A stretch of 64,000 bases of DNA, from the IMG/VR virus record IMGVR_UViG_3300025117_000049, positions 32,828-96,827 of that record; one strand, written 5' to 3'. Under the pieces are notes generated by a model that was not told the origin of the DNA, made no database searches, and saw nothing but the letters and a program-made list of their open reading frames with translations. A program made the position numbers and the translations under genes. Below are positions 1-64,000 of this stretch, in pieces. This DNA is from a virus. How positions within the stretch are numbered: position 1 is the stretch's first letter; every line of letters begins with the position of its first letter.

Positions 1-314
1 CCATGATCAAGGTTGGTCCGGTTCCCATCCAGGAAGAACACAGACCACCTGGGCGGTTCCAGCAGACAATACCCCAGGGCCATTTCGGCCACGGCCATCT
101 CAGATGGTATGTAAACGGTGCCAGCCCGGACGGCCCATGGATGACCTGGAGCATAGGTGCGGCCCCTGTTAGAACCAGGCTCACCAGCTGTTACACCACC
201 TTTCCAATGGTTGGCCTCGGCCCTGGTCTTTCCCCGCCAGTAATGTCCCCGCCGCCAGTGCGACCCGGTCCTGACTGCCTCACCACAGCCGCATTCACAG
301 GTTTTGATGATCAT

Positions 315-779
315 TCATTGTCCCTTATGGATTAACCGCAGGGCCTCGTCGTCAGAGATATCCTCTACGGCTTCATAGAATCTCTGGGCTGCTCCGTGAC
401 CACAAGGCAAAGTCATGACCGGATTAGCCAGAGAAAAAGGCACAAAATCATAGTAGGCCACTCGCCCACATATACGGCATTTTACCCATTGTCTTTTAAA
501 ACCTGATAATACTGGTGGGAATCCCATATCTGATATTTCTGAGATTTCTACCCTATCTCCAGCCGGCCCCTCCAGGGCGTTCTGCTCATTGGCAAACCCG
601 CACCGGTCACAGCCATCTCCTGGAAGCAGATACCGCCAATCCTCCTTGCAGGCACACTTTAGCAACCGGAAATAATGTAAATGACAGTAGAGCCTGCCGT
701 TGGCGATGTCCATGCCCGGCTCGTCACATCCGGCTGCCGAGCATGGCCCTAATGCATCAGCCCATCTTTTCTTGCTCAT
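315..779 (-). CDS. hypothetical Cys-rich (Zn-finger-like) protein
   Basis: 154 aa ORF with several CxxC motifs; GGAGG RBS and TATAAT motif upstream. Confidence 0.6.
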   Translation of the reverse strand: MSKKRWADALGPCSAAGCDEPGMDIANGRLYCHLHYFRLLKCACKEDWRYLLPGDGCDRCGFANEQNALEGPAGDRVEISEISDMGFPPVLSGFKRQWVKCRICGRVAYYDFVPFSLANPVMTLPCGHGAAQRFYEAVEDISDDEALRLIHKGQ

Positions 780-782
780 AGA

Positions 783-810
783 ACTCCCTCCTTATGCCCT
801 TATTATAGCC
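783..810 (-). promoter_or_regulatory. TATAAT-containing promoter/RBS motif (copy 1 of 4)
   Basis: minus strand GGCTATAATAAGGGCATAAGGAGG; similar sequences at 1849, 60436 and 62089. Confidence 0.5.
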
Positions 811-883
811 CATTCTGCATCATATCTAAAATAATTAATTATTTATTTTGGCCCAGAATTTGTATTCTGGCCAAAAATTAATA

Positions 884-923
884 TTAGGGGTTTAGTCAGA
901 ATTAATTTATAATAAATTTCAAC
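884..923 (+). promoter_or_regulatory. putative late promoter (degenerate copy)
   Basis: TTAGGGGTTTAGTCAGAATTAATTTATAATAAATTTCAAC matches the motif at 6777, 13894 and 35599; lies upstream of TerS. Confidence 0.55.
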
Positions 924-961
924 CAGAATTAATTATTGATGAACTATAATGGAACAGACCC

Positions 962-1840
962 ATGAGCAAGATACCCTATATGGAAGAACCAAAGAAACGT
1001 GGCCGCAAGCCCGGCAGCAAGAACAAACCAGGCCATAATGCGGGCAGACCCAGAAACGGTAACGGCAACGGAAGATCATATGGGGCGGTGGCGCCTAAGC
1101 AAAGTAACTCCTTGTCCAGGCAGAAATTACCCCCTACAACCGATTCTAAGCCTGTGTACGCCAATGATATGCCTAAGCCTGGCCCTATCCCAGGTAACCC
1201 CTTATCCCATCCTGTCCGGGTGGCATACGACACCCCTATGCCTCCGCAGCCTCCAGGCCAAGCCCCTCCCCCACAAGCCCCTGCTGGAGGCAATGGCAGT
1301 GGTAACGGTAATGTCCGCAAGCCCAGGATATGTGACAATCCGTTACCCAACCTGCCAGCCAAGGCGCTGCCGGCACCACCAGCTGGCTATAAGGTGATGG
1401 AGGCAGTAGCCCAGGCCGGATTGAATCCAGATTTGATCACTCCCGAGGAATTGCTCCAGGAGATAAAATACTTGTCCCTTAGTGACATAGCCGACTGGCC
1501 TGATTGTCCTGAATCATTCAAGGCCGCCCCGGTTGGGTTTCGCAGATCCATATCATCCCTGCAAGTGACCAAGACTGTGCATACATCCAAGGACGGGGCT
1601 ATCACCGAAACTGAACAAACCAAATTCACCTTGTGGAGCAAGCCCACTGCCCATGACCAGCTTATGAAATGGCACGGCCTCTATGCCAAAGACAAGACCC
1701 CGATCAACGCCCAGTTCAATCAATACAACCAGATGAACATTAGTGGCTGGGACCTGTCGAAACTGGGTGAGGACGAGATAGAGTTATTGCTGGACTTGAA
1801 GCGTCGGGCCGTCCTTGACCTGGAGGCACAGGCCAGTTAA
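962..1840 (+). CDS. terminase small subunit with long Pro/Gly/Asn-rich N-terminus
   Basis: C-terminal ELLQEIKYLSLSDIADW...RRSISSLQV...KFTLWSKPTAHDQLMKWHGLY resembles the Terminase_2 oligomerisation region; first gene of the late arm. Confidence 0.65.
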   Translation: MSKIPYMEEPKKRGRKPGSKNKPGHNAGRPRNGNGNGRSYGAVAPKQSNSLSRQKLPPTTDSKPVYANDMPKPGPIPGNPLSHPVRVAYDTPMPPQPPGQAPPPQAPAGGNGSGNGNVRKPRICDNPLPNLPAKALPAPPAGYKVMEAVAQAGLNPDLITPEELLQEIKYLSLSDIADWPDCPESFKAAPVGFRRSISSLQVTKTVHTSKDGAITETEQTKFTLWSKPTAHDQLMKWHGLYAKDKTPINAQFNQYNQMNISGWDLSKLGEDEIELLLDLKRRAVLDLEAQAS

Positions 1841-1848
1841 GGCCAGGC

Positions 1849-1878
1849 GGCCTATAATAAAGCATAGGTGGAAGGAGA
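1849..1878 (+). promoter_or_regulatory. TATAAT-containing promoter/RBS motif
   Basis: GGCCTATAATAAAGCATAGGTGGAAGGAGA directly before ATG 1885. Confidence 0.45.
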
Positions 1879-1884
1879 TAAACC

Positions 1885-2124
1885 ATGAAAAACGAATGGG
1901 TCATTTGTCCTAATTGTAAAGAACCTATAGTCCTTGAAGATAAAAGCCATTTTATATCTCAGGCATCTATGGTGAAGTTGGAAGAAAGTGGCATTGCGGA
2001 AAAAGTTTATTACAAAGAAACCCCAGAACTTTTTTCTTATTCCGTAGCTGGAATAATTCACGTCTGGAATGGCCGCAACTGGCGCAAGACCACTCAAAAA
2101 TTTGATCCAGAAAGATATATTTGA
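1885..2124 (+). CDS. hypothetical small CxxC protein
   Basis: RBS GGAGA; N-terminus similar to ORF 49320..49601. Confidence 0.6.
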   Translation: MKNEWVICPNCKEPIVLEDKSHFISQASMVKLEESGIAEKVYYKETPELFSYSVAGIIHVWNGRNWRKTTQKFDPERYI

Positions 2125-2139
2125 TGAAAAGGGAACAAT

Positions 2140-2454
2140 ATGAAAATTGGTGTTTGTTATAGAGGGGAGGTCGGCGGTTTTATCACTGCCGAAGATTACG
2201 ATGAAGCCATCAATAATCTTATGGAAGCTAAGAAGCAACTTAAACCGGATGGAAACTCCTGTCTGATTTGTGGTGCTAGTTGCCATCAAGCATGGGAGTG
2301 CCATCATAACCCCCTGGTGATGGCACGCAGGACTGCAAAGGAATTGGCAACCTACAGGTGTTTCTATTGTGGTCAATCCTTTACCGACCTTAATGATGCA
2401 AAAGAGCATTTTGGCTCACGAGGCGAAAGAGAACGTCCGGCTTGTGAAGGTTAA
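2140..2454 (+). CDS. hypothetical Zn-finger protein
   Basis: CLICG..CH..WECHHNP and CFYCG...HF motifs. Confidence 0.6.
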   Translation: MKIGVCYRGEVGGFITAEDYDEAINNLMEAKKQLKPDGNSCLICGASCHQAWECHHNPLVMARRTAKELATYRCFYCGQSFTDLNDAKEHFGSRGERERPACEG

Positions 2455-2707
2455 TCGACTCCCGGCACCTCCACCAATTTTCAGGAGACCAAATCATGTC
2501 TTTATTTTACTGGATTATTGCTGGCGCAGGATTTTTGGTGGGATTTATTGTCTACTGTCTTTGTATTATATCTAGCCGTTGTTCTAGGCAAGAGGAAGCC
2601 CTGGAGCAGCGGTTGTTGGATAATGGACTGTGAAACGGAGGAACAATGAATAATCGTGATATTAACTCAGGGTTGGCGCCCCCGGCTGCCTACTGCTGAA
2701 AGCCGTT

Positions 2708-3193
2708 TTGCTTTGCGCCTTATTCACTGCTTCAATTTTAGTTCCAGTCCCGGCCAGCCAACCCACCCCTGCAGTCAGCTACATTGGCCCGCACTCAGGG
2801 GTGAAGCGCCCGGACTGGATCACCTTTACTGCCGCTATGGCAAAGCATTATCAGGTCAGGCCAGAGTTTGCTCTGGGAGTGGCCTTCGCCGAATCGAGCA
2901 AGGGTCGGGCTGATTTCAGGTTTGGCCGCGTGGGCAGATACTGGCTCCCCTGGGGAATTCACAACTATGTGGTCAAGGAGCGTGGGTGGCCAGTCTGGGA
3001 TATCTACGTACAGACCGAGGTGGCCATTCGGGCGCTGTCTGATCATATGGCCAGGGCCAAGCGCAGGCACCCTGGAATATCTACTAGCAGGGCTGAGGAA
3101 TTGGCCTTGCGCAAATACAATGCTTCATTCAATTCTGGCTATCTCAGGCGGGTCCGAGAGGGCGAACGCAGGTTTAGGAGTATGGTGAAATGA
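2708..3193 (+). CDS. lytic transglycosylase (SLT)-like protein
   Basis: hydrophobic N-terminus, FALGVAFAES catalytic-Glu motif, LALRKYN motif; start codon uncertain. Confidence 0.55.
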   Translation: MLCALFTASILVPVPASQPTPAVSYIGPHSGVKRPDWITFTAAMAKHYQVRPEFALGVAFAESSKGRADFRFGRVGRYWLPWGIHNYVVKERGWPVWDIYVQTEVAIRALSDHMARAKRRHPGISTSRAEELALRKYNASFNSGYLRRVREGERRFRSMVK

Positions 3194-3408
3194 AGGTTAT
3201 TTTTGATAATCTCCGTGAATTTAACTTGGCCAGGGACAGTTTTCTGTCTCAGGAACTGTTTATGGCTAAAATAACGAGGCTGGATTTTTCCAGGGATTTT
3301 GACCATCCTAATGAATTTAATGCAACCGGGGAAATGACTCCAGCTGATCAGAGGGCTGCAGAACAAATTATTAAGGATGATGCTTCTCCCATAGGTTCTG
3401 ATTGGTAA
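3190..3408 (+). CDS. hypothetical protein
   Basis: ATGA overlap with upstream gene; abuts the sigma gene. Confidence 0.5.
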   Translation: MKVIFDNLREFNLARDSFLSQELFMAKITRLDFSRDFDHPNEFNATGEMTPADQRAAEQIIKDDASPIGSDW

Positions 3409-4029
3409 ATGAGCCAAGATCATCCTTATATTCCAGCGACCAGGCCGGCCAGCAAGGAAGAGGCGGTCATGCTCTATGGCCCGTTTGTCGGTCACTGGGC
3501 CAACCATTATATGGCCAATTCCCCAGACGGTCTGCGTAACCTTGATGATCTGGTCCAAGATGGATGGTTGGGAGTCTTGGCCGCCTGGGATGACTATGAT
3601 CCGGCTAGGGGCATGACATTCCGCACCTACGCTACATATAAGATTCGCTGGGCCATATTCAATGGCGCTAGGGAAATGGATAGAAATACAGCCCGTCTGT
3701 ATGCGCAGAAGGTTCGGGGTACCGACAAGCCGGAGTATTATGCCCTGTTCAATCCTGTCAGACTGGATGACCCGCGATATGATGCTATGCAGGTTGCAGA
3801 GGAAGGCTCCAGTGCCCATGAGCAGACGGCCGCAGACGAATCATTCAGGGTCATGCTCTCCTTCATTCGCAAGCCCAGGATCAGGTGGGTCCTGGACCAG
3901 TATTACCGGGCCTGCCGTACCCTGAATGACATTGGGATTGACCTTGGGGTGTCCAGGGAGCGGGCGCGGCAGTTGTTGGTCCAGGGCCATGATGCGATCA
4001 GGACAAAACTGGAAAGGCAAAGAAAATGA
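3409..4029 (+). CDS. sigma-70 family (FliA/WhiG-like) RNA polymerase sigma factor
   Basis: region 2 DDLVQDGWLGVLAAWDDYDPARGMTFRTYATYKIRWAI; region 4 TLNDIGIDLGVSRERARQL. Confidence 0.9.
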   Translation: MSQDHPYIPATRPASKEEAVMLYGPFVGHWANHYMANSPDGLRNLDDLVQDGWLGVLAAWDDYDPARGMTFRTYATYKIRWAIFNGAREMDRNTARLYAQKVRGTDKPEYYALFNPVRLDDPRYDAMQVAEEGSSAHEQTAADESFRVMLSFIRKPRIRWVLDQYYRACRTLNDIGIDLGVSRERARQLLVQGHDAIRTKLERQRK

Positions 4030-4136
4030 TTTTTTATGTTTATTGCCTTCGTAGGCCAGATAAGGCAGACCTATTTGATCCAGCTAAAAACCAACCTTTT
4101 TACATAGGTAAGGAATCTATCAGGATAGCCTATTAA
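4026..4136 (+). pseudogene. truncated GIY-YIG homing endonuclease remnant (36 aa)
   Basis: MIFYVYCLRRPDKADLFDPAKNQPFYIGKE aligns with FYLYFLRRPDKIDPLDLSKGQPFYVGKG of ORF 7862. Confidence 0.75.
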
Positions 4137-4149
4137 AAAAAGGAAACAA

Positions 4150-4953
4150 ATGTTATTGATTGATATGAATAATCTATGCATGCGAGAGGCATTCGCCAAG
4201 GCCGGCCTGACCCACCACGGCCGACCCAGCGGAGTCATATATGGGTCACTCCAACAGCTCCGATTGCTTATGGGCCGTTTCCCGGGCGAGATCATATGCT
4301 GCTGGGATGCCCCTCGCAAATCCCTGCGCCGGAGACAATTCTGGGCTGGATACAAGGCTAATCGTGAAGGCAAGGAACCATCAGAGGCTGCTGAGGACGC
4401 ATATCCCCAGATGGTTATGCTGAGGCAAGAACTGCTACCCCGCTTGGGCCTGCCCAACCAATTCCTGCAGGATGGCTATGAAGCGGATGATTTAATAGCC
4501 TATATGGCCAGAGAATCGTTTTATTGGGTTGACGGGCACAGGTTCGTCATTGCCTCTTCGGACAACGACCTGTACCAACTACTGGGCCCACGGATTTCCG
4601 TCTATGATTTGGGGAAAAAAGCCAACTACAGTTGGCAGAATCTGAAAGAAAACCATGGGGTATTGCCGGGCCAATGGGCGGAGGTCAAAGCCATTGCCGG
4701 AGATTCCTCTGATGGGATTGATGGCGTGCCTGGAGTTGGGATCAAGACGGCGGTGAAATATCTTCATGGGCAGGCAGGAGCCAAGGCAGTGGCCAAGGTC
4801 CAGGCCGCTACCGACATTATAGTCCGCAACCGCAAATTGATAATCCTGCCTTGGCCTGGTTGCGATCCTGGTCCGGTTCAGACCTCTCAATTTGATGAGC
4901 GGGAGTTCATGCGGATCTGTGCCGAGTGGGGGATCAGGAGTTTAGATAGATAA
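4150..4953 (+). CDS. 5'-3' exonuclease / flap endonuclease (PolI N-terminal or T5 D15-like)
   Basis: LLID, CWD, YKANR, YEADD, SSDNDLYQL, GDSSDGIDGVPGVGIKTA motifs. Confidence 0.93.
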   Translation: MLLIDMNNLCMREAFAKAGLTHHGRPSGVIYGSLQQLRLLMGRFPGEIICCWDAPRKSLRRRQFWAGYKANREGKEPSEAAEDAYPQMVMLRQELLPRLGLPNQFLQDGYEADDLIAYMARESFYWVDGHRFVIASSDNDLYQLLGPRISVYDLGKKANYSWQNLKENHGVLPGQWAEVKAIAGDSSDGIDGVPGVGIKTAVKYLHGQAGAKAVAKVQAATDIIVRNRKLIILPWPGCDPGPVQTSQFDEREFMRICAEWGIRSLDR

Positions 4954-4954
4954 G

Positions 4955-6472
4955 ATGTCCTCTGCCCAACCCCAACCAACACCCCAGCTCCCCAGTGAAG
5001 GTGAATTACTTCGGGAGTTGTGCAATCGCAGCTTCCATCGCTTCCTCCGGGAGTTCTGGTCTACAATCTGCCATGACCAATTCCAGGACAACTGGCATAT
5101 CCAATATCTCTGCAAAGAACTCCAACAGGTGGCCGAGCGGGTGGCCAACAGGGAACCAAACCCGTTTGATCTGATCATTAATGTCCCGCCTGGCACTACC
5201 AAGAGTATTGTCTGCTCGGTAATGTTCCCGGTCTGGTGCTGGACCAAGTGGCCATGGATGCGTTTCTTGACCTTCAGCTACAACCAGCAGGTGGCCATCA
5301 AGTCTGCCGACGGTTCCAAAAAGATCATTGAGTCAAGACTATTTCAGTCAGTCTACCCGGATATCCGCCTGCGCAAGGGCAAGGAGGGTGTGACTGACTA
5401 TGAGATCAGCATCCTTGGTCAATATGGCTGGGACCCGGCCGGTGGCGGTAGGTTCAGTTCATCCGTGGGTGGTTCAGGCACGGCCTTTCATGGGGACATC
5501 CTGATACCGGACGATCCCCTGAACGCAGAACAATCGTTTAGCTCACAGGAGTTGATGACTACCAACAGGTGGGTGGACCAGACGTTGCCCACACGCAAGA
5601 CGAACAAGGCTGTATCAGCCACTATATGGATTCAGCAGCGGCTTCATGAGATCGACCCGTCTGGCCATTTACTATCCAAAAAGAAATTGAAGATCAAACA
5701 TATCTGCCTGCCGGCCGACATCTCTGATCCATTATATGCCAACCTGGTTAGCCCTCCCGAACTGAAGCAATATTACAAGGACGGCCTGCTGGACCCAGTG
5801 CGTCTGGATCGCCAGACCATTCAGGACCTGGAGGAACGCCTGGGCCAATACGGAGCAGCCGCCCAGCTTGGCCAGAATCCCTCTCCGCCGGAAGGGGGTA
5901 TGTTCAAAGTCGACCGCTTTGTGATGGTTGATCGTATGCCGCCCGATGTTAGCGTGATCAAGACCGTCCGCTACTGGGATAAGGCAGGAACTGATCCAAC
6001 CAAAGAGAAAAACCAGGAGCCCGCCTACACCGTGGGGGTCAAGATGTCTTTGATCGCCAATGGAAAGTACCTGGTGTCGGATGTGGTTCGTGGCCGCTGG
6101 TCGGCTGAGGATCGAGAGGACATGATCCTGGCCACGGCCCAGGCAGACGGCAAGGACGTGGAGGTATGGACTGAGCAGGAGCCCGGTTCTGGAGGAAAGG
6201 AATCAGCTGAATTTACTGTGCGCAACCTGGCTGGGTTCTCCATCAGGGCGGAGCGGCCTGTGGGTAACAAGGTGGCCCGGGCTGATACGTTCTCTGTCCA
6301 GGTGAATCGCTACAATGTCATGCTGCTTAAAGGAGAGTGGAATCAGGAGTTCAAGGGCGAATATGGGTTCTTCCCCAATAGCAAGTTCAAGGATCAGGTG
6401 GATGCTGGGGCTGGGGCGTTTGGTAAGCTGGCGGTGCGCAAGCAGGTTCGGCTGTTGAGTCGGAGTAGATGA
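4955..6472 (+). CDS. terminase large subunit
   Basis: IINVPPGTTKS Walker A, ILIPDDP Walker B, QQRLH, nuclease WDKAG / EQEPG / DQVDA. Confidence 0.95.
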   Translation: MSSAQPQPTPQLPSEGELLRELCNRSFHRFLREFWSTICHDQFQDNWHIQYLCKELQQVAERVANREPNPFDLIINVPPGTTKSIVCSVMFPVWCWTKWPWMRFLTFSYNQQVAIKSADGSKKIIESRLFQSVYPDIRLRKGKEGVTDYEISILGQYGWDPAGGGRFSSSVGGSGTAFHGDILIPDDPLNAEQSFSSQELMTTNRWVDQTLPTRKTNKAVSATIWIQQRLHEIDPSGHLLSKKKLKIKHICLPADISDPLYANLVSPPELKQYYKDGLLDPVRLDRQTIQDLEERLGQYGAAAQLGQNPSPPEGGMFKVDRFVMVDRMPPDVSVIKTVRYWDKAGTDPTKEKNQEPAYTVGVKMSLIANGKYLVSDVVRGRWSAEDREDMILATAQADGKDVEVWTEQEPGSGGKESAEFTVRNLAGFSIRAERPVGNKVARADTFSVQVNRYNVMLLKGEWNQEFKGEYGFFPNSKFKDQVDAGAGAFGKLAVRKQVRLLSRSR

Positions 6473-6490
6473 CATGAAGCGAGGAAAATT

Positions 6491-6715
6491 ATGACCATGT
6501 ATCATGAACCCATATTGGGTAAACCGGGACCGGTAGAAAAACCCATTTGCGTAGTTTGTAGCGGTGTTTTACAACCAAAGATGAAAACAGTTTTTAATCA
6601 TTTCATGGGGCCTCCCATTATTGGACCAGGCAGTCGAGAGCAATATGATACTATCCAAGATGGGTGGACTTGTCAAAAATGTGGACTTCATTATGATTTT
6701 CCTCCTCAGAAATAG
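6491..6715 (+). CDS. hypothetical Zn-ribbon protein
   Basis: CVVC...CQKC; GAGG RBS. Confidence 0.55.
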   Translation: MTMYHEPILGKPGPVEKPICVVCSGVLQPKMKTVFNHFMGPPIIGPGSREQYDTIQDGWTCQKCGLHYDFPPQK

Positions 6716-6736
6716 AAGTTAAGACGAACGATGATT

Positions 6737-6774
6737 TTGGGCCGGGGCCATCAACAACCCCGGCCAATTTTTTT
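6737..6774 (+). terminator. rho-independent terminator
   Basis: GGCCGGGG-N10-CCCCGGCC stem followed by a T-run. Confidence 0.7.
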
Positions 6775-6776
6775 AT

Positions 6777-6815
6777 TTAGGGGTTTTGGCCCGGAATATT
6801 TATAATTAATTCAAC
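6777..6815 (+). promoter_or_regulatory. putative late promoter
   Basis: TTAGGGGTTTTGGCCCGGAATATTTATAATTAATTCAAC; near-identical copies at 13894 and 35599. Confidence 0.7.
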
Positions 6816-6860
6816 AAGAGGGCCGAGCCCAATGAACCCCCCGGATGAACCCTGACTAAG

Positions 6861-7508
6861 ATGGAAGATAAACGATCAGGACTGCATATTTATCGCAGCG
6901 GATATGCAGAATATTCTAATCCTTGCCACAACCCTGCTGGGCCTGGCGGTGGACAGTTCTGTGGGGGTGGGAGTGAGGGCAGGAGAAATTCAAATTCATC
7001 TGAATGGAAGCCATCTATGACTAAGGCCGAGGCTGAGAAATTTATTGAGGGGAGCAAATATACAGACAATGTTTATCATATGACTCTTTCGAAAGATACG
7101 GCCAAATCTATTGCTAAAAACGGGTTTGATCTTGAACGGGTTGTGTATGGACGCATGTGGGGTGATGGTGTTTATGCTGCATTAGATGTCAAGAGCGCCA
7201 ATCTTTATAGACATTCGGGCCGTGTTTCTTTAACAATGAAAATTAAAGTAGAAAATCCATATGTGGTTAAAAATGAAAAAGAATTAAACCATTTGATTTA
7301 TAAATCAGACATAGCAAAAAGAGCTTCACAATTAGAAGGCCCTGGAGTTGGGGCAGGAGCTGCTCTTGCCTTGGCAATGAAAGAAAAAGGGCACGACTCT
7401 TTTATTATTGATATGAGAGGTGGTCCTCGTTATGGAGGCCTTGAACAACGGGGCGGAAATCAGATTGTAGTTTTTGATCCTAAAAAAGTGGTGGTGATTA
7501 AAAAATGA
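6861..7508 (+). CDS. NPCH-tagged ADP-ribosyltransferase-fold protein (PARP/ART-PolyVal-like)
   Basis: VYHMT...SIAKNGFD...WGDGVYAA...A.LY...KVENPY...GHDS...QIVVFDP; N-terminal NPCHNPAGPGGGQFC tag. Confidence 0.75.
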   Translation: MEDKRSGLHIYRSGYAEYSNPCHNPAGPGGGQFCGGGSEGRRNSNSSEWKPSMTKAEAEKFIEGSKYTDNVYHMTLSKDTAKSIAKNGFDLERVVYGRMWGDGVYAALDVKSANLYRHSGRVSLTMKIKVENPYVVKNEKELNHLIYKSDIAKRASQLEGPGVGAGAALALAMKEKGHDSFIIDMRGGPRYGGLEQRGGNQIVVFDPKKVVVIKK

Positions 7509-7708
7509 GCCAGCAAAAAGGCTGTCCAACTTGTACTCATGTCGAAGGAATAACAGGAAAATGCAAAGCCTTTCCTAATGGCATTCCTGTGGTATTCACT
7601 TCTGGCCAATTCCTTCATGACAAGGTAGTTGAAGGACAGGTCGGTGATTTTGTTTATCAAAAAGCCCCTCAACAAACCTATCAAGTATATCGGGTTCCTC
7701 AGGAGTAG
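7505..7708 (+). CDS. small Cys-rich CxxCxH...CxAFPxGIP protein, candidate immunity/partner protein
   Basis: ATGA-coupled to the ART gene; CPTCTH...CKAFPNGIP...H motif. Confidence 0.65.
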   Translation: MSQQKGCPTCTHVEGITGKCKAFPNGIPVVFTSGQFLHDKVVEGQVGDFVYQKAPQQTYQVYRVPQE

Positions 7709-7711
7709 TAT

Positions 7712-7858
7712 ATGGCTGCCAACCCCACCCCATTGAAGAAACCGACCGCCCATGGCGCCCAGGTGTCCAACATTTTGGAACTCATGGCCAACTCCGCCAT
7801 CCTGACCCGTGCCCAGCTCGCCTCCAACCTGGGGCTTGCTTTCGGCGGGAAAATTTGA
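7712..7858 (+). pseudogene. orphaned original portal N-terminus (48 aa)
   Basis: HGAQVSNILELMANSAILTRAQLASNLGLAFGG aligns with portal YGAKVNNIFELAAYSAILGRAQLASVLGQSFEG; AGGAG RBS. Confidence 0.85.
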
Positions 7859-7861
7859 CCC

Positions 7862-8791
7862 ATGGCTAAGAGAATTGCCTATGATACTCCTGCTCCAAAG
7901 CCTCAGTGTCAAGATTCCTTGAGAACAGATTTCTATCTCTATTTCTTGAGGCGGCCCGATAAAATCGATCCTCTTGATCTGTCCAAGGGTCAGCCATTCT
8001 ATGTCGGCAAGGGCTGTAATGGGAGAGTTGGAGGGCATAGAGTCGAAGCGAGAAGCTTATTGCATAAACCTGGTAGAAAATCACATAAAATTAATATCAT
8101 TCATAAACTATGGAAACAAGGTTTAGATTTTCAGGAAGATATTATTCTTAACTGCTTATCAGATGATGATGCTATTGCTTTAGAAATTGCTGCTATCGAA
8201 CAATATGGTCGTAAAGACAATGGCACAGGTATATTGGCCAACCTGACTGATGGTGGAGAGGGAGTATCTGGGCGGTTAGGTTTAATTATGACTTCTGAAG
8301 CAAAAGAGAGAATGAGAGTAGCAAAATTAGGCAAAAAATTACCTCCATTTTCAGAAGGACACAAAGAGAAAATAAGACAAGCCAATTTAAGGGAAAATCT
8401 TTCTCCGGAAACTCTTGAAAAGAGAAGCAAGGCCCATTTAGGAAAAAAACTTACGCCAGAACATGTAGAAAAAATGAGACAAACTCTAAAGGGGCGTAAA
8501 CGTTCTCCAGAAGCAGTTGAAAAAACAAGGCAAGCAAATTTAGGAAGACCTTGCTCTCCTGAGAAAAAAGAGAAGCTAAGACAAGCCAACCTCGGAAAAA
8601 AACATAGTCCAGAAAGAATCGAAAGAAATAGACAAATCCAGCTTATAGTGCAAAATACCCCAGAGGCAATAGAAAGAAATAGACAAGCTCATTTAGGAAA
8701 GAGACACACTCCTGAAACAAAAGAGAAGTTAAGACAGATTCAATTGTTACGCCGCCAGCGAGAAAGGGAGGCCAGGAATGGCAGTCAATAA
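7862..8791 (+). mobile_element. free-standing GIY-YIG homing endonuclease with NUMOD3 repeats
   Basis: FYLY...PFYVGKG..GR...A.ALE..AI..YGR...G.LANLTDGGEG, then repeated S/TPE..EK.RQA.LGK; AT-rich. Confidence 0.88.
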
Positions 8792-10985
8792 AAAGAAAGA
8801 ATATGGAGCTAAGGTGAATAATATTTTTGAATTAGCTGCTTATTCGGCTATTCTTGGAAGAGCACAGTTAGCTTCTGTTTTGGGACAATCTTTTGAAGGG
8901 TCACGCGATATTTACCAAGCACTGGGATACGATACTCAGATTTCATGGCAACAATATGTGGGTCAATATGCTAGACAAGGTTTTGCTAAAGCTGTTATCG
9001 ATCGCCCTGTTGCTTCTACATGGGGTCGAGGCTTTCAGTTAGTCGAGGCTGGCGATGATGAAGAGACACAATTAGAAAAGGCCTGGAAAGACCTGGAAAA
9101 ACGCTTGGGCATGATCTCTATGTTTTCCCGTTTAGATCGTCTTGCAGGATTGGGCACTTATGGCATATTATTGTTAGGTTTGTCTGATGTGTCTACTCCA
9201 CAGGACTTCCGCAAGCCAACAACGGGCCGAAGCCTTCAGCTCAAGTATGTTAAACCATTCTCGGGCATGGCTAACGAAGGGGATGCCCAAATACAGACTT
9301 GGGTTACAGATCCATCTAATGAGCGCTACGGTCGTCCGGAACTATACAGCGTTACCCTTCGCAATCTATCCACTGGCGATTCTCAGATATTGTCTATTCA
9401 TTACAGCCGAGTGATTCATGTAGCCGATGGATTAGGCAGCTCTGAGATCGAAGGTACGCCGCGTCTTGAATCAATTTTTAACAATCTCAAAAACCTAGAG
9501 AAGATCACTGGCGGTTCGGCAGAGATGTACTGGCGTGGTGCCCGTCCCGGCTATGGTCTGGAGGCTGACAAGGACTTCCAGATCACCGATGCGATCCTGG
9601 AGGATTTGCAAGGCCAGCTTGATGAATTCGAGCATAACCTGCGGCGTGTCCTGGCCCTACAGGGCATGAAAGTCAATCCCATGGCCCAGCAGGTGGCGGA
9701 CCCGGCCTCAGCCGTGGACGTGCAGATCCAGGAGATATCGGCCACCACGGGCATTCCCAAGCGCATCCTGACCGGCAGTGAGCGTGGCGAGCTGGCCTCC
9801 AGCCAGGACCGGGAGAACCAAGCGGACTATATCGAGGACCGCCAGCTGAACTTTGCCGAGCTCAGGATCATCAGGGCCACGGTGGACAGGTTCATCGAGT
9901 TGGGCATCCTGCCCCCGGCTTCCACCGAAGAGGGGTATTCCATCCAGTGGCCAGACACCCGGGAGCCCAGCGATAAGGACCGGGCTGATGTGGGCAAGGT
10001 CCGGGCCGATGCCATCAAGAGCTATGCTTCGGCGCCCACCGCAGAGGCAGTCATGCCTATCCAGTCGTTCCTCAGGTTGTGCCTTGGGCTCACAGAGGAT
10101 GAGATTGTTCTGGTTGAAGAGGAAAAGGCGGCTGTCCAGGCAGAGGAGGAAGCTGAGCAGGCTCAGATGACAGACGAAGAGCGAGCCGCCCAGGAAGCTG
10201 AGGAGGCTGCTGCTGAAGCTGAGACTAAAAGACAGCAAAGAGAAGAAGTACCTGTAAACCCTAATCAGCCTGTGGTTCAATCCAATCCATGTCATAATCC
10301 AGCTGGTTCTGCGGGAGGTCAATTCTGTACAACTCCTGGCGGTGGTAGCAACAAGGAGCTTTCTGGCAAAGAAAAAGAATCATTAGTAGCATATCAGCGG
10401 ACAAATTACCCTGAAGTGAATGGACATCTACGTGGAACCATGAATCTTCATCGCGATGATAAGGCTATAATCAATGATTATATTAAGAATCTTGATAGTA
10501 TCTTTAAAAAAGCAAATGAAGTTGAAGTGAATGTTTTTCGTGGTACTGATGCCGAGTTTACAAGAGGTATTTTTGAGAAGACAGGGATCCTAAAGGAATT
10601 GAAAGGAGCAAAAGTTGAAGGCATCACGAATAGTGATAAGCCGCCTGCGGGGTTTTCCACCTGGGATAAATATTTCAATGCAAGATTGAGCGGCACGACC
10701 TTCCAGGACAAAGGATTCACTTCTACATCGAGTAAGGAAAAAGTGACCAAGGGATTTGTAAGCCGTCGCTATGAAGATCCCAGAAACGGGGTGTCTTCTA
10801 TTTGCAACATCCGGGGAACAGCCAAGGCCATTGATATGAATAAGACCACCGGAGACAAGGTGTTCCGTGATCAGCACGAGATGCTTCTGAATCGGGGCAA
10901 TACCTATCGTATAGACAGTGTTAAGGTAGTCCGGGATAACTCGATAAACAAAAGCTATCTGAAGTTTAATGTCTCTATAATCTGA
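8778..10985 (+). CDS. portal protein (DUF1073-like) fused via an acidic linker and NPCH tag to a VIP2/Alt-like ADP-ribosyltransferase
   Basis: portal motifs AKAVIDRP, IHYSRVIH, ISATTGIPKRILTG; C-terminal Y..VNGHLR, VFRG, DKGFTSTS, QHEMLL.RG. Confidence 0.88.
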   Translation: MAVNKKKEYGAKVNNIFELAAYSAILGRAQLASVLGQSFEGSRDIYQALGYDTQISWQQYVGQYARQGFAKAVIDRPVASTWGRGFQLVEAGDDEETQLEKAWKDLEKRLGMISMFSRLDRLAGLGTYGILLLGLSDVSTPQDFRKPTTGRSLQLKYVKPFSGMANEGDAQIQTWVTDPSNERYGRPELYSVTLRNLSTGDSQILSIHYSRVIHVADGLGSSEIEGTPRLESIFNNLKNLEKITGGSAEMYWRGARPGYGLEADKDFQITDAILEDLQGQLDEFEHNLRRVLALQGMKVNPMAQQVADPASAVDVQIQEISATTGIPKRILTGSERGELASSQDRENQADYIEDRQLNFAELRIIRATVDRFIELGILPPASTEEGYSIQWPDTREPSDKDRADVGKVRADAIKSYASAPTAEAVMPIQSFLRLCLGLTEDEIVLVEEEKAAVQAEEEAEQAQMTDEERAAQEAEEAAAEAETKRQQREEVPVNPNQPVVQSNPCHNPAGSAGGQFCTTPGGGSNKELSGKEKESLVAYQRTNYPEVNGHLRGTMNLHRDDKAIINDYIKNLDSIFKKANEVEVNVFRGTDAEFTRGIFEKTGILKELKGAKVEGITNSDKPPAGFSTWDKYFNARLSGTTFQDKGFTSTSSKEKVTKGFVSRRYEDPRNGVSSICNIRGTAKAIDMNKTTGDKVFRDQHEMLLNRGNTYRIDSVKVVRDNSINKSYLKFNVSII

Positions 10986-10993
10986 GGTCATAA

Positions 10994-11125
10994 ATGCCTA
11001 ATTCTAACCAAAAAGATAAGTTTAGCTGGAAAGGCGGTGATGCGGAGATTATCTCTGTGCCTAAAGAATTGACTGAAGAAGAATATGATAAAAAAGCAGC
11101 TAAGGAAAAAGAAAAACCGGAATGA
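10994..11125 (+). CDS. 43 aa peptide after the portal-ART (candidate ART inhibitor)
   Basis: MPNSNQKDKFSWKGGDAEII...; GAGG RBS; same AT-rich composition as the ART cassette; below the ORF-track cutoff. Confidence 0.6.
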   Translation: MPNSNQKDKFSWKGGDAEIISVPKELTEEEYDKKAAKEKEKPE

Positions 11126-11301
11126 CCGCCACCGTCCTCCCCATCAAACCCAACTCCCACACCCATGAACGCCTGCGCCGCCAACGCCAGGAGGCCAGGG
11201 ATCGCATTATCGCTAAGATTGGCATGCGCATGGAGGATTCTCCGCTGTTTGAAGAGGAACTGCGCATGATGGCCTATGAAGAGAGCTTGAAATCCAGATG
11301 A
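11122..11301 (+). CDS. hypothetical 59 aa protein
   Basis: ATGA overlaps at both ends (with 11125 and 11298). Confidence 0.6.
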   Translation: MTATVLPIKPNSHTHERLRRQRQEARDRIIAKIGMRMEDSPLFEEELRMMAYEESLKSR

Positions 11302-13868
11302 AAACCCTGCCTTTCAAATCGCTCCAGTCCACTACCTACAAATCCCTTGGGATGCGGCCGGCCAAGAAATTGACTGTGTTATCCAACCCCTGCCATGATG
11401 AGCAAGGGAGGTTTTGTAATACGACAAGTCAGAGCGGCGAAAGCACTGTTTCAAAATCAGAAAAAGAACTTATGTCAAAACTTAAAAGAGCAAAGGATCA
11501 TGGGAAGAAAGATAAGATATTTTATGATGCAAATTTAAGCAAGGAAGATAGTGATCGCCTGGTTATGGCTATGATTACTACGGTTCCTAAAGGTCAGTAT
11601 AAACTACATAGTAGAGAATATGGCGTAAATATTCGTGATGTCATTTATGACATGTATGGAAATATGCCATCTAATATTCTATCTGAATCAGTGTTATTAG
11701 GGGCAAGCATAAGATACCCCAAGAAAGTTCGGGCTACATTTACTCATGACATGGATAAACTCACTGTCTTATCAGAAAATGTTCTATCTGCCCACACCCA
11801 GCCAAAGCCCAAACCCGGCTCCAAGCCCCGCCTCGTCAAAATCAACGGCCTGCTGGCCCACCAGGCATCATCCAGGATTGACCCCACCAGGACCACAGGC
11901 CTCAGGAACCGTTGGGCTGCCGAGATGGGCCGCCGGTTTACTGCCCTGAGACGGCTGATATGGAAGACCATCGTTGATGACGATTGCTTCGGGATCGGTC
12001 CTGCCTATGAGATGTATCGGCCGGCTGCGTATAGCAACCCTTGCCATGATGAACAAGGGAGGTTTTGTTCGACTGGTGGAGGGAGCGACCAAGCTGGTGG
12101 TATCATGAAGATGTTCCATGGTACTTCATCTGATTACATTGATTCAATTAAAGAACATGGATTAATTCCAGGCAAGACCCAAGGAGGAGATTCTTGGGCT
12201 GCTAAACAGGGATGGAATGATTGTATCTCTGAAATAGGAAGTCAGAAAGTCTCTGTTTACATGACCAATAAATTAAGGATAGCAGATCAATATGCTAGGT
12301 ATGCCGCTGAAATGTCTGGTGGGGTTCCAGTAATATTAGAGGTCGTAGTCCCAAAGTCGTTTATTGGAAAGCTGTCAAAAGACGAAAAAGATTCTGATGC
12401 GATTAAATTCAATGGAAAAATTAAGCCTGATTGGATAACCAGAATTATTAGTCAAAGTGAAGTTAGCCCTCCTCTTGAAGGTCCATCTATAGTAATCCGC
12501 AAAAAGAGTAGAATGATATCATTAAGCCAAGACCAATCGAAGGTTTTTTATATTGCCACCATTGTAGATAACCAACCTGTCTCCACCACCCACACCCTAT
12601 CCACCCCAATAATCCACATTAAATTCGACTTCCCTCGTCTGGAGGACAAGATTCCAGCCTTCATGCAATGGCTCCAGCAACAGCAAGACGAGGGCATACT
12701 GGAGCTGGTCACCCTGCCCCGCATGGGCCAATCCCTGGGCGAACCGTGGACGAATATGTTTGTTAAGGATAGCTACGAGCGCGGGGTCATCCGTGCCCGT
12801 GAGCAATTGATGTCCGCCGGTTATGGCACCCCTGGTCTAGGGGCTGGGGAGTTGCCGTTGCTGGGCTTACCAGGTATGACCTCCGGAGTGCTTGCAAACC
12901 CCTTCCACGTCGATCGTCTCGCCTCAGTGTACCTTCGGGCCTACGATGGCCTTAAAGGGATTTCAAATGCAATGTCTATGCAGATATCGCATGTGCTGGC
13001 CCAGGGCCTTGCTGACGGGGACAATCCTATCACTCTGGCCAAGAAGATGAACTACGTCATCTCAGGCATGGGCAAGGATATGGGTATCACCGATTCGTTG
13101 GGCAGGTTCATCCCAGCCGAGCGCCGGGCCAAGATGCTGGCTAGGACGGAGGTGATAAGAAGTCATGCACAAGCCCAATTGCAGGAATTTAAGGTATGGG
13201 GTGTAGCCGGAGTCGATGTGGTTGCTGAATGGGTAACGGCCGGCTTCAATGTCTGTCCTCAATGTCAGGATAAATCCCGGCAAGGACCATACACGATTGA
13301 GCAAGCATGGAACCTGATACCTTTCCATCCCCATTGCCGATGTTGTTGGGTCGCAAAACCTAGGAATGAACTTTATGTCCATTCCAACCCCTGCCATGAT
13401 GAGCGGGGCCGGTTTTGTTCGACTGGTGGCGGAAGCGGAGGGGCAACCGTCAGGACATTCTTAACTCCCGAAACTGCAGAAGAATTCCTAAATAGTGATG
13501 CTCGTGATGTAGGCATATTTAATTTGTATTCTGATCGTTGGCTGCGTAGCTCAGACGGCGAGGCCAAGGAATATGCCTATGAGGTGGCCAGGAACAGCGT
13601 GATGTTGCAGAGGGCACTTCAGGTTGAACACTTCAAATCCCAAGACCTTCCGGAGCAGGTTGATTTATATCGTGTAGGGCCTGCCCATGGAGGACAAGGG
13701 TCAGTGGTTTCTTTTTGGCCCAGTAAGAGTGCCGCTGAATCATATCAAGAAGGATTTAGGATCGAATCGATTCATAAATATCAAGCACCATTGGATAGCG
13801 TGGTTCCAAGCAGGAGTGGTGCTGGAGAATTATGGGCCAATGTTAATGAGATAAGACAGGTTGATTAA
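11298..13868 (+). CDS. MuF / SPP1 gp7-like minor head protein carrying three NPCH-tagged inserted domains
   Basis: DPTRT, RAKMLARTEVIRSH, VCPQC...IPFHPHCRCCW MuF motifs; inserts include a Tpt1/KptA-like ART (FHGT...SIKEHGL.P...VYMT) and an R-S-E-like ART (LYRVG...VVSFW...GEL). Confidence 0.88.
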   Translation: MKTLPFKSLQSTTYKSLGMRPAKKLTVLSNPCHDEQGRFCNTTSQSGESTVSKSEKELMSKLKRAKDHGKKDKIFYDANLSKEDSDRLVMAMITTVPKGQYKLHSREYGVNIRDVIYDMYGNMPSNILSESVLLGASIRYPKKVRATFTHDMDKLTVLSENVLSAHTQPKPKPGSKPRLVKINGLLAHQASSRIDPTRTTGLRNRWAAEMGRRFTALRRLIWKTIVDDDCFGIGPAYEMYRPAAYSNPCHDEQGRFCSTGGGSDQAGGIMKMFHGTSSDYIDSIKEHGLIPGKTQGGDSWAAKQGWNDCISEIGSQKVSVYMTNKLRIADQYARYAAEMSGGVPVILEVVVPKSFIGKLSKDEKDSDAIKFNGKIKPDWITRIISQSEVSPPLEGPSIVIRKKSRMISLSQDQSKVFYIATIVDNQPVSTTHTLSTPIIHIKFDFPRLEDKIPAFMQWLQQQQDEGILELVTLPRMGQSLGEPWTNMFVKDSYERGVIRAREQLMSAGYGTPGLGAGELPLLGLPGMTSGVLANPFHVDRLASVYLRAYDGLKGISNAMSMQISHVLAQGLADGDNPITLAKKMNYVISGMGKDMGITDSLGRFIPAERRAKMLARTEVIRSHAQAQLQEFKVWGVAGVDVVAEWVTAGFNVCPQCQDKSRQGPYTIEQAWNLIPFHPHCRCCWVAKPRNELYVHSNPCHDERGRFCSTGGGSGGATVRTFLTPETAEEFLNSDARDVGIFNLYSDRWLRSSDGEAKEYAYEVARNSVMLQRALQVEHFKSQDLPEQVDLYRVGPAHGGQGSVVSFWPSKSAAESYQEGFRIESIHKYQAPLDSVVPSRSGAGELWANVNEIRQVD

Positions 13869-13893
13869 CAACCACCCTCCCAAAAAATAAATA

Positions 13894-13932
13894 TTAGGGG
13901 TTTTGGGCCAGAATATTTATATTTAATTCAAC
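13894..13932 (+). promoter_or_regulatory. putative late promoter
   Basis: TTAGGGGTTTTGGGCCAGAATATTTATATTTAATTCAAC. Confidence 0.7.
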
Positions 13933-14151
13933 ATGGTAATTAGCAATCACAAGGACATGAAATTGACACCAGAAACCTGCAAGCACCAGGACCTGCTCTG
14001 TACGGAATGTCCAGACAAACTTTCGTGCGAGCCTTTGGCCCTGGAATTGCAGTCGCCGGTCTTTGGTGGCCGGGTTGATCCCAGGCCCCGCCCACTCCCG
14101 GCCTTCCTGAAAGGCGCCTCTAAATCCGTAAGGGCCTCATATGGCTATTGA
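13933..14151 (+). CDS. hypothetical protein
   Basis: Cys-containing ORF after the promoter motif; true start may be the internal MKLT. Confidence 0.45.
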   Translation: MVISNHKDMKLTPETCKHQDLLCTECPDKLSCEPLALELQSPVFGGRVDPRPRPLPAFLKGASKSVRASYGY

Positions 14152-14353
14152 CCTGACATGCAAGTGCACATACGGCGATCAAGGCAGGATTGAAAGCCTG
14201 ACGGTCGATTTCGGCCAACAGATGGCCATGGCTGAGGCCCAGGAGCTGGCGGACCTGCTGGAAATGACGGCGGTCGGCTGGGCTAATTGCAAGGGGTGTG
14301 TGAATGATCAATGTGACAAGCATTCCGGTGGAGCTGCTCCATCTGTCCATTGA
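14141..14353 (+). CDS. hypothetical protein
   Basis: overlap-coupled small ORF. Confidence 0.45.
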   Translation: MAIDLTCKCTYGDQGRIESLTVDFGQQMAMAEAQELADLLEMTAVGWANCKGCVNDQCDKHSGGAAPSVH

Positions 14354-14657
14354 CGTGATGCATGGCGGAATCCTTTACCGGAAGGAATTTTCCTACGGTG
14401 AGGATCTGATGGTGTATACCAGGACCTCGGCCATGACCCCTGAGACCGAGGAGGATGGCTGGAGCACCAAAGGCTGGTATCGGCTCTCCGGTCAGGACGG
14501 CAACCCGGTCATGATTAGCGATCCTGGGTTCCTGGTGCAGCTTGCTAATGCGGCTGCAAGGAAAGGCTGGCAGGTTGAATGGAACCCGGCTTTCAAGCCA
14601 GTTAAGGATTTGCCCCAGGGATTTTGTTTTCACAAGAACGCCATGGAGAATTTTTAA
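14304..14657 (+). CDS. hypothetical protein
   Basis: 117 aa ORF ending just before the protease start. Confidence 0.5.
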   Translation: MINVTSIPVELLHLSIDVMHGGILYRKEFSYGEDLMVYTRTSAMTPETEEDGWSTKGWYRLSGQDGNPVMISDPGFLVQLANAAARKGWQVEWNPAFKPVKDLPQGFCFHKNAMENF

Positions 14658-14659
14658 TC

Positions 14660-17600
14660 ATGCCATTCAAAATAGAGGATGTGGAGCGCCACAATCGGGG
14701 ATTATCAGATGCCAAGAAGGCCCAATGGGTGGCAGTGGCCAATTCTGTATTGAAGAAATGCATAGATGATGGTGGGGATGATGCTTCCTGTGCCCCCAAG
14801 GCCATACGGCAGGCCAACGGAGTGGTGGCTGTCCACGAAGATGTGCAGGTAGATTACAACCCATGTCATAATCCTTCTGGACCTGGTGGTGGGCAGTTTT
14901 GTGGGGGGAATGTTGAGTCATCTTATCCAAAAACTGTAGATGAAATAAAATCTACTCAATACGGAAAAGGGTTTTTTATTGCTCCTGATGGAGATTTGAT
15001 AGACATATCTTCAGAATTTGGAGGAGGGACTAATGATCATGTTGGCACAATTGGAATGGATAAATATGCAAAAAAATTAGGATTGCCTCAAGAAGATATT
15101 TCTAAAATGGAAAAGATTGTTGATAAATTAAATAAAATGGGAGATACTTTTAGTTCAAAATTTGAAAAATTATCAGATAAGCAAAATGAAATGGCTACAA
15201 ATATGATGTTAAAGGCTTTTGAAAAAGGGGCTTTGAGAGTACGCCTTTTTAAGGGGGTTGTTGCAATAGAAGGACATAATATTGCTTTATCTAAAATTCA
15301 AAATCTTTTGGGAGACAACAAAATTCCATCAGATAGAAAGGCATTATATATGATAGAAGGAGCTGCAGGTCGGGGTGCCTGGGGAGTACAAACTAATTTG
15401 TCTAATTTATTATTGTCTAATAGATGGAATGAAATAACAACTAATATGGCTGTCCATCTGAATGCTAATGCCAACTACACTATCCGCAAGGAATTTCTTC
15501 AAGGGAAAGAGCACATCATTGTCCCAATAATTATGATGCGAGAAGGCGTCCACAGTGGCTCTCACGGCCCTATTCTGCATCTGGCTGAGGAATTGGGCAA
15601 GTTTCCTGGTGCTTGGGATGGTATCCCGGTGTCTATCCAACATCCCCAAGAAGATGGAATGCATGTATCGGCCAACCAGCCGCACATCCTGGATGAGTTC
15701 GTAGTCGGCCGGGTATTCAACACCATGATGGACGGTCAGAAGCTCAAGGCCGAAGCTTGGCTGGACCCAGTGGTACTCAAGAACATCTCTCCAGAGGCCA
15801 TGGAATACATCATGGAAGGCAAGCCCTTGGAGGTCAGCGTCGGGGTTTTCACTGATGAGGATATTCGTGCCGGGGATTATGAGGGCAAACATTATGAGGC
15901 CGTGGCCAGAAACCACCGCCCAGATCACCTTGCTTTGCTTCCTGGTGCGGTCGGGGCCTGCTCATGGTCGGATGGATGCGGTGTGCGGACTCATCAGGAG
16001 GGGTTAGACACCAATACAAGGCATGAACCCACTTATAATTCATGGAGAAATATGATTCAGCGTTGTACTAATCCAAATTCTCCAGATTATAAATATTATG
16101 GCAAAAAAGGGGTCAAGGTTGTTCAGCGATGGCTTGATTCCTTTGATAATTTTTTGGAAGATATGGGCCAGCGCCCTGAAGGGAAGACAATTAATAGGAA
16201 AAACAGAAAGGGCGATTATTCTAAACAGAATTGTGAATGGGCGACTTCAAAAAAGCAAAATAATAGGGAAAACCATTCGTATGGAGAGCCAAGTATGCAA
16301 ACTAATGCCATTAAATTTGAGGCCATCGAATCCATCCCCTGGACCAAGTCCACCTTGGCGGATTTCGGCAAGGGCAGCAACTGGTCCACCATGGACACTG
16401 CCGACAAATCGGACATTGCCAATCATTTCCTCATTGGTGATGATGCGGCTGCCAACTTTGGTGAGCTGATGTTCCCGGTGGTCAATCCCAAGTCCGGCAA
16501 GCTGAATGAACAGGCCCTGCGGGCGGTCATCGGCGGGCGGGGAGCCCAAGCCAACATCACATCAGCCCAGAGGATCAGTGCCCGCCGCCAAGCATACCGG
16601 CTGCTCAACAGCGAATTTGATGCCAAGCTGGATGTTCCGTCGACCCTGGCCGCCGACATTGCTGTCCATGAAGACGGTGGCCTCAAGGAGCTGGCCCGCC
16701 TGGGATTCTCCATCAATGAAATAGGGGCTCAAAATCAGCAGGATATTGAAGATACATGGGGCTCAAACACATATAAGAGAGAAGCGGTACTTTCTGCTGC
16801 TCTGGGCGCGTTAAATGTAAGCCAAAAAAGTCTAGATCTTGGAGCAAAGAGGGCAACCGAAAGGGTATATAATGCAACAAGATTAGCAAGAACCTCCCAA
16901 GATCACAGACAGGCTTCCATGGCACATAAAGATGCTGGCCAGGCTCATAGAAAAAGTGGCGGAGGAGCTAAAGAGGCCATTCCATTTCATAGAACCGCAG
17001 AGAGATTGCATGGAGAGCTGGCAAGGAGTATGGGAATGACGGGCTTCTCCATCAATGAAATCGGCTACAGTGAATTGAGAAACATCATCCAGGCCAAGCT
17101 GGACCGCATGGATGATGACGCCAAGGCCCATTACCTGGAAGACATCTACGATGGCTACATCATCTATCGGGTCGAACCCAGGGGTCAAGATAGACCTGTA
17201 TCTCTAGAGACAAAGAATCTTTTCAAGCGAAACTACACGGCAGCCGATGACGGCACCGTCGAGTTCACCGGTGAATCCATGCCGGTCATAAAGCGGGTCA
17301 GTTATGACCCTGCATCACAGCGAGGAGGTATGAATAACATGGCAGATAAACCCTGCTGCGAAGCAAAGGTTCAGATGCTGATCGAGTCCGGTGCCTATGC
17401 CGAGACTGACCGCGACCGGCTTCTGACCATGGAGGAGGCTGACATCGATGTATTGGCTGCCGGTGTTACAGCGAAAGCCGCCCTGCAGACCAAGATCGAC
17501 GAAATGGCCGCCGAGATGAAGGCCATGAAGGACAAGTTGGCCACCATGCAGTCTAACGCCGACACTCAGACTACCCGGGACAAGGCCATCGAGGTCCTGA

Positions 17601-17902
17601 AGGAAGACCTGGGCGACAAGGACAAGTTCCTGGCCCTGGCCCCAAAGGAAATTCGCTCCACCCTGGAGCACGGCCTGCGCCTCCACCAGGAAGAGCGGAG
17701 CCGGCAGATCACCCATATCATGGCCAACACTAATGAGGGCGTCTACACCAAGGGGCGTCTGGAGGCCATGGACGATCAGGATCTGTCCTTCCTGGCCCAG
17801 GCCATCAAAGCCCCAGTTGACTATTCCGGCCAGGCCCCGACCCCGCAGGTCAACCGCGGCAGTCACGAGGCCCAAGCAGTCTATCCCCCGGGCGTGGAAT
17901 AA
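14660..17902 (+). CDS. prohead protease/scaffold polyprotein: ChaB-like N-terminus, NPCH-tagged insert, DUF2213-type protease, HNH-like domain, further inserts, coiled-coil scaffold
   Basis: protease motifs AWDGIPVSIQHP, VGRVFN, LEVSVG, NHRPDHLALLPGAVGACS..DGCG; immediately upstream of the decoration and capsid genes. Confidence 0.85.
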   Translation: MPFKIEDVERHNRGLSDAKKAQWVAVANSVLKKCIDDGGDDASCAPKAIRQANGVVAVHEDVQVDYNPCHNPSGPGGGQFCGGNVESSYPKTVDEIKSTQYGKGFFIAPDGDLIDISSEFGGGTNDHVGTIGMDKYAKKLGLPQEDISKMEKIVDKLNKMGDTFSSKFEKLSDKQNEMATNMMLKAFEKGALRVRLFKGVVAIEGHNIALSKIQNLLGDNKIPSDRKALYMIEGAAGRGAWGVQTNLSNLLLSNRWNEITTNMAVHLNANANYTIRKEFLQGKEHIIVPIIMMREGVHSGSHGPILHLAEELGKFPGAWDGIPVSIQHPQEDGMHVSANQPHILDEFVVGRVFNTMMDGQKLKAEAWLDPVVLKNISPEAMEYIMEGKPLEVSVGVFTDEDIRAGDYEGKHYEAVARNHRPDHLALLPGAVGACSWSDGCGVRTHQEGLDTNTRHEPTYNSWRNMIQRCTNPNSPDYKYYGKKGVKVVQRWLDSFDNFLEDMGQRPEGKTINRKNRKGDYSKQNCEWATSKKQNNRENHSYGEPSMQTNAIKFEAIESIPWTKSTLADFGKGSNWSTMDTADKSDIANHFLIGDDAAANFGELMFPVVNPKSGKLNEQALRAVIGGRGAQANITSAQRISARRQAYRLLNSEFDAKLDVPSTLAADIAVHEDGGLKELARLGFSINEIGAQNQQDIEDTWGSNTYKREAVLSAALGALNVSQKSLDLGAKRATERVYNATRLARTSQDHRQASMAHKDAGQAHRKSGGGAKEAIPFHRTAERLHGELARSMGMTGFSINEIGYSELRNIIQAKLDRMDDDAKAHYLEDIYDGYIIYRVEPRGQDRPVSLETKNLFKRNYTAADDGTVEFTGESMPVIKRVSYDPASQRGGMNNMADKPCCEAKVQMLIESGAYAETDRDRLLTMEEADIDVLAAGVTAKAALQTKIDEMAAEMKAMKDKLATMQSNADTQTTRDKAIEVLKEDLGDKDKFLALAPKEIRSTLEHGLRLHQEERSRQITHIMANTNEGVYTKGRLEAMDDQDLSFLAQAIKAPVDYSGQAPTPQVNRGSHEAQAVYPPGVE

Positions 17903-17929
17903 AGCCGGGGATTAAAGGAGGAAATACTT

Positions 17930-18394
17930 ATGGCTTACAACACCATTCTGTTGAAGGGCGAGAATGCCAACTTCGAGGAGATTGCTGCCAATGCGGCTAT
18001 CACCCCGGGCATGCTCGTCGAGGAAATGACCACCGGCCTGCTCCGGGCGCATGCCATCCGCAATGGTAATGCGGCCGCCATGTTCGCTATGGAGAGCGAG
18101 TACGAAGGTAAGGGGGTCGATGACAACTACGCCGCCGGAGAAGAGGTCCGGGTCTGGCACCCCAAGAAAGGGGATCAGGTCAACGCCCTGCTGGCCGACG
18201 GTGAGTCCGTGGCTATCGGCGATATGCTGGGCTCCAACGGCGATGGCTACCTGAAGGAAATCAAAGGTGGTGACTCTGCTACTGAGGACCTGCCGGCATC
18301 CATCGTGGCCAAAGCCAAAGAGGCCGTGGACCGTAGCACTAGCTCCGGCGGCGACACCAACACCACCGGCCGCATCGTGGTCGAGATTATCTAA
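17930..18394 (+). CDS. capsid decoration/cement protein
   Basis: AITPGMLVE, YAAGEEV, L.SNGDGYLK; lies between scaffold and capsid genes. Confidence 0.75.
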   Translation: MAYNTILLKGENANFEEIAANAAITPGMLVEEMTTGLLRAHAIRNGNAAAMFAMESEYEGKGVDDNYAAGEEVRVWHPKKGDQVNALLADGESVAIGDMLGSNGDGYLKEIKGGDSATEDLPASIVAKAKEAVDRSTSSGGDTNTTGRIVVEII

Positions 18395-18424
18395 GGCCAC
18401 CAAGTGAAAGGAGGAACATAAGAT

Positions 18425-19531
18425 ATGCAAGCAAATGTCGACTATTTTGGCAAGGGCATGGTCCAAGGTCCGCTGGCGAGCTACATCGCCGAGCAGGGTC
18501 GGATCAACCCGGCCTTCATGCGCCCCATCCTGGGTGAGGATGGCCATACCTATTTCACGGTCTATAAGGGCGGTGACCCCAAGAAAAAAGAGAGCTTCCA
18601 TGTATATCGGCGTGACGAACTCCAGCACCTGGGCATCCAGGTCTACGGCACCCTGCGCCGGGACGAATGGAAGTACCTTGACCAGGCTGTCCAGCAGGCA
18701 GCCCATGTGCGCCTCGGCGGCATCCAGGACCTGATCGACAACAACCTGGTCTACAATCTCACCAATGCCATGGGCACCACCGTCCTGGAATACCACTCCA
18801 TCGGTGAGGCCATGGAAGCTGAAGTGAGTATGGATCCGGCAGTGCGCAGCCGCAAGGACCGGCTCAACTACCAGACCCATTACCTGCCCATCCCGGTGAT
18901 CCACAGCGACTTCGACATCAGCTCCCGTTCCCTGGAATCGAGTCGGCGCCTGGGCAATCCCCTGGATGTCGACGCCGTGACCGAGGCCACCCGGGTGGTG
19001 AACGAGAAGCTGGAGCACATGCTGTTCAATGTCGACCAGACCCCGTTCCAGTTTGGCGGCGGCTACATCTACTCCTATCTGGATCACCCAAATCGGAACC
19101 AGTTCCCACTGGGGACGGCATGGTCCGCAGACACCGGCGCCAACATCCTGGCCGATGTCCTGGCCATGATCCAGATGTCCATTGACGCCCGCCACTACGG
19201 CCCGTGGATGCTTTACATTCCCACTGCCTACCAGACGGTCATGGGCGAGGACTACACCGCCGGCTATCCCAAGTCCATCCGCCAGCGCATTCTGGAGGTC
19301 GAGGGCATCAAGGGGATCAAGGTCATCGACACCCTGCCGGCTAACAACGTAGTCCTGGTGGAGATGCAGACGTCAACCGTACGCCTGGTCCAGGGCATGG
19401 CGACTCAGGTGGTCCAGTGGCAGGTCGGTTCCAGCCTGAGCCCGACGGAATACAAGGTGCTTCGCATTGCGGTTCCTCAAGTGCGGGTAGATCAGTCCGG
19501 CCGTAGCGGCATCGTCCACGGCTCCGTGTAA
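18425..19531 (+). CDS. major capsid protein (HK97 fold, encapsulin/Linocin_M18-like branch)
   Basis: TLRRDEWKYLDQAV, LPIPVIHSDF.I..R.L..SRR.G.PLD, GPWMLYIP; strongly biased codons; strong RBS. Confidence 0.9.
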   Translation: MQANVDYFGKGMVQGPLASYIAEQGRINPAFMRPILGEDGHTYFTVYKGGDPKKKESFHVYRRDELQHLGIQVYGTLRRDEWKYLDQAVQQAAHVRLGGIQDLIDNNLVYNLTNAMGTTVLEYHSIGEAMEAEVSMDPAVRSRKDRLNYQTHYLPIPVIHSDFDISSRSLESSRRLGNPLDVDAVTEATRVVNEKLEHMLFNVDQTPFQFGGGYIYSYLDHPNRNQFPLGTAWSADTGANILADVLAMIQMSIDARHYGPWMLYIPTAYQTVMGEDYTAGYPKSIRQRILEVEGIKGIKVIDTLPANNVVLVEMQTSTVRLVQGMATQVVQWQVGSSLSPTEYKVLRIAVPQVRVDQSGRSGIVHGSV

Positions 19532-19587
19532 TTCCAGACGAAAGGCTAATCATGCCCCGTCTGACTTAAATATCGAGGTAATCCGAT

Positions 19588-19923
19588 ATGGCTAACCAAG
19601 CAAGAGAAGGCGAGATCAGGTGGAGGAAGATTTCTGGCACCCTGACTCTCAAGGACAAGACAGTCATCAAACCTGGCCAGACATTCATGGCCAGGCCTGA
19701 GGACATTCCTAAGGTCTTCCGAGATACTGTTGTGCCAGTCAACCCAGAGGACCTGCTGGGTTCGGAAACATCTATGTCTCCGGTTGAGCTCGAGCCGCCC
19801 AGCTACACCATCAAGTCTTGCACCCCTGGACGGTATAACGTCCTGGATGGCCAGGGTAAGGCGGTCAACGAGAAGCCCATGTCCCAGGACGACGCCAAGC
19901 GACTGGTGGAGAACCTGGGCTGA
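19588..19923 (+). CDS. hypothetical head-associated protein
   Basis: directly after the capsid gene; GAGG RBS. Confidence 0.6.
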   Translation: MANQAREGEIRWRKISGTLTLKDKTVIKPGQTFMARPEDIPKVFRDTVVPVNPEDLLGSETSMSPVELEPPSYTIKSCTPGRYNVLDGQGKAVNEKPMSQDDAKRLVENLG

Positions 19924-20600
19924 TGTCCTGGGCCGCCCCCAGGATGTGGGATGGCGGCCGTTGCTTCATCATCGGCGGCGGCCCGTCCATGCCTAGGCAG
20001 TTCAGCATCCCGGATGAGATTGTTGCTGGAGTCCGATCCGGTGAGGTTGGTCCCGATGCCTATTCCCCGTTCATGGAGCCCATCCATGGGGAGCATGTCA
20101 TTGGAGTGAACAATGCTTACCAGATCGGCACCTGGATCGATGTCTGCCTGTTTGGGGACTGTAGCTGGTATCTGGTATACAGGGAACAACTGGCCAAATG
20201 GCCGAATCTTAAGGTCGGTTGCTGCCATGGCAGTCCTGACTACCTGGACCCGGATGGAATCAAGTACCTGCCGAGGGATAAGGCCAAGAAGGTGGGCATT
20301 GGAATCAATCCGGGTAAGCTGTCCTGGGGATACAATTCCGGGACGGCAGCCATCAATCTGGCTGCCCATTTCGGGGTTCGCCAGATCATCCTCCTTGGAT
20401 TCGATATGTCCCATCCTGATGCCCAGACAACTCACTGGCATAAGGGACATGGCCATCCCAGGAAATCTTACAAGCGATTTCTCAGGGGATTCCCGGCTAT
20501 CGCAGCTGATGCCGCTGCCCTGGGAATCGAAATATTGAATGCAAGTCATAATAGTTCCATTGCCCAATTTCGCAAGGTGTTGCTGGAGGAATTGCTATGA
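19923..20600 (+). CDS. DUF115/Maf-like nucleotide-sugar transferase
   Basis: CFIIGGGPS, VIGVNNA, NSGTAAINLA.HFG...IILLGFD. Confidence 0.7.
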   Translation: MSWAAPRMWDGGRCFIIGGGPSMPRQFSIPDEIVAGVRSGEVGPDAYSPFMEPIHGEHVIGVNNAYQIGTWIDVCLFGDCSWYLVYREQLAKWPNLKVGCCHGSPDYLDPDGIKYLPRDKAKKVGIGINPGKLSWGYNSGTAAINLAAHFGVRQIILLGFDMSHPDAQTTHWHKGHGHPRKSYKRFLRGFPAIAADAAALGIEILNASHNSSIAQFRKVLLEELL

Positions 20601-21493
20601 AAAAACTGTGGTTATCCATATTGATCGTGGCCCTGCTATTTTCCCAGGTAGATGCCACGGTTGTCCTGCTGAACAAGGTCGGGGTCTCGCAGAACCATTA
20701 TTCCGGCCTCTCCACCGATGTCATGCCGACCCCAGGTGCCGCCGGCTATGGCTCTACCTTCTATGTTGAGGACATTGGGGTCAGGTATGTCTATGGTTCA
20801 TCGGGATGGGTGATTGACAAGACCTCAATTACCGGATCAATTATAGCAGCCATTGGGTCGTCCCTTCCGGCTGGCACCAATAATATCGGAGATGTGGACA
20901 TTGCTACATTGCCAGGTACCGTCCAGGCTGACATTGCTACTCTCAAGGCAGATACTGCCCTCATCAAGTCCGACATTGCTACCATTAAGGCGGGGATTCC
21001 GCTTACCGCTGGCGAGACCCATGTTGGGGAGATCGGAGGCAATACTGCTCTCATTGCCATTACCCCCACGGTCACCGCCGGCGCCTATCATGCCAACGAT
21101 GTAGTGGGCGGCATCCAGACCCTCACCAGTGCTTTGAGGGTGTCAGGCGGAACGGCTATCCTCCAAAACGTCACCGTCCGGGACTTGGCGGCACAAAACG
21201 CTGTCCTCCAAATCTTCTTTTTCAATGCAAACCCAGGAACCGGCACCTACACCGATAACGCCGCCCTCGACCTGGACGACACCGACTCCGGGCTATTTAT
21301 CGGGAAAGTTACCATTAACGCTGCCGACTACATTTCCCTGGCCGACAACTCAGTGGCCACTATTACGAACTGCGGCCTGGCATTGAAAGCCACGACCGGG
21401 ACCTCTCTGTATGCGATTATCAGAACAACCGGTACCCCGACATATGCCAGCACCAGCGACTTGAAGATCACCTTTGGTCTGCTGAGGGATTAA
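20597..21493 (+). CDS. putative structural/surface protein with signal peptide
   Basis: MKKLWLSILIVALLFSQVDA leader; LPAGTNNIGDVD / LTAGETHVGEIG repeats; Thr/Ala/Gly-rich. Confidence 0.6.
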   Translation: MKKLWLSILIVALLFSQVDATVVLLNKVGVSQNHYSGLSTDVMPTPGAAGYGSTFYVEDIGVRYVYGSSGWVIDKTSITGSIIAAIGSSLPAGTNNIGDVDIATLPGTVQADIATLKADTALIKSDIATIKAGIPLTAGETHVGEIGGNTALIAITPTVTAGAYHANDVVGGIQTLTSALRVSGGTAILQNVTVRDLAAQNAVLQIFFFNANPGTGTYTDNAALDLDDTDSGLFIGKVTINAADYISLADNSVATITNCGLALKATTGTSLYAIIRTTGTPTYASTSDLKITFGLLRD

Positions 21494-21497
21494 TCAC

Positions 21498-23441
21498 ATG
21501 AAACGCCTTTGTCTGCTACCACTTCTGCTGATTTGTTTCGTCCTGGTCGCCGCCCCGGTCCACCAGGGCACGAGGTATTATCCTGTCCTGGGCGGGATGG
21601 AGAGGATACAATGGCTATTACAGAATGAAATGAACTCTATCACCGGGGAGGTAGGCACCTGGCTTGAACGGGACGTGGAAAGCAAGATCGCTTTCACCTC
21701 CGGCTGGGCCGAGTTCACCCCCCAAGCCACGGCGGCTTATGCGGAACAGGATATTGTATGCAGCACCATAATTACCAGGGCAGCAGGCGTGGGTATCCTG
21801 GGAAAATTCCGCTGTACTACGGATGGATCTTTCTATCCTCTGGCCCTTGTGACTTCAACAACCCCCACATGGGGCGCAACTCACGTTGAGGCAGCTTTTC
21901 ACCGGGCGGCGACGGCTCTCTCCTTGACGGCTACTTACAACGCCACGGCTGGGCCGATTATCGCTACGTTTGTGGCGGACGGGACAGAATATAAATTAGC
22001 CCTGATTGCCGACGGCACAGCCGGATATAAGTACCTCATCAAAGGCGGGGCGTTCGCTAACTGGACTTTGCTTTTCCGGTCTGCAACCGGCAACACGGCC
22101 AGCCTCTACGCAGCTATGGCAGGGTATGACGCCGCTTTTGGAGCCGACTTTTGCCGGGGGCCTTTGTCAGCTATCCCATTAAATAACCCTCTCCTATTAG
22201 ACACCTTTAGCGGCACATTCGGCACTCCTGACACTTACGGCAATCCCTGGCTCCACGCCGGAACCTGGGCCACGGCTGGGGGAGTGGCGAGCAATACGCC
22301 AGTGGCGGGAGCGGAGCTATGTACGTCCCTTGTAAATGGCACTTCATATCCGTTTGAAACTTTTACTGCTGTAGGTAGAGATATAACAAGCGCAATTAAC
22401 ACAACTGGATTTGGGACTGGTTTATCCCCGACATTTGCTACTATAGTGGGCCAATGGTTTAAGATTTCATTGGATTCTATTATCATTAATAGTGGAGCAT
22501 CCCCTTGGCTTGTATTGGCTAATGGTGAAGCTGGTTCTGCGCAGATTGCTATTACTTCACCAGCTACTCAGCAATTGAAAACTGGTAAAATATTAACTGC
22601 TCATGCTTCTGCATCGTTGCAAATGTCTGTTGGCAACGGAATTGCTACTGATTTTGCGGCTGCTGGATTATCTTGCAAACCCCTCCCCATCTCTACTCTC
22701 ATCGCCTCTCAATTTCTTGTCACAACCGACGTGCTGGCCGAGGCGGTGCTCACGGCCTACACTCTGGGGACTCAGGCGGGGATTGTGCAGTCGGATCGGC
22801 CCTTTGCCTTCCCTGCTAATGCGAATGCTGCGAGTGGTCAGAATGTCATCGTATTGAAGAACCTGACCAATGCCATTCCCGACTCCGACTCCATAACCAT
22901 CAAGCACCCCATAACCCCGACCACCTACACCATCGCCAGCGTGTCGGCCTTGGTGGGCGGGGTGCAGACGCTGACGCTGGATAGCAATCTCGTGGAAGCG
23001 GTGAGCGCCGATGACATGGTGGGCGTGAACTGGGCGAGTTGGAACGGAACGCTGACCTACTTTGACGGTGGCGGGAACATCAAACTCGACGAGATAAAAG
23101 CTGGGGTTTATACCAATCGGGGCAGTACGGCCAAGGCGTTCTCTGCCAATGCCCGCTTTATCGTGCGGAAGATCGGCAGTGAGTATCGAATCTTCTACGG
23201 AGAATCCCTCATCGGAACAGCAATCACGACCGTTGACGCTGCGGCCATGGTGGGTACTTATTGGGGAATGTTCTCCACTGATGCGAGCAATACCTTTAAC
23301 AGCATCAGGGCTGACGATACTGGTAACGTGACGAACTCGAACAGCATCTTGGACAAAGACTCCCAAGACACTAGCAGCTTAATGCTGCCCAAGGAATACT
23401 GTCCAGATACTTACTGGCGGGAGGAGGTGGGGAATGGTTAA
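21498..23441 (+). CDS. large beta-rich putative surface/adhesin protein with signal peptide
   Basis: MKRLCLLPLLLICFVLVAA leader; Ala/Thr/Gly-rich; internal AT-rich segment. Confidence 0.55.
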   Translation: MKRLCLLPLLLICFVLVAAPVHQGTRYYPVLGGMERIQWLLQNEMNSITGEVGTWLERDVESKIAFTSGWAEFTPQATAAYAEQDIVCSTIITRAAGVGILGKFRCTTDGSFYPLALVTSTTPTWGATHVEAAFHRAATALSLTATYNATAGPIIATFVADGTEYKLALIADGTAGYKYLIKGGAFANWTLLFRSATGNTASLYAAMAGYDAAFGADFCRGPLSAIPLNNPLLLDTFSGTFGTPDTYGNPWLHAGTWATAGGVASNTPVAGAELCTSLVNGTSYPFETFTAVGRDITSAINTTGFGTGLSPTFATIVGQWFKISLDSIIINSGASPWLVLANGEAGSAQIAITSPATQQLKTGKILTAHASASLQMSVGNGIATDFAAAGLSCKPLPISTLIASQFLVTTDVLAEAVLTAYTLGTQAGIVQSDRPFAFPANANAASGQNVIVLKNLTNAIPDSDSITIKHPITPTTYTIASVSALVGGVQTLTLDSNLVEAVSADDMVGVNWASWNGTLTYFDGGGNIKLDEIKAGVYTNRGSTAKAFSANARFIVRKIGSEYRIFYGESLIGTAITTVDAAAMVGTYWGMFSTDASNTFNSIRADDTGNVTNSNSILDKDSQDTSSLMLPKEYCPDTYWREEVGNG

Positions 23442-23676
23442 GAATATTATCATCGCAGTTTTGTTGGTTGCATTGGCAGTTTTTCAGTATTTATATTTAA
23501 ACAAGACCATGGAATTGAGTAATGCCAAACACCAGTATTTAATATGTCGATCTGTGATATGGGAAGTTGATGCAGTTATGAGGCAACATGGTACAGCAAT
23601 GTCAAAGTATCCCACAACAGACGAAAAGATACGGAATCGCTATCAGAGGCTTTTGAAGGAGCAGGAAAATGATTAA
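23434..23676 (+). CDS. small membrane-anchored protein
   Basis: N-terminal hydrophobic helix. Confidence 0.55.
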   Translation: MVKNIIIAVLLVALAVFQYLYLNKTMELSNAKHQYLICRSVIWEVDAVMRQHGTAMSKYPTTDEKIRNRYQRLLKEQEND

Positions 23677-24223
23677 ACTTTTACTTTCAGTCAGCTTGGT
23701 TACATTGCTGGTGCCCTCGGTGTTTGCTGCCCAAGTCACAGCAAACTTTATCGTTCCGTTTGATCCTGTCACTCGCCAAACTGCTCTCCCCCTCGACAAA
23801 GACGGTCAGCCGGTGAAGGCTGATCGCTGGCACTTGGCGAAAGAGAAAGGCAATCTGGTGATGGTACAGGTTCGGGCGGATGAGAAGATTATTGCGGGTA
23901 TGAAAGCCGACAGTGCCTCTGCAACCCCGACCTACCGATTTGTCGAGGTCAAGACCTACGACCCCTTGGCCGTGAAAGAAATCCAGGCAAACCCGGAGGC
24001 CACTAAAACTTTCCTGACCAAAGCCGTTCCCCTGGCGGACCTGCTCAAACAAGACTGGAGTACCCCGGAGAAGGGTGTAGAGGCTGTGGTGAAGTGCTTT
24101 GGAGGGAAGATGGCCGAGTATCAGAGCGGTGGCATTGGGACAGCAGTAGTTGAGAAAGAACCCTTACCTATAGAGCCAATAAAAGAACCTTTACCGATAA
24201 AGGACCCTGTGGTGGCTAAATGA
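23669..24223 (+). CDS. hypothetical protein with signal peptide
   Basis: MIKLLLSVSLVTLLVPSVFA leader; C-terminal KEPLPI repeat. Confidence 0.6.
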   Translation: MIKLLLSVSLVTLLVPSVFAAQVTANFIVPFDPVTRQTALPLDKDGQPVKADRWHLAKEKGNLVMVQVRADEKIIAGMKADSASATPTYRFVEVKTYDPLAVKEIQANPEATKTFLTKAVPLADLLKQDWSTPEKGVEAVVKCFGGKMAEYQSGGIGTAVVEKEPLPIEPIKEPLPIKDPVVAK

Positions 24224-25245
24224 GATTCAAGGCAGCAATTCTTACAGAGCTTAACAAACCCCTGGTGATAGATGAACTTGATATTCCGGTCCTGGATGTA
24301 GGACAGGTACTGGTCAAGGTTCATGCCAGCGGTATCTGCGGTGCCCAGATCGGGGAGATATCGGGGGCCAAAGGGCTGGATAAGTGGCTCCCCCACCTGC
24401 TCGGACACGAGGGCGGAGCCGAGGTCTTAGAGACAGGCCTAGGTGTGACCCAGGTCAAGCCCGGGGATCATGTGGTAATGCACTGGCGCAAGGGCCAGGG
24501 GATAGAGGCCAAACCGCCACGGTACAAATGGGGGTGGATGCCACCTAATGGATCCGTTGGAGGCGGCTGGGTCACCACATTCAACGAGATGGCCGTGGTT
24601 TCCGAGAATCGCCTGACCCCCATTCCTAAGGACATCTCCTTTGATGTGGCCGCCCTTATGGGTTGCGCAGTGACCACTGCCCTGGGCATGGTCAACAATG
24701 AGGCTAAGATCATGATTGGAGAGTCGGTGGCGGTGGCTGGGGCTGGCGGGGTTGGCCTCAATGTCATCCAGGCGGCGTTTCTGGCCGGGGCTAATCCGAT
24801 CCTGGCATACGACAGGGTCAGCGCTAAGGCAGATCAGGTCTTTTTCCTGGGTGGTGACTTTACCGATGATATCGAGACACTGAAACAAGCCGGGCCGTTT
24901 GATGTCTTTGTCGACACCACCGGGGATTGTAATATGATTTCCCTGGGTTATGACCTCATCAAGCCAGTGGTCGGCCGCCTGGTCCTTCTCGGCCAGCCCC
25001 ACTACGAAGCCTGTCTATCCCTGCCCGGTTTTAGGCGCCATTACTGTGGCAAGACAATCCTGGACAGTCAGGGTGGCCTCACAGATCCCAATATGGATAT
25101 TCCCCGTTACCTGGGGCTATGGAAAGCTGGGCGCCTGCCGGTCGAGCAGCTGATTACTTACAGGTTCTCGTTGGATCAGGTCAATAAAGCCCTTGACATG
25201 GTCAGGTCGGGCATTGCCGGCCGGGTCATCCTGGAAATGGAGTAA
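24220..25245 (+). CDS. Zn-dependent (MDR family) alcohol/sugar dehydrogenase
   Basis: GIC, LLGHEG, GCAVTT, GAGGVG motifs. Confidence 0.92.
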   Translation: MRFKAAILTELNKPLVIDELDIPVLDVGQVLVKVHASGICGAQIGEISGAKGLDKWLPHLLGHEGGAEVLETGLGVTQVKPGDHVVMHWRKGQGIEAKPPRYKWGWMPPNGSVGGGWVTTFNEMAVVSENRLTPIPKDISFDVAALMGCAVTTALGMVNNEAKIMIGESVAVAGAGGVGLNVIQAAFLAGANPILAYDRVSAKADQVFFLGGDFTDDIETLKQAGPFDVFVDTTGDCNMISLGYDLIKPVVGRLVLLGQPHYEACLSLPGFRRHYCGKTILDSQGGLTDPNMDIPRYLGLWKAGRLPVEQLITYRFSLDQVNKALDMVRSGIAGRVILEME

Positions 25246-25248
25246 TTT

Positions 25249-25497
25249 ATGACAGACAGAGAAAAATTGTATTTAAAGGAAGACTTGCAAAAGGTGTTTT
25301 GGTTCTTCTTAATGGGTTTATTGGGAGCTTTTCTTTTCGTTACTCCCTTTAAGACATTGCAACTTATAGGTGCTGGATTTTTATGTCTATCGCTTATAGT
25401 AATTACTGCTGGGCTTGACTCATATTTCTTCTGGAAATCTGTGTATGAAGAGAAAAACGAAGGTGGCATTTATGGTGGCTTTGATTCCCTACTATAA
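25249..25497 (+). CDS. small AT-rich two-TM membrane protein (moron-like)
   Basis: two hydrophobic segments; low GC. Confidence 0.55.
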   Translation: MTDREKLYLKEDLQKVFWFFLMGLLGAFLFVTPFKTLQLIGAGFLCLSLIVITAGLDSYFFWKSVYEEKNEGGIYGGFDSLL

Positions 25498-25509
25498 GGC
25501 ATTAATCGC

Positions 25510-26169
25510 ATGAAAACAGTATTAATAACCGGGGCCAACCGGGGCCTGGGGCTAGAGCTAGCCCAAGCATTCTCTGACTCGGGCTACAAGCTGATCCTCC
25601 ATTGTCGCAAGGATGGGGGATTCCTACGGCTCAGGTTCCCGACTGCCAAGGTGGTGACAGGCGACCTCCGCTCCCCTCTGGTGCTGGATGAGCTTGGGTC
25701 GCTCAGTGAGTGGGTTGACATCCTGGTGAACAATGCCGGGGTGCGGGTCGCAAACAAGATTGACAATATCTTGGATAGACAGATCAGGAAAATGTTGGAT
25801 GTCAACCTTATGGCCCCGATAATCCTGACTAGGTTGCTCTGGCCGGCTCTGGCCTCCAGGAAGGGGATGATTGTTAATATTGGATCATTGGCTGGGCAGT
25901 CGGGCGGCCCTGGTGAGTCAATCTATGCGGCCACCAAGGCCGGGCTCGCAGCCTTTTCCGAAACTCTTCAATATGATGCTACCACGGCCGGAGTCAGGGT
26001 GGTAAACATCAGCATAGGAGCCATGAAGACAGACATGACTTCAGATCGCAGGGATAGAGATAAGTTGATCGATCCTGCCGAGGCGGCAAGATTCATCGTT
26101 GATGTTTGCAATCGGGAACACTCCACAATCAGGATTTCATCCTACGAGCTGAGACGGGGACTGTATTGA
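25510..26169 (+). CDS. SDR family oxidoreductase
   Basis: TGANRGLG, NNAG, YAATK. Confidence 0.93.
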   Translation: MKTVLITGANRGLGLELAQAFSDSGYKLILHCRKDGGFLRLRFPTAKVVTGDLRSPLVLDELGSLSEWVDILVNNAGVRVANKIDNILDRQIRKMLDVNLMAPIILTRLLWPALASRKGMIVNIGSLAGQSGGPGESIYAATKAGLAAFSETLQYDATTAGVRVVNISIGAMKTDMTSDRRDRDKLIDPAEAARFIVDVCNREHSTIRISSYELRRGLY

Positions 26170-27113
26170 ATATCGGCGGCAATGTCATGGTCATCGGGGA
26201 TGTCATGCTGGATGAATACATCTTGGGAGAGACATCCAGGATTTCCCCGGAGGCTCCTGTCCCCGTAGTCGAGGTGGCCTCCCGTGAGCGTACCCTGGGC
26301 GGTGCCGGAAATGTGGCTTTGAACCTTGTTTCTCTCGGCTGCAAGACCTGGCTGTTTGGAGCTAGGGGTTCTGACCGCTCCGGGGACCGGCTTTGTGCCC
26401 TCCTTTCGAATAATGGCATTCTGGATCGGCTGGAGATCGACCCAGCCCTGCCTACGACCACCAAGACCAGGATTATCGCCAATGGCCAGCAGCTACTCAG
26501 GTTTGACGAAGAGAAGCGGTTTAATGGGTGGCACGGCAATTATGACATTATGATCTCAGATGCAATCACCACTCTGGCTGCCCAGATGGTCGGGGCTGTG
26601 GTTCTGTCTGACTACAATAAAGGGGTATTGTCCAGGGACCTGACATCCAGGTTGATCGACACTTGCCGGGGTATGGGCATCCCCATTCTGGTGGACCCCA
26701 AGCGGGGCGAATGGGATATCTATCATGGTGCCAGTCTGGTCAAGCCGAATCTGATGGAGCTATCCCAGGCCGCTGATATCCCGCTTCACAAGTTGGTTAA
26801 TGGGGAGATTGAATCAGCCTCCAGGAGACTCATGAAGGAACATGACATTGGTGCGGTTCTGGTCACCATGGGTGCCAAGGGAATGCTCTTGATTGATGAC
26901 CAGACCACCGAGGCCATAGAATCGAAAGCCCAGGAGGTATTTGATGTCTCTGGTGCCGGGGATACTGTAGTGGCTGTCATGGCCGCCTGCCTGTGCTCGG
27001 GTCATGGACTGTTGGAATCGGCCCGTATGGCCAATGCTGCGGCAGGGATTGTAGTGGGCAAGCGAGGCACTAGACCGGTGGCCCTGGCGGAGTTGGAGGC
27101 GGCCCATGATTGA
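26166..27113 (+). CDS. rfaE: heptose-7-phosphate kinase (HldE/RfaE kinase domain, PfkB family)
   Basis: VIGDVMLD...RISPEAPVPV, GGAGNVA, LSDYNKG, DVSGAGDTV; TTG start overlapping the upstream stop. Confidence 0.9.
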   Translation: MNIGGNVMVIGDVMLDEYILGETSRISPEAPVPVVEVASRERTLGGAGNVALNLVSLGCKTWLFGARGSDRSGDRLCALLSNNGILDRLEIDPALPTTTKTRIIANGQQLLRFDEEKRFNGWHGNYDIMISDAITTLAAQMVGAVVLSDYNKGVLSRDLTSRLIDTCRGMGIPILVDPKRGEWDIYHGASLVKPNLMELSQAADIPLHKLVNGEIESASRRLMKEHDIGAVLVTMGAKGMLLIDDQTTEAIESKAQEVFDVSGAGDTVVAVMAACLCSGHGLLESARMANAAAGIVVGKRGTRPVALAELEAAHD

Positions 27114-27873
27114 ACAATTCCTATCCGAAATCAAGGTCTATGATTTGCCTGTAACCAAAGGCAGGCTTGGCAACGAGGCCGATGGCGGCTATGTGGTTGC
27201 AATGGAGCACCTGGCCCTGGCAGAGAACCTATACAGTTTCGGCATCGGCAATGATGTGGGATTTGAGCTGGATTTTCTTCAGATGTTCCCAAGAGCTGGG
27301 GTTTTCCTGTTTGACCCGACCATTCAGGCTCCTCCGGTAGCCCATGAGCAATTCAGGTTTTTTCGCCAGGCTGTCGATTGCAATTCCAGGGATGGGGGCC
27401 TGCCGGAGAATGTTCCGTTTGATTCCATGCTCAAGATCGATGCTGAGTGGGCTGAGTGGGAAGCCCTGCTGGAAATGCCCCTCAACAGGTTACAGTTCAG
27501 TCAGATAATCATTGAATTCCATGTCCTTCATATGGAGCCTCGTTTCGGACTGTCGCCGTATTTCACCAACCTGTATCGGTCACTGACAGACAGACAGAAT
27601 GAGCAGCTGTTCCGGTTATATAGTCATGTCATGGTCTGGCTGAATACCTGGTACAGATGCTTCCATATCCATGTCAATAACTCCTTACCCATGGTCAAGG
27701 TCAGTGGCCATACATTTCCGCCGTTGCTGGAAATGACCTTCCTGCGTAATGACCTGGCAGGGACCGATATCAAGCCAACGGCAGGGCCGTTCCCGGTTCC
27801 TGGACTGGATTTTCCCAATAAGAAAGATCGACCAGATGTAATTAACTGGTTTCCTCTAATCAAGGAGGGGTGA
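27106..27873 (+). CDS. FkbM/Methyltransf_22-like methyltransferase
   Basis: RLG...DGGYV, SFGIG.D..FE, LKID.E..EW, QIIIEFH, H.NN. Confidence 0.8.
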   Translation: MIEQFLSEIKVYDLPVTKGRLGNEADGGYVVAMEHLALAENLYSFGIGNDVGFELDFLQMFPRAGVFLFDPTIQAPPVAHEQFRFFRQAVDCNSRDGGLPENVPFDSMLKIDAEWAEWEALLEMPLNRLQFSQIIIEFHVLHMEPRFGLSPYFTNLYRSLTDRQNEQLFRLYSHVMVWLNTWYRCFHIHVNNSLPMVKVSGHTFPPLLEMTFLRNDLAGTDIKPTAGPFPVPGLDFPNKKDRPDVINWFPLIKEG

Positions 27874-28604
27874 TGCTTAACGAACGCTCAAAACAGATCA
27901 GGCGGGATACAATAGCTCTTTCTAAGGCCAATGGCGGCTACCACTATGGGGGCTGTTTCTCCTATGTGGAAATCCTGATTGCCTTGTTCGACCATGTCAT
28001 GGGTCCAGATGACCGTTTCATCTTGAGCAAGGGACACGCCTGCTGGCCGTTGTATGTGATCTTACGGGAACGGGGCCTCAACCCCAAGCTTGGGGGCCAT
28101 CCGGAACGAGACCCAGCCAACGGCATCTGGGCCACCACCGGCTCTTTGGGCCATGGCCTGCCGACTGCCGTGGGCATGGCCCAGGCCAAGAAGATGAGAA
28201 ATGAGTCGGGCCGCATCTTCGTGGTCATGGGCGATGGTGAGTGCCAGGCCGGAACCATCTGGGAGTCTATGCTGATTGCCGCTAGGTTCAAGCTGGATAA
28301 TCTCGTGGTTATCGTGGACTGGAATGGGATCCAAGGGTCGGACTTCTGCGATAAGGTGCTCGATGCTGGGGGAGTCCGGGAGCTCGGGCTAGCTGCCATC
28401 ACTGGTTGGGAAGGAGTCCAGGTTGATGGCCATGACCTGGTTGAGCTTACTGATATTCTGTTCCAGGGATATCCGAGACCGGCCATGGTCGTTGCCATTA
28501 CCGTCAAGGGCAAAGGGGTTTCGTTCATGGAAGATGTCCCAAAGTGGCATGCATGTTGGCTGGCGCCCGCCCAAGAAAAACAAGCCCTTGAGGAGCTGGG
28601 ATGA
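27870..28604 (+). CDS. transketolase-like N-terminal (TPP-binding) subunit
   Basis: HYGG, DRFILSKGH, GSLGHG, GDGE...WE, KGKG. Confidence 0.93.
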   Translation: MMLNERSKQIRRDTIALSKANGGYHYGGCFSYVEILIALFDHVMGPDDRFILSKGHACWPLYVILRERGLNPKLGGHPERDPANGIWATTGSLGHGLPTAVGMAQAKKMRNESGRIFVVMGDGECQAGTIWESMLIAARFKLDNLVVIVDWNGIQGSDFCDKVLDAGGVRELGLAAITGWEGVQVDGHDLVELTDILFQGYPRPAMVVAITVKGKGVSFMEDVPKWHACWLAPAQEKQALEELG

Positions 28605-29383
28605 ATCTTAATGATATCGTCTTCGTTCCTTCAGTCCAGCATACGGGGACCTGGTTCGCCATCAATTTCCTGCGGAACTTTATCCCTAGGAACCGGGAAC
28701 TCCAGTTTGTTTTGGAGAAGGAGTTGGGACCGGGCGGGGCCGATATCAGGCACGAACATAAGTATGACAATCCCCTGGTGGAGTCGACAATCGTCCATAC
28801 CCATTTTCCCATTGTCCGCAACCTGAATATGGATGTAAACTGGCCAGAAGGAGAATTTTTCAGACGCTGGTATGCCAACCTGGGGACCTTACGTTCGCTC
28901 CCGCTCCAGACTATCCTTCTGTTCTGCAATTTCTTCAAGACTGTGATCCCGGTTAGGGACCCTATGGCAGCCATATTGACCCGGGAGGCCAGACACCCCC
29001 AACTCAGGCACTTTTACATCGTTGACGGATTCGTGGCCATGGCCACCGAGTTCGCCAAGCATCCAAATGTCAAGTTTCTGCCGGTGGACGCTGCCATCAC
29101 TGTAGAGCAGAAAGCGGCCTTGCTCCGGGATACCCTGACCCATGTTGGGATTGACCCGAACAGTCATCTGCCATTGCTTCATTCCCTGGCCCATAAGTGG
29201 CTCCCAGAGAATGTTACCCCAGGGAACCGCTTCAAATGGATGTATGAACATGGCGATCTGGATGGGCTGCGGGTTCTTCTGGGCGCCAAGTGGGCAGAGG
29301 TAGAGTACTTAAAGAACATGTCGTCGGTCATTCTGCCGTTTATGGCCAGCCTGGGCTATACCAGGGCACAGTTGAGGTATTAA
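28601..29383 (+). CDS. sulfotransferase-fold protein
   Basis: SVQHTGT (5'-PSB-like loop) and VIPVRDP (3'-PB-like). Confidence 0.5.
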   Translation: MNLNDIVFVPSVQHTGTWFAINFLRNFIPRNRELQFVLEKELGPGGADIRHEHKYDNPLVESTIVHTHFPIVRNLNMDVNWPEGEFFRRWYANLGTLRSLPLQTILLFCNFFKTVIPVRDPMAAILTREARHPQLRHFYIVDGFVAMATEFAKHPNVKFLPVDAAITVEQKAALLRDTLTHVGIDPNSHLPLLHSLAHKWLPENVTPGNRFKWMYEHGDLDGLRVLLGAKWAEVEYLKNMSSVILPFMASLGYTRAQLRY

Positions 29384-29393
29384 GGAGCTAATC

Positions 29394-29876
29394 ATGCGCG
29401 TGCAATTTGGGAAAACTATCGTAAAACTTGCCAGCAAAGACGAACGGATCGTTTTGTTGTCCGGAGATGTCCTCCAGGAGATGGACGAATTTCAGGAGAA
29501 GTTTCCCGATCGCTTCTTCAACCTCGGCATCTGTGAGCAGAGTATCATCGGGGTGGCCGCCGGTCTGGCCATCGGGGGCATGAGGCCTGTGGTCTATTCG
29601 CTGACCCCTTTTGTCTTGGAGCGGCCATTCGAAGCCGTGAAGATAGACATCGACGAGCAGAACCTTCCGGTCATGTTGATTGGGTTCAGTGACTATCCCA
29701 CCCATGGTCCGACACACAGGCCCCTCAATGCCGAAGGTCTAGTGGCCCTGTTCAAGAACATTCATGGGTTCTTTCCCCGAAGCTCAATGGAGACAGAGAA
29801 GGCCATGCTCGACGCCTATCTGATGGGCGTCCCGGCCGCCATCTGCCTCAAGAAAGAAGGGTTGCCATTCATATGA
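29394..29876 (+). CDS. transketolase-like pyrimidine-binding subunit (short)
   Basis: FPDRFFNLGICEQ, AAGLA..G, RPFE, GPTH. Confidence 0.9.
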   Translation: MRVQFGKTIVKLASKDERIVLLSGDVLQEMDEFQEKFPDRFFNLGICEQSIIGVAAGLAIGGMRPVVYSLTPFVLERPFEAVKIDIDEQNLPVMLIGFSDYPTHGPTHRPLNAEGLVALFKNIHGFFPRSSMETEKAMLDAYLMGVPAAICLKKEGLPFI

Positions 29877-30535
29877 ACCGAGTCAAATATGCTGAAACAT
29901 TGGGCCGATTGCTCTTGAACCCTCCGGAGGGATTTCAGGTGGTGGCCAATCACATAGACGATTCTGGAGTCCATCCAGAATCTTTCGTTGATTATGAATG
30001 TGCCTTTGCTGCACAGGCCCTGAAACCCACCAAGTCTCGAATGGTTCTTGACGTGGGGTCATATCGGCACTTCGTCCTGGGGCTGACCTCGTGTTATGAT
30101 GTGACCTCGGTCGATGTCCGCCTGAGGCAAGCCCTGGGACCGAACGAGGCAAGTGTAGCCTGTGATGCCAGCAGATTGCTATTGGCCCAGGGAAGATTCG
30201 ATGCAGTGGTCAGCCTCTGTTCCCTGGAACACTTTGGCCTTGGCCGCTACGGTGATCCCCTGGACCTGGGGGCCGATGCCAAGGCATTTGCAGAATGGAT
30301 TAGGGTGCTCAAGCCAGGTGGTCATCTTATATTCAGTACCACCATCGGGCATCCCTGCATCTGTTTCAATGCTCATCGGATTTACAGCCATGGGATGATC
30401 CAGGGATTCTGCTCTGGCATGGAACTGGTCAAGGAGCAGGTTTATAGTAAGGACCTGGGGATGGTACCGGTAGGACAAGAAGTTCAACGACTGGGTTGGT
30501 GGGATATCTATCTCGGACACTGGAGGAAACCCTAA
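29873..30535 (+). CDS. DUF268-type SAM methyltransferase
   Basis: LDVGS, SLEHFGLGRYGDPLD, LKPGG, FNAHRIY. Confidence 0.85.
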   Translation: MNRVKYAETLGRLLLNPPEGFQVVANHIDDSGVHPESFVDYECAFAAQALKPTKSRMVLDVGSYRHFVLGLTSCYDVTSVDVRLRQALGPNEASVACDASRLLLAQGRFDAVVSLCSLEHFGLGRYGDPLDLGADAKAFAEWIRVLKPGGHLIFSTTIGHPCICFNAHRIYSHGMIQGFCSGMELVKEQVYSKDLGMVPVGQEVQRLGWWDIYLGHWRKP

Positions 30536-30537
30536 CC

Positions 30538-32973
30538 ATGGGGAATATCAATTGTGTATGCGGCTGTGATAAGGTCGAGGCAGTGGAGCAGGAGGCCTAT
30601 CAGGTTAGCCAGGCAGGAGTCACCTCCAAGGTCGAGGGCGAGGCTACAGCCTTGGGAAGATGCACCGAGTGCGGAGTCATCCGCCAGCTGGAGATGCCGT
30701 TTGTCAATGAGGAAGAGTACCAGCAATATTATCGGACCCAGTATGCCCCGGTCGGGGGTGACTACAAGGCCAAGGATTACAAACACGACTTGAAGCTGGC
30801 TGCCAGTCGTTGCAAGGACTATGGGGTCAAGGCCGGACTCAGAATTCTTGATGTGGGCTCCGGGTCCGGGGCCTTTGTGGATGAGGCCAGAAGGATAGGT
30901 GCTGAGGCCTATGGCTGCGAGATCGGCAAGTATCATTATGCTGGCAAGGCCGATGACGAGTTTGTCTATCGGAAACGGTTCGAGGATGTTAACTTCCCCA
31001 CCGATCATTTCGACATGGTGGTCTGTCATGATGTCCTGGAGCACGTTCTGGATCCAGCCAAGTTTGTTTCCGAACTGCTCAGAGTGACCAAGCAGCATGG
31101 AGTCTGCTTCCTGGATTTTCCCAGGTATTTCCATGAAGCTGGTCGCCACCACTGGAAGCGGTTTGAGCATGTCTGGTTCTTGACCCGGGAACAGCTCCAT
31201 GGGCTGCTGGCCAATGCTGGCTTCAAGGTAGTATCTGTTGATCATCCCATTGAATCAAAATTGTTATTCAAGTTGATCAAGCTACCATGTAGCCATCCAT
31301 CAATACTGGTGCCTCCAGGCATGGGGGATTCGTACTGGTCCATCGTTAAGATGCGGGCCTTCCTGAAACGAGAGGGGTTGGGTCTGCCAGACATCGCTGT
31401 GGTCTGCCCTAGGGAGAAGAAATACGATGGCCATAAGCGGTCATTTCCATTCTTGGAGATGTTCCCCTTCATCCACTCATCCGGGATTAACATAGACGGA
31501 GCCAGTCCTGAGCTCCGGCCTATCTGGAAAGAGGCTTATGGCCGCCCAGGCCGCACCATATTCCAGAATGTAGGAGGATTCGACTATTTCATTGCCTACA
31601 ACGGCCATCTCAGGGTCGGGGAATCCCTGGAGCAGATAGACCCAGACCTTGAGTGTGAATGGGTTCCTCCCATGTTTGTCTCCCTGGAGCAGGAGCGATT
31701 TAGGGATCAGATGGTAGCCAGGCATGGCAAATACATGATTTTCTATTTTGCCTTCCAGGGCACCTATGCCTACTGGACCCAGGAGTTCAAGGTTAATGAA
31801 CTGGTCGATTCAGTAAATGCCATTGTCAAGAAGACTGGATTGATCCCGGTGATCGCAGGGGAGCGCTGGGATAGGGATAATCTCAAGGTGCAGCTGGTTA
31901 TCAAGGCCATTCCCAAGGCTGTCGACATGACTGGCAAGACCAGCCTGGAGCAGGTTTTCGGGATGATTCGGGGTGCCCAGGCAGTGTTCGGGTTTCCTTC
32001 TGGCCTGACCATCATGTCCACGGTTCTGGGCCAGAAGACAATGATTTTGTGGAACGATTTCTACATGCGGGAGTTCCAGAAATTCAGCTGCCCTCCGGAT
32101 ACTTGGGGAAAGACCTATTTTGCCGAGAATACCCTGAACATGTCTCGCGATTACTTGACAGACTGGGTGGTCGAGAAGATCACCGGAGAGGAAAACAAAG
32201 TCATCCGACCGGCTCTTCCCCCGCAAGACTCCATAATTGACGGGGTGACTACCACCCCGGAGAAATTGTTCTTGCCCAAGTCCAGGCTACACCGCCGTCG
32301 TGTTGCCAAAGTGCCAATCGGTCAGCCGTCACCGGCCCAGGACTGTACCATAGTCTGCGTGCTCAAAACCGGTGGCGATTTTGATGAGCGATATGTTATT
32401 AATCTTAAGAATATGTTGTCTCATAATCTTAAGGTCCCATTCAGGTTCGTCTGTCTGACCGATCTTGACAGGATAGTTGGATGCGAGACAATCACCCTGA
32501 AGGACAACCTGGAAGGCTGGTGGTCCAAGGTGGAGATATTCCGTCCTGGTCTGCTCGGAGATGGGTTGAAGATTTACTTCGATCTGGATACAGTAATGAT
32601 CGACAATGTTGATGACTTGGCATTGTTGTATGGAAGCCTGTATGGCCTGCGACCCTGGAACCTCAAGAATCGGAATGCCGGGGAGATGGCCGCTGGGCTG
32701 ATAGCTTGGAGGGGTAACTCATGCGACTTCCTATATGAACAATTTAACAAGTCGATAATTCCCAGCTACAGGAGCCCACAGGATTATTTCTCCAAGACGC
32801 TGATTGCATCGGGTAAGCCCTGGACCCCATTGCAGGATGTGGTCCAGGGTATCAAGTCATATAAGCGGGAATGCCGGGCTGGAGTTCCCGCCGGTACAAA
32901 AATTATCTGTTTTCATGGCAGGCCCAGGATCCATGAGTGTGAGAATGGTTGGGTCAAGAAGGCTTGGCGCTGA
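30538..32973 (+). CDS. multidomain methyltransferase + GT9-like (GT-B) + GT-A glycosyltransferase
   Basis: ILDVGSGSG, HDVLEH; PGMGD...DMTGKTSL...SGL; CVLKTGG...WWSK..F...YFDLD...FHG.P. Confidence 0.85.
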   Translation: MGNINCVCGCDKVEAVEQEAYQVSQAGVTSKVEGEATALGRCTECGVIRQLEMPFVNEEEYQQYYRTQYAPVGGDYKAKDYKHDLKLAASRCKDYGVKAGLRILDVGSGSGAFVDEARRIGAEAYGCEIGKYHYAGKADDEFVYRKRFEDVNFPTDHFDMVVCHDVLEHVLDPAKFVSELLRVTKQHGVCFLDFPRYFHEAGRHHWKRFEHVWFLTREQLHGLLANAGFKVVSVDHPIESKLLFKLIKLPCSHPSILVPPGMGDSYWSIVKMRAFLKREGLGLPDIAVVCPREKKYDGHKRSFPFLEMFPFIHSSGINIDGASPELRPIWKEAYGRPGRTIFQNVGGFDYFIAYNGHLRVGESLEQIDPDLECEWVPPMFVSLEQERFRDQMVARHGKYMIFYFAFQGTYAYWTQEFKVNELVDSVNAIVKKTGLIPVIAGERWDRDNLKVQLVIKAIPKAVDMTGKTSLEQVFGMIRGAQAVFGFPSGLTIMSTVLGQKTMILWNDFYMREFQKFSCPPDTWGKTYFAENTLNMSRDYLTDWVVEKITGEENKVIRPALPPQDSIIDGVTTTPEKLFLPKSRLHRRRVAKVPIGQPSPAQDCTIVCVLKTGGDFDERYVINLKNMLSHNLKVPFRFVCLTDLDRIVGCETITLKDNLEGWWSKVEIFRPGLLGDGLKIYFDLDTVMIDNVDDLALLYGSLYGLRPWNLKNRNAGEMAAGLIAWRGNSCDFLYEQFNKSIIPSYRSPQDYFSKTLIASGKPWTPLQDVVQGIKSYKRECRAGVPAGTKIICFHGRPRIHECENGWVKKAWR

Positions 32974-33335
32974 TGGTTATCTTGGTTACGGGCCGCCCTG
33001 GGGCGGGTAAGACCCATCATGCCCGTGCGCTGGCCGCCGAATATGGTAAGAGGGGAATCCCTGCTTCGGTGCTTGATGGAGATGAGGTACGGGCTGAGAC
33101 TAATAATCATGATTTTACTGATGAGGGTCGTATCCGGCACCTCGAAAAGATCGCTGGCATGGCGGCTGTATTTGAAAGTCATGGCATTATTGCCATTGTG
33201 GCAGTCGTGGCCCCCAAGCTGGAATGGCGTAATAGAATGAGGACAGCATGGCAAAACAGCAGGCTGGTCTATATCCCAGGAGGTACACTCTGGACTGGTA
33301 CTGAATATGAGGTTCCATTCGATGACGAGTATTGA
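32973..33335 (+). CDS. cysC: adenylyl-sulfate (APS) kinase-like, short
   Basis: TGRPGAGKT, LDGDEVR, DFTDEGR. Confidence 0.8.
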   Translation: MVILVTGRPGAGKTHHARALAAEYGKRGIPASVLDGDEVRAETNNHDFTDEGRIRHLEKIAGMAAVFESHGIIAIVAVVAPKLEWRNRMRTAWQNSRLVYIPGGTLWTGTEYEVPFDDEY

Positions 33336-34035
33336 GAAACTCCCTGACCCGATTCTGATCACCGGCTGTGCCCGTAGCGGAACATCTATGATCGCCGGGG
33401 CCATACACCTGTGCGGAGCCTTTGGTGGAGTCACCGTAGGACCGAACCGCCATAACGCCAAGGGGATGTTTGAAAACTACAGGATCAGGGAAGTGGTCAC
33501 CAAACCTTACCTGCGGAGTCTGGGGGTCGACCCCTTGGGCCAGTACCCGCTCCCGGATGCAGCTACCCTGTTAATCCCTAATGATTGGCGGGGTAAGGTT
33601 GAACAGGTGTTTAGGGACGAAGGGTACAAGTCTGGTCCGCTTTTCTACAAAGGGGCAAAGTGCTGCCTTTTCTGGCCTGTATGGCATCACGCCTTCCCAA
33701 ATGCCCGCTGGATCATTGTCCGCCGTCATAGACAGGATATTGTTACCAGCTGCATGAAGACTGGATTCATGCGGGCTTTCAGGAATACCAGGATACAAAA
33801 GGCTGTTGGGGCAGCAGATGAACAGGAAGGCTGGGCTTGGTGGGTTGAACAACATCTTATCAGGTTCCGCGAGATGCAGGATGCCGGCTTGAATTGTCGG
33901 GTAATCTGGCCAGAGAAGATGATCCAAGGTGATTACCAACCACTCTATGAAACAATCGAGTGGCTTGGCTTGAAATGGAACAGTGAGGTTTTATCTTGGG
34001 TTGACCCAAAATTATGGAAGGCGAGGAGAAAATAA
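33322..34035 (+). CDS. sulfotransferase family protein
   Basis: ILITGCARSGTS, G.FE, FPNARWIIVRR...IV.S. Confidence 0.85.
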   Translation: MTSIEKLPDPILITGCARSGTSMIAGAIHLCGAFGGVTVGPNRHNAKGMFENYRIREVVTKPYLRSLGVDPLGQYPLPDAATLLIPNDWRGKVEQVFRDEGYKSGPLFYKGAKCCLFWPVWHHAFPNARWIIVRRHRQDIVTSCMKTGFMRAFRNTRIQKAVGAADEQEGWAWWVEQHLIRFREMQDAGLNCRVIWPEKMIQGDYQPLYETIEWLGLKWNSEVLSWVDPKLWKARRK

Positions 34036-34045
34036 GGAGGTCATA

Positions 34046-34423
34046 ATGTCCAGTAGAACCTCGGCAGCCGCCGTCAAGGCCATAATGAAAACCGCCGTGA
34101 CCGAAGCACAGATCACAGCCAGCGGCATCCTGGACGATGCTTATAACTTCGTCACTGCCAAGCTCGGTGGCCAATCTCTGGGAAATGACCTGCTGGCATC
34201 CATTGAGAAATGGGTTGCTGCCCACATGGTGTCTGCCGGCCTTGACCGGCAGATAAGCGAAGGAAAAGGCGGCTCAGCCTCAGCTAAATATACTGGCCAA
34301 TACAATATGAATCTCCAGATGACGAGCTATGGCCAAATGGCGTGCAGTTTGGACTCTACCGGAATCTTGGCTGCGGCCGGCCTTAAGACCGTTTATGCTA
34401 AAGCGGTTGTGAGTTTCTCATGA
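34046..34423 (+). CDS. head-tail adaptor
   Basis: IEKWVAAH, L..T.YGQ.A..LD.TG.L; first neck gene. Confidence 0.75.
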   Translation: MSSRTSAAAVKAIMKTAVTEAQITASGILDDAYNFVTAKLGGQSLGNDLLASIEKWVAAHMVSAGLDRQISEGKGGSASAKYTGQYNMNLQMTSYGQMACSLDSTGILAAAGLKTVYAKAVVSFS

Positions 34424-34815
34424 GCCTCCAGGGATTCATAGAGCAGGTAGCGGTGCAGACGGCGGTCTACTGGGGGAATCCCAGGGCTGGAAGCGCCGGG
34501 GACATGGTCTGGGACGACCCAGTAGAGGTTAAAGTTCGCTGGGACAATGTGACCAAACTCATCCGAGACGCCAAGGGAAAGGAGATTGCTTGTCGGGCTG
34601 AGGTGCTGTTGGCTGGTCAGCTTGAGGATGATGGAACAGTGACCCCCATTGACCTGGATGTGGACGGCCGCTTGTATCTGGGCAGCCTGGATGACCTGGA
34701 TTCCGGACAGGAGGACGACCCACTGTCGGTAGATGGAGCCTGGGTAATAATGCGCTTTGATAAGACGCCTGAATTTGGGTCCGCTGAGGATTTTGTTCGA
34801 ACTGCCTTCCTATAA
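34420..34815 (+). CDS. head closure protein
   Basis: QTAVYW...DPVEVKVRW; synteny. Confidence 0.7.
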   Translation: MSLQGFIEQVAVQTAVYWGNPRAGSAGDMVWDDPVEVKVRWDNVTKLIRDAKGKEIACRAEVLLAGQLEDDGTVTPIDLDVDGRLYLGSLDDLDSGQEDDPLSVDGAWVIMRFDKTPEFGSAEDFVRTAFL

Positions 34816-34824
34816 GGAGAGGCC

Positions 34825-35196
34825 ATGGCATTTCTCAAGGGTTTCGATACAGTATTACGCAATTTGAACAAGGAAATTAAAGCTATTGAGGGCCGGTCCT
34901 TGAAAGGAATGCTCCTGGCAGTGGCTGAGATCAGGAAGGATATTGATTCCGTGCCACCGGTTATTCCGGTTGATACAGGCAATCTTCGTGGTAGCTGGTT
35001 TGCCTATCCATTGGAACTGCCGATTGGTCCAGCTGTGATCTTCGGGTTTTCGGCCAATTACGCAGTTTACGTCCATGAACTTTTGGGAGCCCATTTCCGG
35101 CGTCCTGGGGCAGGGCCTAAGTTTCTACAGGCCCACATCCGGCGGACCAAGGAACGCACGCTACGGATCATTGGCGATAATGCAAGGATAAAATAA
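34825..35196 (+). CDS. HK97 gp10-like neck protein
   Basis: PVDTGNLRGS, YAVYVHE, KFL. Confidence 0.8.
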   Translation: MAFLKGFDTVLRNLNKEIKAIEGRSLKGMLLAVAEIRKDIDSVPPVIPVDTGNLRGSWFAYPLELPIGPAVIFGFSANYAVYVHELLGAHFRRPGAGPKFLQAHIRRTKERTLRIIGDNARIK

Positions 35197-35595
35197 ATGA
35201 ATCCAGCCTCGTTTGACATCCGAGATATATTGGCGGCGGCAGGACTGGGCCTGACGGCCGGGGTCAACCTGTTCCCTGGAGAAGAACCGGCTAGCCCGGC
35301 CAACTGTGTCACCGTGTATGATACGCCAGGCTCGGCACCCATGCTCACCCAAGATCGGACTGAGCGATATGACCATCCGGCCATCCAGGTCAAGGTCCGC
35401 AACATCAGCTACACCAATGCCCAAGCTCTAATTGAGGCCATTAAGGTGGAGTTGCATGGTCTGGCCCATCATGTGCAGGGAGGAGCGTCATATGAGCTGG
35501 TGAAATGTGACCAAGACCCGTTCTCGCTTGGCAAGGATGAGACCGGTAGGTCTATGTGGATCTGTAATTTCAGCATCCAGCGTCGCCCAATATAA
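35197..35595 (+). CDS. tail terminator protein
   Basis: VYDT.G, P.IQV.VR, LG.DE..R...NF. Confidence 0.75.
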   Translation: MNPASFDIRDILAAAGLGLTAGVNLFPGEEPASPANCVTVYDTPGSAPMLTQDRTERYDHPAIQVKVRNISYTNAQALIEAIKVELHGLAHHVQGGASYELVKCDQDPFSLGKDETGRSMWICNFSIQRRPI

Positions 35596-35598
35596 ACT

Positions 35599-35631
35599 TT
35601 AGGGGTTTTGGCCCGGAATATTTATATTTAA
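35599..35631 (+). promoter_or_regulatory. putative late promoter upstream of the tail tube gene
   Basis: TTAGGGGTTTTGGCCCGGAATATTTATATTTAA. Confidence 0.7.
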
Positions 35632-35662
35632 CCTATAAGAGGCTTAAAGGGAGGGCAAGTAC

Positions 35663-36097
35663 ATGTCAAGCAATGCAATTTCAGGGGTTGGGATTGAGCT
35701 TCGGCGCTATGACGGGGCGGCTTGGGTCAAGGTTGCTGAAATCCTCAGCTATGATGGCCCAAGTAAGAAAAGAGATACTATCGATGTCACCAACATGGAC
35801 TCAACAGCCGGCTACAAGGAATTCATCGGCGGATTTCGGGACAGCGGCGAACTCAAATGTCCCATGAACTTCACTCGTGACACGTATGATCTGATGAATG
35901 ATGACTTCGAGTCGAACACCAAGCAGACGTACGAGTTGGCCATTCCGGATGACGATAACACCACATTGAGCTTCCTGGGTCTGGTGACTGAGCTAGGGTT
36001 CAAGGCGGACACCAGTAAGCAGATCACAGCCGACGTGACTATCAAGGTCAGTGGCCAGATCACCCTCGATTCCGGCAGCGGCCCGGTACCGGCGTAA
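35663..36097 (+). CDS. tail tube (major tail) protein, siphovirus type
   Basis: RDTIDVT.MDS...KEFIGG.RDSGE, TIKVSG; no sheath gene present. Confidence 0.88.
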   Translation: MSSNAISGVGIELRRYDGAAWVKVAEILSYDGPSKKRDTIDVTNMDSTAGYKEFIGGFRDSGELKCPMNFTRDTYDLMNDDFESNTKQTYELAIPDDDNTTLSFLGLVTELGFKADTSKQITADVTIKVSGQITLDSGSGPVPA

Positions 36098-36145
36098 TCA
36101 AACTGCCCTAACCATGGGCACCTACCTATATTTGGAGGCCTGATC

Positions 36146-36550
36146 ATGGCAATCCTCACGAGAGATCAACTCCTGGCCAAACAGGAGCTCAAGGTCGAAA
36201 AGGTGAAGTTGAGCACTGGTGATGTTTTTGTCCGGCAGATGACTGGAAGGGAAAAGAACCGCTTCGAGTTGACCCTGGGGCACTGGGAAGACTACGAAGA
36301 GGATGGAAAATCCAGGAACAGATATATCCGTTCCCTGGAGGATTTCCGGGCCAAGCTGGCCGTTCATACTGTCTGTGATAAGGAAGGCAAGTTGCTGCTG
36401 ACCCCGGAGGACATCGAAGTCCTGAGCGTTAACATGAGCGGAGCGGACCTGGAGAGAATTTCCGACAAGGCCCAAGCCCTTAATGCCATCACCGAACTCG
36501 ACCGGGAGCGTATGGTAAAAAACTCCGGAGGCGCCCCGGCCGCCGCCTGA
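36146..36550 (+). CDS. tail assembly chaperone (G)
   Basis: lies between tube and tape measure; ends VKN at a slippery site. Confidence 0.8.
   Translation: MAILTRDQLLAKQELKVEKVKLSTGDVFVRQMTGREKNRFELTLGHWEDYEEDGKSRNRYIRSLEDFRAKLAVHTVCDKEGKLLLTPEDIEVLSVNMSGADLERISDKAQALNAITELDRERMVKNSGGAPAAA
36517..36523 (+). other. -1 programmed frameshift site A_AAA_AAC
   Basis: in-frame X_XXY_YYZ heptamer; the -1 frame reads LRRRPGRRL into ORF 36550. Confidence 0.8.
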
Positions 36551-36927
36551 TGTTTAAGCTCTGTCTGGCCGGGGTTGGCGGGGCGCCCCACCCGGACTTT
36601 TTGGAACAAATGCTCACTGGGGATCAACAGACAGAATGGGAGGCTTTTGATGAGCTGGAGCCTGTTGGGAGCTACAAGGACGATTTCAGGTTTGCCCAGC
36701 TGTGTGATCTTATCCATGTCCTGGCTGCTGCCTCCGGCGGCCAGCGTGTCCAATCCAAGATCATGGATTTCATGCCCTGGTGGCAGACCCAATACATTAA
36801 ACATCTTGGCGGGACGGCCAAGAAGCAATCAATCGAGCAGATGGCACAGGGCTTAAAGGAATGGGCCAGGCAACATAACCGTGCCGAGGCCAGGAAAGCT
36901 AAGAAGCAGGCAGAGAAGGGGGAATAA
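36523..36927 (+). CDS. tail assembly chaperone extension (T part of G-T)
   Basis: EWEAF..LEP.G...DDFR.A motif; reached by the -1 frameshift. Confidence 0.75.
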   Translation, partial: LRRRPGRRLMFKLCLAGVGGAPHPDFLEQMLTGDQQTEWEAFDELEPVGSYKDDFRFAQLCDLIHVLAAASGGQRVQSKIMDFMPWWQTQYIKHLGGTAKKQSIEQMAQGLKEWARQHNRAEARKAKKQAEKGE

Positions 36928-36928
36928 T

Positions 36929-39900
36929 TTGGATTTGGGGTCTTTGATTGCCACGTTCGGCGTGGATTCTAGCCAGCTCCAGAAGCTCCAGGGTGAGCTG
37001 AATGCTGTCGATCGCCAATCTGCCTCGACCTTCGGCAATATGAAAGGCCATGCCTCGTCCGCCATGTCCAGCATGGCTGGTTTGGTTGGAGTTACATTGT
37101 CTGTGGCCGGGGCATTTTACGCTGTCCAGAAGGCTGTCAGGTTTTCCATTCAAGCTCAAGAGGAATTTCGGCTCAAGACTATTGAGATTGGCTCTGGTCT
37201 GACCAACCTCGCTCAGGAGGGCCAGGGCAGTTTCGAAAAGATGTTTAAACAGAATTTTAAGTATGCCCAGGCTATGTATGATGAAATCAGGAAGGAGGAT
37301 GCCAAGCGGTTCGCATCTGCTGCAGACCTCATGACTGGCTACAATGCCCTAGTCCAGAAGGGGTATGCTGTCCGCCTGGACGAAGTGGATTCCCTGGGCG
37401 TCTTGGTCGACAAGATTAAGCTGGCCACGGCTGGTCAGAATACTCAGATGCAGATCAACCAGGAAATTAGGGGCCTGCTGGACGGCCAGGTCAGGGCCGG
37501 TTCCCTGTTGGGTATGGAATTACAATCCAGGCTCGGACCTGCCTGGAAGGATCAGGTGACTCAACATCGTAAGGCCGGTGATCTGCTGGCGTGGTTGGCC
37601 AGTATGTGGCCTGGTATTGCAGCTGCCTGTGCTGAGGTAGAGAACACCCTGGAAGCCCAGACTACCACCCTGGAAGGCAATCTTAAATCCATTGGGCGTC
37701 AGGGAGCACTTGGGATTTACGAACTTTCAGTAGGTGTGCTTAAGGATATGAATAAATATCTTAGGGAGCATGAGCAAGATATAGTCGTGGGGCTTGTTAA
37801 GGGGTGGACGACACTTACATATAGATTGAATCAAACAAAAGATGCCATATCCTGGATAATTGATCATACTCCTTTGAAGGTCTTTCCGGAAGGCGGAGCT
37901 TATGGGACCACTGCCGAGGCGATTCCTATTCCTCAGCGCTCATTTGCCCAGCAGACTATGGTGAATTTCAAGGATGCATTCTGGACAGCAATTGATCCAG
38001 GTACTTATATGGATACGTTTGCTGAGGCTTATGCTTGGCTGGCCAAAATCAATAACATGCTTTCGCAGCCATACCTATGGAAAATAGAGATTCATCCAGA
38101 TTTGGTTTGGGTTTGGGATCAGGTCACCAAGATTTACAATCTGGTTTCAAATTTTGTGGAATGGGAAATCAGAGTTCTTGGTTTGGACACGGCCTGGGAA
38201 TATGTCTTAAAAATTTATGATATAGTCTCAAAACCCATCACGTGGTCGATTAATGCAGTGGTCAGCGGTCTTCCGTCGTTATTTCCAAAAACATCTGCTG
38301 AGCCAACACCAGAAGCGAAGGTGACGAGACCTGATACTTCATTGGCTGAAGCCCAACGTCAGGCGGTATTAAACGCCAAGGGAATGATGGAAATTGGACT
38401 GCCTACCCAGGGAATTGTTCAGGTTAGAAAAGATGTTGCAGAATTGGTTAAGCTGAATGAGAAAACAAACAAGCTCGAATGGGATTTATCTGGTATGGAC
38501 CAGACCCAAGCCAAGCCTCCTGGATCTGGTAAAGAAAAAAAGGACAAAGGCTCTAGTGCAAGGGAGGCGGCAGAAAAATCGGTTCGCTCCTTCATTGAGA
38601 CCATGGCCCAGGCCACAGCCCAGGGGGCAGGTGATACAGAAGCCATCCTGGCGGCTTGGAAATCCAAGCAACTCCAGACCTTAAATGAACTGGCAGCCAA
38701 AGGAGCGGATGTGGCAGGGGCCAGGGCCGCACTGGATGATGCTTATGCTTCCAAGCGCCGCAAGCTCGACGACGATTTCAACAAATGGTACATCTCGGGC
38801 CTGGGCAATCAGCAAGCCGTGCTCAAGGCCGAAGAGGACGAGAAGCTGAAGACCGTGGCTGGCAATGAATCCAAAATGGCCCAGGTCAAGGAGGTCTACC
38901 GCAAAAAGAATGCCGATCTGGATTATCAGGTGCAGACCAACACAGCCAATCTGTTCAAAGGTTATCTGGACACCATGGCTGGTCTGGCCCCGACCCTGGA
39001 AGGTCAGCTGCGGTTGAAACGGGAATCGCTTGATCTGGAATTGAAACTGTCTAAGGCTGCGCTGGAACGCCAGATTGCCGAAAAGCAGATCAACCCCGAG
39101 CTTGCTGATCAGGCTCGTGCCATGGAAGCCATGGTGGCCCAGGCCAAGAAGTACAATCTGGAGATGGAAAATAACAAGGGATTGCAGGGTTGGGCTCATG
39201 GACGGGTCAAGGCCGATCAGCAGACAAACACCGTGGCCGACATGATGGAAGGGGCAGAGGGTTTTATCACTGATGTCTTTACTCAGGGCATACAAGGGGC
39301 TTTGAGTAAGACCAAAGTAGATTTTATGGAAGTGGCTAAGACCATGGCACAGAGTTTGGTGCTGAATTTGGCCAAGCAGGGCATCCACAAGGCATTTGGC
39401 AGTCTGGCAGAACTCATTGCTGGGGCTGGTGCCGGCAAGCTCGGCACCGATAGCAATCCTATGGTGGTTAAGATCAAGGGTATGGGATCGCCTGGGATCG
39501 GGAAGACTGTTGGTGCGTCTTTTGACCGGAGTGCACAGAAAGCCGAAAAAATTGGGTTCACCATGGGTGCGGATCAATCTTGGGATGATCAGTCCAAGCA
39601 ATTAAAGACCTATGAGAAGCTCATGGACAAGATGTATAAGGGCCAGTCTAAGGACCTGGGGGGGATTCAGAGACTTCAGGAACGTTTCCTTAAAGACGAC
39701 CTCAAAGACCTGAATGCCTATGGCCAGATGCAGAAAAAATTAACTGATCAGAATCAGGAGTTATTCAAGGCTGAGTATCTTACTGATTATGAAAATAGCT
39801 TCACTGGGATGGCCACTGGCATTACCAGCATTTGGACTCTATCCCAAGGCATAATGACAGCCGCTGGAGTAAAGGGTGAGGCGGCCAGATACGGGACGAT

Positions 39901-40387
39901 GGTTTCGTATGGAATGCAAGGGATTTCGCTGATAGCCGATTTGGTGGCGAAAGGAACTCTTATGAAAGCCGCTGAAGCTGGGGCGGCTGCATACAGTTCC
40001 ACATGGGAAGCCCTTGGGTTTCCTCTTGCTATTGTTGCCGCTCCATTAATGGCGGCCGTGGCTTTCGCCGGGACTATGGCGGCCGGAGCCATAAAGAGTT
40101 CGGCGGGCGGTGATTGGAGTGTAGCCGCTACCGGTCCTCGTGTTGTCCATCAGGAAGAGACCGTTCTTCCGGCTTGGGCCGCCCAAGGCTGGCGCGATAT
40201 TGTGAGTCGGGAATCATCGGGGGGCAAGGGGAGCGGCGGCGGGCTCAGCATTGGTAAAATCCACATCGACGCTCGGGGAGCCAGTAAAGATATTGACTGG
40301 AATCATGTAGCAGATAGAATTATCATTCCCAAAATTGATAAAGCTCTTGGTCGCCGTGGTTATCAAAAAATCGGTGGGGGGAGATAG
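36929..40387 (+). CDS. tape measure protein
   Basis: long Ala/helix-rich ORF starting (M)DLGSL.A.FGVD; Trp-periodic middle; probable TTG start. Confidence 0.88.
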   Translation: MDLGSLIATFGVDSSQLQKLQGELNAVDRQSASTFGNMKGHASSAMSSMAGLVGVTLSVAGAFYAVQKAVRFSIQAQEEFRLKTIEIGSGLTNLAQEGQGSFEKMFKQNFKYAQAMYDEIRKEDAKRFASAADLMTGYNALVQKGYAVRLDEVDSLGVLVDKIKLATAGQNTQMQINQEIRGLLDGQVRAGSLLGMELQSRLGPAWKDQVTQHRKAGDLLAWLASMWPGIAAACAEVENTLEAQTTTLEGNLKSIGRQGALGIYELSVGVLKDMNKYLREHEQDIVVGLVKGWTTLTYRLNQTKDAISWIIDHTPLKVFPEGGAYGTTAEAIPIPQRSFAQQTMVNFKDAFWTAIDPGTYMDTFAEAYAWLAKINNMLSQPYLWKIEIHPDLVWVWDQVTKIYNLVSNFVEWEIRVLGLDTAWEYVLKIYDIVSKPITWSINAVVSGLPSLFPKTSAEPTPEAKVTRPDTSLAEAQRQAVLNAKGMMEIGLPTQGIVQVRKDVAELVKLNEKTNKLEWDLSGMDQTQAKPPGSGKEKKDKGSSAREAAEKSVRSFIETMAQATAQGAGDTEAILAAWKSKQLQTLNELAAKGADVAGARAALDDAYASKRRKLDDDFNKWYISGLGNQQAVLKAEEDEKLKTVAGNESKMAQVKEVYRKKNADLDYQVQTNTANLFKGYLDTMAGLAPTLEGQLRLKRESLDLELKLSKAALERQIAEKQINPELADQARAMEAMVAQAKKYNLEMENNKGLQGWAHGRVKADQQTNTVADMMEGAEGFITDVFTQGIQGALSKTKVDFMEVAKTMAQSLVLNLAKQGIHKAFGSLAELIAGAGAGKLGTDSNPMVVKIKGMGSPGIGKTVGASFDRSAQKAEKIGFTMGADQSWDDQSKQLKTYEKLMDKMYKGQSKDLGGIQRLQERFLKDDLKDLNAYGQMQKKLTDQNQELFKAEYLTDYENSFTGMATGITSIWTLSQGIMTAAGVKGEAARYGTMVSYGMQGISLIADLVAKGTLMKAAEAGAAAYSSTWEALGFPLAIVAAPLMAAVAFAGTMAAGAIKSSAGGDWSVAATGPRVVHQEETVLPAWAAQGWRDIVSRESSGGKGSGGGLSIGKIHIDARGASKDIDWNHVADRIIIPKIDKALGRRGYQKIGGGR

Positions 40388-40390
40388 GCT

Positions 40391-40771
40391 ATGGCCCATA
40401 AATTCATCTACCCTTCCGGAGAAGCAGATCAAGTCATTTATAATCCTCCCAAGAGTGCCGATCATGAACCGGAAATTGGTCTGCTCGAAGAAGGGCAAAC
40501 AGTCAATAGGTCCTTTGATGGGACTGTCCAAAGCTATAGTGATTTTGACAAAAAATATTTTGAACTGACTTTTTCCCATGCATCGAAGACACAGTTCGAT
40601 TATTTCATGCAGCTCTACCGTTTCCATTGCCCTATTGACTTGTATATAGATGGGGTCAATCTGGATGCCACGGTGATAATGATGAATGCTCCTGCTGGTG
40701 GCCCGGAAGCGGCATTTGATAATAGCGGAAACAAAACCTACTCGTTTTCAGTCAGGTTTGAAGAGGTATAA
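40391..40771 (+). CDS. distal tail protein-like
   Basis: follows the tape measure; ends YSFSVRFEEV. Confidence 0.65.
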   Translation: MAHKFIYPSGEADQVIYNPPKSADHEPEIGLLEEGQTVNRSFDGTVQSYSDFDKKYFELTFSHASKTQFDYFMQLYRFHCPIDLYIDGVNLDATVIMMNAPAGGPEAAFDNSGNKTYSFSVRFEEV

Positions 40772-43447
40772 ATGCTCACGGCCAGCGCAGACTACATAGC
40801 ATACGAAGCTCAGACAATCGGGGGGCGCCCGGCGGTTCGGGCTTGTTTTCTGCCCTATATCTGGCCGAACGGGATTAACGTCAATGGCGATTTCGTAGAG
40901 TGCACCTTCATTTCCCCGGGTCGCATCCAGGCCGATTTCCACGGTTTCACTGGCGGCTACTGGATTTCAGAAATTCTCACTGCCAATTTGCAGGTGCCCT
41001 CGTCCTCTGCAGTTGTTTTGTGGATATGGAATGCCCCGGGTTATGACCTGGTGGTCTTTTACCGGGGAGCGGATGATACAATGGCCCTTGCCGCCGCCGC
41101 CTGGACTGTGATAGAGTCTGGAGACTCCATTGACATCTATTCCTATTACCAATTTAAGATCGCCCTGGAAGGCGTCCGGGCCTGGGCAGAGGAGAATTTG
41201 GCTGGGGTTAATATTTTTACCGCCTGGGCTACTGATGAAGATGATTATCTTGGAGATAGTTATTCAGGAAGTGGTTCTTTTGATGATTTGGGCTTTGAAG
41301 ACCCCTATCAGGGCTACGCTGAAGATCAGAACGTGGTTGGGGACCTGCTTACCTACGTGCAGGATATCATCCCCCTGGGGGAATTTGTTATCGTCAGGGA
41401 CATTGAACAGGCCGGTAGCGTGTCCATGGAGGCCCCCCAGGCGTTTGACGACCTGGTGGCCGGGGCGCATTCTGGATTGCTCTTAAACAACCGCCAGGGG
41501 TCCGGGGCGGTCACGGTATTGGCACCGGGTGAGATCGATTACACCTGGACCCCGGCGCCGCTATTCTCACCTGACAAGAGCAGCTTCTTCCTGTCTCAAC
41601 AGGATTGGTACAACCTCCAACTGAAGATCCAACTGGGCTGGTCAAAGGGCGGCTGGTTTACCTCTGAGTGGGGCGAAGACGAATGGATGGCCGAGAACTT
41701 CACCGAGTTCATTACTCTGTTTCATGGCCTGGTGAAATCCTGGGGACCGGTGACCCGGGCCGTGGGGTCGCCCAATAATGTCGAGGTCTACGCTGAGGAT
41801 TTTATCAGCGATTGCCTGAAAAAAAGGATCGCCCTACCCGCCGCGGATGGGACCCCGAACCCGTTTATCCTGGGGGAATTTCTCTGCAAAGGTGAGGCGG
41901 TTTCCGGTTGGTCCCCGGCGCCCATTGTCAAGTCAGCCTACTTTGAATCGAATAATTTTAACGAGCTCGACAGTGTGGTGGCCTCCGGCGGCGGGGCGGT
42001 TTCTCTGATTACCCCGGGGCTTACCGGTGACCGGGCTGTCAGGTGCGCAGTCACCGGCGCAAGTCAGTTGGCCTATGGAACCTTGCGCCTTGCGTCTGCC
42101 GGAGAGATGTTCGTTACCGGGACGCTCCGATTTGTCGTGGCCCCGGCCATCCCTTCAGACAATAACCTGACAGTTCTCAATATCGTCAACGCCTCCGGGG
42201 TCACGGTTTTTTCTGTCACCGTAGACAGTACCGGGGCTTTGTACTCTTCCCTGGGAAGCATGGGCCAAAGCAATTTTAATATCCTGGCCTACCTGGACGT
42301 GCCCCTGTCCTTTGCCATGTGGATTGCGCCGGTCACTGCCGGCCATGCCAGGCTATGGATCAATGGTGATGAGGTTCTGACTTACGACGGCAATTTGTCA
42401 GCGCTATCGCCCTTAGAATTTCGAATTGGGGCAATGTCTGGGCCTGGGGATCAAGCCTGGACCATAGACTTTGACGACCTGGAGTTACGGTCAAAATATT
42501 ACCATAACGCTTTCCAGGTGTTCGGCGGGCCGTTTGAATCCATCGGGCCGGTCTATATCGACAACCTGGCACAGCCTGATAGCAAGACCGTGGGGGCATA
42601 TACCCAGACCCTTACCCGCTATCCAGAATATGGGATGGTGCAGTTTGAGTCTACGGACCCGGATTTCAATCCGAGCGGAGAAATCCTTGTCCGGGTCATT
42701 GAGCACGCCGGGGGCCGCCATGCCTTGGCCCATCTTGAGGCTATCCTGGCCGCGGTCGGGCTGACTGATTACATTGACGCAACCGCCCTGGCCGCCGCTT
42801 ATGTGGCCGTGCCCGATGACATTATCCACTCCCGGTTTGAAGGGGGGAGTCTCGAAAAGCAGGGGTTCAAAGACATTGCCTCCCTGGGCCTCCCCGCCTC
42901 CGATGCGATCAAAGAGATCTGCTCCCGGATGTGTTACTGGTTTTTCATGGACAGCGGGAAGATCAAAATCGTTCCCTATGATGGAACAGCACCGACCGGC
43001 CCGGTTGTGAATCTTACGGCTTCAAACAAGTGGGAAAGCAGCCAAACCATTGATCTACGAGAGGTGAACGCTTTCGTCTCTGCGGTTTACGGCTGGTATT
43101 CCCGGAACCCCTCGTTGTTTTACTTGGCTGGGACTCAAGCGGCCGGGGGGCAGGGGACCGCACTTGATTACACCTGGGATTCCCCGGTGTGCTGCGAGAG
43201 CCGGGCCGTGGTCAAAGCCAAGGCCGACTTGTTGCTTACGTTCCTCTCAGCCCAGGACATTATCGATCCGGTAAGCATGTCCTTATCCGGGGCCCGCCTG
43301 GAATTAATGACCGACACAGTAAGCCTTCGGGACGTATTACTGAACGATGCAGCCATAAATTACCGGGTCCGTAGCAAAGAAGTGAATCTGGACCGAGGCA
43401 GCCGGGGGACTTCCCTGGTGCTTATCAGAAATTTGGGGGAAACGTAA
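40772..43447 (+). CDS. tail tip / hub protein
   Basis: 891 aa beta-rich acidic protein in the tail module. Confidence 0.6.
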   Translation: MLTASADYIAYEAQTIGGRPAVRACFLPYIWPNGINVNGDFVECTFISPGRIQADFHGFTGGYWISEILTANLQVPSSSAVVLWIWNAPGYDLVVFYRGADDTMALAAAAWTVIESGDSIDIYSYYQFKIALEGVRAWAEENLAGVNIFTAWATDEDDYLGDSYSGSGSFDDLGFEDPYQGYAEDQNVVGDLLTYVQDIIPLGEFVIVRDIEQAGSVSMEAPQAFDDLVAGAHSGLLLNNRQGSGAVTVLAPGEIDYTWTPAPLFSPDKSSFFLSQQDWYNLQLKIQLGWSKGGWFTSEWGEDEWMAENFTEFITLFHGLVKSWGPVTRAVGSPNNVEVYAEDFISDCLKKRIALPAADGTPNPFILGEFLCKGEAVSGWSPAPIVKSAYFESNNFNELDSVVASGGGAVSLITPGLTGDRAVRCAVTGASQLAYGTLRLASAGEMFVTGTLRFVVAPAIPSDNNLTVLNIVNASGVTVFSVTVDSTGALYSSLGSMGQSNFNILAYLDVPLSFAMWIAPVTAGHARLWINGDEVLTYDGNLSALSPLEFRIGAMSGPGDQAWTIDFDDLELRSKYYHNAFQVFGGPFESIGPVYIDNLAQPDSKTVGAYTQTLTRYPEYGMVQFESTDPDFNPSGEILVRVIEHAGGRHALAHLEAILAAVGLTDYIDATALAAAYVAVPDDIIHSRFEGGSLEKQGFKDIASLGLPASDAIKEICSRMCYWFFMDSGKIKIVPYDGTAPTGPVVNLTASNKWESSQTIDLREVNAFVSAVYGWYSRNPSLFYLAGTQAAGGQGTALDYTWDSPVCCESRAVVKAKADLLLTFLSAQDIIDPVSMSLSGARLELMTDTVSLRDVLLNDAAINYRVRSKEVNLDRGSRGTSLVLIRNLGET

Positions 43448-43449
43448 AT

Positions 43450-43641
43450 ATGCAAATTCAAGTTAATTACACTGGCGTCACTCGTGATTCAGATATTCGC
43501 AAAATGGCACAACTGGTCATAAAACAAATAAACAGACAAATAAATAAAAGAAAACCGCATATTTGGCTTCGGCATTCAAAGTTCGATATTTTGCAGGACA
43601 ACTTAACAACTTCCCTTACTAAATATCAAGGGGAAACGTAA
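43450..43641 (+). CDS. AT-rich 63 aa moron flanked by a 12 bp direct repeat
   Basis: GGGGAAACGTAA at 43436-43447 and 43630-43641. Confidence 0.55.
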   Translation: MQIQVNYTGVTRDSDIRKMAQLVIKQINRQINKRKPHIWLRHSKFDILQDNLTTSLTKYQGET

Positions 43642-44873
43642 TGAGCTTTCCGAACCCGAAATGGCAACCTGCGGTATCCGATACCCTTGATGCAGCCGCA
43701 GCCGTGGATAAGGGCGGCGGGGAGGTCGGGCTTCCGATCACCGGCCATGCGTTCCTTGCAGAACAGGTGGTGGTTATCGCCGGGACTACCAATTACAACG
43801 GGGCCTATGCGATCAACTCCAAAACCGCAAACGAGATTGTTATCACGGCCACCTACGTGGCGGAGGTATTCGCCGGAACCGAGACAGTAGTTTTCGGGCG
43901 CCAGCCGATTGTCAAAGCTGACTTCCTGGCACTGGAAGAGGCTATTGCCGGTCAACCCTCAGTCCGCATGCAGCCGCCCCTCGTGTACGTGGACGCAGGG
44001 ACCGTGCGGATAGAGGCAACGGCTGACTGCCCGGCGGAAATGGCCATGACCGGTCTCCCCAATATCCTCAATTACAACGTCCAGGTGGACGGGGGCCTCA
44101 GCGACAGTAAAATCAGGTCGGCCGTGGCGAACGTGCCTTGTATTCTGGGCGCTGGGGGGCTTTACGGCACAACCCAAACCGAAAAGAACTCGCAGTGGTA
44201 TCTCGTCTATGCCCTGGCCGCGGATGCTGACACCGACTACGAACTCAAGGCCATGCCGATCATGCGGGTGAAATCGCAGACCGGGCAGGCGATAAAGTGC
44301 GGCACTACTCAGACTCCGGCTTCCGGAATCAACTACGCCTTCACTGATGATGACCTGGCCGGAGGGTTAGTTTATTTCCTGACCGGTGACAGCAAGGGCC
44401 TCATGCGGGATATCTCTGCAAACGATGTGGACACTGACACTCGGATCACTTACACCGGGGCGGCATTGACCGTGGCGGTCGGCGACTGGTTTGTAGTCCT
44501 CCCCCCGGCCACTAATTTCAGGATGGTGGGGACGTTTTTTAATAACAGCGCCGGGAATATTGACCCCTTTCGCCGGGATGGAAATCTCGTGTCATGGACA
44601 ACTTCTTTAACTTTGAGTGGTAGCGGGGACGTAAGCGCCTGTTGTCCGTTTGCCACCGAAGCTGTTATCGCCATTGAGGGCAATGGCGGAGGATCACCAG
44701 CGGTATTGCCCGATTGGGGCGGGGCAGCGGCAAATACTTACATGGCTAACCCAACAAATGGATTCATAACCGGGATCAGATTCCCTCTGTATTTTTGCGA
44801 ATATACTTTAAGCGGCGCAATGACCGCGGCTTACAAATACGGCTATGTTTACCCGCCGGGCTGCGGTTATTAA
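43641..44873 (+). CDS. tail fiber/adaptor protein
   Basis: synteny; WYLVY...FR.VG.F.NNSAGNI motif seen in fiber proteins. Confidence 0.55.
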   Translation: MSFPNPKWQPAVSDTLDAAAAVDKGGGEVGLPITGHAFLAEQVVVIAGTTNYNGAYAINSKTANEIVITATYVAEVFAGTETVVFGRQPIVKADFLALEEAIAGQPSVRMQPPLVYVDAGTVRIEATADCPAEMAMTGLPNILNYNVQVDGGLSDSKIRSAVANVPCILGAGGLYGTTQTEKNSQWYLVYALAADADTDYELKAMPIMRVKSQTGQAIKCGTTQTPASGINYAFTDDDLAGGLVYFLTGDSKGLMRDISANDVDTDTRITYTGAALTVAVGDWFVVLPPATNFRMVGTFFNNSAGNIDPFRRDGNLVSWTTSLTLSGSGDVSACCPFATEAVIAIEGNGGGSPAVLPDWGGAAANTYMANPTNGFITGIRFPLYFCEYTLSGAMTAAYKYGYVYPPGCGY

Positions 44874-44883
44874 GGAGGTCTTT

Positions 44884-46989
44884 ATGAAACGATTTTTAAT
44901 CGGCCTGATTGTTTCGGCGTTGTTCTTTGGGGCTCCGCTCGCCAATGCTGGGTCTTATACCGCCAATAATTATTTCTGGAAACCAGCTTACCGGGAAAGT
45001 GGTCCTGCAGCTTACAATTCCTATAATGCCGCCCTGGACGCTACAGATTTATTTTTAGCAAGCCTGGAGCCCTTGCCTGCCCTGATTGCTAACTGGGCCA
45101 TTACAGACCAAATTGTCACGATGATTCCGGTCGCACCGACTTACATTGATGTAAATACTTTTCAGCTATTGGGAGACTACACTTCAAGATTTCCTGCTGG
45201 GGCGGTGGTCCATGTACAATTTGTTACCGGTACAATGGGCTATAGCACAGTGAGTTCTAGTACTTTTGTTGGCGCAGTAACATCTGTTGATCTTACCGAC
45301 AACATCTGTTCTGCATCCATGAATCGGATCTACGTGGTAGCCACCAGGGACGGCTTATGGCCGAATGGGCCGGGCTACGTGGTGGCCCGGGACTACGGTA
45401 CTACCAGAGCAGCCCTGGAAGCGGCGGATGCAGTTGCAACGGCTGCCGGAAAAGAACTGCGGATCACCTACGCCTACACGATTGATGCTGATGTCACTCT
45501 GGCCTCCCCCAAGGTCACGGTTCAGCCTGGGGTACCCTTTGCGATCAGCACCGGCAATACTCTGACTATCAGCGGTTCTTTGAATGCCGGTTCTTACCAG
45601 ATCTTCTCTTGCACCGGGACCGGGGCGGTATCGATCACCAACAAAACCGTGCCTATTCATTCAGTCTGGTTCGGTACTTTGCCTCAGGCAGTTGCAGCAG
45701 TGCCGGCCGGCGGGCGGCTGATTATTGATGCTGCCACCTATAACCTGACCGCGGCCCTGGCGATCAGTCAAAACGATGTTACGGTTGAAGGCCAGGGAGA
45801 TACTACCATCCTGGTTTCTCCGTCTTCCGGCTCAGTGGACAGCGTTTACATTACCGGGGACCGGGTCACGTTCAAGAATCTCAAAATCACGCCTACCGGG
45901 ACTTACTCGGGCAGTCTTGTCCACGTATACCAGGCCCCCAATGCTCAGGTTACGGGTTTGTTTTTAGACGGTAGTGCGGCTACTGCTAATTATGGCTACG
46001 GAATTTGGGTGCAGGAATCCGATAAATCCATAGTTCAGGGAAACCGTTTTACGGCCATTAATGGGGCCACAAATAGGGGATGGAATAACATCCAAATAGA
46101 AGATTCGGCGGATGTTGTAGCAGAACATAACTATATCAACGGGGGGCGTCAGTGGGGGATTAATGTCATATCCGGGACTGGCGTTTCTACCGGAGCCAAA
46201 ATAGCCTTTAACACAGTTCAAAATACCGTTGGAGTTGGCGTGCTGGCCTGGAATGGCTACGCCTCCATAATCGGAAATAGAATTAAAGATTGTGGCGTAG
46301 GTGCTATTTATGTGACTGGCGACACGACAACCCCGCTTGGCGCCACGAACAACGGAACAGTAGTAATCGGGAACATGATAAGCGGAATTACTGGAACTGC
46401 TGCTGCCATTGGTCTTGAGTGGGACGTTCATTTCTTTTCAGTTATTGGAAACACAATCATCGGGTGCTATAATGGCATCGGGATGATCAGAGATGTTACT
46501 GACGGTGTTGTATCTGGTAACACCATCAGCGGTGCAACAAGGGATGGGATTCAATCAACCCTTTACGCTGGATCGCCTAACGCTCGGATAAACATTCAGG
46601 GCAATGTCATAACCTCTGCAACTCGTTACGGCATATACGTTGATGAGGCGGCAAGTAACGGTATCCAGTCGGTTGACAACATCGTCACCAGTAGCGGAAC
46701 TGCGAATTTTTCTTATGCTGTCGGGGTCCTGGCGAACTTAACCGGCTCTGCTACCTGGGACCCGGCCAGCATAGCGGATGGTGCCATGACCAGCACTACG
46801 GTAACGGTCTCCGGGGCCAGAACTGGAAGCCCGGTTTATGTCGCCTTCTCCAATGCGGTTCCGGCTGGTGCACTCCTGGCCGGTAATGTCACTGCCAACG
46901 GTGAAGTGACGGTAACGCTATTCAATAAGACTGGGGGTGCGTTAGATTTGGCCTCCGGGACGCTGAGTGTGGACGTGTGGAAGCACTAG
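44884..46989 (+). CDS. tailspike-like right-handed beta-helix protein with signal peptide
   Basis: parallel beta-helix repeats (I.GN.I..G...GI); MKRFLIGLIVSALFFGAPLANA leader after an AAGGAGG RBS. Confidence 0.75.
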   Translation: MKRFLIGLIVSALFFGAPLANAGSYTANNYFWKPAYRESGPAAYNSYNAALDATDLFLASLEPLPALIANWAITDQIVTMIPVAPTYIDVNTFQLLGDYTSRFPAGAVVHVQFVTGTMGYSTVSSSTFVGAVTSVDLTDNICSASMNRIYVVATRDGLWPNGPGYVVARDYGTTRAALEAADAVATAAGKELRITYAYTIDADVTLASPKVTVQPGVPFAISTGNTLTISGSLNAGSYQIFSCTGTGAVSITNKTVPIHSVWFGTLPQAVAAVPAGGRLIIDAATYNLTAALAISQNDVTVEGQGDTTILVSPSSGSVDSVYITGDRVTFKNLKITPTGTYSGSLVHVYQAPNAQVTGLFLDGSAATANYGYGIWVQESDKSIVQGNRFTAINGATNRGWNNIQIEDSADVVAEHNYINGGRQWGINVISGTGVSTGAKIAFNTVQNTVGVGVLAWNGYASIIGNRIKDCGVGAIYVTGDTTTPLGATNNGTVVIGNMISGITGTAAAIGLEWDVHFFSVIGNTIIGCYNGIGMIRDVTDGVVSGNTISGATRDGIQSTLYAGSPNARINIQGNVITSATRYGIYVDEAASNGIQSVDNIVTSSGTANFSYAVGVLANLTGSATWDPASIADGAMTSTTVTVSGARTGSPVYVAFSNAVPAGALLAGNVTANGEVTVTLFNKTGGALDLASGTLSVDVWKH

Positions 46990-47033
46990 GAAATAAAATA
47001 TCAGCCACGTTGCACAGTGAGGGGAGGGGATTC

Positions 47034-47345
47034 ATGGCAAATGAGATCAAAAGCATGGCCGAACACGTTGACCTGTTGCTTTATCTGATTGGAGTGTTGG
47101 TCAGCGGCGGTATAGTTGAAACCCTCCGGCGGCTGGTGCGGATGGAAAAGAAGCAAGACGAGCAGAGGGCCACGCATGAGCAATGCCGTCTTACCCTCAT
47201 GTCTAAGGAAGATTTTACTCATTGGAAGGTAACTGATTTTAGAGAATGGAAAGACGGCAGAGATGGGCCGGATGGAATCTGGCACTCTATTAATAACCAC
47301 TCCCATGTTGGCATTGAAGGGAGTGGGAAGGTGGTGAAGACATGA
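47034..47345 (+). CDS. membrane protein, holin/antiholin-like
   Basis: one TM segment plus coiled coil; first gene of the lysis module. Confidence 0.5.
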   Translation: MANEIKSMAEHVDLLLYLIGVLVSGGIVETLRRLVRMEKKQDEQRATHEQCRLTLMSKEDFTHWKVTDFREWKDGRDGPDGIWHSINNHSHVGIEGSGKVVKT

Positions 47346-47791
47346 AAACTGGCCAAGACCTTCTTGAACTGGCCGCAAGTCGCATAGGTGAAGATTACGT
47401 CTACGGGGCCAACGTAGACCTTGACGATCCCGACTGGCATGGGCCGTGGGACTGCGCTGAGTTCTGTACCTGGGTTGTTAAGCAGGTGACAGGGCAGACC
47501 TATGGGTGCCTGGATAACGACGATACAGACGATCCCGAACCCTATACCGGCGGCTGGAAAAAAGATGTGCGGAAAGGGGTGGTCAAACAGATTACCGTGG
47601 CCAGAGCCGCTAAGACTCCTGGGGCTATCCTCTTGCGATACCGAGAGGGAGGCAAGCATATTGTATTCGTTGCGGAGAACTGGACCACCATCGAGGCCAA
47701 GAGCGCCACGTATGGAGTTTGCCGGGGGAGAGTAGGAAACCTGGCTGGCTGGGATTTTGGAATACTTGTCCCGGAGGTGACGTATGTTTGA
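47342..47791 (+). CDS. endolysin, NlpC/P60 (CHAP-like) family
   Basis: IGEDYVYGA...WDCAEF...HIVF...TIEA. Confidence 0.75.
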   Translation: MKTGQDLLELAASRIGEDYVYGANVDLDDPDWHGPWDCAEFCTWVVKQVTGQTYGCLDNDDTDDPEPYTGGWKKDVRKGVVKQITVARAAKTPGAILLRYREGGKHIVFVAENWTTIEAKSATYGVCRGRVGNLAGWDFGILVPEVTYV

Positions 47792-47987
47792 CTTAAAGGG
47801 ATACACCGCACCCGTTCTCGCCGTCATCGTGACAGTAGGAGGCCTAGCAGCCGTGTGCTTTAAGCCGGAGGTTAAGACTGAGATTATTGGAATTATGACC
47901 CTGGTCTTGTCCTTTTATTTCGGGAGTTCGACAGGGAGCGAGTTCAAAAATAAGCTTTTGGATAAGGATAAGAAGGAGGGTTTATGA
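47784..47987 (+). CDS. holin
   Basis: two TM segments and SFYFGSS motif. Confidence 0.7.
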   Translation: MFDLKGYTAPVLAVIVTVGGLAAVCFKPEVKTEIIGIMTLVLSFYFGSSTGSEFKNKLLDKDKKEGL

Positions 47988-48088
47988 GGCGGCTTCTGAT
48001 AGCGATATTCATAGTCTGCTTGCTGACGCCGATTTGTGTTTCAGGGTGCTTTCCTTTCAATCCCTACGGGGATGGAAGAAATAATTAA
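47984..48088 (+). CDS. 34 aa lipoprotein-like peptide
   Basis: MRRLLIAIFIVCLLTPICVSGC...; GGAGG RBS; below the ORF-track cutoff. Confidence 0.4.
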   Translation: MRRLLIAIFIVCLLTPICVSGCFPFNPYGDGRNN

Positions 48089-48098
48089 AGGAGGATGT

Positions 48099-48602
48099 AT
48101 GAGAAAAATCCTGGTAGCTTTACTGATTTTATCCCTGGCTGGCTGTGCCACCACCTCAACCACTCAACCGCCCCAGGCTATCCCAGCGATCCCGCCGGGG
48201 TGTGAGCAGTCTGTCGTCTATACCAAGATGCCCGGCTTCATGCCTAATGGCCCAATGCTTGCCAGGGTGGGGGTATCTACGTCGCTGGCGGTGCTGGCCG
48301 TAGCAGAACCCCAGGCTGGCCGGGCTGCTAACCTGATCGTAGCAACCGTGATGCCCGTGCTCTATCGGGCGACTCTTACGAATAACCTGGCTCCGGTCAT
48401 GGTCACCGTTAGAGAGAAGTTCAAGGGTTCGGATAAGTATATCGCTATTGCCCAGCCTTTGCTTGTTTTGTTCGACGCTCTTAGTCAGGCTGGCATGGTG
48501 CAGGGCGGGGTTACGCTTACTGATTGCGATAAGAACGTCTTGGCGTCGTTATTCCGCAATATCGGGCTGGACTCCGGGACTGACCCGGTGTTGTTTCAGT
48601 AG
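48099..48602 (+). CDS. lipoprotein (possible spanin)
   Basis: MRKILVALLILSLAGC lipobox; lies in the lysis module. Confidence 0.65.
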   Translation: MRKILVALLILSLAGCATTSTTQPPQAIPAIPPGCEQSVVYTKMPGFMPNGPMLARVGVSTSLAVLAVAEPQAGRAANLIVATVMPVLYRATLTNNLAPVMVTVREKFKGSDKYIAIAQPLLVLFDALSQAGMVQGGVTLTDCDKNVLASLFRNIGLDSGTDPVLFQ

Positions 48603-48609
48603 GAAGAAT

Positions 48610-48643
48610 AAAAAGGGCGGCCCCCGCAATAGGAGTCGCCCTC
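48610..48643 (-). terminator. terminator at the convergence of the late and early arms
   Basis: minus strand AGGGCGACTCC-TATTGC-GGGGGCCGCCCT stem followed by TTTT. Confidence 0.6.
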
Positions 48644-48810
48644 GGGCCATGAAGGCCGATGCCGGGTGCTACATTCTATAAACTTTTAAACTAATCACCG
48701 AAACTCCGCTTACTTCGCATGGTTCAATTCCTCCAGTCAAGGGTTAAGTTGCGTATATTAAAAATACTTACATAAAGAAATTTAAAAGTCAAGGTTTTTT
48801 TGGGGTTATT

Positions 48811-49215
48811 TTAGCCCTCCGTAGCCCTTGCCGCTTTGAGGATGGCAAGGCATTGATCGTGGTCGTATTCAAGAACTCTCTGAGGTCGGTTAGGAAGCAT
48901 CTTTTTGCAAATAAAACCAGCCTGAATTAATCCTGTAGTGAGGTATTCCAGAGTTAAATACCATCCCTCCTCCCTCATCTTCTCCACCAGCATCCAGATT
49001 TGGCCGGTCTGTGGGTTGTCGGGTTGCCAATTATCTTTGAACATTCTCGTATGCTCGCTTGTTACCCAAACAGCATTAGCATCAGGATCGGTGTAATACC
49101 CCATCTTCCTCGCCGCCCAGTCCCGCAGTTCTTGGATTTCTTCATTGTTTCTCATCCCTCCCCTCGCCCGATATTCATTCCGCCTCGGAGCCGGGCGGGG
49201 GTTACTGACAAACAC
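48811..49215 (-). CDS. hypothetical protein (NinX/ABA-sandwich-like)
   Basis: A..MG...W.P......IW.LVEKM...AI..AA pattern; start uncertain. Confidence 0.55.
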   Translation of the reverse strand: MFVSNPRPAPRRNEYRARGGMRNNEEIQELRDWAARKMGYYTDPDANAVWVTSEHTRMFKDNWQPDNPQTGQIWMLVEKMREEGWYLTLEYLTTGLIQAGFICKKMLPNRPQRVLEYDHDQCLAILKAARATEG

Positions 49216-49319
49216 ATGGGTAGCAACCGCAACTTTGACAGGTCATGTATTTGGCCAGGTCAATCACCCCCTCCTTCCGCAGTTGCGGTGCCGGGATGCG
49301 CTCCGGGTAGGTGGTTAGG

Positions 49320-49601
49320 TTATCCCCTTACTATTCTAACCACCACCGGATCGCCTAAAACATCGTAAGTTTCTTCCAGTAATCCTATCGGTAATGAATC
49401 AGATAGTCCTGTATGAACATCATAAAAATGACCAAGTAATTCTGCCATTTTCTTAATTATAGACTTTCTGCTGTCCATTTCTTCCGCAAAATCTTTTGGT
49501 ATCCATTTACCTGGTATTCCCTCCTGATGCATTGATTTCTCCTTATCTTTTAGGGTGATTATCTCATTGCAATTTGGACATAGAATCCATTCTGGTTTCA
49601 T
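49320..49601 (-). CDS. hypothetical CxxC protein
   Basis: MKPEWILCPNC; GGAG RBS. Confidence 0.55.
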   Translation of the reverse strand: MKPEWILCPNCNEIITLKDKEKSMHQEGIPGKWIPKDFAEEMDSRKSIIKKMAELLGHFYDVHTGLSDSLPIGLLEETYDVLGDPVVVRIVRG

Positions 49602-49658
49602 ACACAATTACTCCTTCCAAAATAGTCGCCCCTCTTCACGCCCAGGGGCGGGGGCGTC

Positions 49659-49779
49659 TGGTTGCGGGCCGGATTCCCCACCCGGCTACCGTTCCCTATC
49701 TCTCTGACTGATTCACCTCTCAGGGCAGTAAGAAATAGGCTGGTCCACCGTACCCGGCGCTGCCACGCCGCCGCAACCA
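49659..49779 (-). ncRNA. tRNA-like structured element 1
   Basis: terminal 9 bp stem TGGTTGCGG/CCGCAACCA directly preceded by GCCGG-GTGGGGAAT-CCGGC hairpin. Confidence 0.5.
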
Positions 49780-49789
49780 AATTATTAAA

Positions 49790-49904
49790 TGGAGCCATCG
49801 GCTTCCCGGCAAGAGGGTTGACGAGTATCGAGATCGAGTGTGGCCGGTACTGGGCTATTCCCGTTTTCACTCCTTGCCGCCTCACTGGTGCGTCCACCGC
49901 TCCA
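49790..49904 (-). ncRNA. possible structured element 2
   Basis: TGGAGC/GCTCCA terminal stem; AT-rich spacers on both sides; T-arm-like hairpin unclear. Confidence 0.3.
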
Positions 49905-49914
49905 AAATTGTTAT

Positions 49915-50057
49915 CCAGGTGGCCGGATTCTTAGTACCGGCTTAGGCAAGTTACTTATGGCTCAACAGGGTCTTATCGACCAAGGGCCAATGGTCTCCGA
50001 TCAGGGATCATGCTTACCGCCGACCAAGACTCCCGGTTCCCGCCGGGCCGCACCTGG
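49915..50057 (-). ncRNA. tRNA-like structured element 3
   Basis: 7 bp CCAGGTG/CACCTGG stem, CCCGG/CCGGG D-like arm, GCCGG-TACTAAGAAT-CCGGC T-like arm. Confidence 0.5.
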
Positions 50058-50077
50058 TTTGTTTCTGGTAAAGCGCC

Positions 50078-50127
50078 TTGGGGCGGGCCGGATTTTCCCA
50101 TTACCGGCTTCCAACGGCAGGCCCCAA
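50078..50127 (-). ncRNA. tRNA-like element 4 (T-like arm; 5' boundary uncertain)
   Basis: GCCGG-TAATGGGAAAAT-CCGGC followed by CCGCCCCA. Confidence 0.35.
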
Positions 50128-50257
50128 CAACCTCCTACCTCTCCATCCGCTCCTTGCCATTTACTACAGGCAGCCGTCCCTCAGCGCCACTGCTTTGCCC
50201 GCTTCGGGCCCCTGGACTAAACGACTCGCTGACACCCGCCGTGGGCAATCCAGGGGC

Positions 50258-50542
50258 CTACTTTAACGGCCGGGCCAGCCGCCAACCTTCCTTATGCCCA
50301 CGGCATATCCCCGTGCCAGTCCGTACGGACAAGGCCGGGAAATACTTTGAAAGATTCTTAAATCGGGGCCAGCCACAGGGACACTCCGGCATTTCCCGCC
50401 AGTTTCGATAGTTGCCGCAGTTCATGCACCGGTGTCGGTCCTTGAAATGCAAGGTATGTTTACAGCCTGCGCTCATCCTGTTCACCTTTTTACTGACCTT
50501 AGTACGGACACACGGGTCCCGCCCCCTACAGGTTTGTTTCAC
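50258..50542 (-). CDS. hypothetical Cys-rich protein
   Basis: multiple Cys motifs; true start probably MSAGC. Confidence 0.45.
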   Translation of the reverse strand: MKQTCRGRDPCVRTKVSKKVNRMSAGCKHTLHFKDRHRCMNCGNYRNWREMPECPCGWPRFKNLSKYFPALSVRTGTGICRGHKEGWRLARPLK

Positions 50543-50594
50543 TACTCTATAATCTGATCTAGGCTCGGGCCGAGTGAGGTTGTGTGTAATTACT

Positions 50595-51221
50595 CTAACG
50601 ATAATTTATTTTTGAAACCCCTTTAATCTTGCGTACCATAATGACCCGGTCGGCCCCGGCCAGTAGCTCAGGCCCTTCGTCCTCTCCGGTGATGATAATG
50701 AATTGTAATCCCAAGCGCTCGGATAGGCGGCCAATCAGCTCTGAGGCTCGTCGCTGATCCTCTCGGCCATGCAGGTTGCGGAACGGTTCATCTAAGATAA
50801 TCACCGGCCTAGTATCCCGACCCAGGGTCCAGAGCGCTACCCTGAGCAAGAAAGCCACCACGTCTACCAGCCCGCCCCCGTCTTGGTCTGATGGCCGTAT
50901 CCGGTGCCCCTCCGAATCTGCAAGCATGAGATCAACCTCTGTTTGTCCCCTGCGCTTCATGAAGTCGGCCTTGAACATATAGTCGGTATCATGGGGAAAA
51001 ACCGCTTCACATCCAGCCGTGACCATATCATCTAAGTAAATACCGACCTGCTCTTGCGTCTGCTTAGCCACATGCTGCAGGATGAGGCCCGATTCTTCTA
51101 TGTCCAAGGCCTCAAGTTGGAGCTGATCCCTGGCAGATTGCATGGCGTCAAGGGATTGCTGGATGGCCTGAAGGCGGCCACGATCCTGATCAAGGCGTTG
51201 GCGGAGTTTAGAGAGGGTCAT
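50595..51221 (-). CDS. SbcC/Rad50 C-terminal part (coiled coil, signature, Walker B)
   Basis: GGGLVDVVAF.LR, IILDEPF, QFIIIT, ADRV. Confidence 0.85.
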   Translation of the reverse strand: MTLSKLRQRLDQDRGRLQAIQQSLDAMQSARDQLQLEALDIEESGLILQHVAKQTQEQVGIYLDDMVTAGCEAVFPHDTDYMFKADFMKRRGQTEVDLMLADSEGHRIRPSDQDGGGLVDVVAFLLRVALWTLGRDTRPVIILDEPFRNLHGREDQRRASELIGRLSERLGLQFIIITGEDEGPELLAGADRVIMVRKIKGVSKINYR

Positions 51222-51369
51222 AAGTTTTTAAAATAGCCGGTCCAGATATTTTTATAAACCTTTCCTGTGCCGGATTGAAGAAAATCCATCATATTTGTTT
51301 GGCCAAAAATAAAGTTTTGTGGCACCCAAATAACATCTCCAATATAGCGCCATCCTAATAGCCATTGGA

Positions 51370-51681
51370 TTATTCGGTCCATCCCATTTCCTCCATGAGC
51401 ACGGAAACCCCGGATTCAAGCTCCTGTTCTAATCCGGCCACGTCACCTTCCAATTCTCGGATCATCGCCTCAGCCTGCTGGTCATCTGGGCAGCCGTACT
51501 CCCTGGATCGCTGGGACTCCAACTGTTTGATTTGCCCCTGGCCCTCAGCCTGGAGAACTTTTGCTTTTTCAGTCCATTCTTTCATAAGGCGAAGTTTTTC
51601 CACCCGGTCGGTGGCCCGCTGGGCGGCAATTTTGATTTTTTCCAGTTCTGGGAATGGGCTGGGTTGTTGTTGGTTATTCAT
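51370..51681 (-). CDS. coiled-coil protein, probable middle segment of split Rad50
   Basis: heptad-rich; lies between Mre11 and the Rad50 C-terminal part. Confidence 0.55.
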   Translation of the reverse strand: MNNQQQPSPFPELEKIKIAAQRATDRVEKLRLMKEWTEKAKVLQAEGQGQIKQLESQRSREYGCPDDQQAEAMIRELEGDVAGLEQELESGVSVLMEEMGWTE

Positions 51682-51877
51682 GATTAATCCTTTTCACAGC
51701 ATTTCAGGCAGTAATGATAATTGTCAGAAGAAACTCCATGTAATTTGCCGTCAGGAATAATACTGCCGCACTTTTTGCAATTATGTGGGCCGTACCATCC
51801 CCCATTTGCTTTCCGAATTTTTACTTTCTTTGTTATGTGAATTGTGGCTTTGTCGCCTGATTGAAATTGAATGCCTA

Positions 51878-52795
51878 TCATCCAACACACCTCCAGATCA
51901 TTTTATTGACAGATTCCCGTACCGGATTGGCTTCTAAATGGGCTTTCAAATTGGCTTCGAAATCCAATCCTAACTCCACTCCAGTGTCCAGCCGCTCCAC
52001 GAACGCCTCAATACGGCTATCCCTGGCCTTTTCCTCTTGGAGCTGGGCGAGATCGAGGATGTCTTGCTCTATAGGCAGGAAGATTTGTTCAAAAAATTGA
52101 TGTGATTCTTCATAACGAAATACACATGGTTGATGATCAACCTGTTTAGCAGTACTCCTCATCATAGATCCAGGATTAATGACTGCTTTAAAATCATTGC
52201 CCCTAGGCACCACGGCATTCTTCCCGTATTTCTCAACTATGGTCTGGTGATTATCCCCTGTCAGGATCAAATCATACCAAGGATATTCCCTGAGTAGTCT
52301 GCCTGGTTGCACTATCTCTTGGGTTGGCCAGAGCGGGTCGGCCGTGACCATTTTATGCCATAGCAGCATATTCCTGCGTTTCCGGTCCTGCATAGATTCA
52401 TCCGGAACCTCACTCCATGCACAGCCCCAGTAGGCCCATCCGTTTGTATGGATGATCGGCCCCCGGTCTTTGGTAAGTACTTTGACGACACCAGCAGCTT
52501 CCAGGACTGCCAATGAGGAACGATTGTATTGGGCCATAGAATGCTCGGGGAGGTCGTGTTGACCAAGAGTAGTAATTATTTCCACCTGGTATTCCCGAAA
52601 CAACCTTATGAGCCATTGCTCCAACTCCTGGTCGGACCGGGCCTTGTCCAACAGGTCGCCTCCGCAGAGTAGCGGTGGGCTGTGCTGGGCCAGGTCCAGG
52701 ATGAACAACAGCTTCTTTTCCATGGCCTGGATGAAATCGTCCTTGCGGGCACGGGGTACAGTGGAGCGGATGTGGAGGTCTGATGCGAGGATCAT
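51878..52795 (-). CDS. sbcD: SbcD/Mre11 metallophosphoesterase nuclease
   Basis: SDLH, GGDLLD, GQHD, WH, TGDNH, NPGS. Confidence 0.9.
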   Translation of the reverse strand: MILASDLHIRSTVPRARKDDFIQAMEKKLLFILDLAQHSPPLLCGGDLLDKARSDQELEQWLIRLFREYQVEIITTLGQHDLPEHSMAQYNRSSLAVLEAAGVVKVLTKDRGPIIHTNGWAYWGCAWSEVPDESMQDRKRRNMLLWHKMVTADPLWPTQEIVQPGRLLREYPWYDLILTGDNHQTIVEKYGKNAVVPRGNDFKAVINPGSMMRSTAKQVDHQPCVFRYEESHQFFEQIFLPIEQDILDLAQLQEEKARDSRIEAFVERLDTGVELGLDFEANLKAHLEANPVRESVNKMIWRCVG

Positions 52796-53061
52796 TTTAA
52801 TACGACCTTGAATAAATGCCAGATGAACCACCGATCAGGGAACGTAGCAATATGCTGTTTGTCTCTGATGTTATCTGGAATTGGATTGCCGGTCCCGATC
52901 ACAGCAAACCGCTCGGTCTGGAGTTGCTTCTCCGTATCAACCTCTGCCCATAGACACGGTTGACCATTTTGGATGAAAGCTGTAAGTATCTTGGCTCCAG
53001 CCGGTAGTTTCAACTCGAATAGACCAGTTATTTCAAAAGGATATTTGAAGATTGTTTTCAT
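52792..53061 (-). CDS. conserved phage hypothetical protein
   Basis: MKTIFKY...LP.GA.IL...Q...LWAEVD...GTG...WHLF. Confidence 0.7.
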   Translation of the reverse strand: MKTIFKYPFEITGLFELKLPAGAKILTAFIQNGQPCLWAEVDTEKQLQTERFAVIGTGNPIPDNIRDKQHIATFPDRWFIWHLFKVVLK

Positions 53062-54251
53062 TTAACCTCCTGGCCACATAGCGGGCACTGATGGCCAAAT
53101 TCAGCCTTCATATCAGCTTCCATTTGTATTATTATAGGTCGTTGGGCTGCAACCGTGGCCTTGGCCGTGGCAATCTGGCCATTCAGGGCTTGGAGTCGGG
53201 TAATGTGTCTGCGCTTGGCTTCCAAGTGATTCTGTTTTGTCAAAAACTCCGATATCCAACCATCCTGGGCCAACCCCGGCTCCAGCATAGCCATAGACTC
53301 TCGGCCTGCGGCAAGATCGTCTTGGAGACTCAACAACCCATTGAGTTTGATGATCTTGGCCGCCAGTACAGAATGCTTTTGCACCAATGAAATAACCAGC
53401 CCATCCTGGGCAATGCCCGGCTGGAGTAACGCCATCTGCCCCCGGAGCACGCCAAGTTCATGCTGTAACCCCATAAGCCGGCCTTGCCTGCTGGACTTGT
53501 CGACTATCTCATCTTGCACTCCCAGGAGCCAATCAACCGATTCGGGCACCCCTTCTGGAATCCTGGTGGCTTCCAAGGAGGTTCTTAGGGCTGTCAGTTG
53601 TCTTTGCATGATACCCAAACCTACGATCTTGCGGCCCTTGTCTTCTATTTCCTTGTCCTTGCCTTCCAGGATGCCCAGCTTAGCGGCACCTGCCTCCAGG
53701 TCAGGAAAGGTCCCAGTCTGTCCTTCCAGTTCGGCGATCCTGGCCTCAGCTGCCTTTAGCTCTTGGTCATTCTTTCTCTTGATGGATGCATGGTTGGCCA
53801 GGGTCCGGTCGATCACATCCAGCTTGACCACTCGATTCAAAATCCTGGCCACCTCTCCCGGGGTATCAAACAACAAGAATGGCCGGTCATGTTGGCCGGC
53901 AATGTTCAGTTCTCCTAATTTCAGGGCATCAGTCACCGCCTGGGGCACACCCTGGCCAAACCCGGACATCTCTTCGCCATCCACGATGTACCGCTGGGGA
54001 TTGCCTCCTTCCCAGGTGACACAATGGCCCTCGGTGGTCACTACCTCCACCTGGGAAATGTTTTTGGGATTGTGCTTGTGGGTCCATCGCTCCATGCCCT
54101 GCACCGGGCGGTTCTGGACAACCTTGACCAGCGCACGAAGCACAGCGGTTTTTCCCTGGCGGCTCCGGCCAATTATGTAATTGACTTTTGGGGAAAATTC
54201 TACCAGGGAGTTTTTATGACTTTGTAAGGTCAGGCGAATGGATTGGAGCAT
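53058..54251 (-). CDS. sbcC: SbcC/Rad50 N-terminal part (Walker A, Q-loop, coiled coil, Zn-hook)
   Basis: IIGRSRQGKTAVLRAL, GQHD, terminal CPLCGQ. Confidence 0.85.
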   Translation of the reverse strand: MLQSIRLTLQSHKNSLVEFSPKVNYIIGRSRQGKTAVLRALVKVVQNRPVQGMERWTHKHNPKNISQVEVVTTEGHCVTWEGGNPQRYIVDGEEMSGFGQGVPQAVTDALKLGELNIAGQHDRPFLLFDTPGEVARILNRVVKLDVIDRTLANHASIKRKNDQELKAAEARIAELEGQTGTFPDLEAGAAKLGILEGKDKEIEDKGRKIVGLGIMQRQLTALRTSLEATRIPEGVPESVDWLLGVQDEIVDKSSRQGRLMGLQHELGVLRGQMALLQPGIAQDGLVISLVQKHSVLAAKIIKLNGLLSLQDDLAAGRESMAMLEPGLAQDGWISEFLTKQNHLEAKRRHITRLQALNGQIATAKATVAAQRPIIIQMEADMKAEFGHQCPLCGQEVK

Positions 54252-62107: not shown

Positions 62108-64000
62108 TTATAGGCCTTGCAAGCCCAACCAGTCAGTCTTAGATTTCTCCAAGGTACATTGTTCCCAAACCTGGCATTCGGCGCACTGGGCATAGTTGCC
62201 ATTGGCCAGCCCAAAATCCCCGCCGTATGGGCATGTCATGGCCTGCACTTGCCGGTTCCCTGTCTGCCTAGCCCATATCCCTCCACCGATGGCCTTGAGT
62301 CTGTTGGCGAAGTTCTCGATACCACGTTCGAACTCGCTGCGGTTGCCCGGATTGTGCAGCACCGAAGCGGGGTGGAGGCACCAGGAGATCCAGCACTGGT
62401 ACTTGTCTGCCCATTCCGTTTGGCCGTTCAACTCGCTGATCCTGCCCTGGTCATCCCGCAGGGCCTTGACCCCGGTGCCACCAAAGGCCAGGACCATAAC
62501 CGGCCTCAGCCCCTCGAACTCCATATCCAACCATTTGGAGCAGGCGGCAATGTGTCTTTTCCCTGGCGTCCGAGTCTTGCTGGGCCAACATTTTGCAATG
62601 TTCGTGATGTGGAACATGGTTGGGCCAAAGCCGTATTTCCATAGTTCAGGCCAGAGGATGTCGTTACCAGCCGATCCCACGAAACCAATGCCCTGTAGGT
62701 TCTCATCTTTCCCTGGGGCTTCGCCTGCAATCATGATCCGATAGCGGCCGAAGGATGGCTGAACCGGGGCTGAGCATTCATTGATCAGTTCACAGGCCCG
62801 GCAGTCGATGACCGGCAGGATGTACCTGCCGATGGTGATTAGGTTGACCCGATGGCTGTCCAGGCGGCAGGTGATAATATCCTGTTCGTCAAATCCGGCC
62901 AGGTTGCCCACCCTGCTAAACCGTTCGCTACCGGTCAGGACGTTGAAGTCATAGCAGCCTGCTGCCTCCCGCAGTTCTTCCCAGGTGAGAGCTTGTTCCC
63001 GATAGTATCCTGCCCGCCTAAGCAGCCTAACCATGGAGTTCTCACCGGAAACGGACTTGGGTTCCGGCAGGGGCGGCTCAATCTCCTTGTCAAAGAATCC
63101 TCGGAAGGCCGGTTGAACATTGGCCTGTTTCTTGGGTTTGACCTGTCTGTCACTAACCTTGCCAGCCAGTATCTTGGCTGCCTGTGATGGCCCCACGCCC
63201 TTGATGGCCGTCAGTGGAGCCCACAAGGCACCATCCTTGGGTAGCCAGCGATCGGCCAGCGAAACCCCGGCCTTGGGCAGTTCTATCCTGATGCCCAGGC
63301 GGCGGGCCTCATCGATATACTGACCAGATTTCTTCTCGTCGCAGTGGGATAGGCAACCGCAGAGGAATTCCATGGGCCAGTGAACCCGCATCCAGACGCA
63401 CCAATATCCGAGCATACTGTATTCAACTGCATGACTTAAATTGAATGCGTACGATCCAAAACTGGCCATCATGTCCCAGACATCTCCGGCCTCGGCTGGC
63501 GTCAAGGTCCCTTGGGCTGCACAGCCATCCATAAATCGTTGTTTGAACTGCTGGAAGGCCGTTGCCCCTTTGCTCTTGCCGATGACCTTGCGGACCTTGT
63601 CGCATTCACCCCATGACAGGCCGGCCAGCTCGAACATGGACCACATGACCTGCTCCTGGTAGATGACCAGACCCAAGGTCTTGTTGGTGTATGGCTCCAT
63701 GCGGGGATGGATGTAGGTGACGGGCTCCTGGCCATGCCTGCGGCGCATGAATTGATCAGTTATTCCAGACCCCAAGGGGCCGGGCCTGGTCAGGGCGTTT
63801 ATCAGCACGATGTCGTTGAACTCCCTGACCCCCAGGTCCTTGCAATAGCGAGTATTCAGGGTAGAACCTATCTGGAAGGCCCCAGCGGTATTCCCTTGGG
63901 CAATCTCGTTGTAGACCTCCCGGTCATCTAAGGGTATCTGGTCGAATTCGATGGTCTGGCCATGGAGTTCTTTGACCAGTCGGGCTGCCTCGTTCAGAAA
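62108..64000 (-). CDS. dnaE: DNA polymerase III alpha subunit (partial, open to the window edge) fused to a family-4 uracil-DNA glycosylase
   Basis: G.FQ, AL.RPGPL, IYQEQVM, F.SYAFN.SH...Y, IKGVG; UDG CRACEL, GEAPG, FVG.AG, TN..KC, HPAS. Confidence 0.93.
   Translation of the reverse strand, partial: FLNEAARLVKELHGQTIEFDQIPLDDREVYNEIAQGNTAGAFQIGSTLNTRYCKDLGVREFNDIVLINALTRPGPLGSGITDQFMRRRHGQEPVTYIHPRMEPYTNKTLGLVIYQEQVMWSMFELAGLSWGECDKVRKVIGKSKGATAFQQFKQRFMDGCAAQGTLTPAEAGDVWDMMASFGSYAFNLSHAVEYSMLGYWCVWMRVHWPMEFLCGCLSHCDEKKSGQYIDEARRLGIRIELPKAGVSLADRWLPKDGALWAPLTAIKGVGPSQAAKILAGKVSDRQVKPKKQANVQPAFRGFFDKEIEPPLPEPKSVSGENSMVRLLRRAGYYREQALTWEELREAAGCYDFNVLTGSERFSRVGNLAGFDEQDIITCRLDSHRVNLITIGRYILPVIDCRACELINECSAPVQPSFGRYRIMIAGEAPGKDENLQGIGFVGSAGNDILWPELWKYGFGPTMFHITNIAKCWPSKTRTPGKRHIAACSKWLDMEFEGLRPVMVLAFGGTGVKALRDDQGRISELNGQTEWADKYQCWISWCLHPASVLHNPGNRSEFERGIENFANRLKAIGGGIWARQTGNRQVQAMTCPYGGDFGLANGNYAQCAECQVWEQCTLEKSKTDWLGLQGL

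Follow-up and report, generated by a model that had tools for sequence, protein, structure and literature searches.

MuF toxins, polyvalent proteins and T4 Alt are established examples of effector domains that are packaged on head proteins. For the question of how a carrier may release cargo fused to it, the locus described here provides one concrete, testable case. The window, i.e. the whole analyzed stretch of 64,000 nucleotides from a 96.8-kb virus record, contains inserted domains with the repeated peptides KLTVLS, GFSINEIG and AVH at their borders. A sequence-only reading had proposed that the target peptide is duplicated when a cassette arrives, and that the duplicate is then kept at the protein level, which would fit protease sites on both sides of the cargo. 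The positions reported for the three peptides proved correct, so that the question is whether these repeats are indeed duplicated target sites and whether they may serve to cut the cargo free. One of the three pairs, GFSINEIG, is a true duplication, whereas KLTVLS is a coincidence and AVH probably another.

Carriers and inserts in the window

Low-GC foreign inserts are found in the portal, MuF and protease-scaffold genes (GC 0.35-0.46 vs 0.52-0.61 in the cores); the portal carries an ADP-ribosyltransferase. The MuF and protease-scaffold genes include the following features:

11298..13868, + strand: MuF-family head protein, 856 aa, with cargo inserted twice internally and once at the C-terminus (Pfam, PHROG, shorter relatives)
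14660..17902, + strand: protease-scaffold polyprotein with 1080 aa if counted from the ATG at 14660 (Pfam PF09979, homologues, AlphaFold map)
16004..16294, + strand: insert in frame, similar to the DNA-binding part of phage HNH endonucleases (PHROG 3377/8790/374, E 1e-31 to 5e-34)
17324..17350, + strand: internal GAGGAGG upstream of two in-frame ATG codons (read from the DNA)

The MuF head protein matches Pfam PF04233 with E 5e-5, which is below the gathering score, and PHROG 758 'head morphogenesis' with E 8e-21. Relatives without inserts have a length of 311-542 aa, and relatives carry different cargos at the same junctions. The cargos gave a weak PARP-like match (E 4e-3), and the cargo-1 domain is also found in proteins with InPase, LPD3 and DarA_N domains. 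One MuF cluster variant diverges completely after residue 680, which looks like a frameshifted reading. Fusions of MuF and portal domains with swappable effectors, which are thought to be injected together with the DNA, have been described as MuF polymorphic toxins and polyvalent proteins (PMC5576092; PMC5512222). A MuF domain, here with a Pfam match below the curated cut-off, is likewise combined with variable effector domains in our case. However, the known fusions are mostly C-terminal or serial, whereas the cargos here also interrupt their carrier, and the protease-scaffold protein serves as a carrier as well. A text search of the MuF toxin paper returned no mention of cleavage, linkers or junctions, and we found no description of junction duplications in the literature on MuF toxins and polyvalent proteins.

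In the polyprotein, an N-domain is followed by cargo insert A, the DUF2213 protease domain at 15446-15990, the HNH-associated insert, a middle domain, the His-rich insert, a beta module and a helical scaffold tail. This domain map was drawn from the AlphaFold model of the insert-free relative P0005 (679 aa), in which the GFSINEIG motif and all three scaffold insertion sites are linkers with pLDDT<50. Altogether 46 protease-scaffold homologues were found, most of them with 600-700 aa. The HNH-like insert is missing from P0005-P0012 and its position corresponds to linker 243-255 of P0005; it has no flanking duplication. The element at 17324..17350 is likely a nested start for the helical scaffold tail, and the alignment of the scaffold family shows a conserved (K/E)-G-G..M pattern in this region. 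Protease and scaffold in one frame, with a predicted internal ribosome-binding site and ATG, resemble the nested genes C/Nu3 of lambda and I/Z of Mu. The lambda and Mu genes are not known to carry foreign inserts.

A megablast search with window positions 8000-20000 against 50,697 phage records gave no match to a close phage genome, and in tblastn of the window region against phage records the protease core alone was matched, with less than 40% identity. The full-length members of the 90% clusters are near-identical and all bear the inserts, which makes them uninformative on the insertion. Upstream of a GIY-YIG endonuclease gene, the N-terminus of the portal has been copied as a stub, and the portal restarts afterwards.

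The GFSINEIG duplication around the His-rich insert

16688..16726, + strand: ELAR-L-GFSINEIG, copy 1 (direct repeat; low-pLDDT stretch in both models)
16727..17014, + strand: His-rich helical insert, foreign DNA (GC, AlphaFold)
17015..17065, + strand: ELAR-SMGMT-GFSINEIG, copy 2, immediately followed by the first helix of the scaffold beta module (direct repeat; window model)

The two GFSINEIG copies at 16703-16726 and 17042-17065 share 21 of 24 bases and appeared in the repeat search as a 24-nt direct repeat with a spacing of 339 nt; ELAR/GAGCTGGC also matches upstream of either copy. Over the 12 duplicated codons (ELAR..GFSINEIG) there are six base differences, all of them synonymous. A repeated 8-mer is strongly non-random in the scaffold protein, as it was obtained in none of 2000 residue shuffles. 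P0005, the closest insert-free relative, has a single GFSINEIG copy, which runs straight into Y-S-E-L, and is locally identical to the window minus 339 bp. Compared in this way, with breakpoints defined at the protein level only, the pair is identified as a true duplication of resident sequence. For GFSINEIG, the earlier claims that the repeat brackets its insert, that an insert-free homologue has one copy and that the duplicate is kept at the protein level all stood up.

The DNA between the copies differs in composition (GC of 16727-17041 0.46 vs 0.57-0.59 in the flanks). AlphaFold modelled the His-rich insert as a long helix plus a second helix (pLDDT 50-77), which agrees with its earlier description as helical. 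It has no Pfam match at E<=1 and no match in Atlas; the genome of the phage itself contains no paralogue, and a search of the 5.8-billion set gave no longer protein. A likeness to the insert of P0013 was not significant (BLAST E 0.08-1.5), and an origin by tandem duplication of the downstream module is ruled out by the absent sequence similarity and the differing GC. We also rejected three types of mobile elements. The insert starts with A-Q-N and ends with M-T-G, i.e. it has neither the Cys/Ser/Thr start nor the His-Asn plus Cys/Ser/Thr end of an intein. A self-splicing intron was not indicated by any Rfam match in 6000-19000, and a transposon is not supported by inverted repeats at the insert ends, by a family match in the insert or by a transposase. 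A direct repeat of resident sequence that flanks an insert and is single-copy at the empty site is reminiscent of transposon target-site duplications. However, the repeat here comprises 24-36 nt, is diverged and broken by a 15-nt indel, and is found at just one of the three inserts in the scaffold gene.

In the scaffold family, the motif has the consensus [IVL]-N-[ED]-x-[GS]-[YHF] and is located just before the beta module. Among 40 aligned relatives, N is present in 23, E/D in 25, and G/S as well as Y/H/F in 36 each. The best-kept columns, [GS]-[YHF]-x-[ED], represent the helix start and are mostly beyond the duplicated part, while the N-E columns are moderately kept. P0007 and L001 carry L-S-V-L-L-M-S in place of the motif, hence it is not indispensable. 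A different insertion at the same spot occurs in P0006 and P0017, where an extra beta-module copy has the motif on both sides. Residues 376-393 of P0005 show pLDDT below 50, and both copies in the window are in or at the edge of low-pLDDT stretches.

A candidate cleavage site and competing explanations

The T4 prohead protease gp21 cuts after Glu in I/L-x-E, a pattern into which I-N-E of GFSINEIG fits. According to its model, the protease domain of the polyprotein has the T4 gp21/assemblin fold; the best Foldseek matches were chains A-C of T4 gp21 (5JBL) with probability 1.0 and TM 0.54-0.55 at a weak E-value of 5e-3, and the next ones were herpesvirus assemblins/proteases. Its His, Ser and Asp columns are invariant across 40 protease relatives. 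GFSINEIG contains a gp21-type pattern with aliphatic P3 and Glu P1 (I-N-E) in a predicted accessible segment. Since the studied proteases of the gp21/assemblin fold cut after Glu, I-N-E is by analogy a plausible cleavage site for the head protease encoded by this phage. Among the three pairs, it is for GFSINEIG only that the gp21-like fold, an I-x-E pattern and an exposed linker make a role as protease site plausible.

In T4, non-structural cargo (IPI-III and Alt, including an ADP-ribosyltransferase) enters the prohead and is processed by a protease of the same fold (for a general account see PMC9958956). However, the T4 cargos are independent proteins, each bearing a targeting peptide of about 10 aa at its N-terminus, whereas here the cargo is spliced into portal, MuF and protease-scaffold proteins, and one insert lies between two copies of the putative site. 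The gp21-like proteases gp245 of SPN3US and gp175 of phiKZ cleave propeptides off after A-x-E and prefer V or A at P4 (PMC10052503), and insert-free relatives of our polyprotein similarly read V-V-A-A-N-E before the protease domain. These enzymes belong to another sequence family than DUF2213 and remove N-terminal propeptides, not an internal segment. Seven papers were found to name DUF2213, and judged by the titles and abstracts listed, cleavage specificity is not a subject of any of them.

The explanation that we favor, at somewhat less than an even chance, is a true GFSINEIG duplication that was kept as paired protease sites, with KLTVLS and AVH being unrelated. Low-GC foreign DNA for a helical His-rich segment would have become inserted in the protease-scaffold gene, within a linker motif that is conserved and predicted to be disordered. 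We infer that this event copied about 12 resident codons (ELAR..GFSINEIG) with a net gain of 339 bp, which placed the motif on both sides of the insert, and both copies have stayed unchanged at the protein level since then. The motif may represent the recognition site of the gp21-fold prohead protease, which would cut after the Glu of I-N-E. We further infer that cuts on both sides would free the insert inside the procapsid, while the flanking modules would keep their native ends.

N-E-[ILM] occurs six times in the four head proteins compared to 1.4 expected, and four of the six are at cassette junctions, but this count was chosen after seeing the data and includes the duplicated site twice. 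A wider version of the cleavage idea assumes that the DUF2213 prohead protease recognizes a short x-N/H-E motif in flexible linkers, and that the protease-scaffold polyprotein, MuF and portal are vehicles for foreign domains that are cut free in the capsid by flanking sites. GFSINEIG would then be the clearest selection footprint, and further pairs could be A-V-H-E / W-N-E at insert A and R-N-E / V-N-E at the C-terminal MuF cargo. We regard this version as somewhat unlikely. Against cleavage speaks that MuF inserts 1 and 2 and the HNH-like insert are without a matching site on both sides.

The duplicated motif could also be kept for structure or docking, be it as cap or lead-in of the next helix or as a short linear motif for binding to capsid protein, portal or protease; a splitting insertion would then survive only if each flank keeps a copy. 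The strongest conservation, [GS]-[YHF]-x-[ED]-[IL], indeed marks the start of helix 396-409 in P0005, the window model has a helix a few residues after each copy, and in P0006 and P0017 each beta-module copy has its own motif. Nevertheless, copy 1 precedes foreign sequence without a Y-x-E-L helix start and yet shows zero amino-acid changes despite heavy synonymous divergence, and the motif itself is modelled as low-confidence coil. We regard this alternative as unlikely. Alternatively, the second copy might have no role and be a neutral by-product of the arrival of the insert, which could have involved illegitimate recombination, copy-choice between a pair of genomes, or a diverged donor with its own version of the flank. 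The portal stub mentioned above is a comparable event in the same genome, and SMGMT before copy 2 resembles T-M-K-M-A before the second motif of P0006, which hints at a tandem-arranged donor. However, the 12 codons show six synonymous and no non-synonymous differences, although synonymous change is near saturation and drift across roughly 27 non-synonymous sites would be expected to have replaced several residues. The origin from a donor would explain the codon differences but still imply a constraint on the peptide in both lineages. We regard neutrality as quite improbable.

The KLTVLS and AVH pairs

11352..11800, + strand: MuF insert 1, low-GC cassette with leader, NPCH tag, cargo domain of ~100 aa and tail (DNA alignment with L001)
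11367..11384, + strand: KLTVLS copy 1, in the cassette leader just before the NPCH tag (leader recurs in relatives)
11757..11774, + strand: KLTVLS copy 2, last strand of the cargo domain (cargo-family alignment)
14828..14842, + strand: AVHED, left junction of insert A (sequence read)
14831..15445, + strand: scaffold insert A, with NPCH tag at 14858-14902 and cargo domain of ~190 aa (absent from homologues)
15446..15457, + strand: M-A-V-H, native N-terminus of the protease domain, holds the right-hand AVH (relatives)
16661..16675, + strand: second AVHED, resident sequence (relatives)

The DNA of L001 places the breakpoints of MuF insert 1 after ..CCCTTGGG and before CCAAAGCCC; the first codon of the insert is ATG, and the GC of 11385-11804 is 0.38 vs 0.61 in the adjoining core. 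The KLTVLS copies differ in 5 of 18 bases and all differences are synonymous, as noticed before. A repeated 6-mer occurred in 15 of 2000 residue shuffles of the MuF protein and is thus moderately non-random; in this run the tag mask took off the S of copy 1, and the full 6-mer was seen directly in the sequence. At the empty MuF site of L001, no copy of KLTVLS was found at the protein or the DNA level. Copy 2 aligns with the family-wide terminal D-[KAS]-[IV]-[TE]-[IL] in 21 homologues, and several homologues of about 110 aa are free-standing and terminate at this strand. In P0086 and P0050, which carry other cargos in this slot, the tag is preceded by the leaders KKLTALS and KKVLSVLS, and a second copy is absent. 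As the empty site is without a copy and both copies lie within the low-GC insert and have separate ancestries, KLTVLS is not a target duplication; the pair is best taken as a coincidental match of the cassette leader with the last strand of the carried cargo. The 'tail' motif [IL]-S-T-H-S after the N-terminal MuF cargos was rejected as a second bracket, being partly native MuF N-terminus (cf. P0058).

Insert A is missing in 45 of 45 non-window homologues, has a GC of 0.35 and falls in the predicted linker 59-69 of P0005. At its left junction the insert-free relatives read V-V-A-A-N-E/D-M, hence the left AVHED has no counterpart there and is not resident. On the right, M-A/S-V-H is single in P0005 and P0007, and P0014 and P0015 start at or a few residues before that Met. 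AVH occurs at 14828, 15449 and also 16661, AVHED at 14828 and 16661; at the last position P0005 and P0009 have A-V-H-D/N, P0007 and P0008 A-V-N-E. AVH is encoded by nearly the same codons at all three positions (GCTGTCCAC or GCTGTCCAT). However, a repeated 5-mer such as AVHED was found in 681 of 2000 shuffles, which is not significant, and every shuffle should contain a repeated 3-mer like AVH. Three residues are too short to carry statistical weight and no duplication can be reconstructed at the left junction, so that AVH is probably a three-residue match of new junction sequence with the N-terminus native to the protease.

That every cassette inserts with a target-peptide duplication and all three pairs are paired protease sites is therefore very improbable, because neither the correct positions, nor the rarity of KLTVLS in shuffles, nor the similar AVH codons outweigh the empty MuF site without KLTVLS, its copy 2 as integral part of the cargo fold, the single leaders of P0086 and P0050, and the absence of flanking brackets at MuF insert 2, the HNH-like insert and the terminal cargos.

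Exact peptide repeats at inserts can arise without duplication, as the leader that equals the last cargo strand illustrates. Due to such chance matches, repeats around inserts need a comparison with the empty site before they are interpreted. At this locus, a foreign segment is found in a protease-scaffold protein between two selected copies of a linker motif that fit the specificity class of the protease fold. If the cleavage is true, GFSINEIG would provide the first substrate motif for DUF2213 proteases and, for phage capsids, a natural design of slots from which cargo is cut out.

The head module and its extra segments

The virus record is 96,827 bp long and rated complete, with the window comprising its bases 32828-96827, and close relatives were absent from 50,697 deposited phage genomes. 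Homologues were found in a large protein collection (46 for the scaffold and 18 for MuF, the window's own proteins counted in) and on metagenome contigs, among them the IMG/VR contig L001, with 92% identity to the window in the MuF core, and L002, which carries a minimal version (MuF of 311 aa, protease-scaffold of 537 aa). The genes concerned are:

8778-10985, portal (Phage_portal_3) with a C-terminal ADP-ribosyltransferase domain
11298-13868, MuF-family protein
14660-17902, protease-scaffold polyprotein with a DUF2213 protease domain

In these three proteins and in the small ORF 6861-7508, extra domains are headed by a Cys/His tag (N-P-C-H ... G-x-F-C followed by a Gly-rich linker), which occurs six times. 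The GC content of the extra segments (0.35-0.46) is below that of the conserved cores (0.52-0.61), which marks them as foreign acquisitions. Each of the three scaffold inserts maps exactly to an inter-domain linker that is predicted to be disordered in the insert-free protein (residues 59-69, 243-255 and 376-393), so permissive linkers account for their positions. At 16004-16294 the protease and middle domains are separated by an in-frame insert of the phage HNH endonuclease type, which has the DNA-binding part of these enzymes and no nuclease motif; the homologue P0016 has the same HNH-type domain near residue 60, in a different scaffold linker.

Origins of the repeated peptides

The sequence-only reading had proposed that every cassette brings a duplication of its target peptide, and the peptide positions that it gave were all correct. 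When residues were shuffled 2000 times, an 8-mer repeat of the GFSINEIG type never appeared, a 6-mer repeat in MuF appeared in 15 shuffles and a 5-mer such as AVHED in 681, while a 3-mer repeat is always expected. At the DNA level, repeat detection returned only the GFSINEIG pair (24 nt, 92% identical, 339 nt spacing).

In this pair, resident sequence has genuinely been duplicated. In P0005, the closest scaffold relative without inserts (679 aa; its best segment is 83% identical), ...ELAR-L-GFSINEIG-Y-S-E-L... stands once only, and the empty site equals the window sequence minus the insert and one copy, letter for letter, with breakpoints defined by protein alignment; L001 has the same length as P0005 at this site. 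What was duplicated is ELAR and GFSINEIG, 12 codons in all; copy 2 has a 5-codon indel (S-M-G-M-T for L). Over the 12 codons the two copies differ by 6 bases across 5 codons, all synonymous. By our own count the duplicated codons hold approximately 27 non-synonymous sites and synonymous change is near saturation; several residues would be expected to have been altered by drift and none are, so either the peptide is selected in both copies or a diverged donor that constrains it equally was the source of copy 2. The enclosed His-rich insert (16727-17014) is modelled with modest confidence as a long helix plus a second helix. A search for its homologues detected none, terminal inverted repeats and Rfam matches were absent, and an intein was rejected since no intein signature was present.

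The KLTVLS pair (11367-11384 and 11757-11774) is not a duplication, and its copies have separate ancestries. Aligned to L001 DNA, the entire cassette (11352-11800) with both copies lies between ...S-L-G and P-K-P-K-P-G, and KLTVLS is absent from the empty L001 site. The cassette DNA opens with ATG and encodes M-R-P-A-K-K-L-T-V-L-S ahead of the tag, as though it had once been a gene of its own that was joined in frame. This leader contains copy 1 and also stands ahead of the tag in P0086 (K-K-L-T-A-L-S) and P0050 (K-K-V-L-S-V-L-S), where other cargos occupy the same MuF slot and a second leader-peptide copy is absent. Copy 2 forms the final strand of the cargo domain; when 1.84 billion representatives were scanned in full with HMMER, 45 relatives of this domain came up, many of them free-standing with about 110 aa and some within polyvalent-type proteins with InPase, LPD3 or DarA_N. 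Their conserved C-terminus, ...F-T-H-D-[LM]-D-[KAS]-[IV]-[TE]-[IL]-..., aligns to D-K-L-T-V-L, and several proteins stop exactly there. The synonymous differences between the copies, previously taken as selection after duplication, therefore reflect independent origin. A common leader (M-R-P-x-K-K-...) and a His/Ser/Thr-rich tail occur with three different cargos at the MuF N-terminal slot of P0050, P0086 and the window; this slot seems to have been created once, with cargos swapped within it afterwards.

For AVH (14828, 15449 and 16661), the insert-free P0005 and P0007 read ...N-G-V-V-A-A-N-E/D-M-[AS]-V-H-L.... The Met is family-wide and some relatives start at or just before it, so M-A-V-H is where the protease domain natively begins, with a small further domain joined on upstream. 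None of the insert-free relatives has anything corresponding to the left-hand AVHED. The AVH codons hardly differ among the three sites (GCTGTCCAC, GCTGTCCAT, GCTGTCCAT), which could be junction microhomology or plain chance.

Insert-free homologues had been expected to hold one copy of each peptide; P0005 does so for GFSINEIG, but L001 has no KLTVLS at all. Resident sequence was copied only in the third scaffold insertion, the general rule fails, and the model built on it is highly improbable.

Possible roles of the duplicated motif

An alignment of 40 relatives, with identities as low as about 35%, has N in 23, E/D in 25, G/S in 36 and Y/H/F in 36 at the motif columns. In the P0005 AlphaFold model the motif (388-395) closes a linker with pLDDT<50 (376-393), directly N-terminal to the beta-module helix (396-409), and both window copies are modelled within low-pLDDT stretches or at their margins. 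At the point of the His-rich insertion, P0006 and P0017 have a different one, namely an additional diverged copy of the downstream beta module, with the motif likewise on both sides. The beta module (one helix and four strands) is tandemly duplicated, or replaces the middle domain, in P0006, P0017, P0022 and P0023, each copy opening with its own version of [IVL]-N-[ED]-x-[GS].

T4 gp21 cleaves after I/L-x-E. The protease domain of the window is conserved, its His, Ser and Asp columns are invariant, and its best structural match is T4 gp21 (5JBL; probability 1.0, E 5e-3, TM 0.55), followed by herpesvirus assemblins. Phage SPN3US has a gp21-like protease whose cleavage follows A-x-E, P4 being V or A (PMC10052503). 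Sites of this type would be matched by I-N-E of the duplicated motif and, in insert-free relatives, by the V-A-A-N-E that precedes the protease domain. On this reading, the motif on both sides would allow the protease to cut out the His-rich segment and leave its neighbours with native ends. An internal GAGGAGG followed by two in-frame ATG codons (17324-17350), with a matching (K/E)-G-G..M pattern kept in about 40 relatives, probably provides the helical scaffold tail with its own nested start, as in lambda C/Nu3; the long form would then be a low-copy vehicle bringing the protease and the inserted domains into the procapsid.

Weaker support for cleavage comes from N-E-[ILM], which the four head proteins contain 6 times where 1.4 would be expected (P about 0.004), for a pattern picked post hoc and with the duplicate counted twice; four of the six lie where cassettes join their carrier, one ahead of the MuF C-terminal tag, one at the right-hand end of insert A (14831-15445) and one in each GFSINEIG copy. 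Against cleavage, the most conserved motif columns mark the helix start and not N-E, the paired site is absent around the other inserts, P0007 and L001 are without the motif, and titles and abstracts of the literature yielded nothing on DUF2213 specificity. We regard cleavage at these putative sites as plausible, although somewhat short of probable. That the motif is kept for a structural or docking role is conceivable but rather unlikely. The duplication as a neutral by-product, set beside purely synonymous differences, is more doubtful still.

Cargo exchange and the scaffold as carrier

The ORF 6861-7508 and L001 6260-6860 encode the same cargo domain (weak ART-PolyVal and weak PARP-like matches, respectively), as a free-standing tagged ORF in the window and as MuF C-terminal cargo in L001; likewise, the window's own MuF C-terminal cargo takes the N-terminal slot in P0086, P0056 and P0052. 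In related proteins N-P-C-H is replaced by G-N-F-G-H-A-G-R-P-G..G-G-S, P-R-D-x-x-G-R-F-A-S..G-G-G or N-P-N/Y-H-D-x-x-G-R-F (carriers P0053, P0057, P0061; L006 at 3636-5366 and 5985-6689; P0013, P0040), with the common core H/R-D..G-R-F/P..G-G-G; we know of no described function for these tags. A stub of about 45 codons with a stop (7650-7800) copies the portal N-terminus in different codons just upstream of a GIY-YIG endonuclease gene (7862-8791), and the full portal restarts at 8778, which is a gene-level bracketing duplication by a mobile endonuclease. The Glu/Ala-rich portal tail preceding the tag (10130-10250) is rich in A-x-E triplets and occurs in the cargo-free L001 portal too; if the protease shared the specificity of the giant-phage enzymes, it would cleave this tail again and again and set the ADP-ribosyltransferase free.

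MuF polymorphic toxins and polyvalent proteins are an established case of effector domains joined to MuF and portal proteins (PMC5576092; PMC5512222), and T4 is one of packaged cargo processed by a protease (PMC9958956). In contrast to these systems, the protease-scaffold polyprotein itself serves as carrier here. New are this carrier, the placement of insertions in its linkers, and one insert lying between two apparently selected copies of a conserved linker motif.
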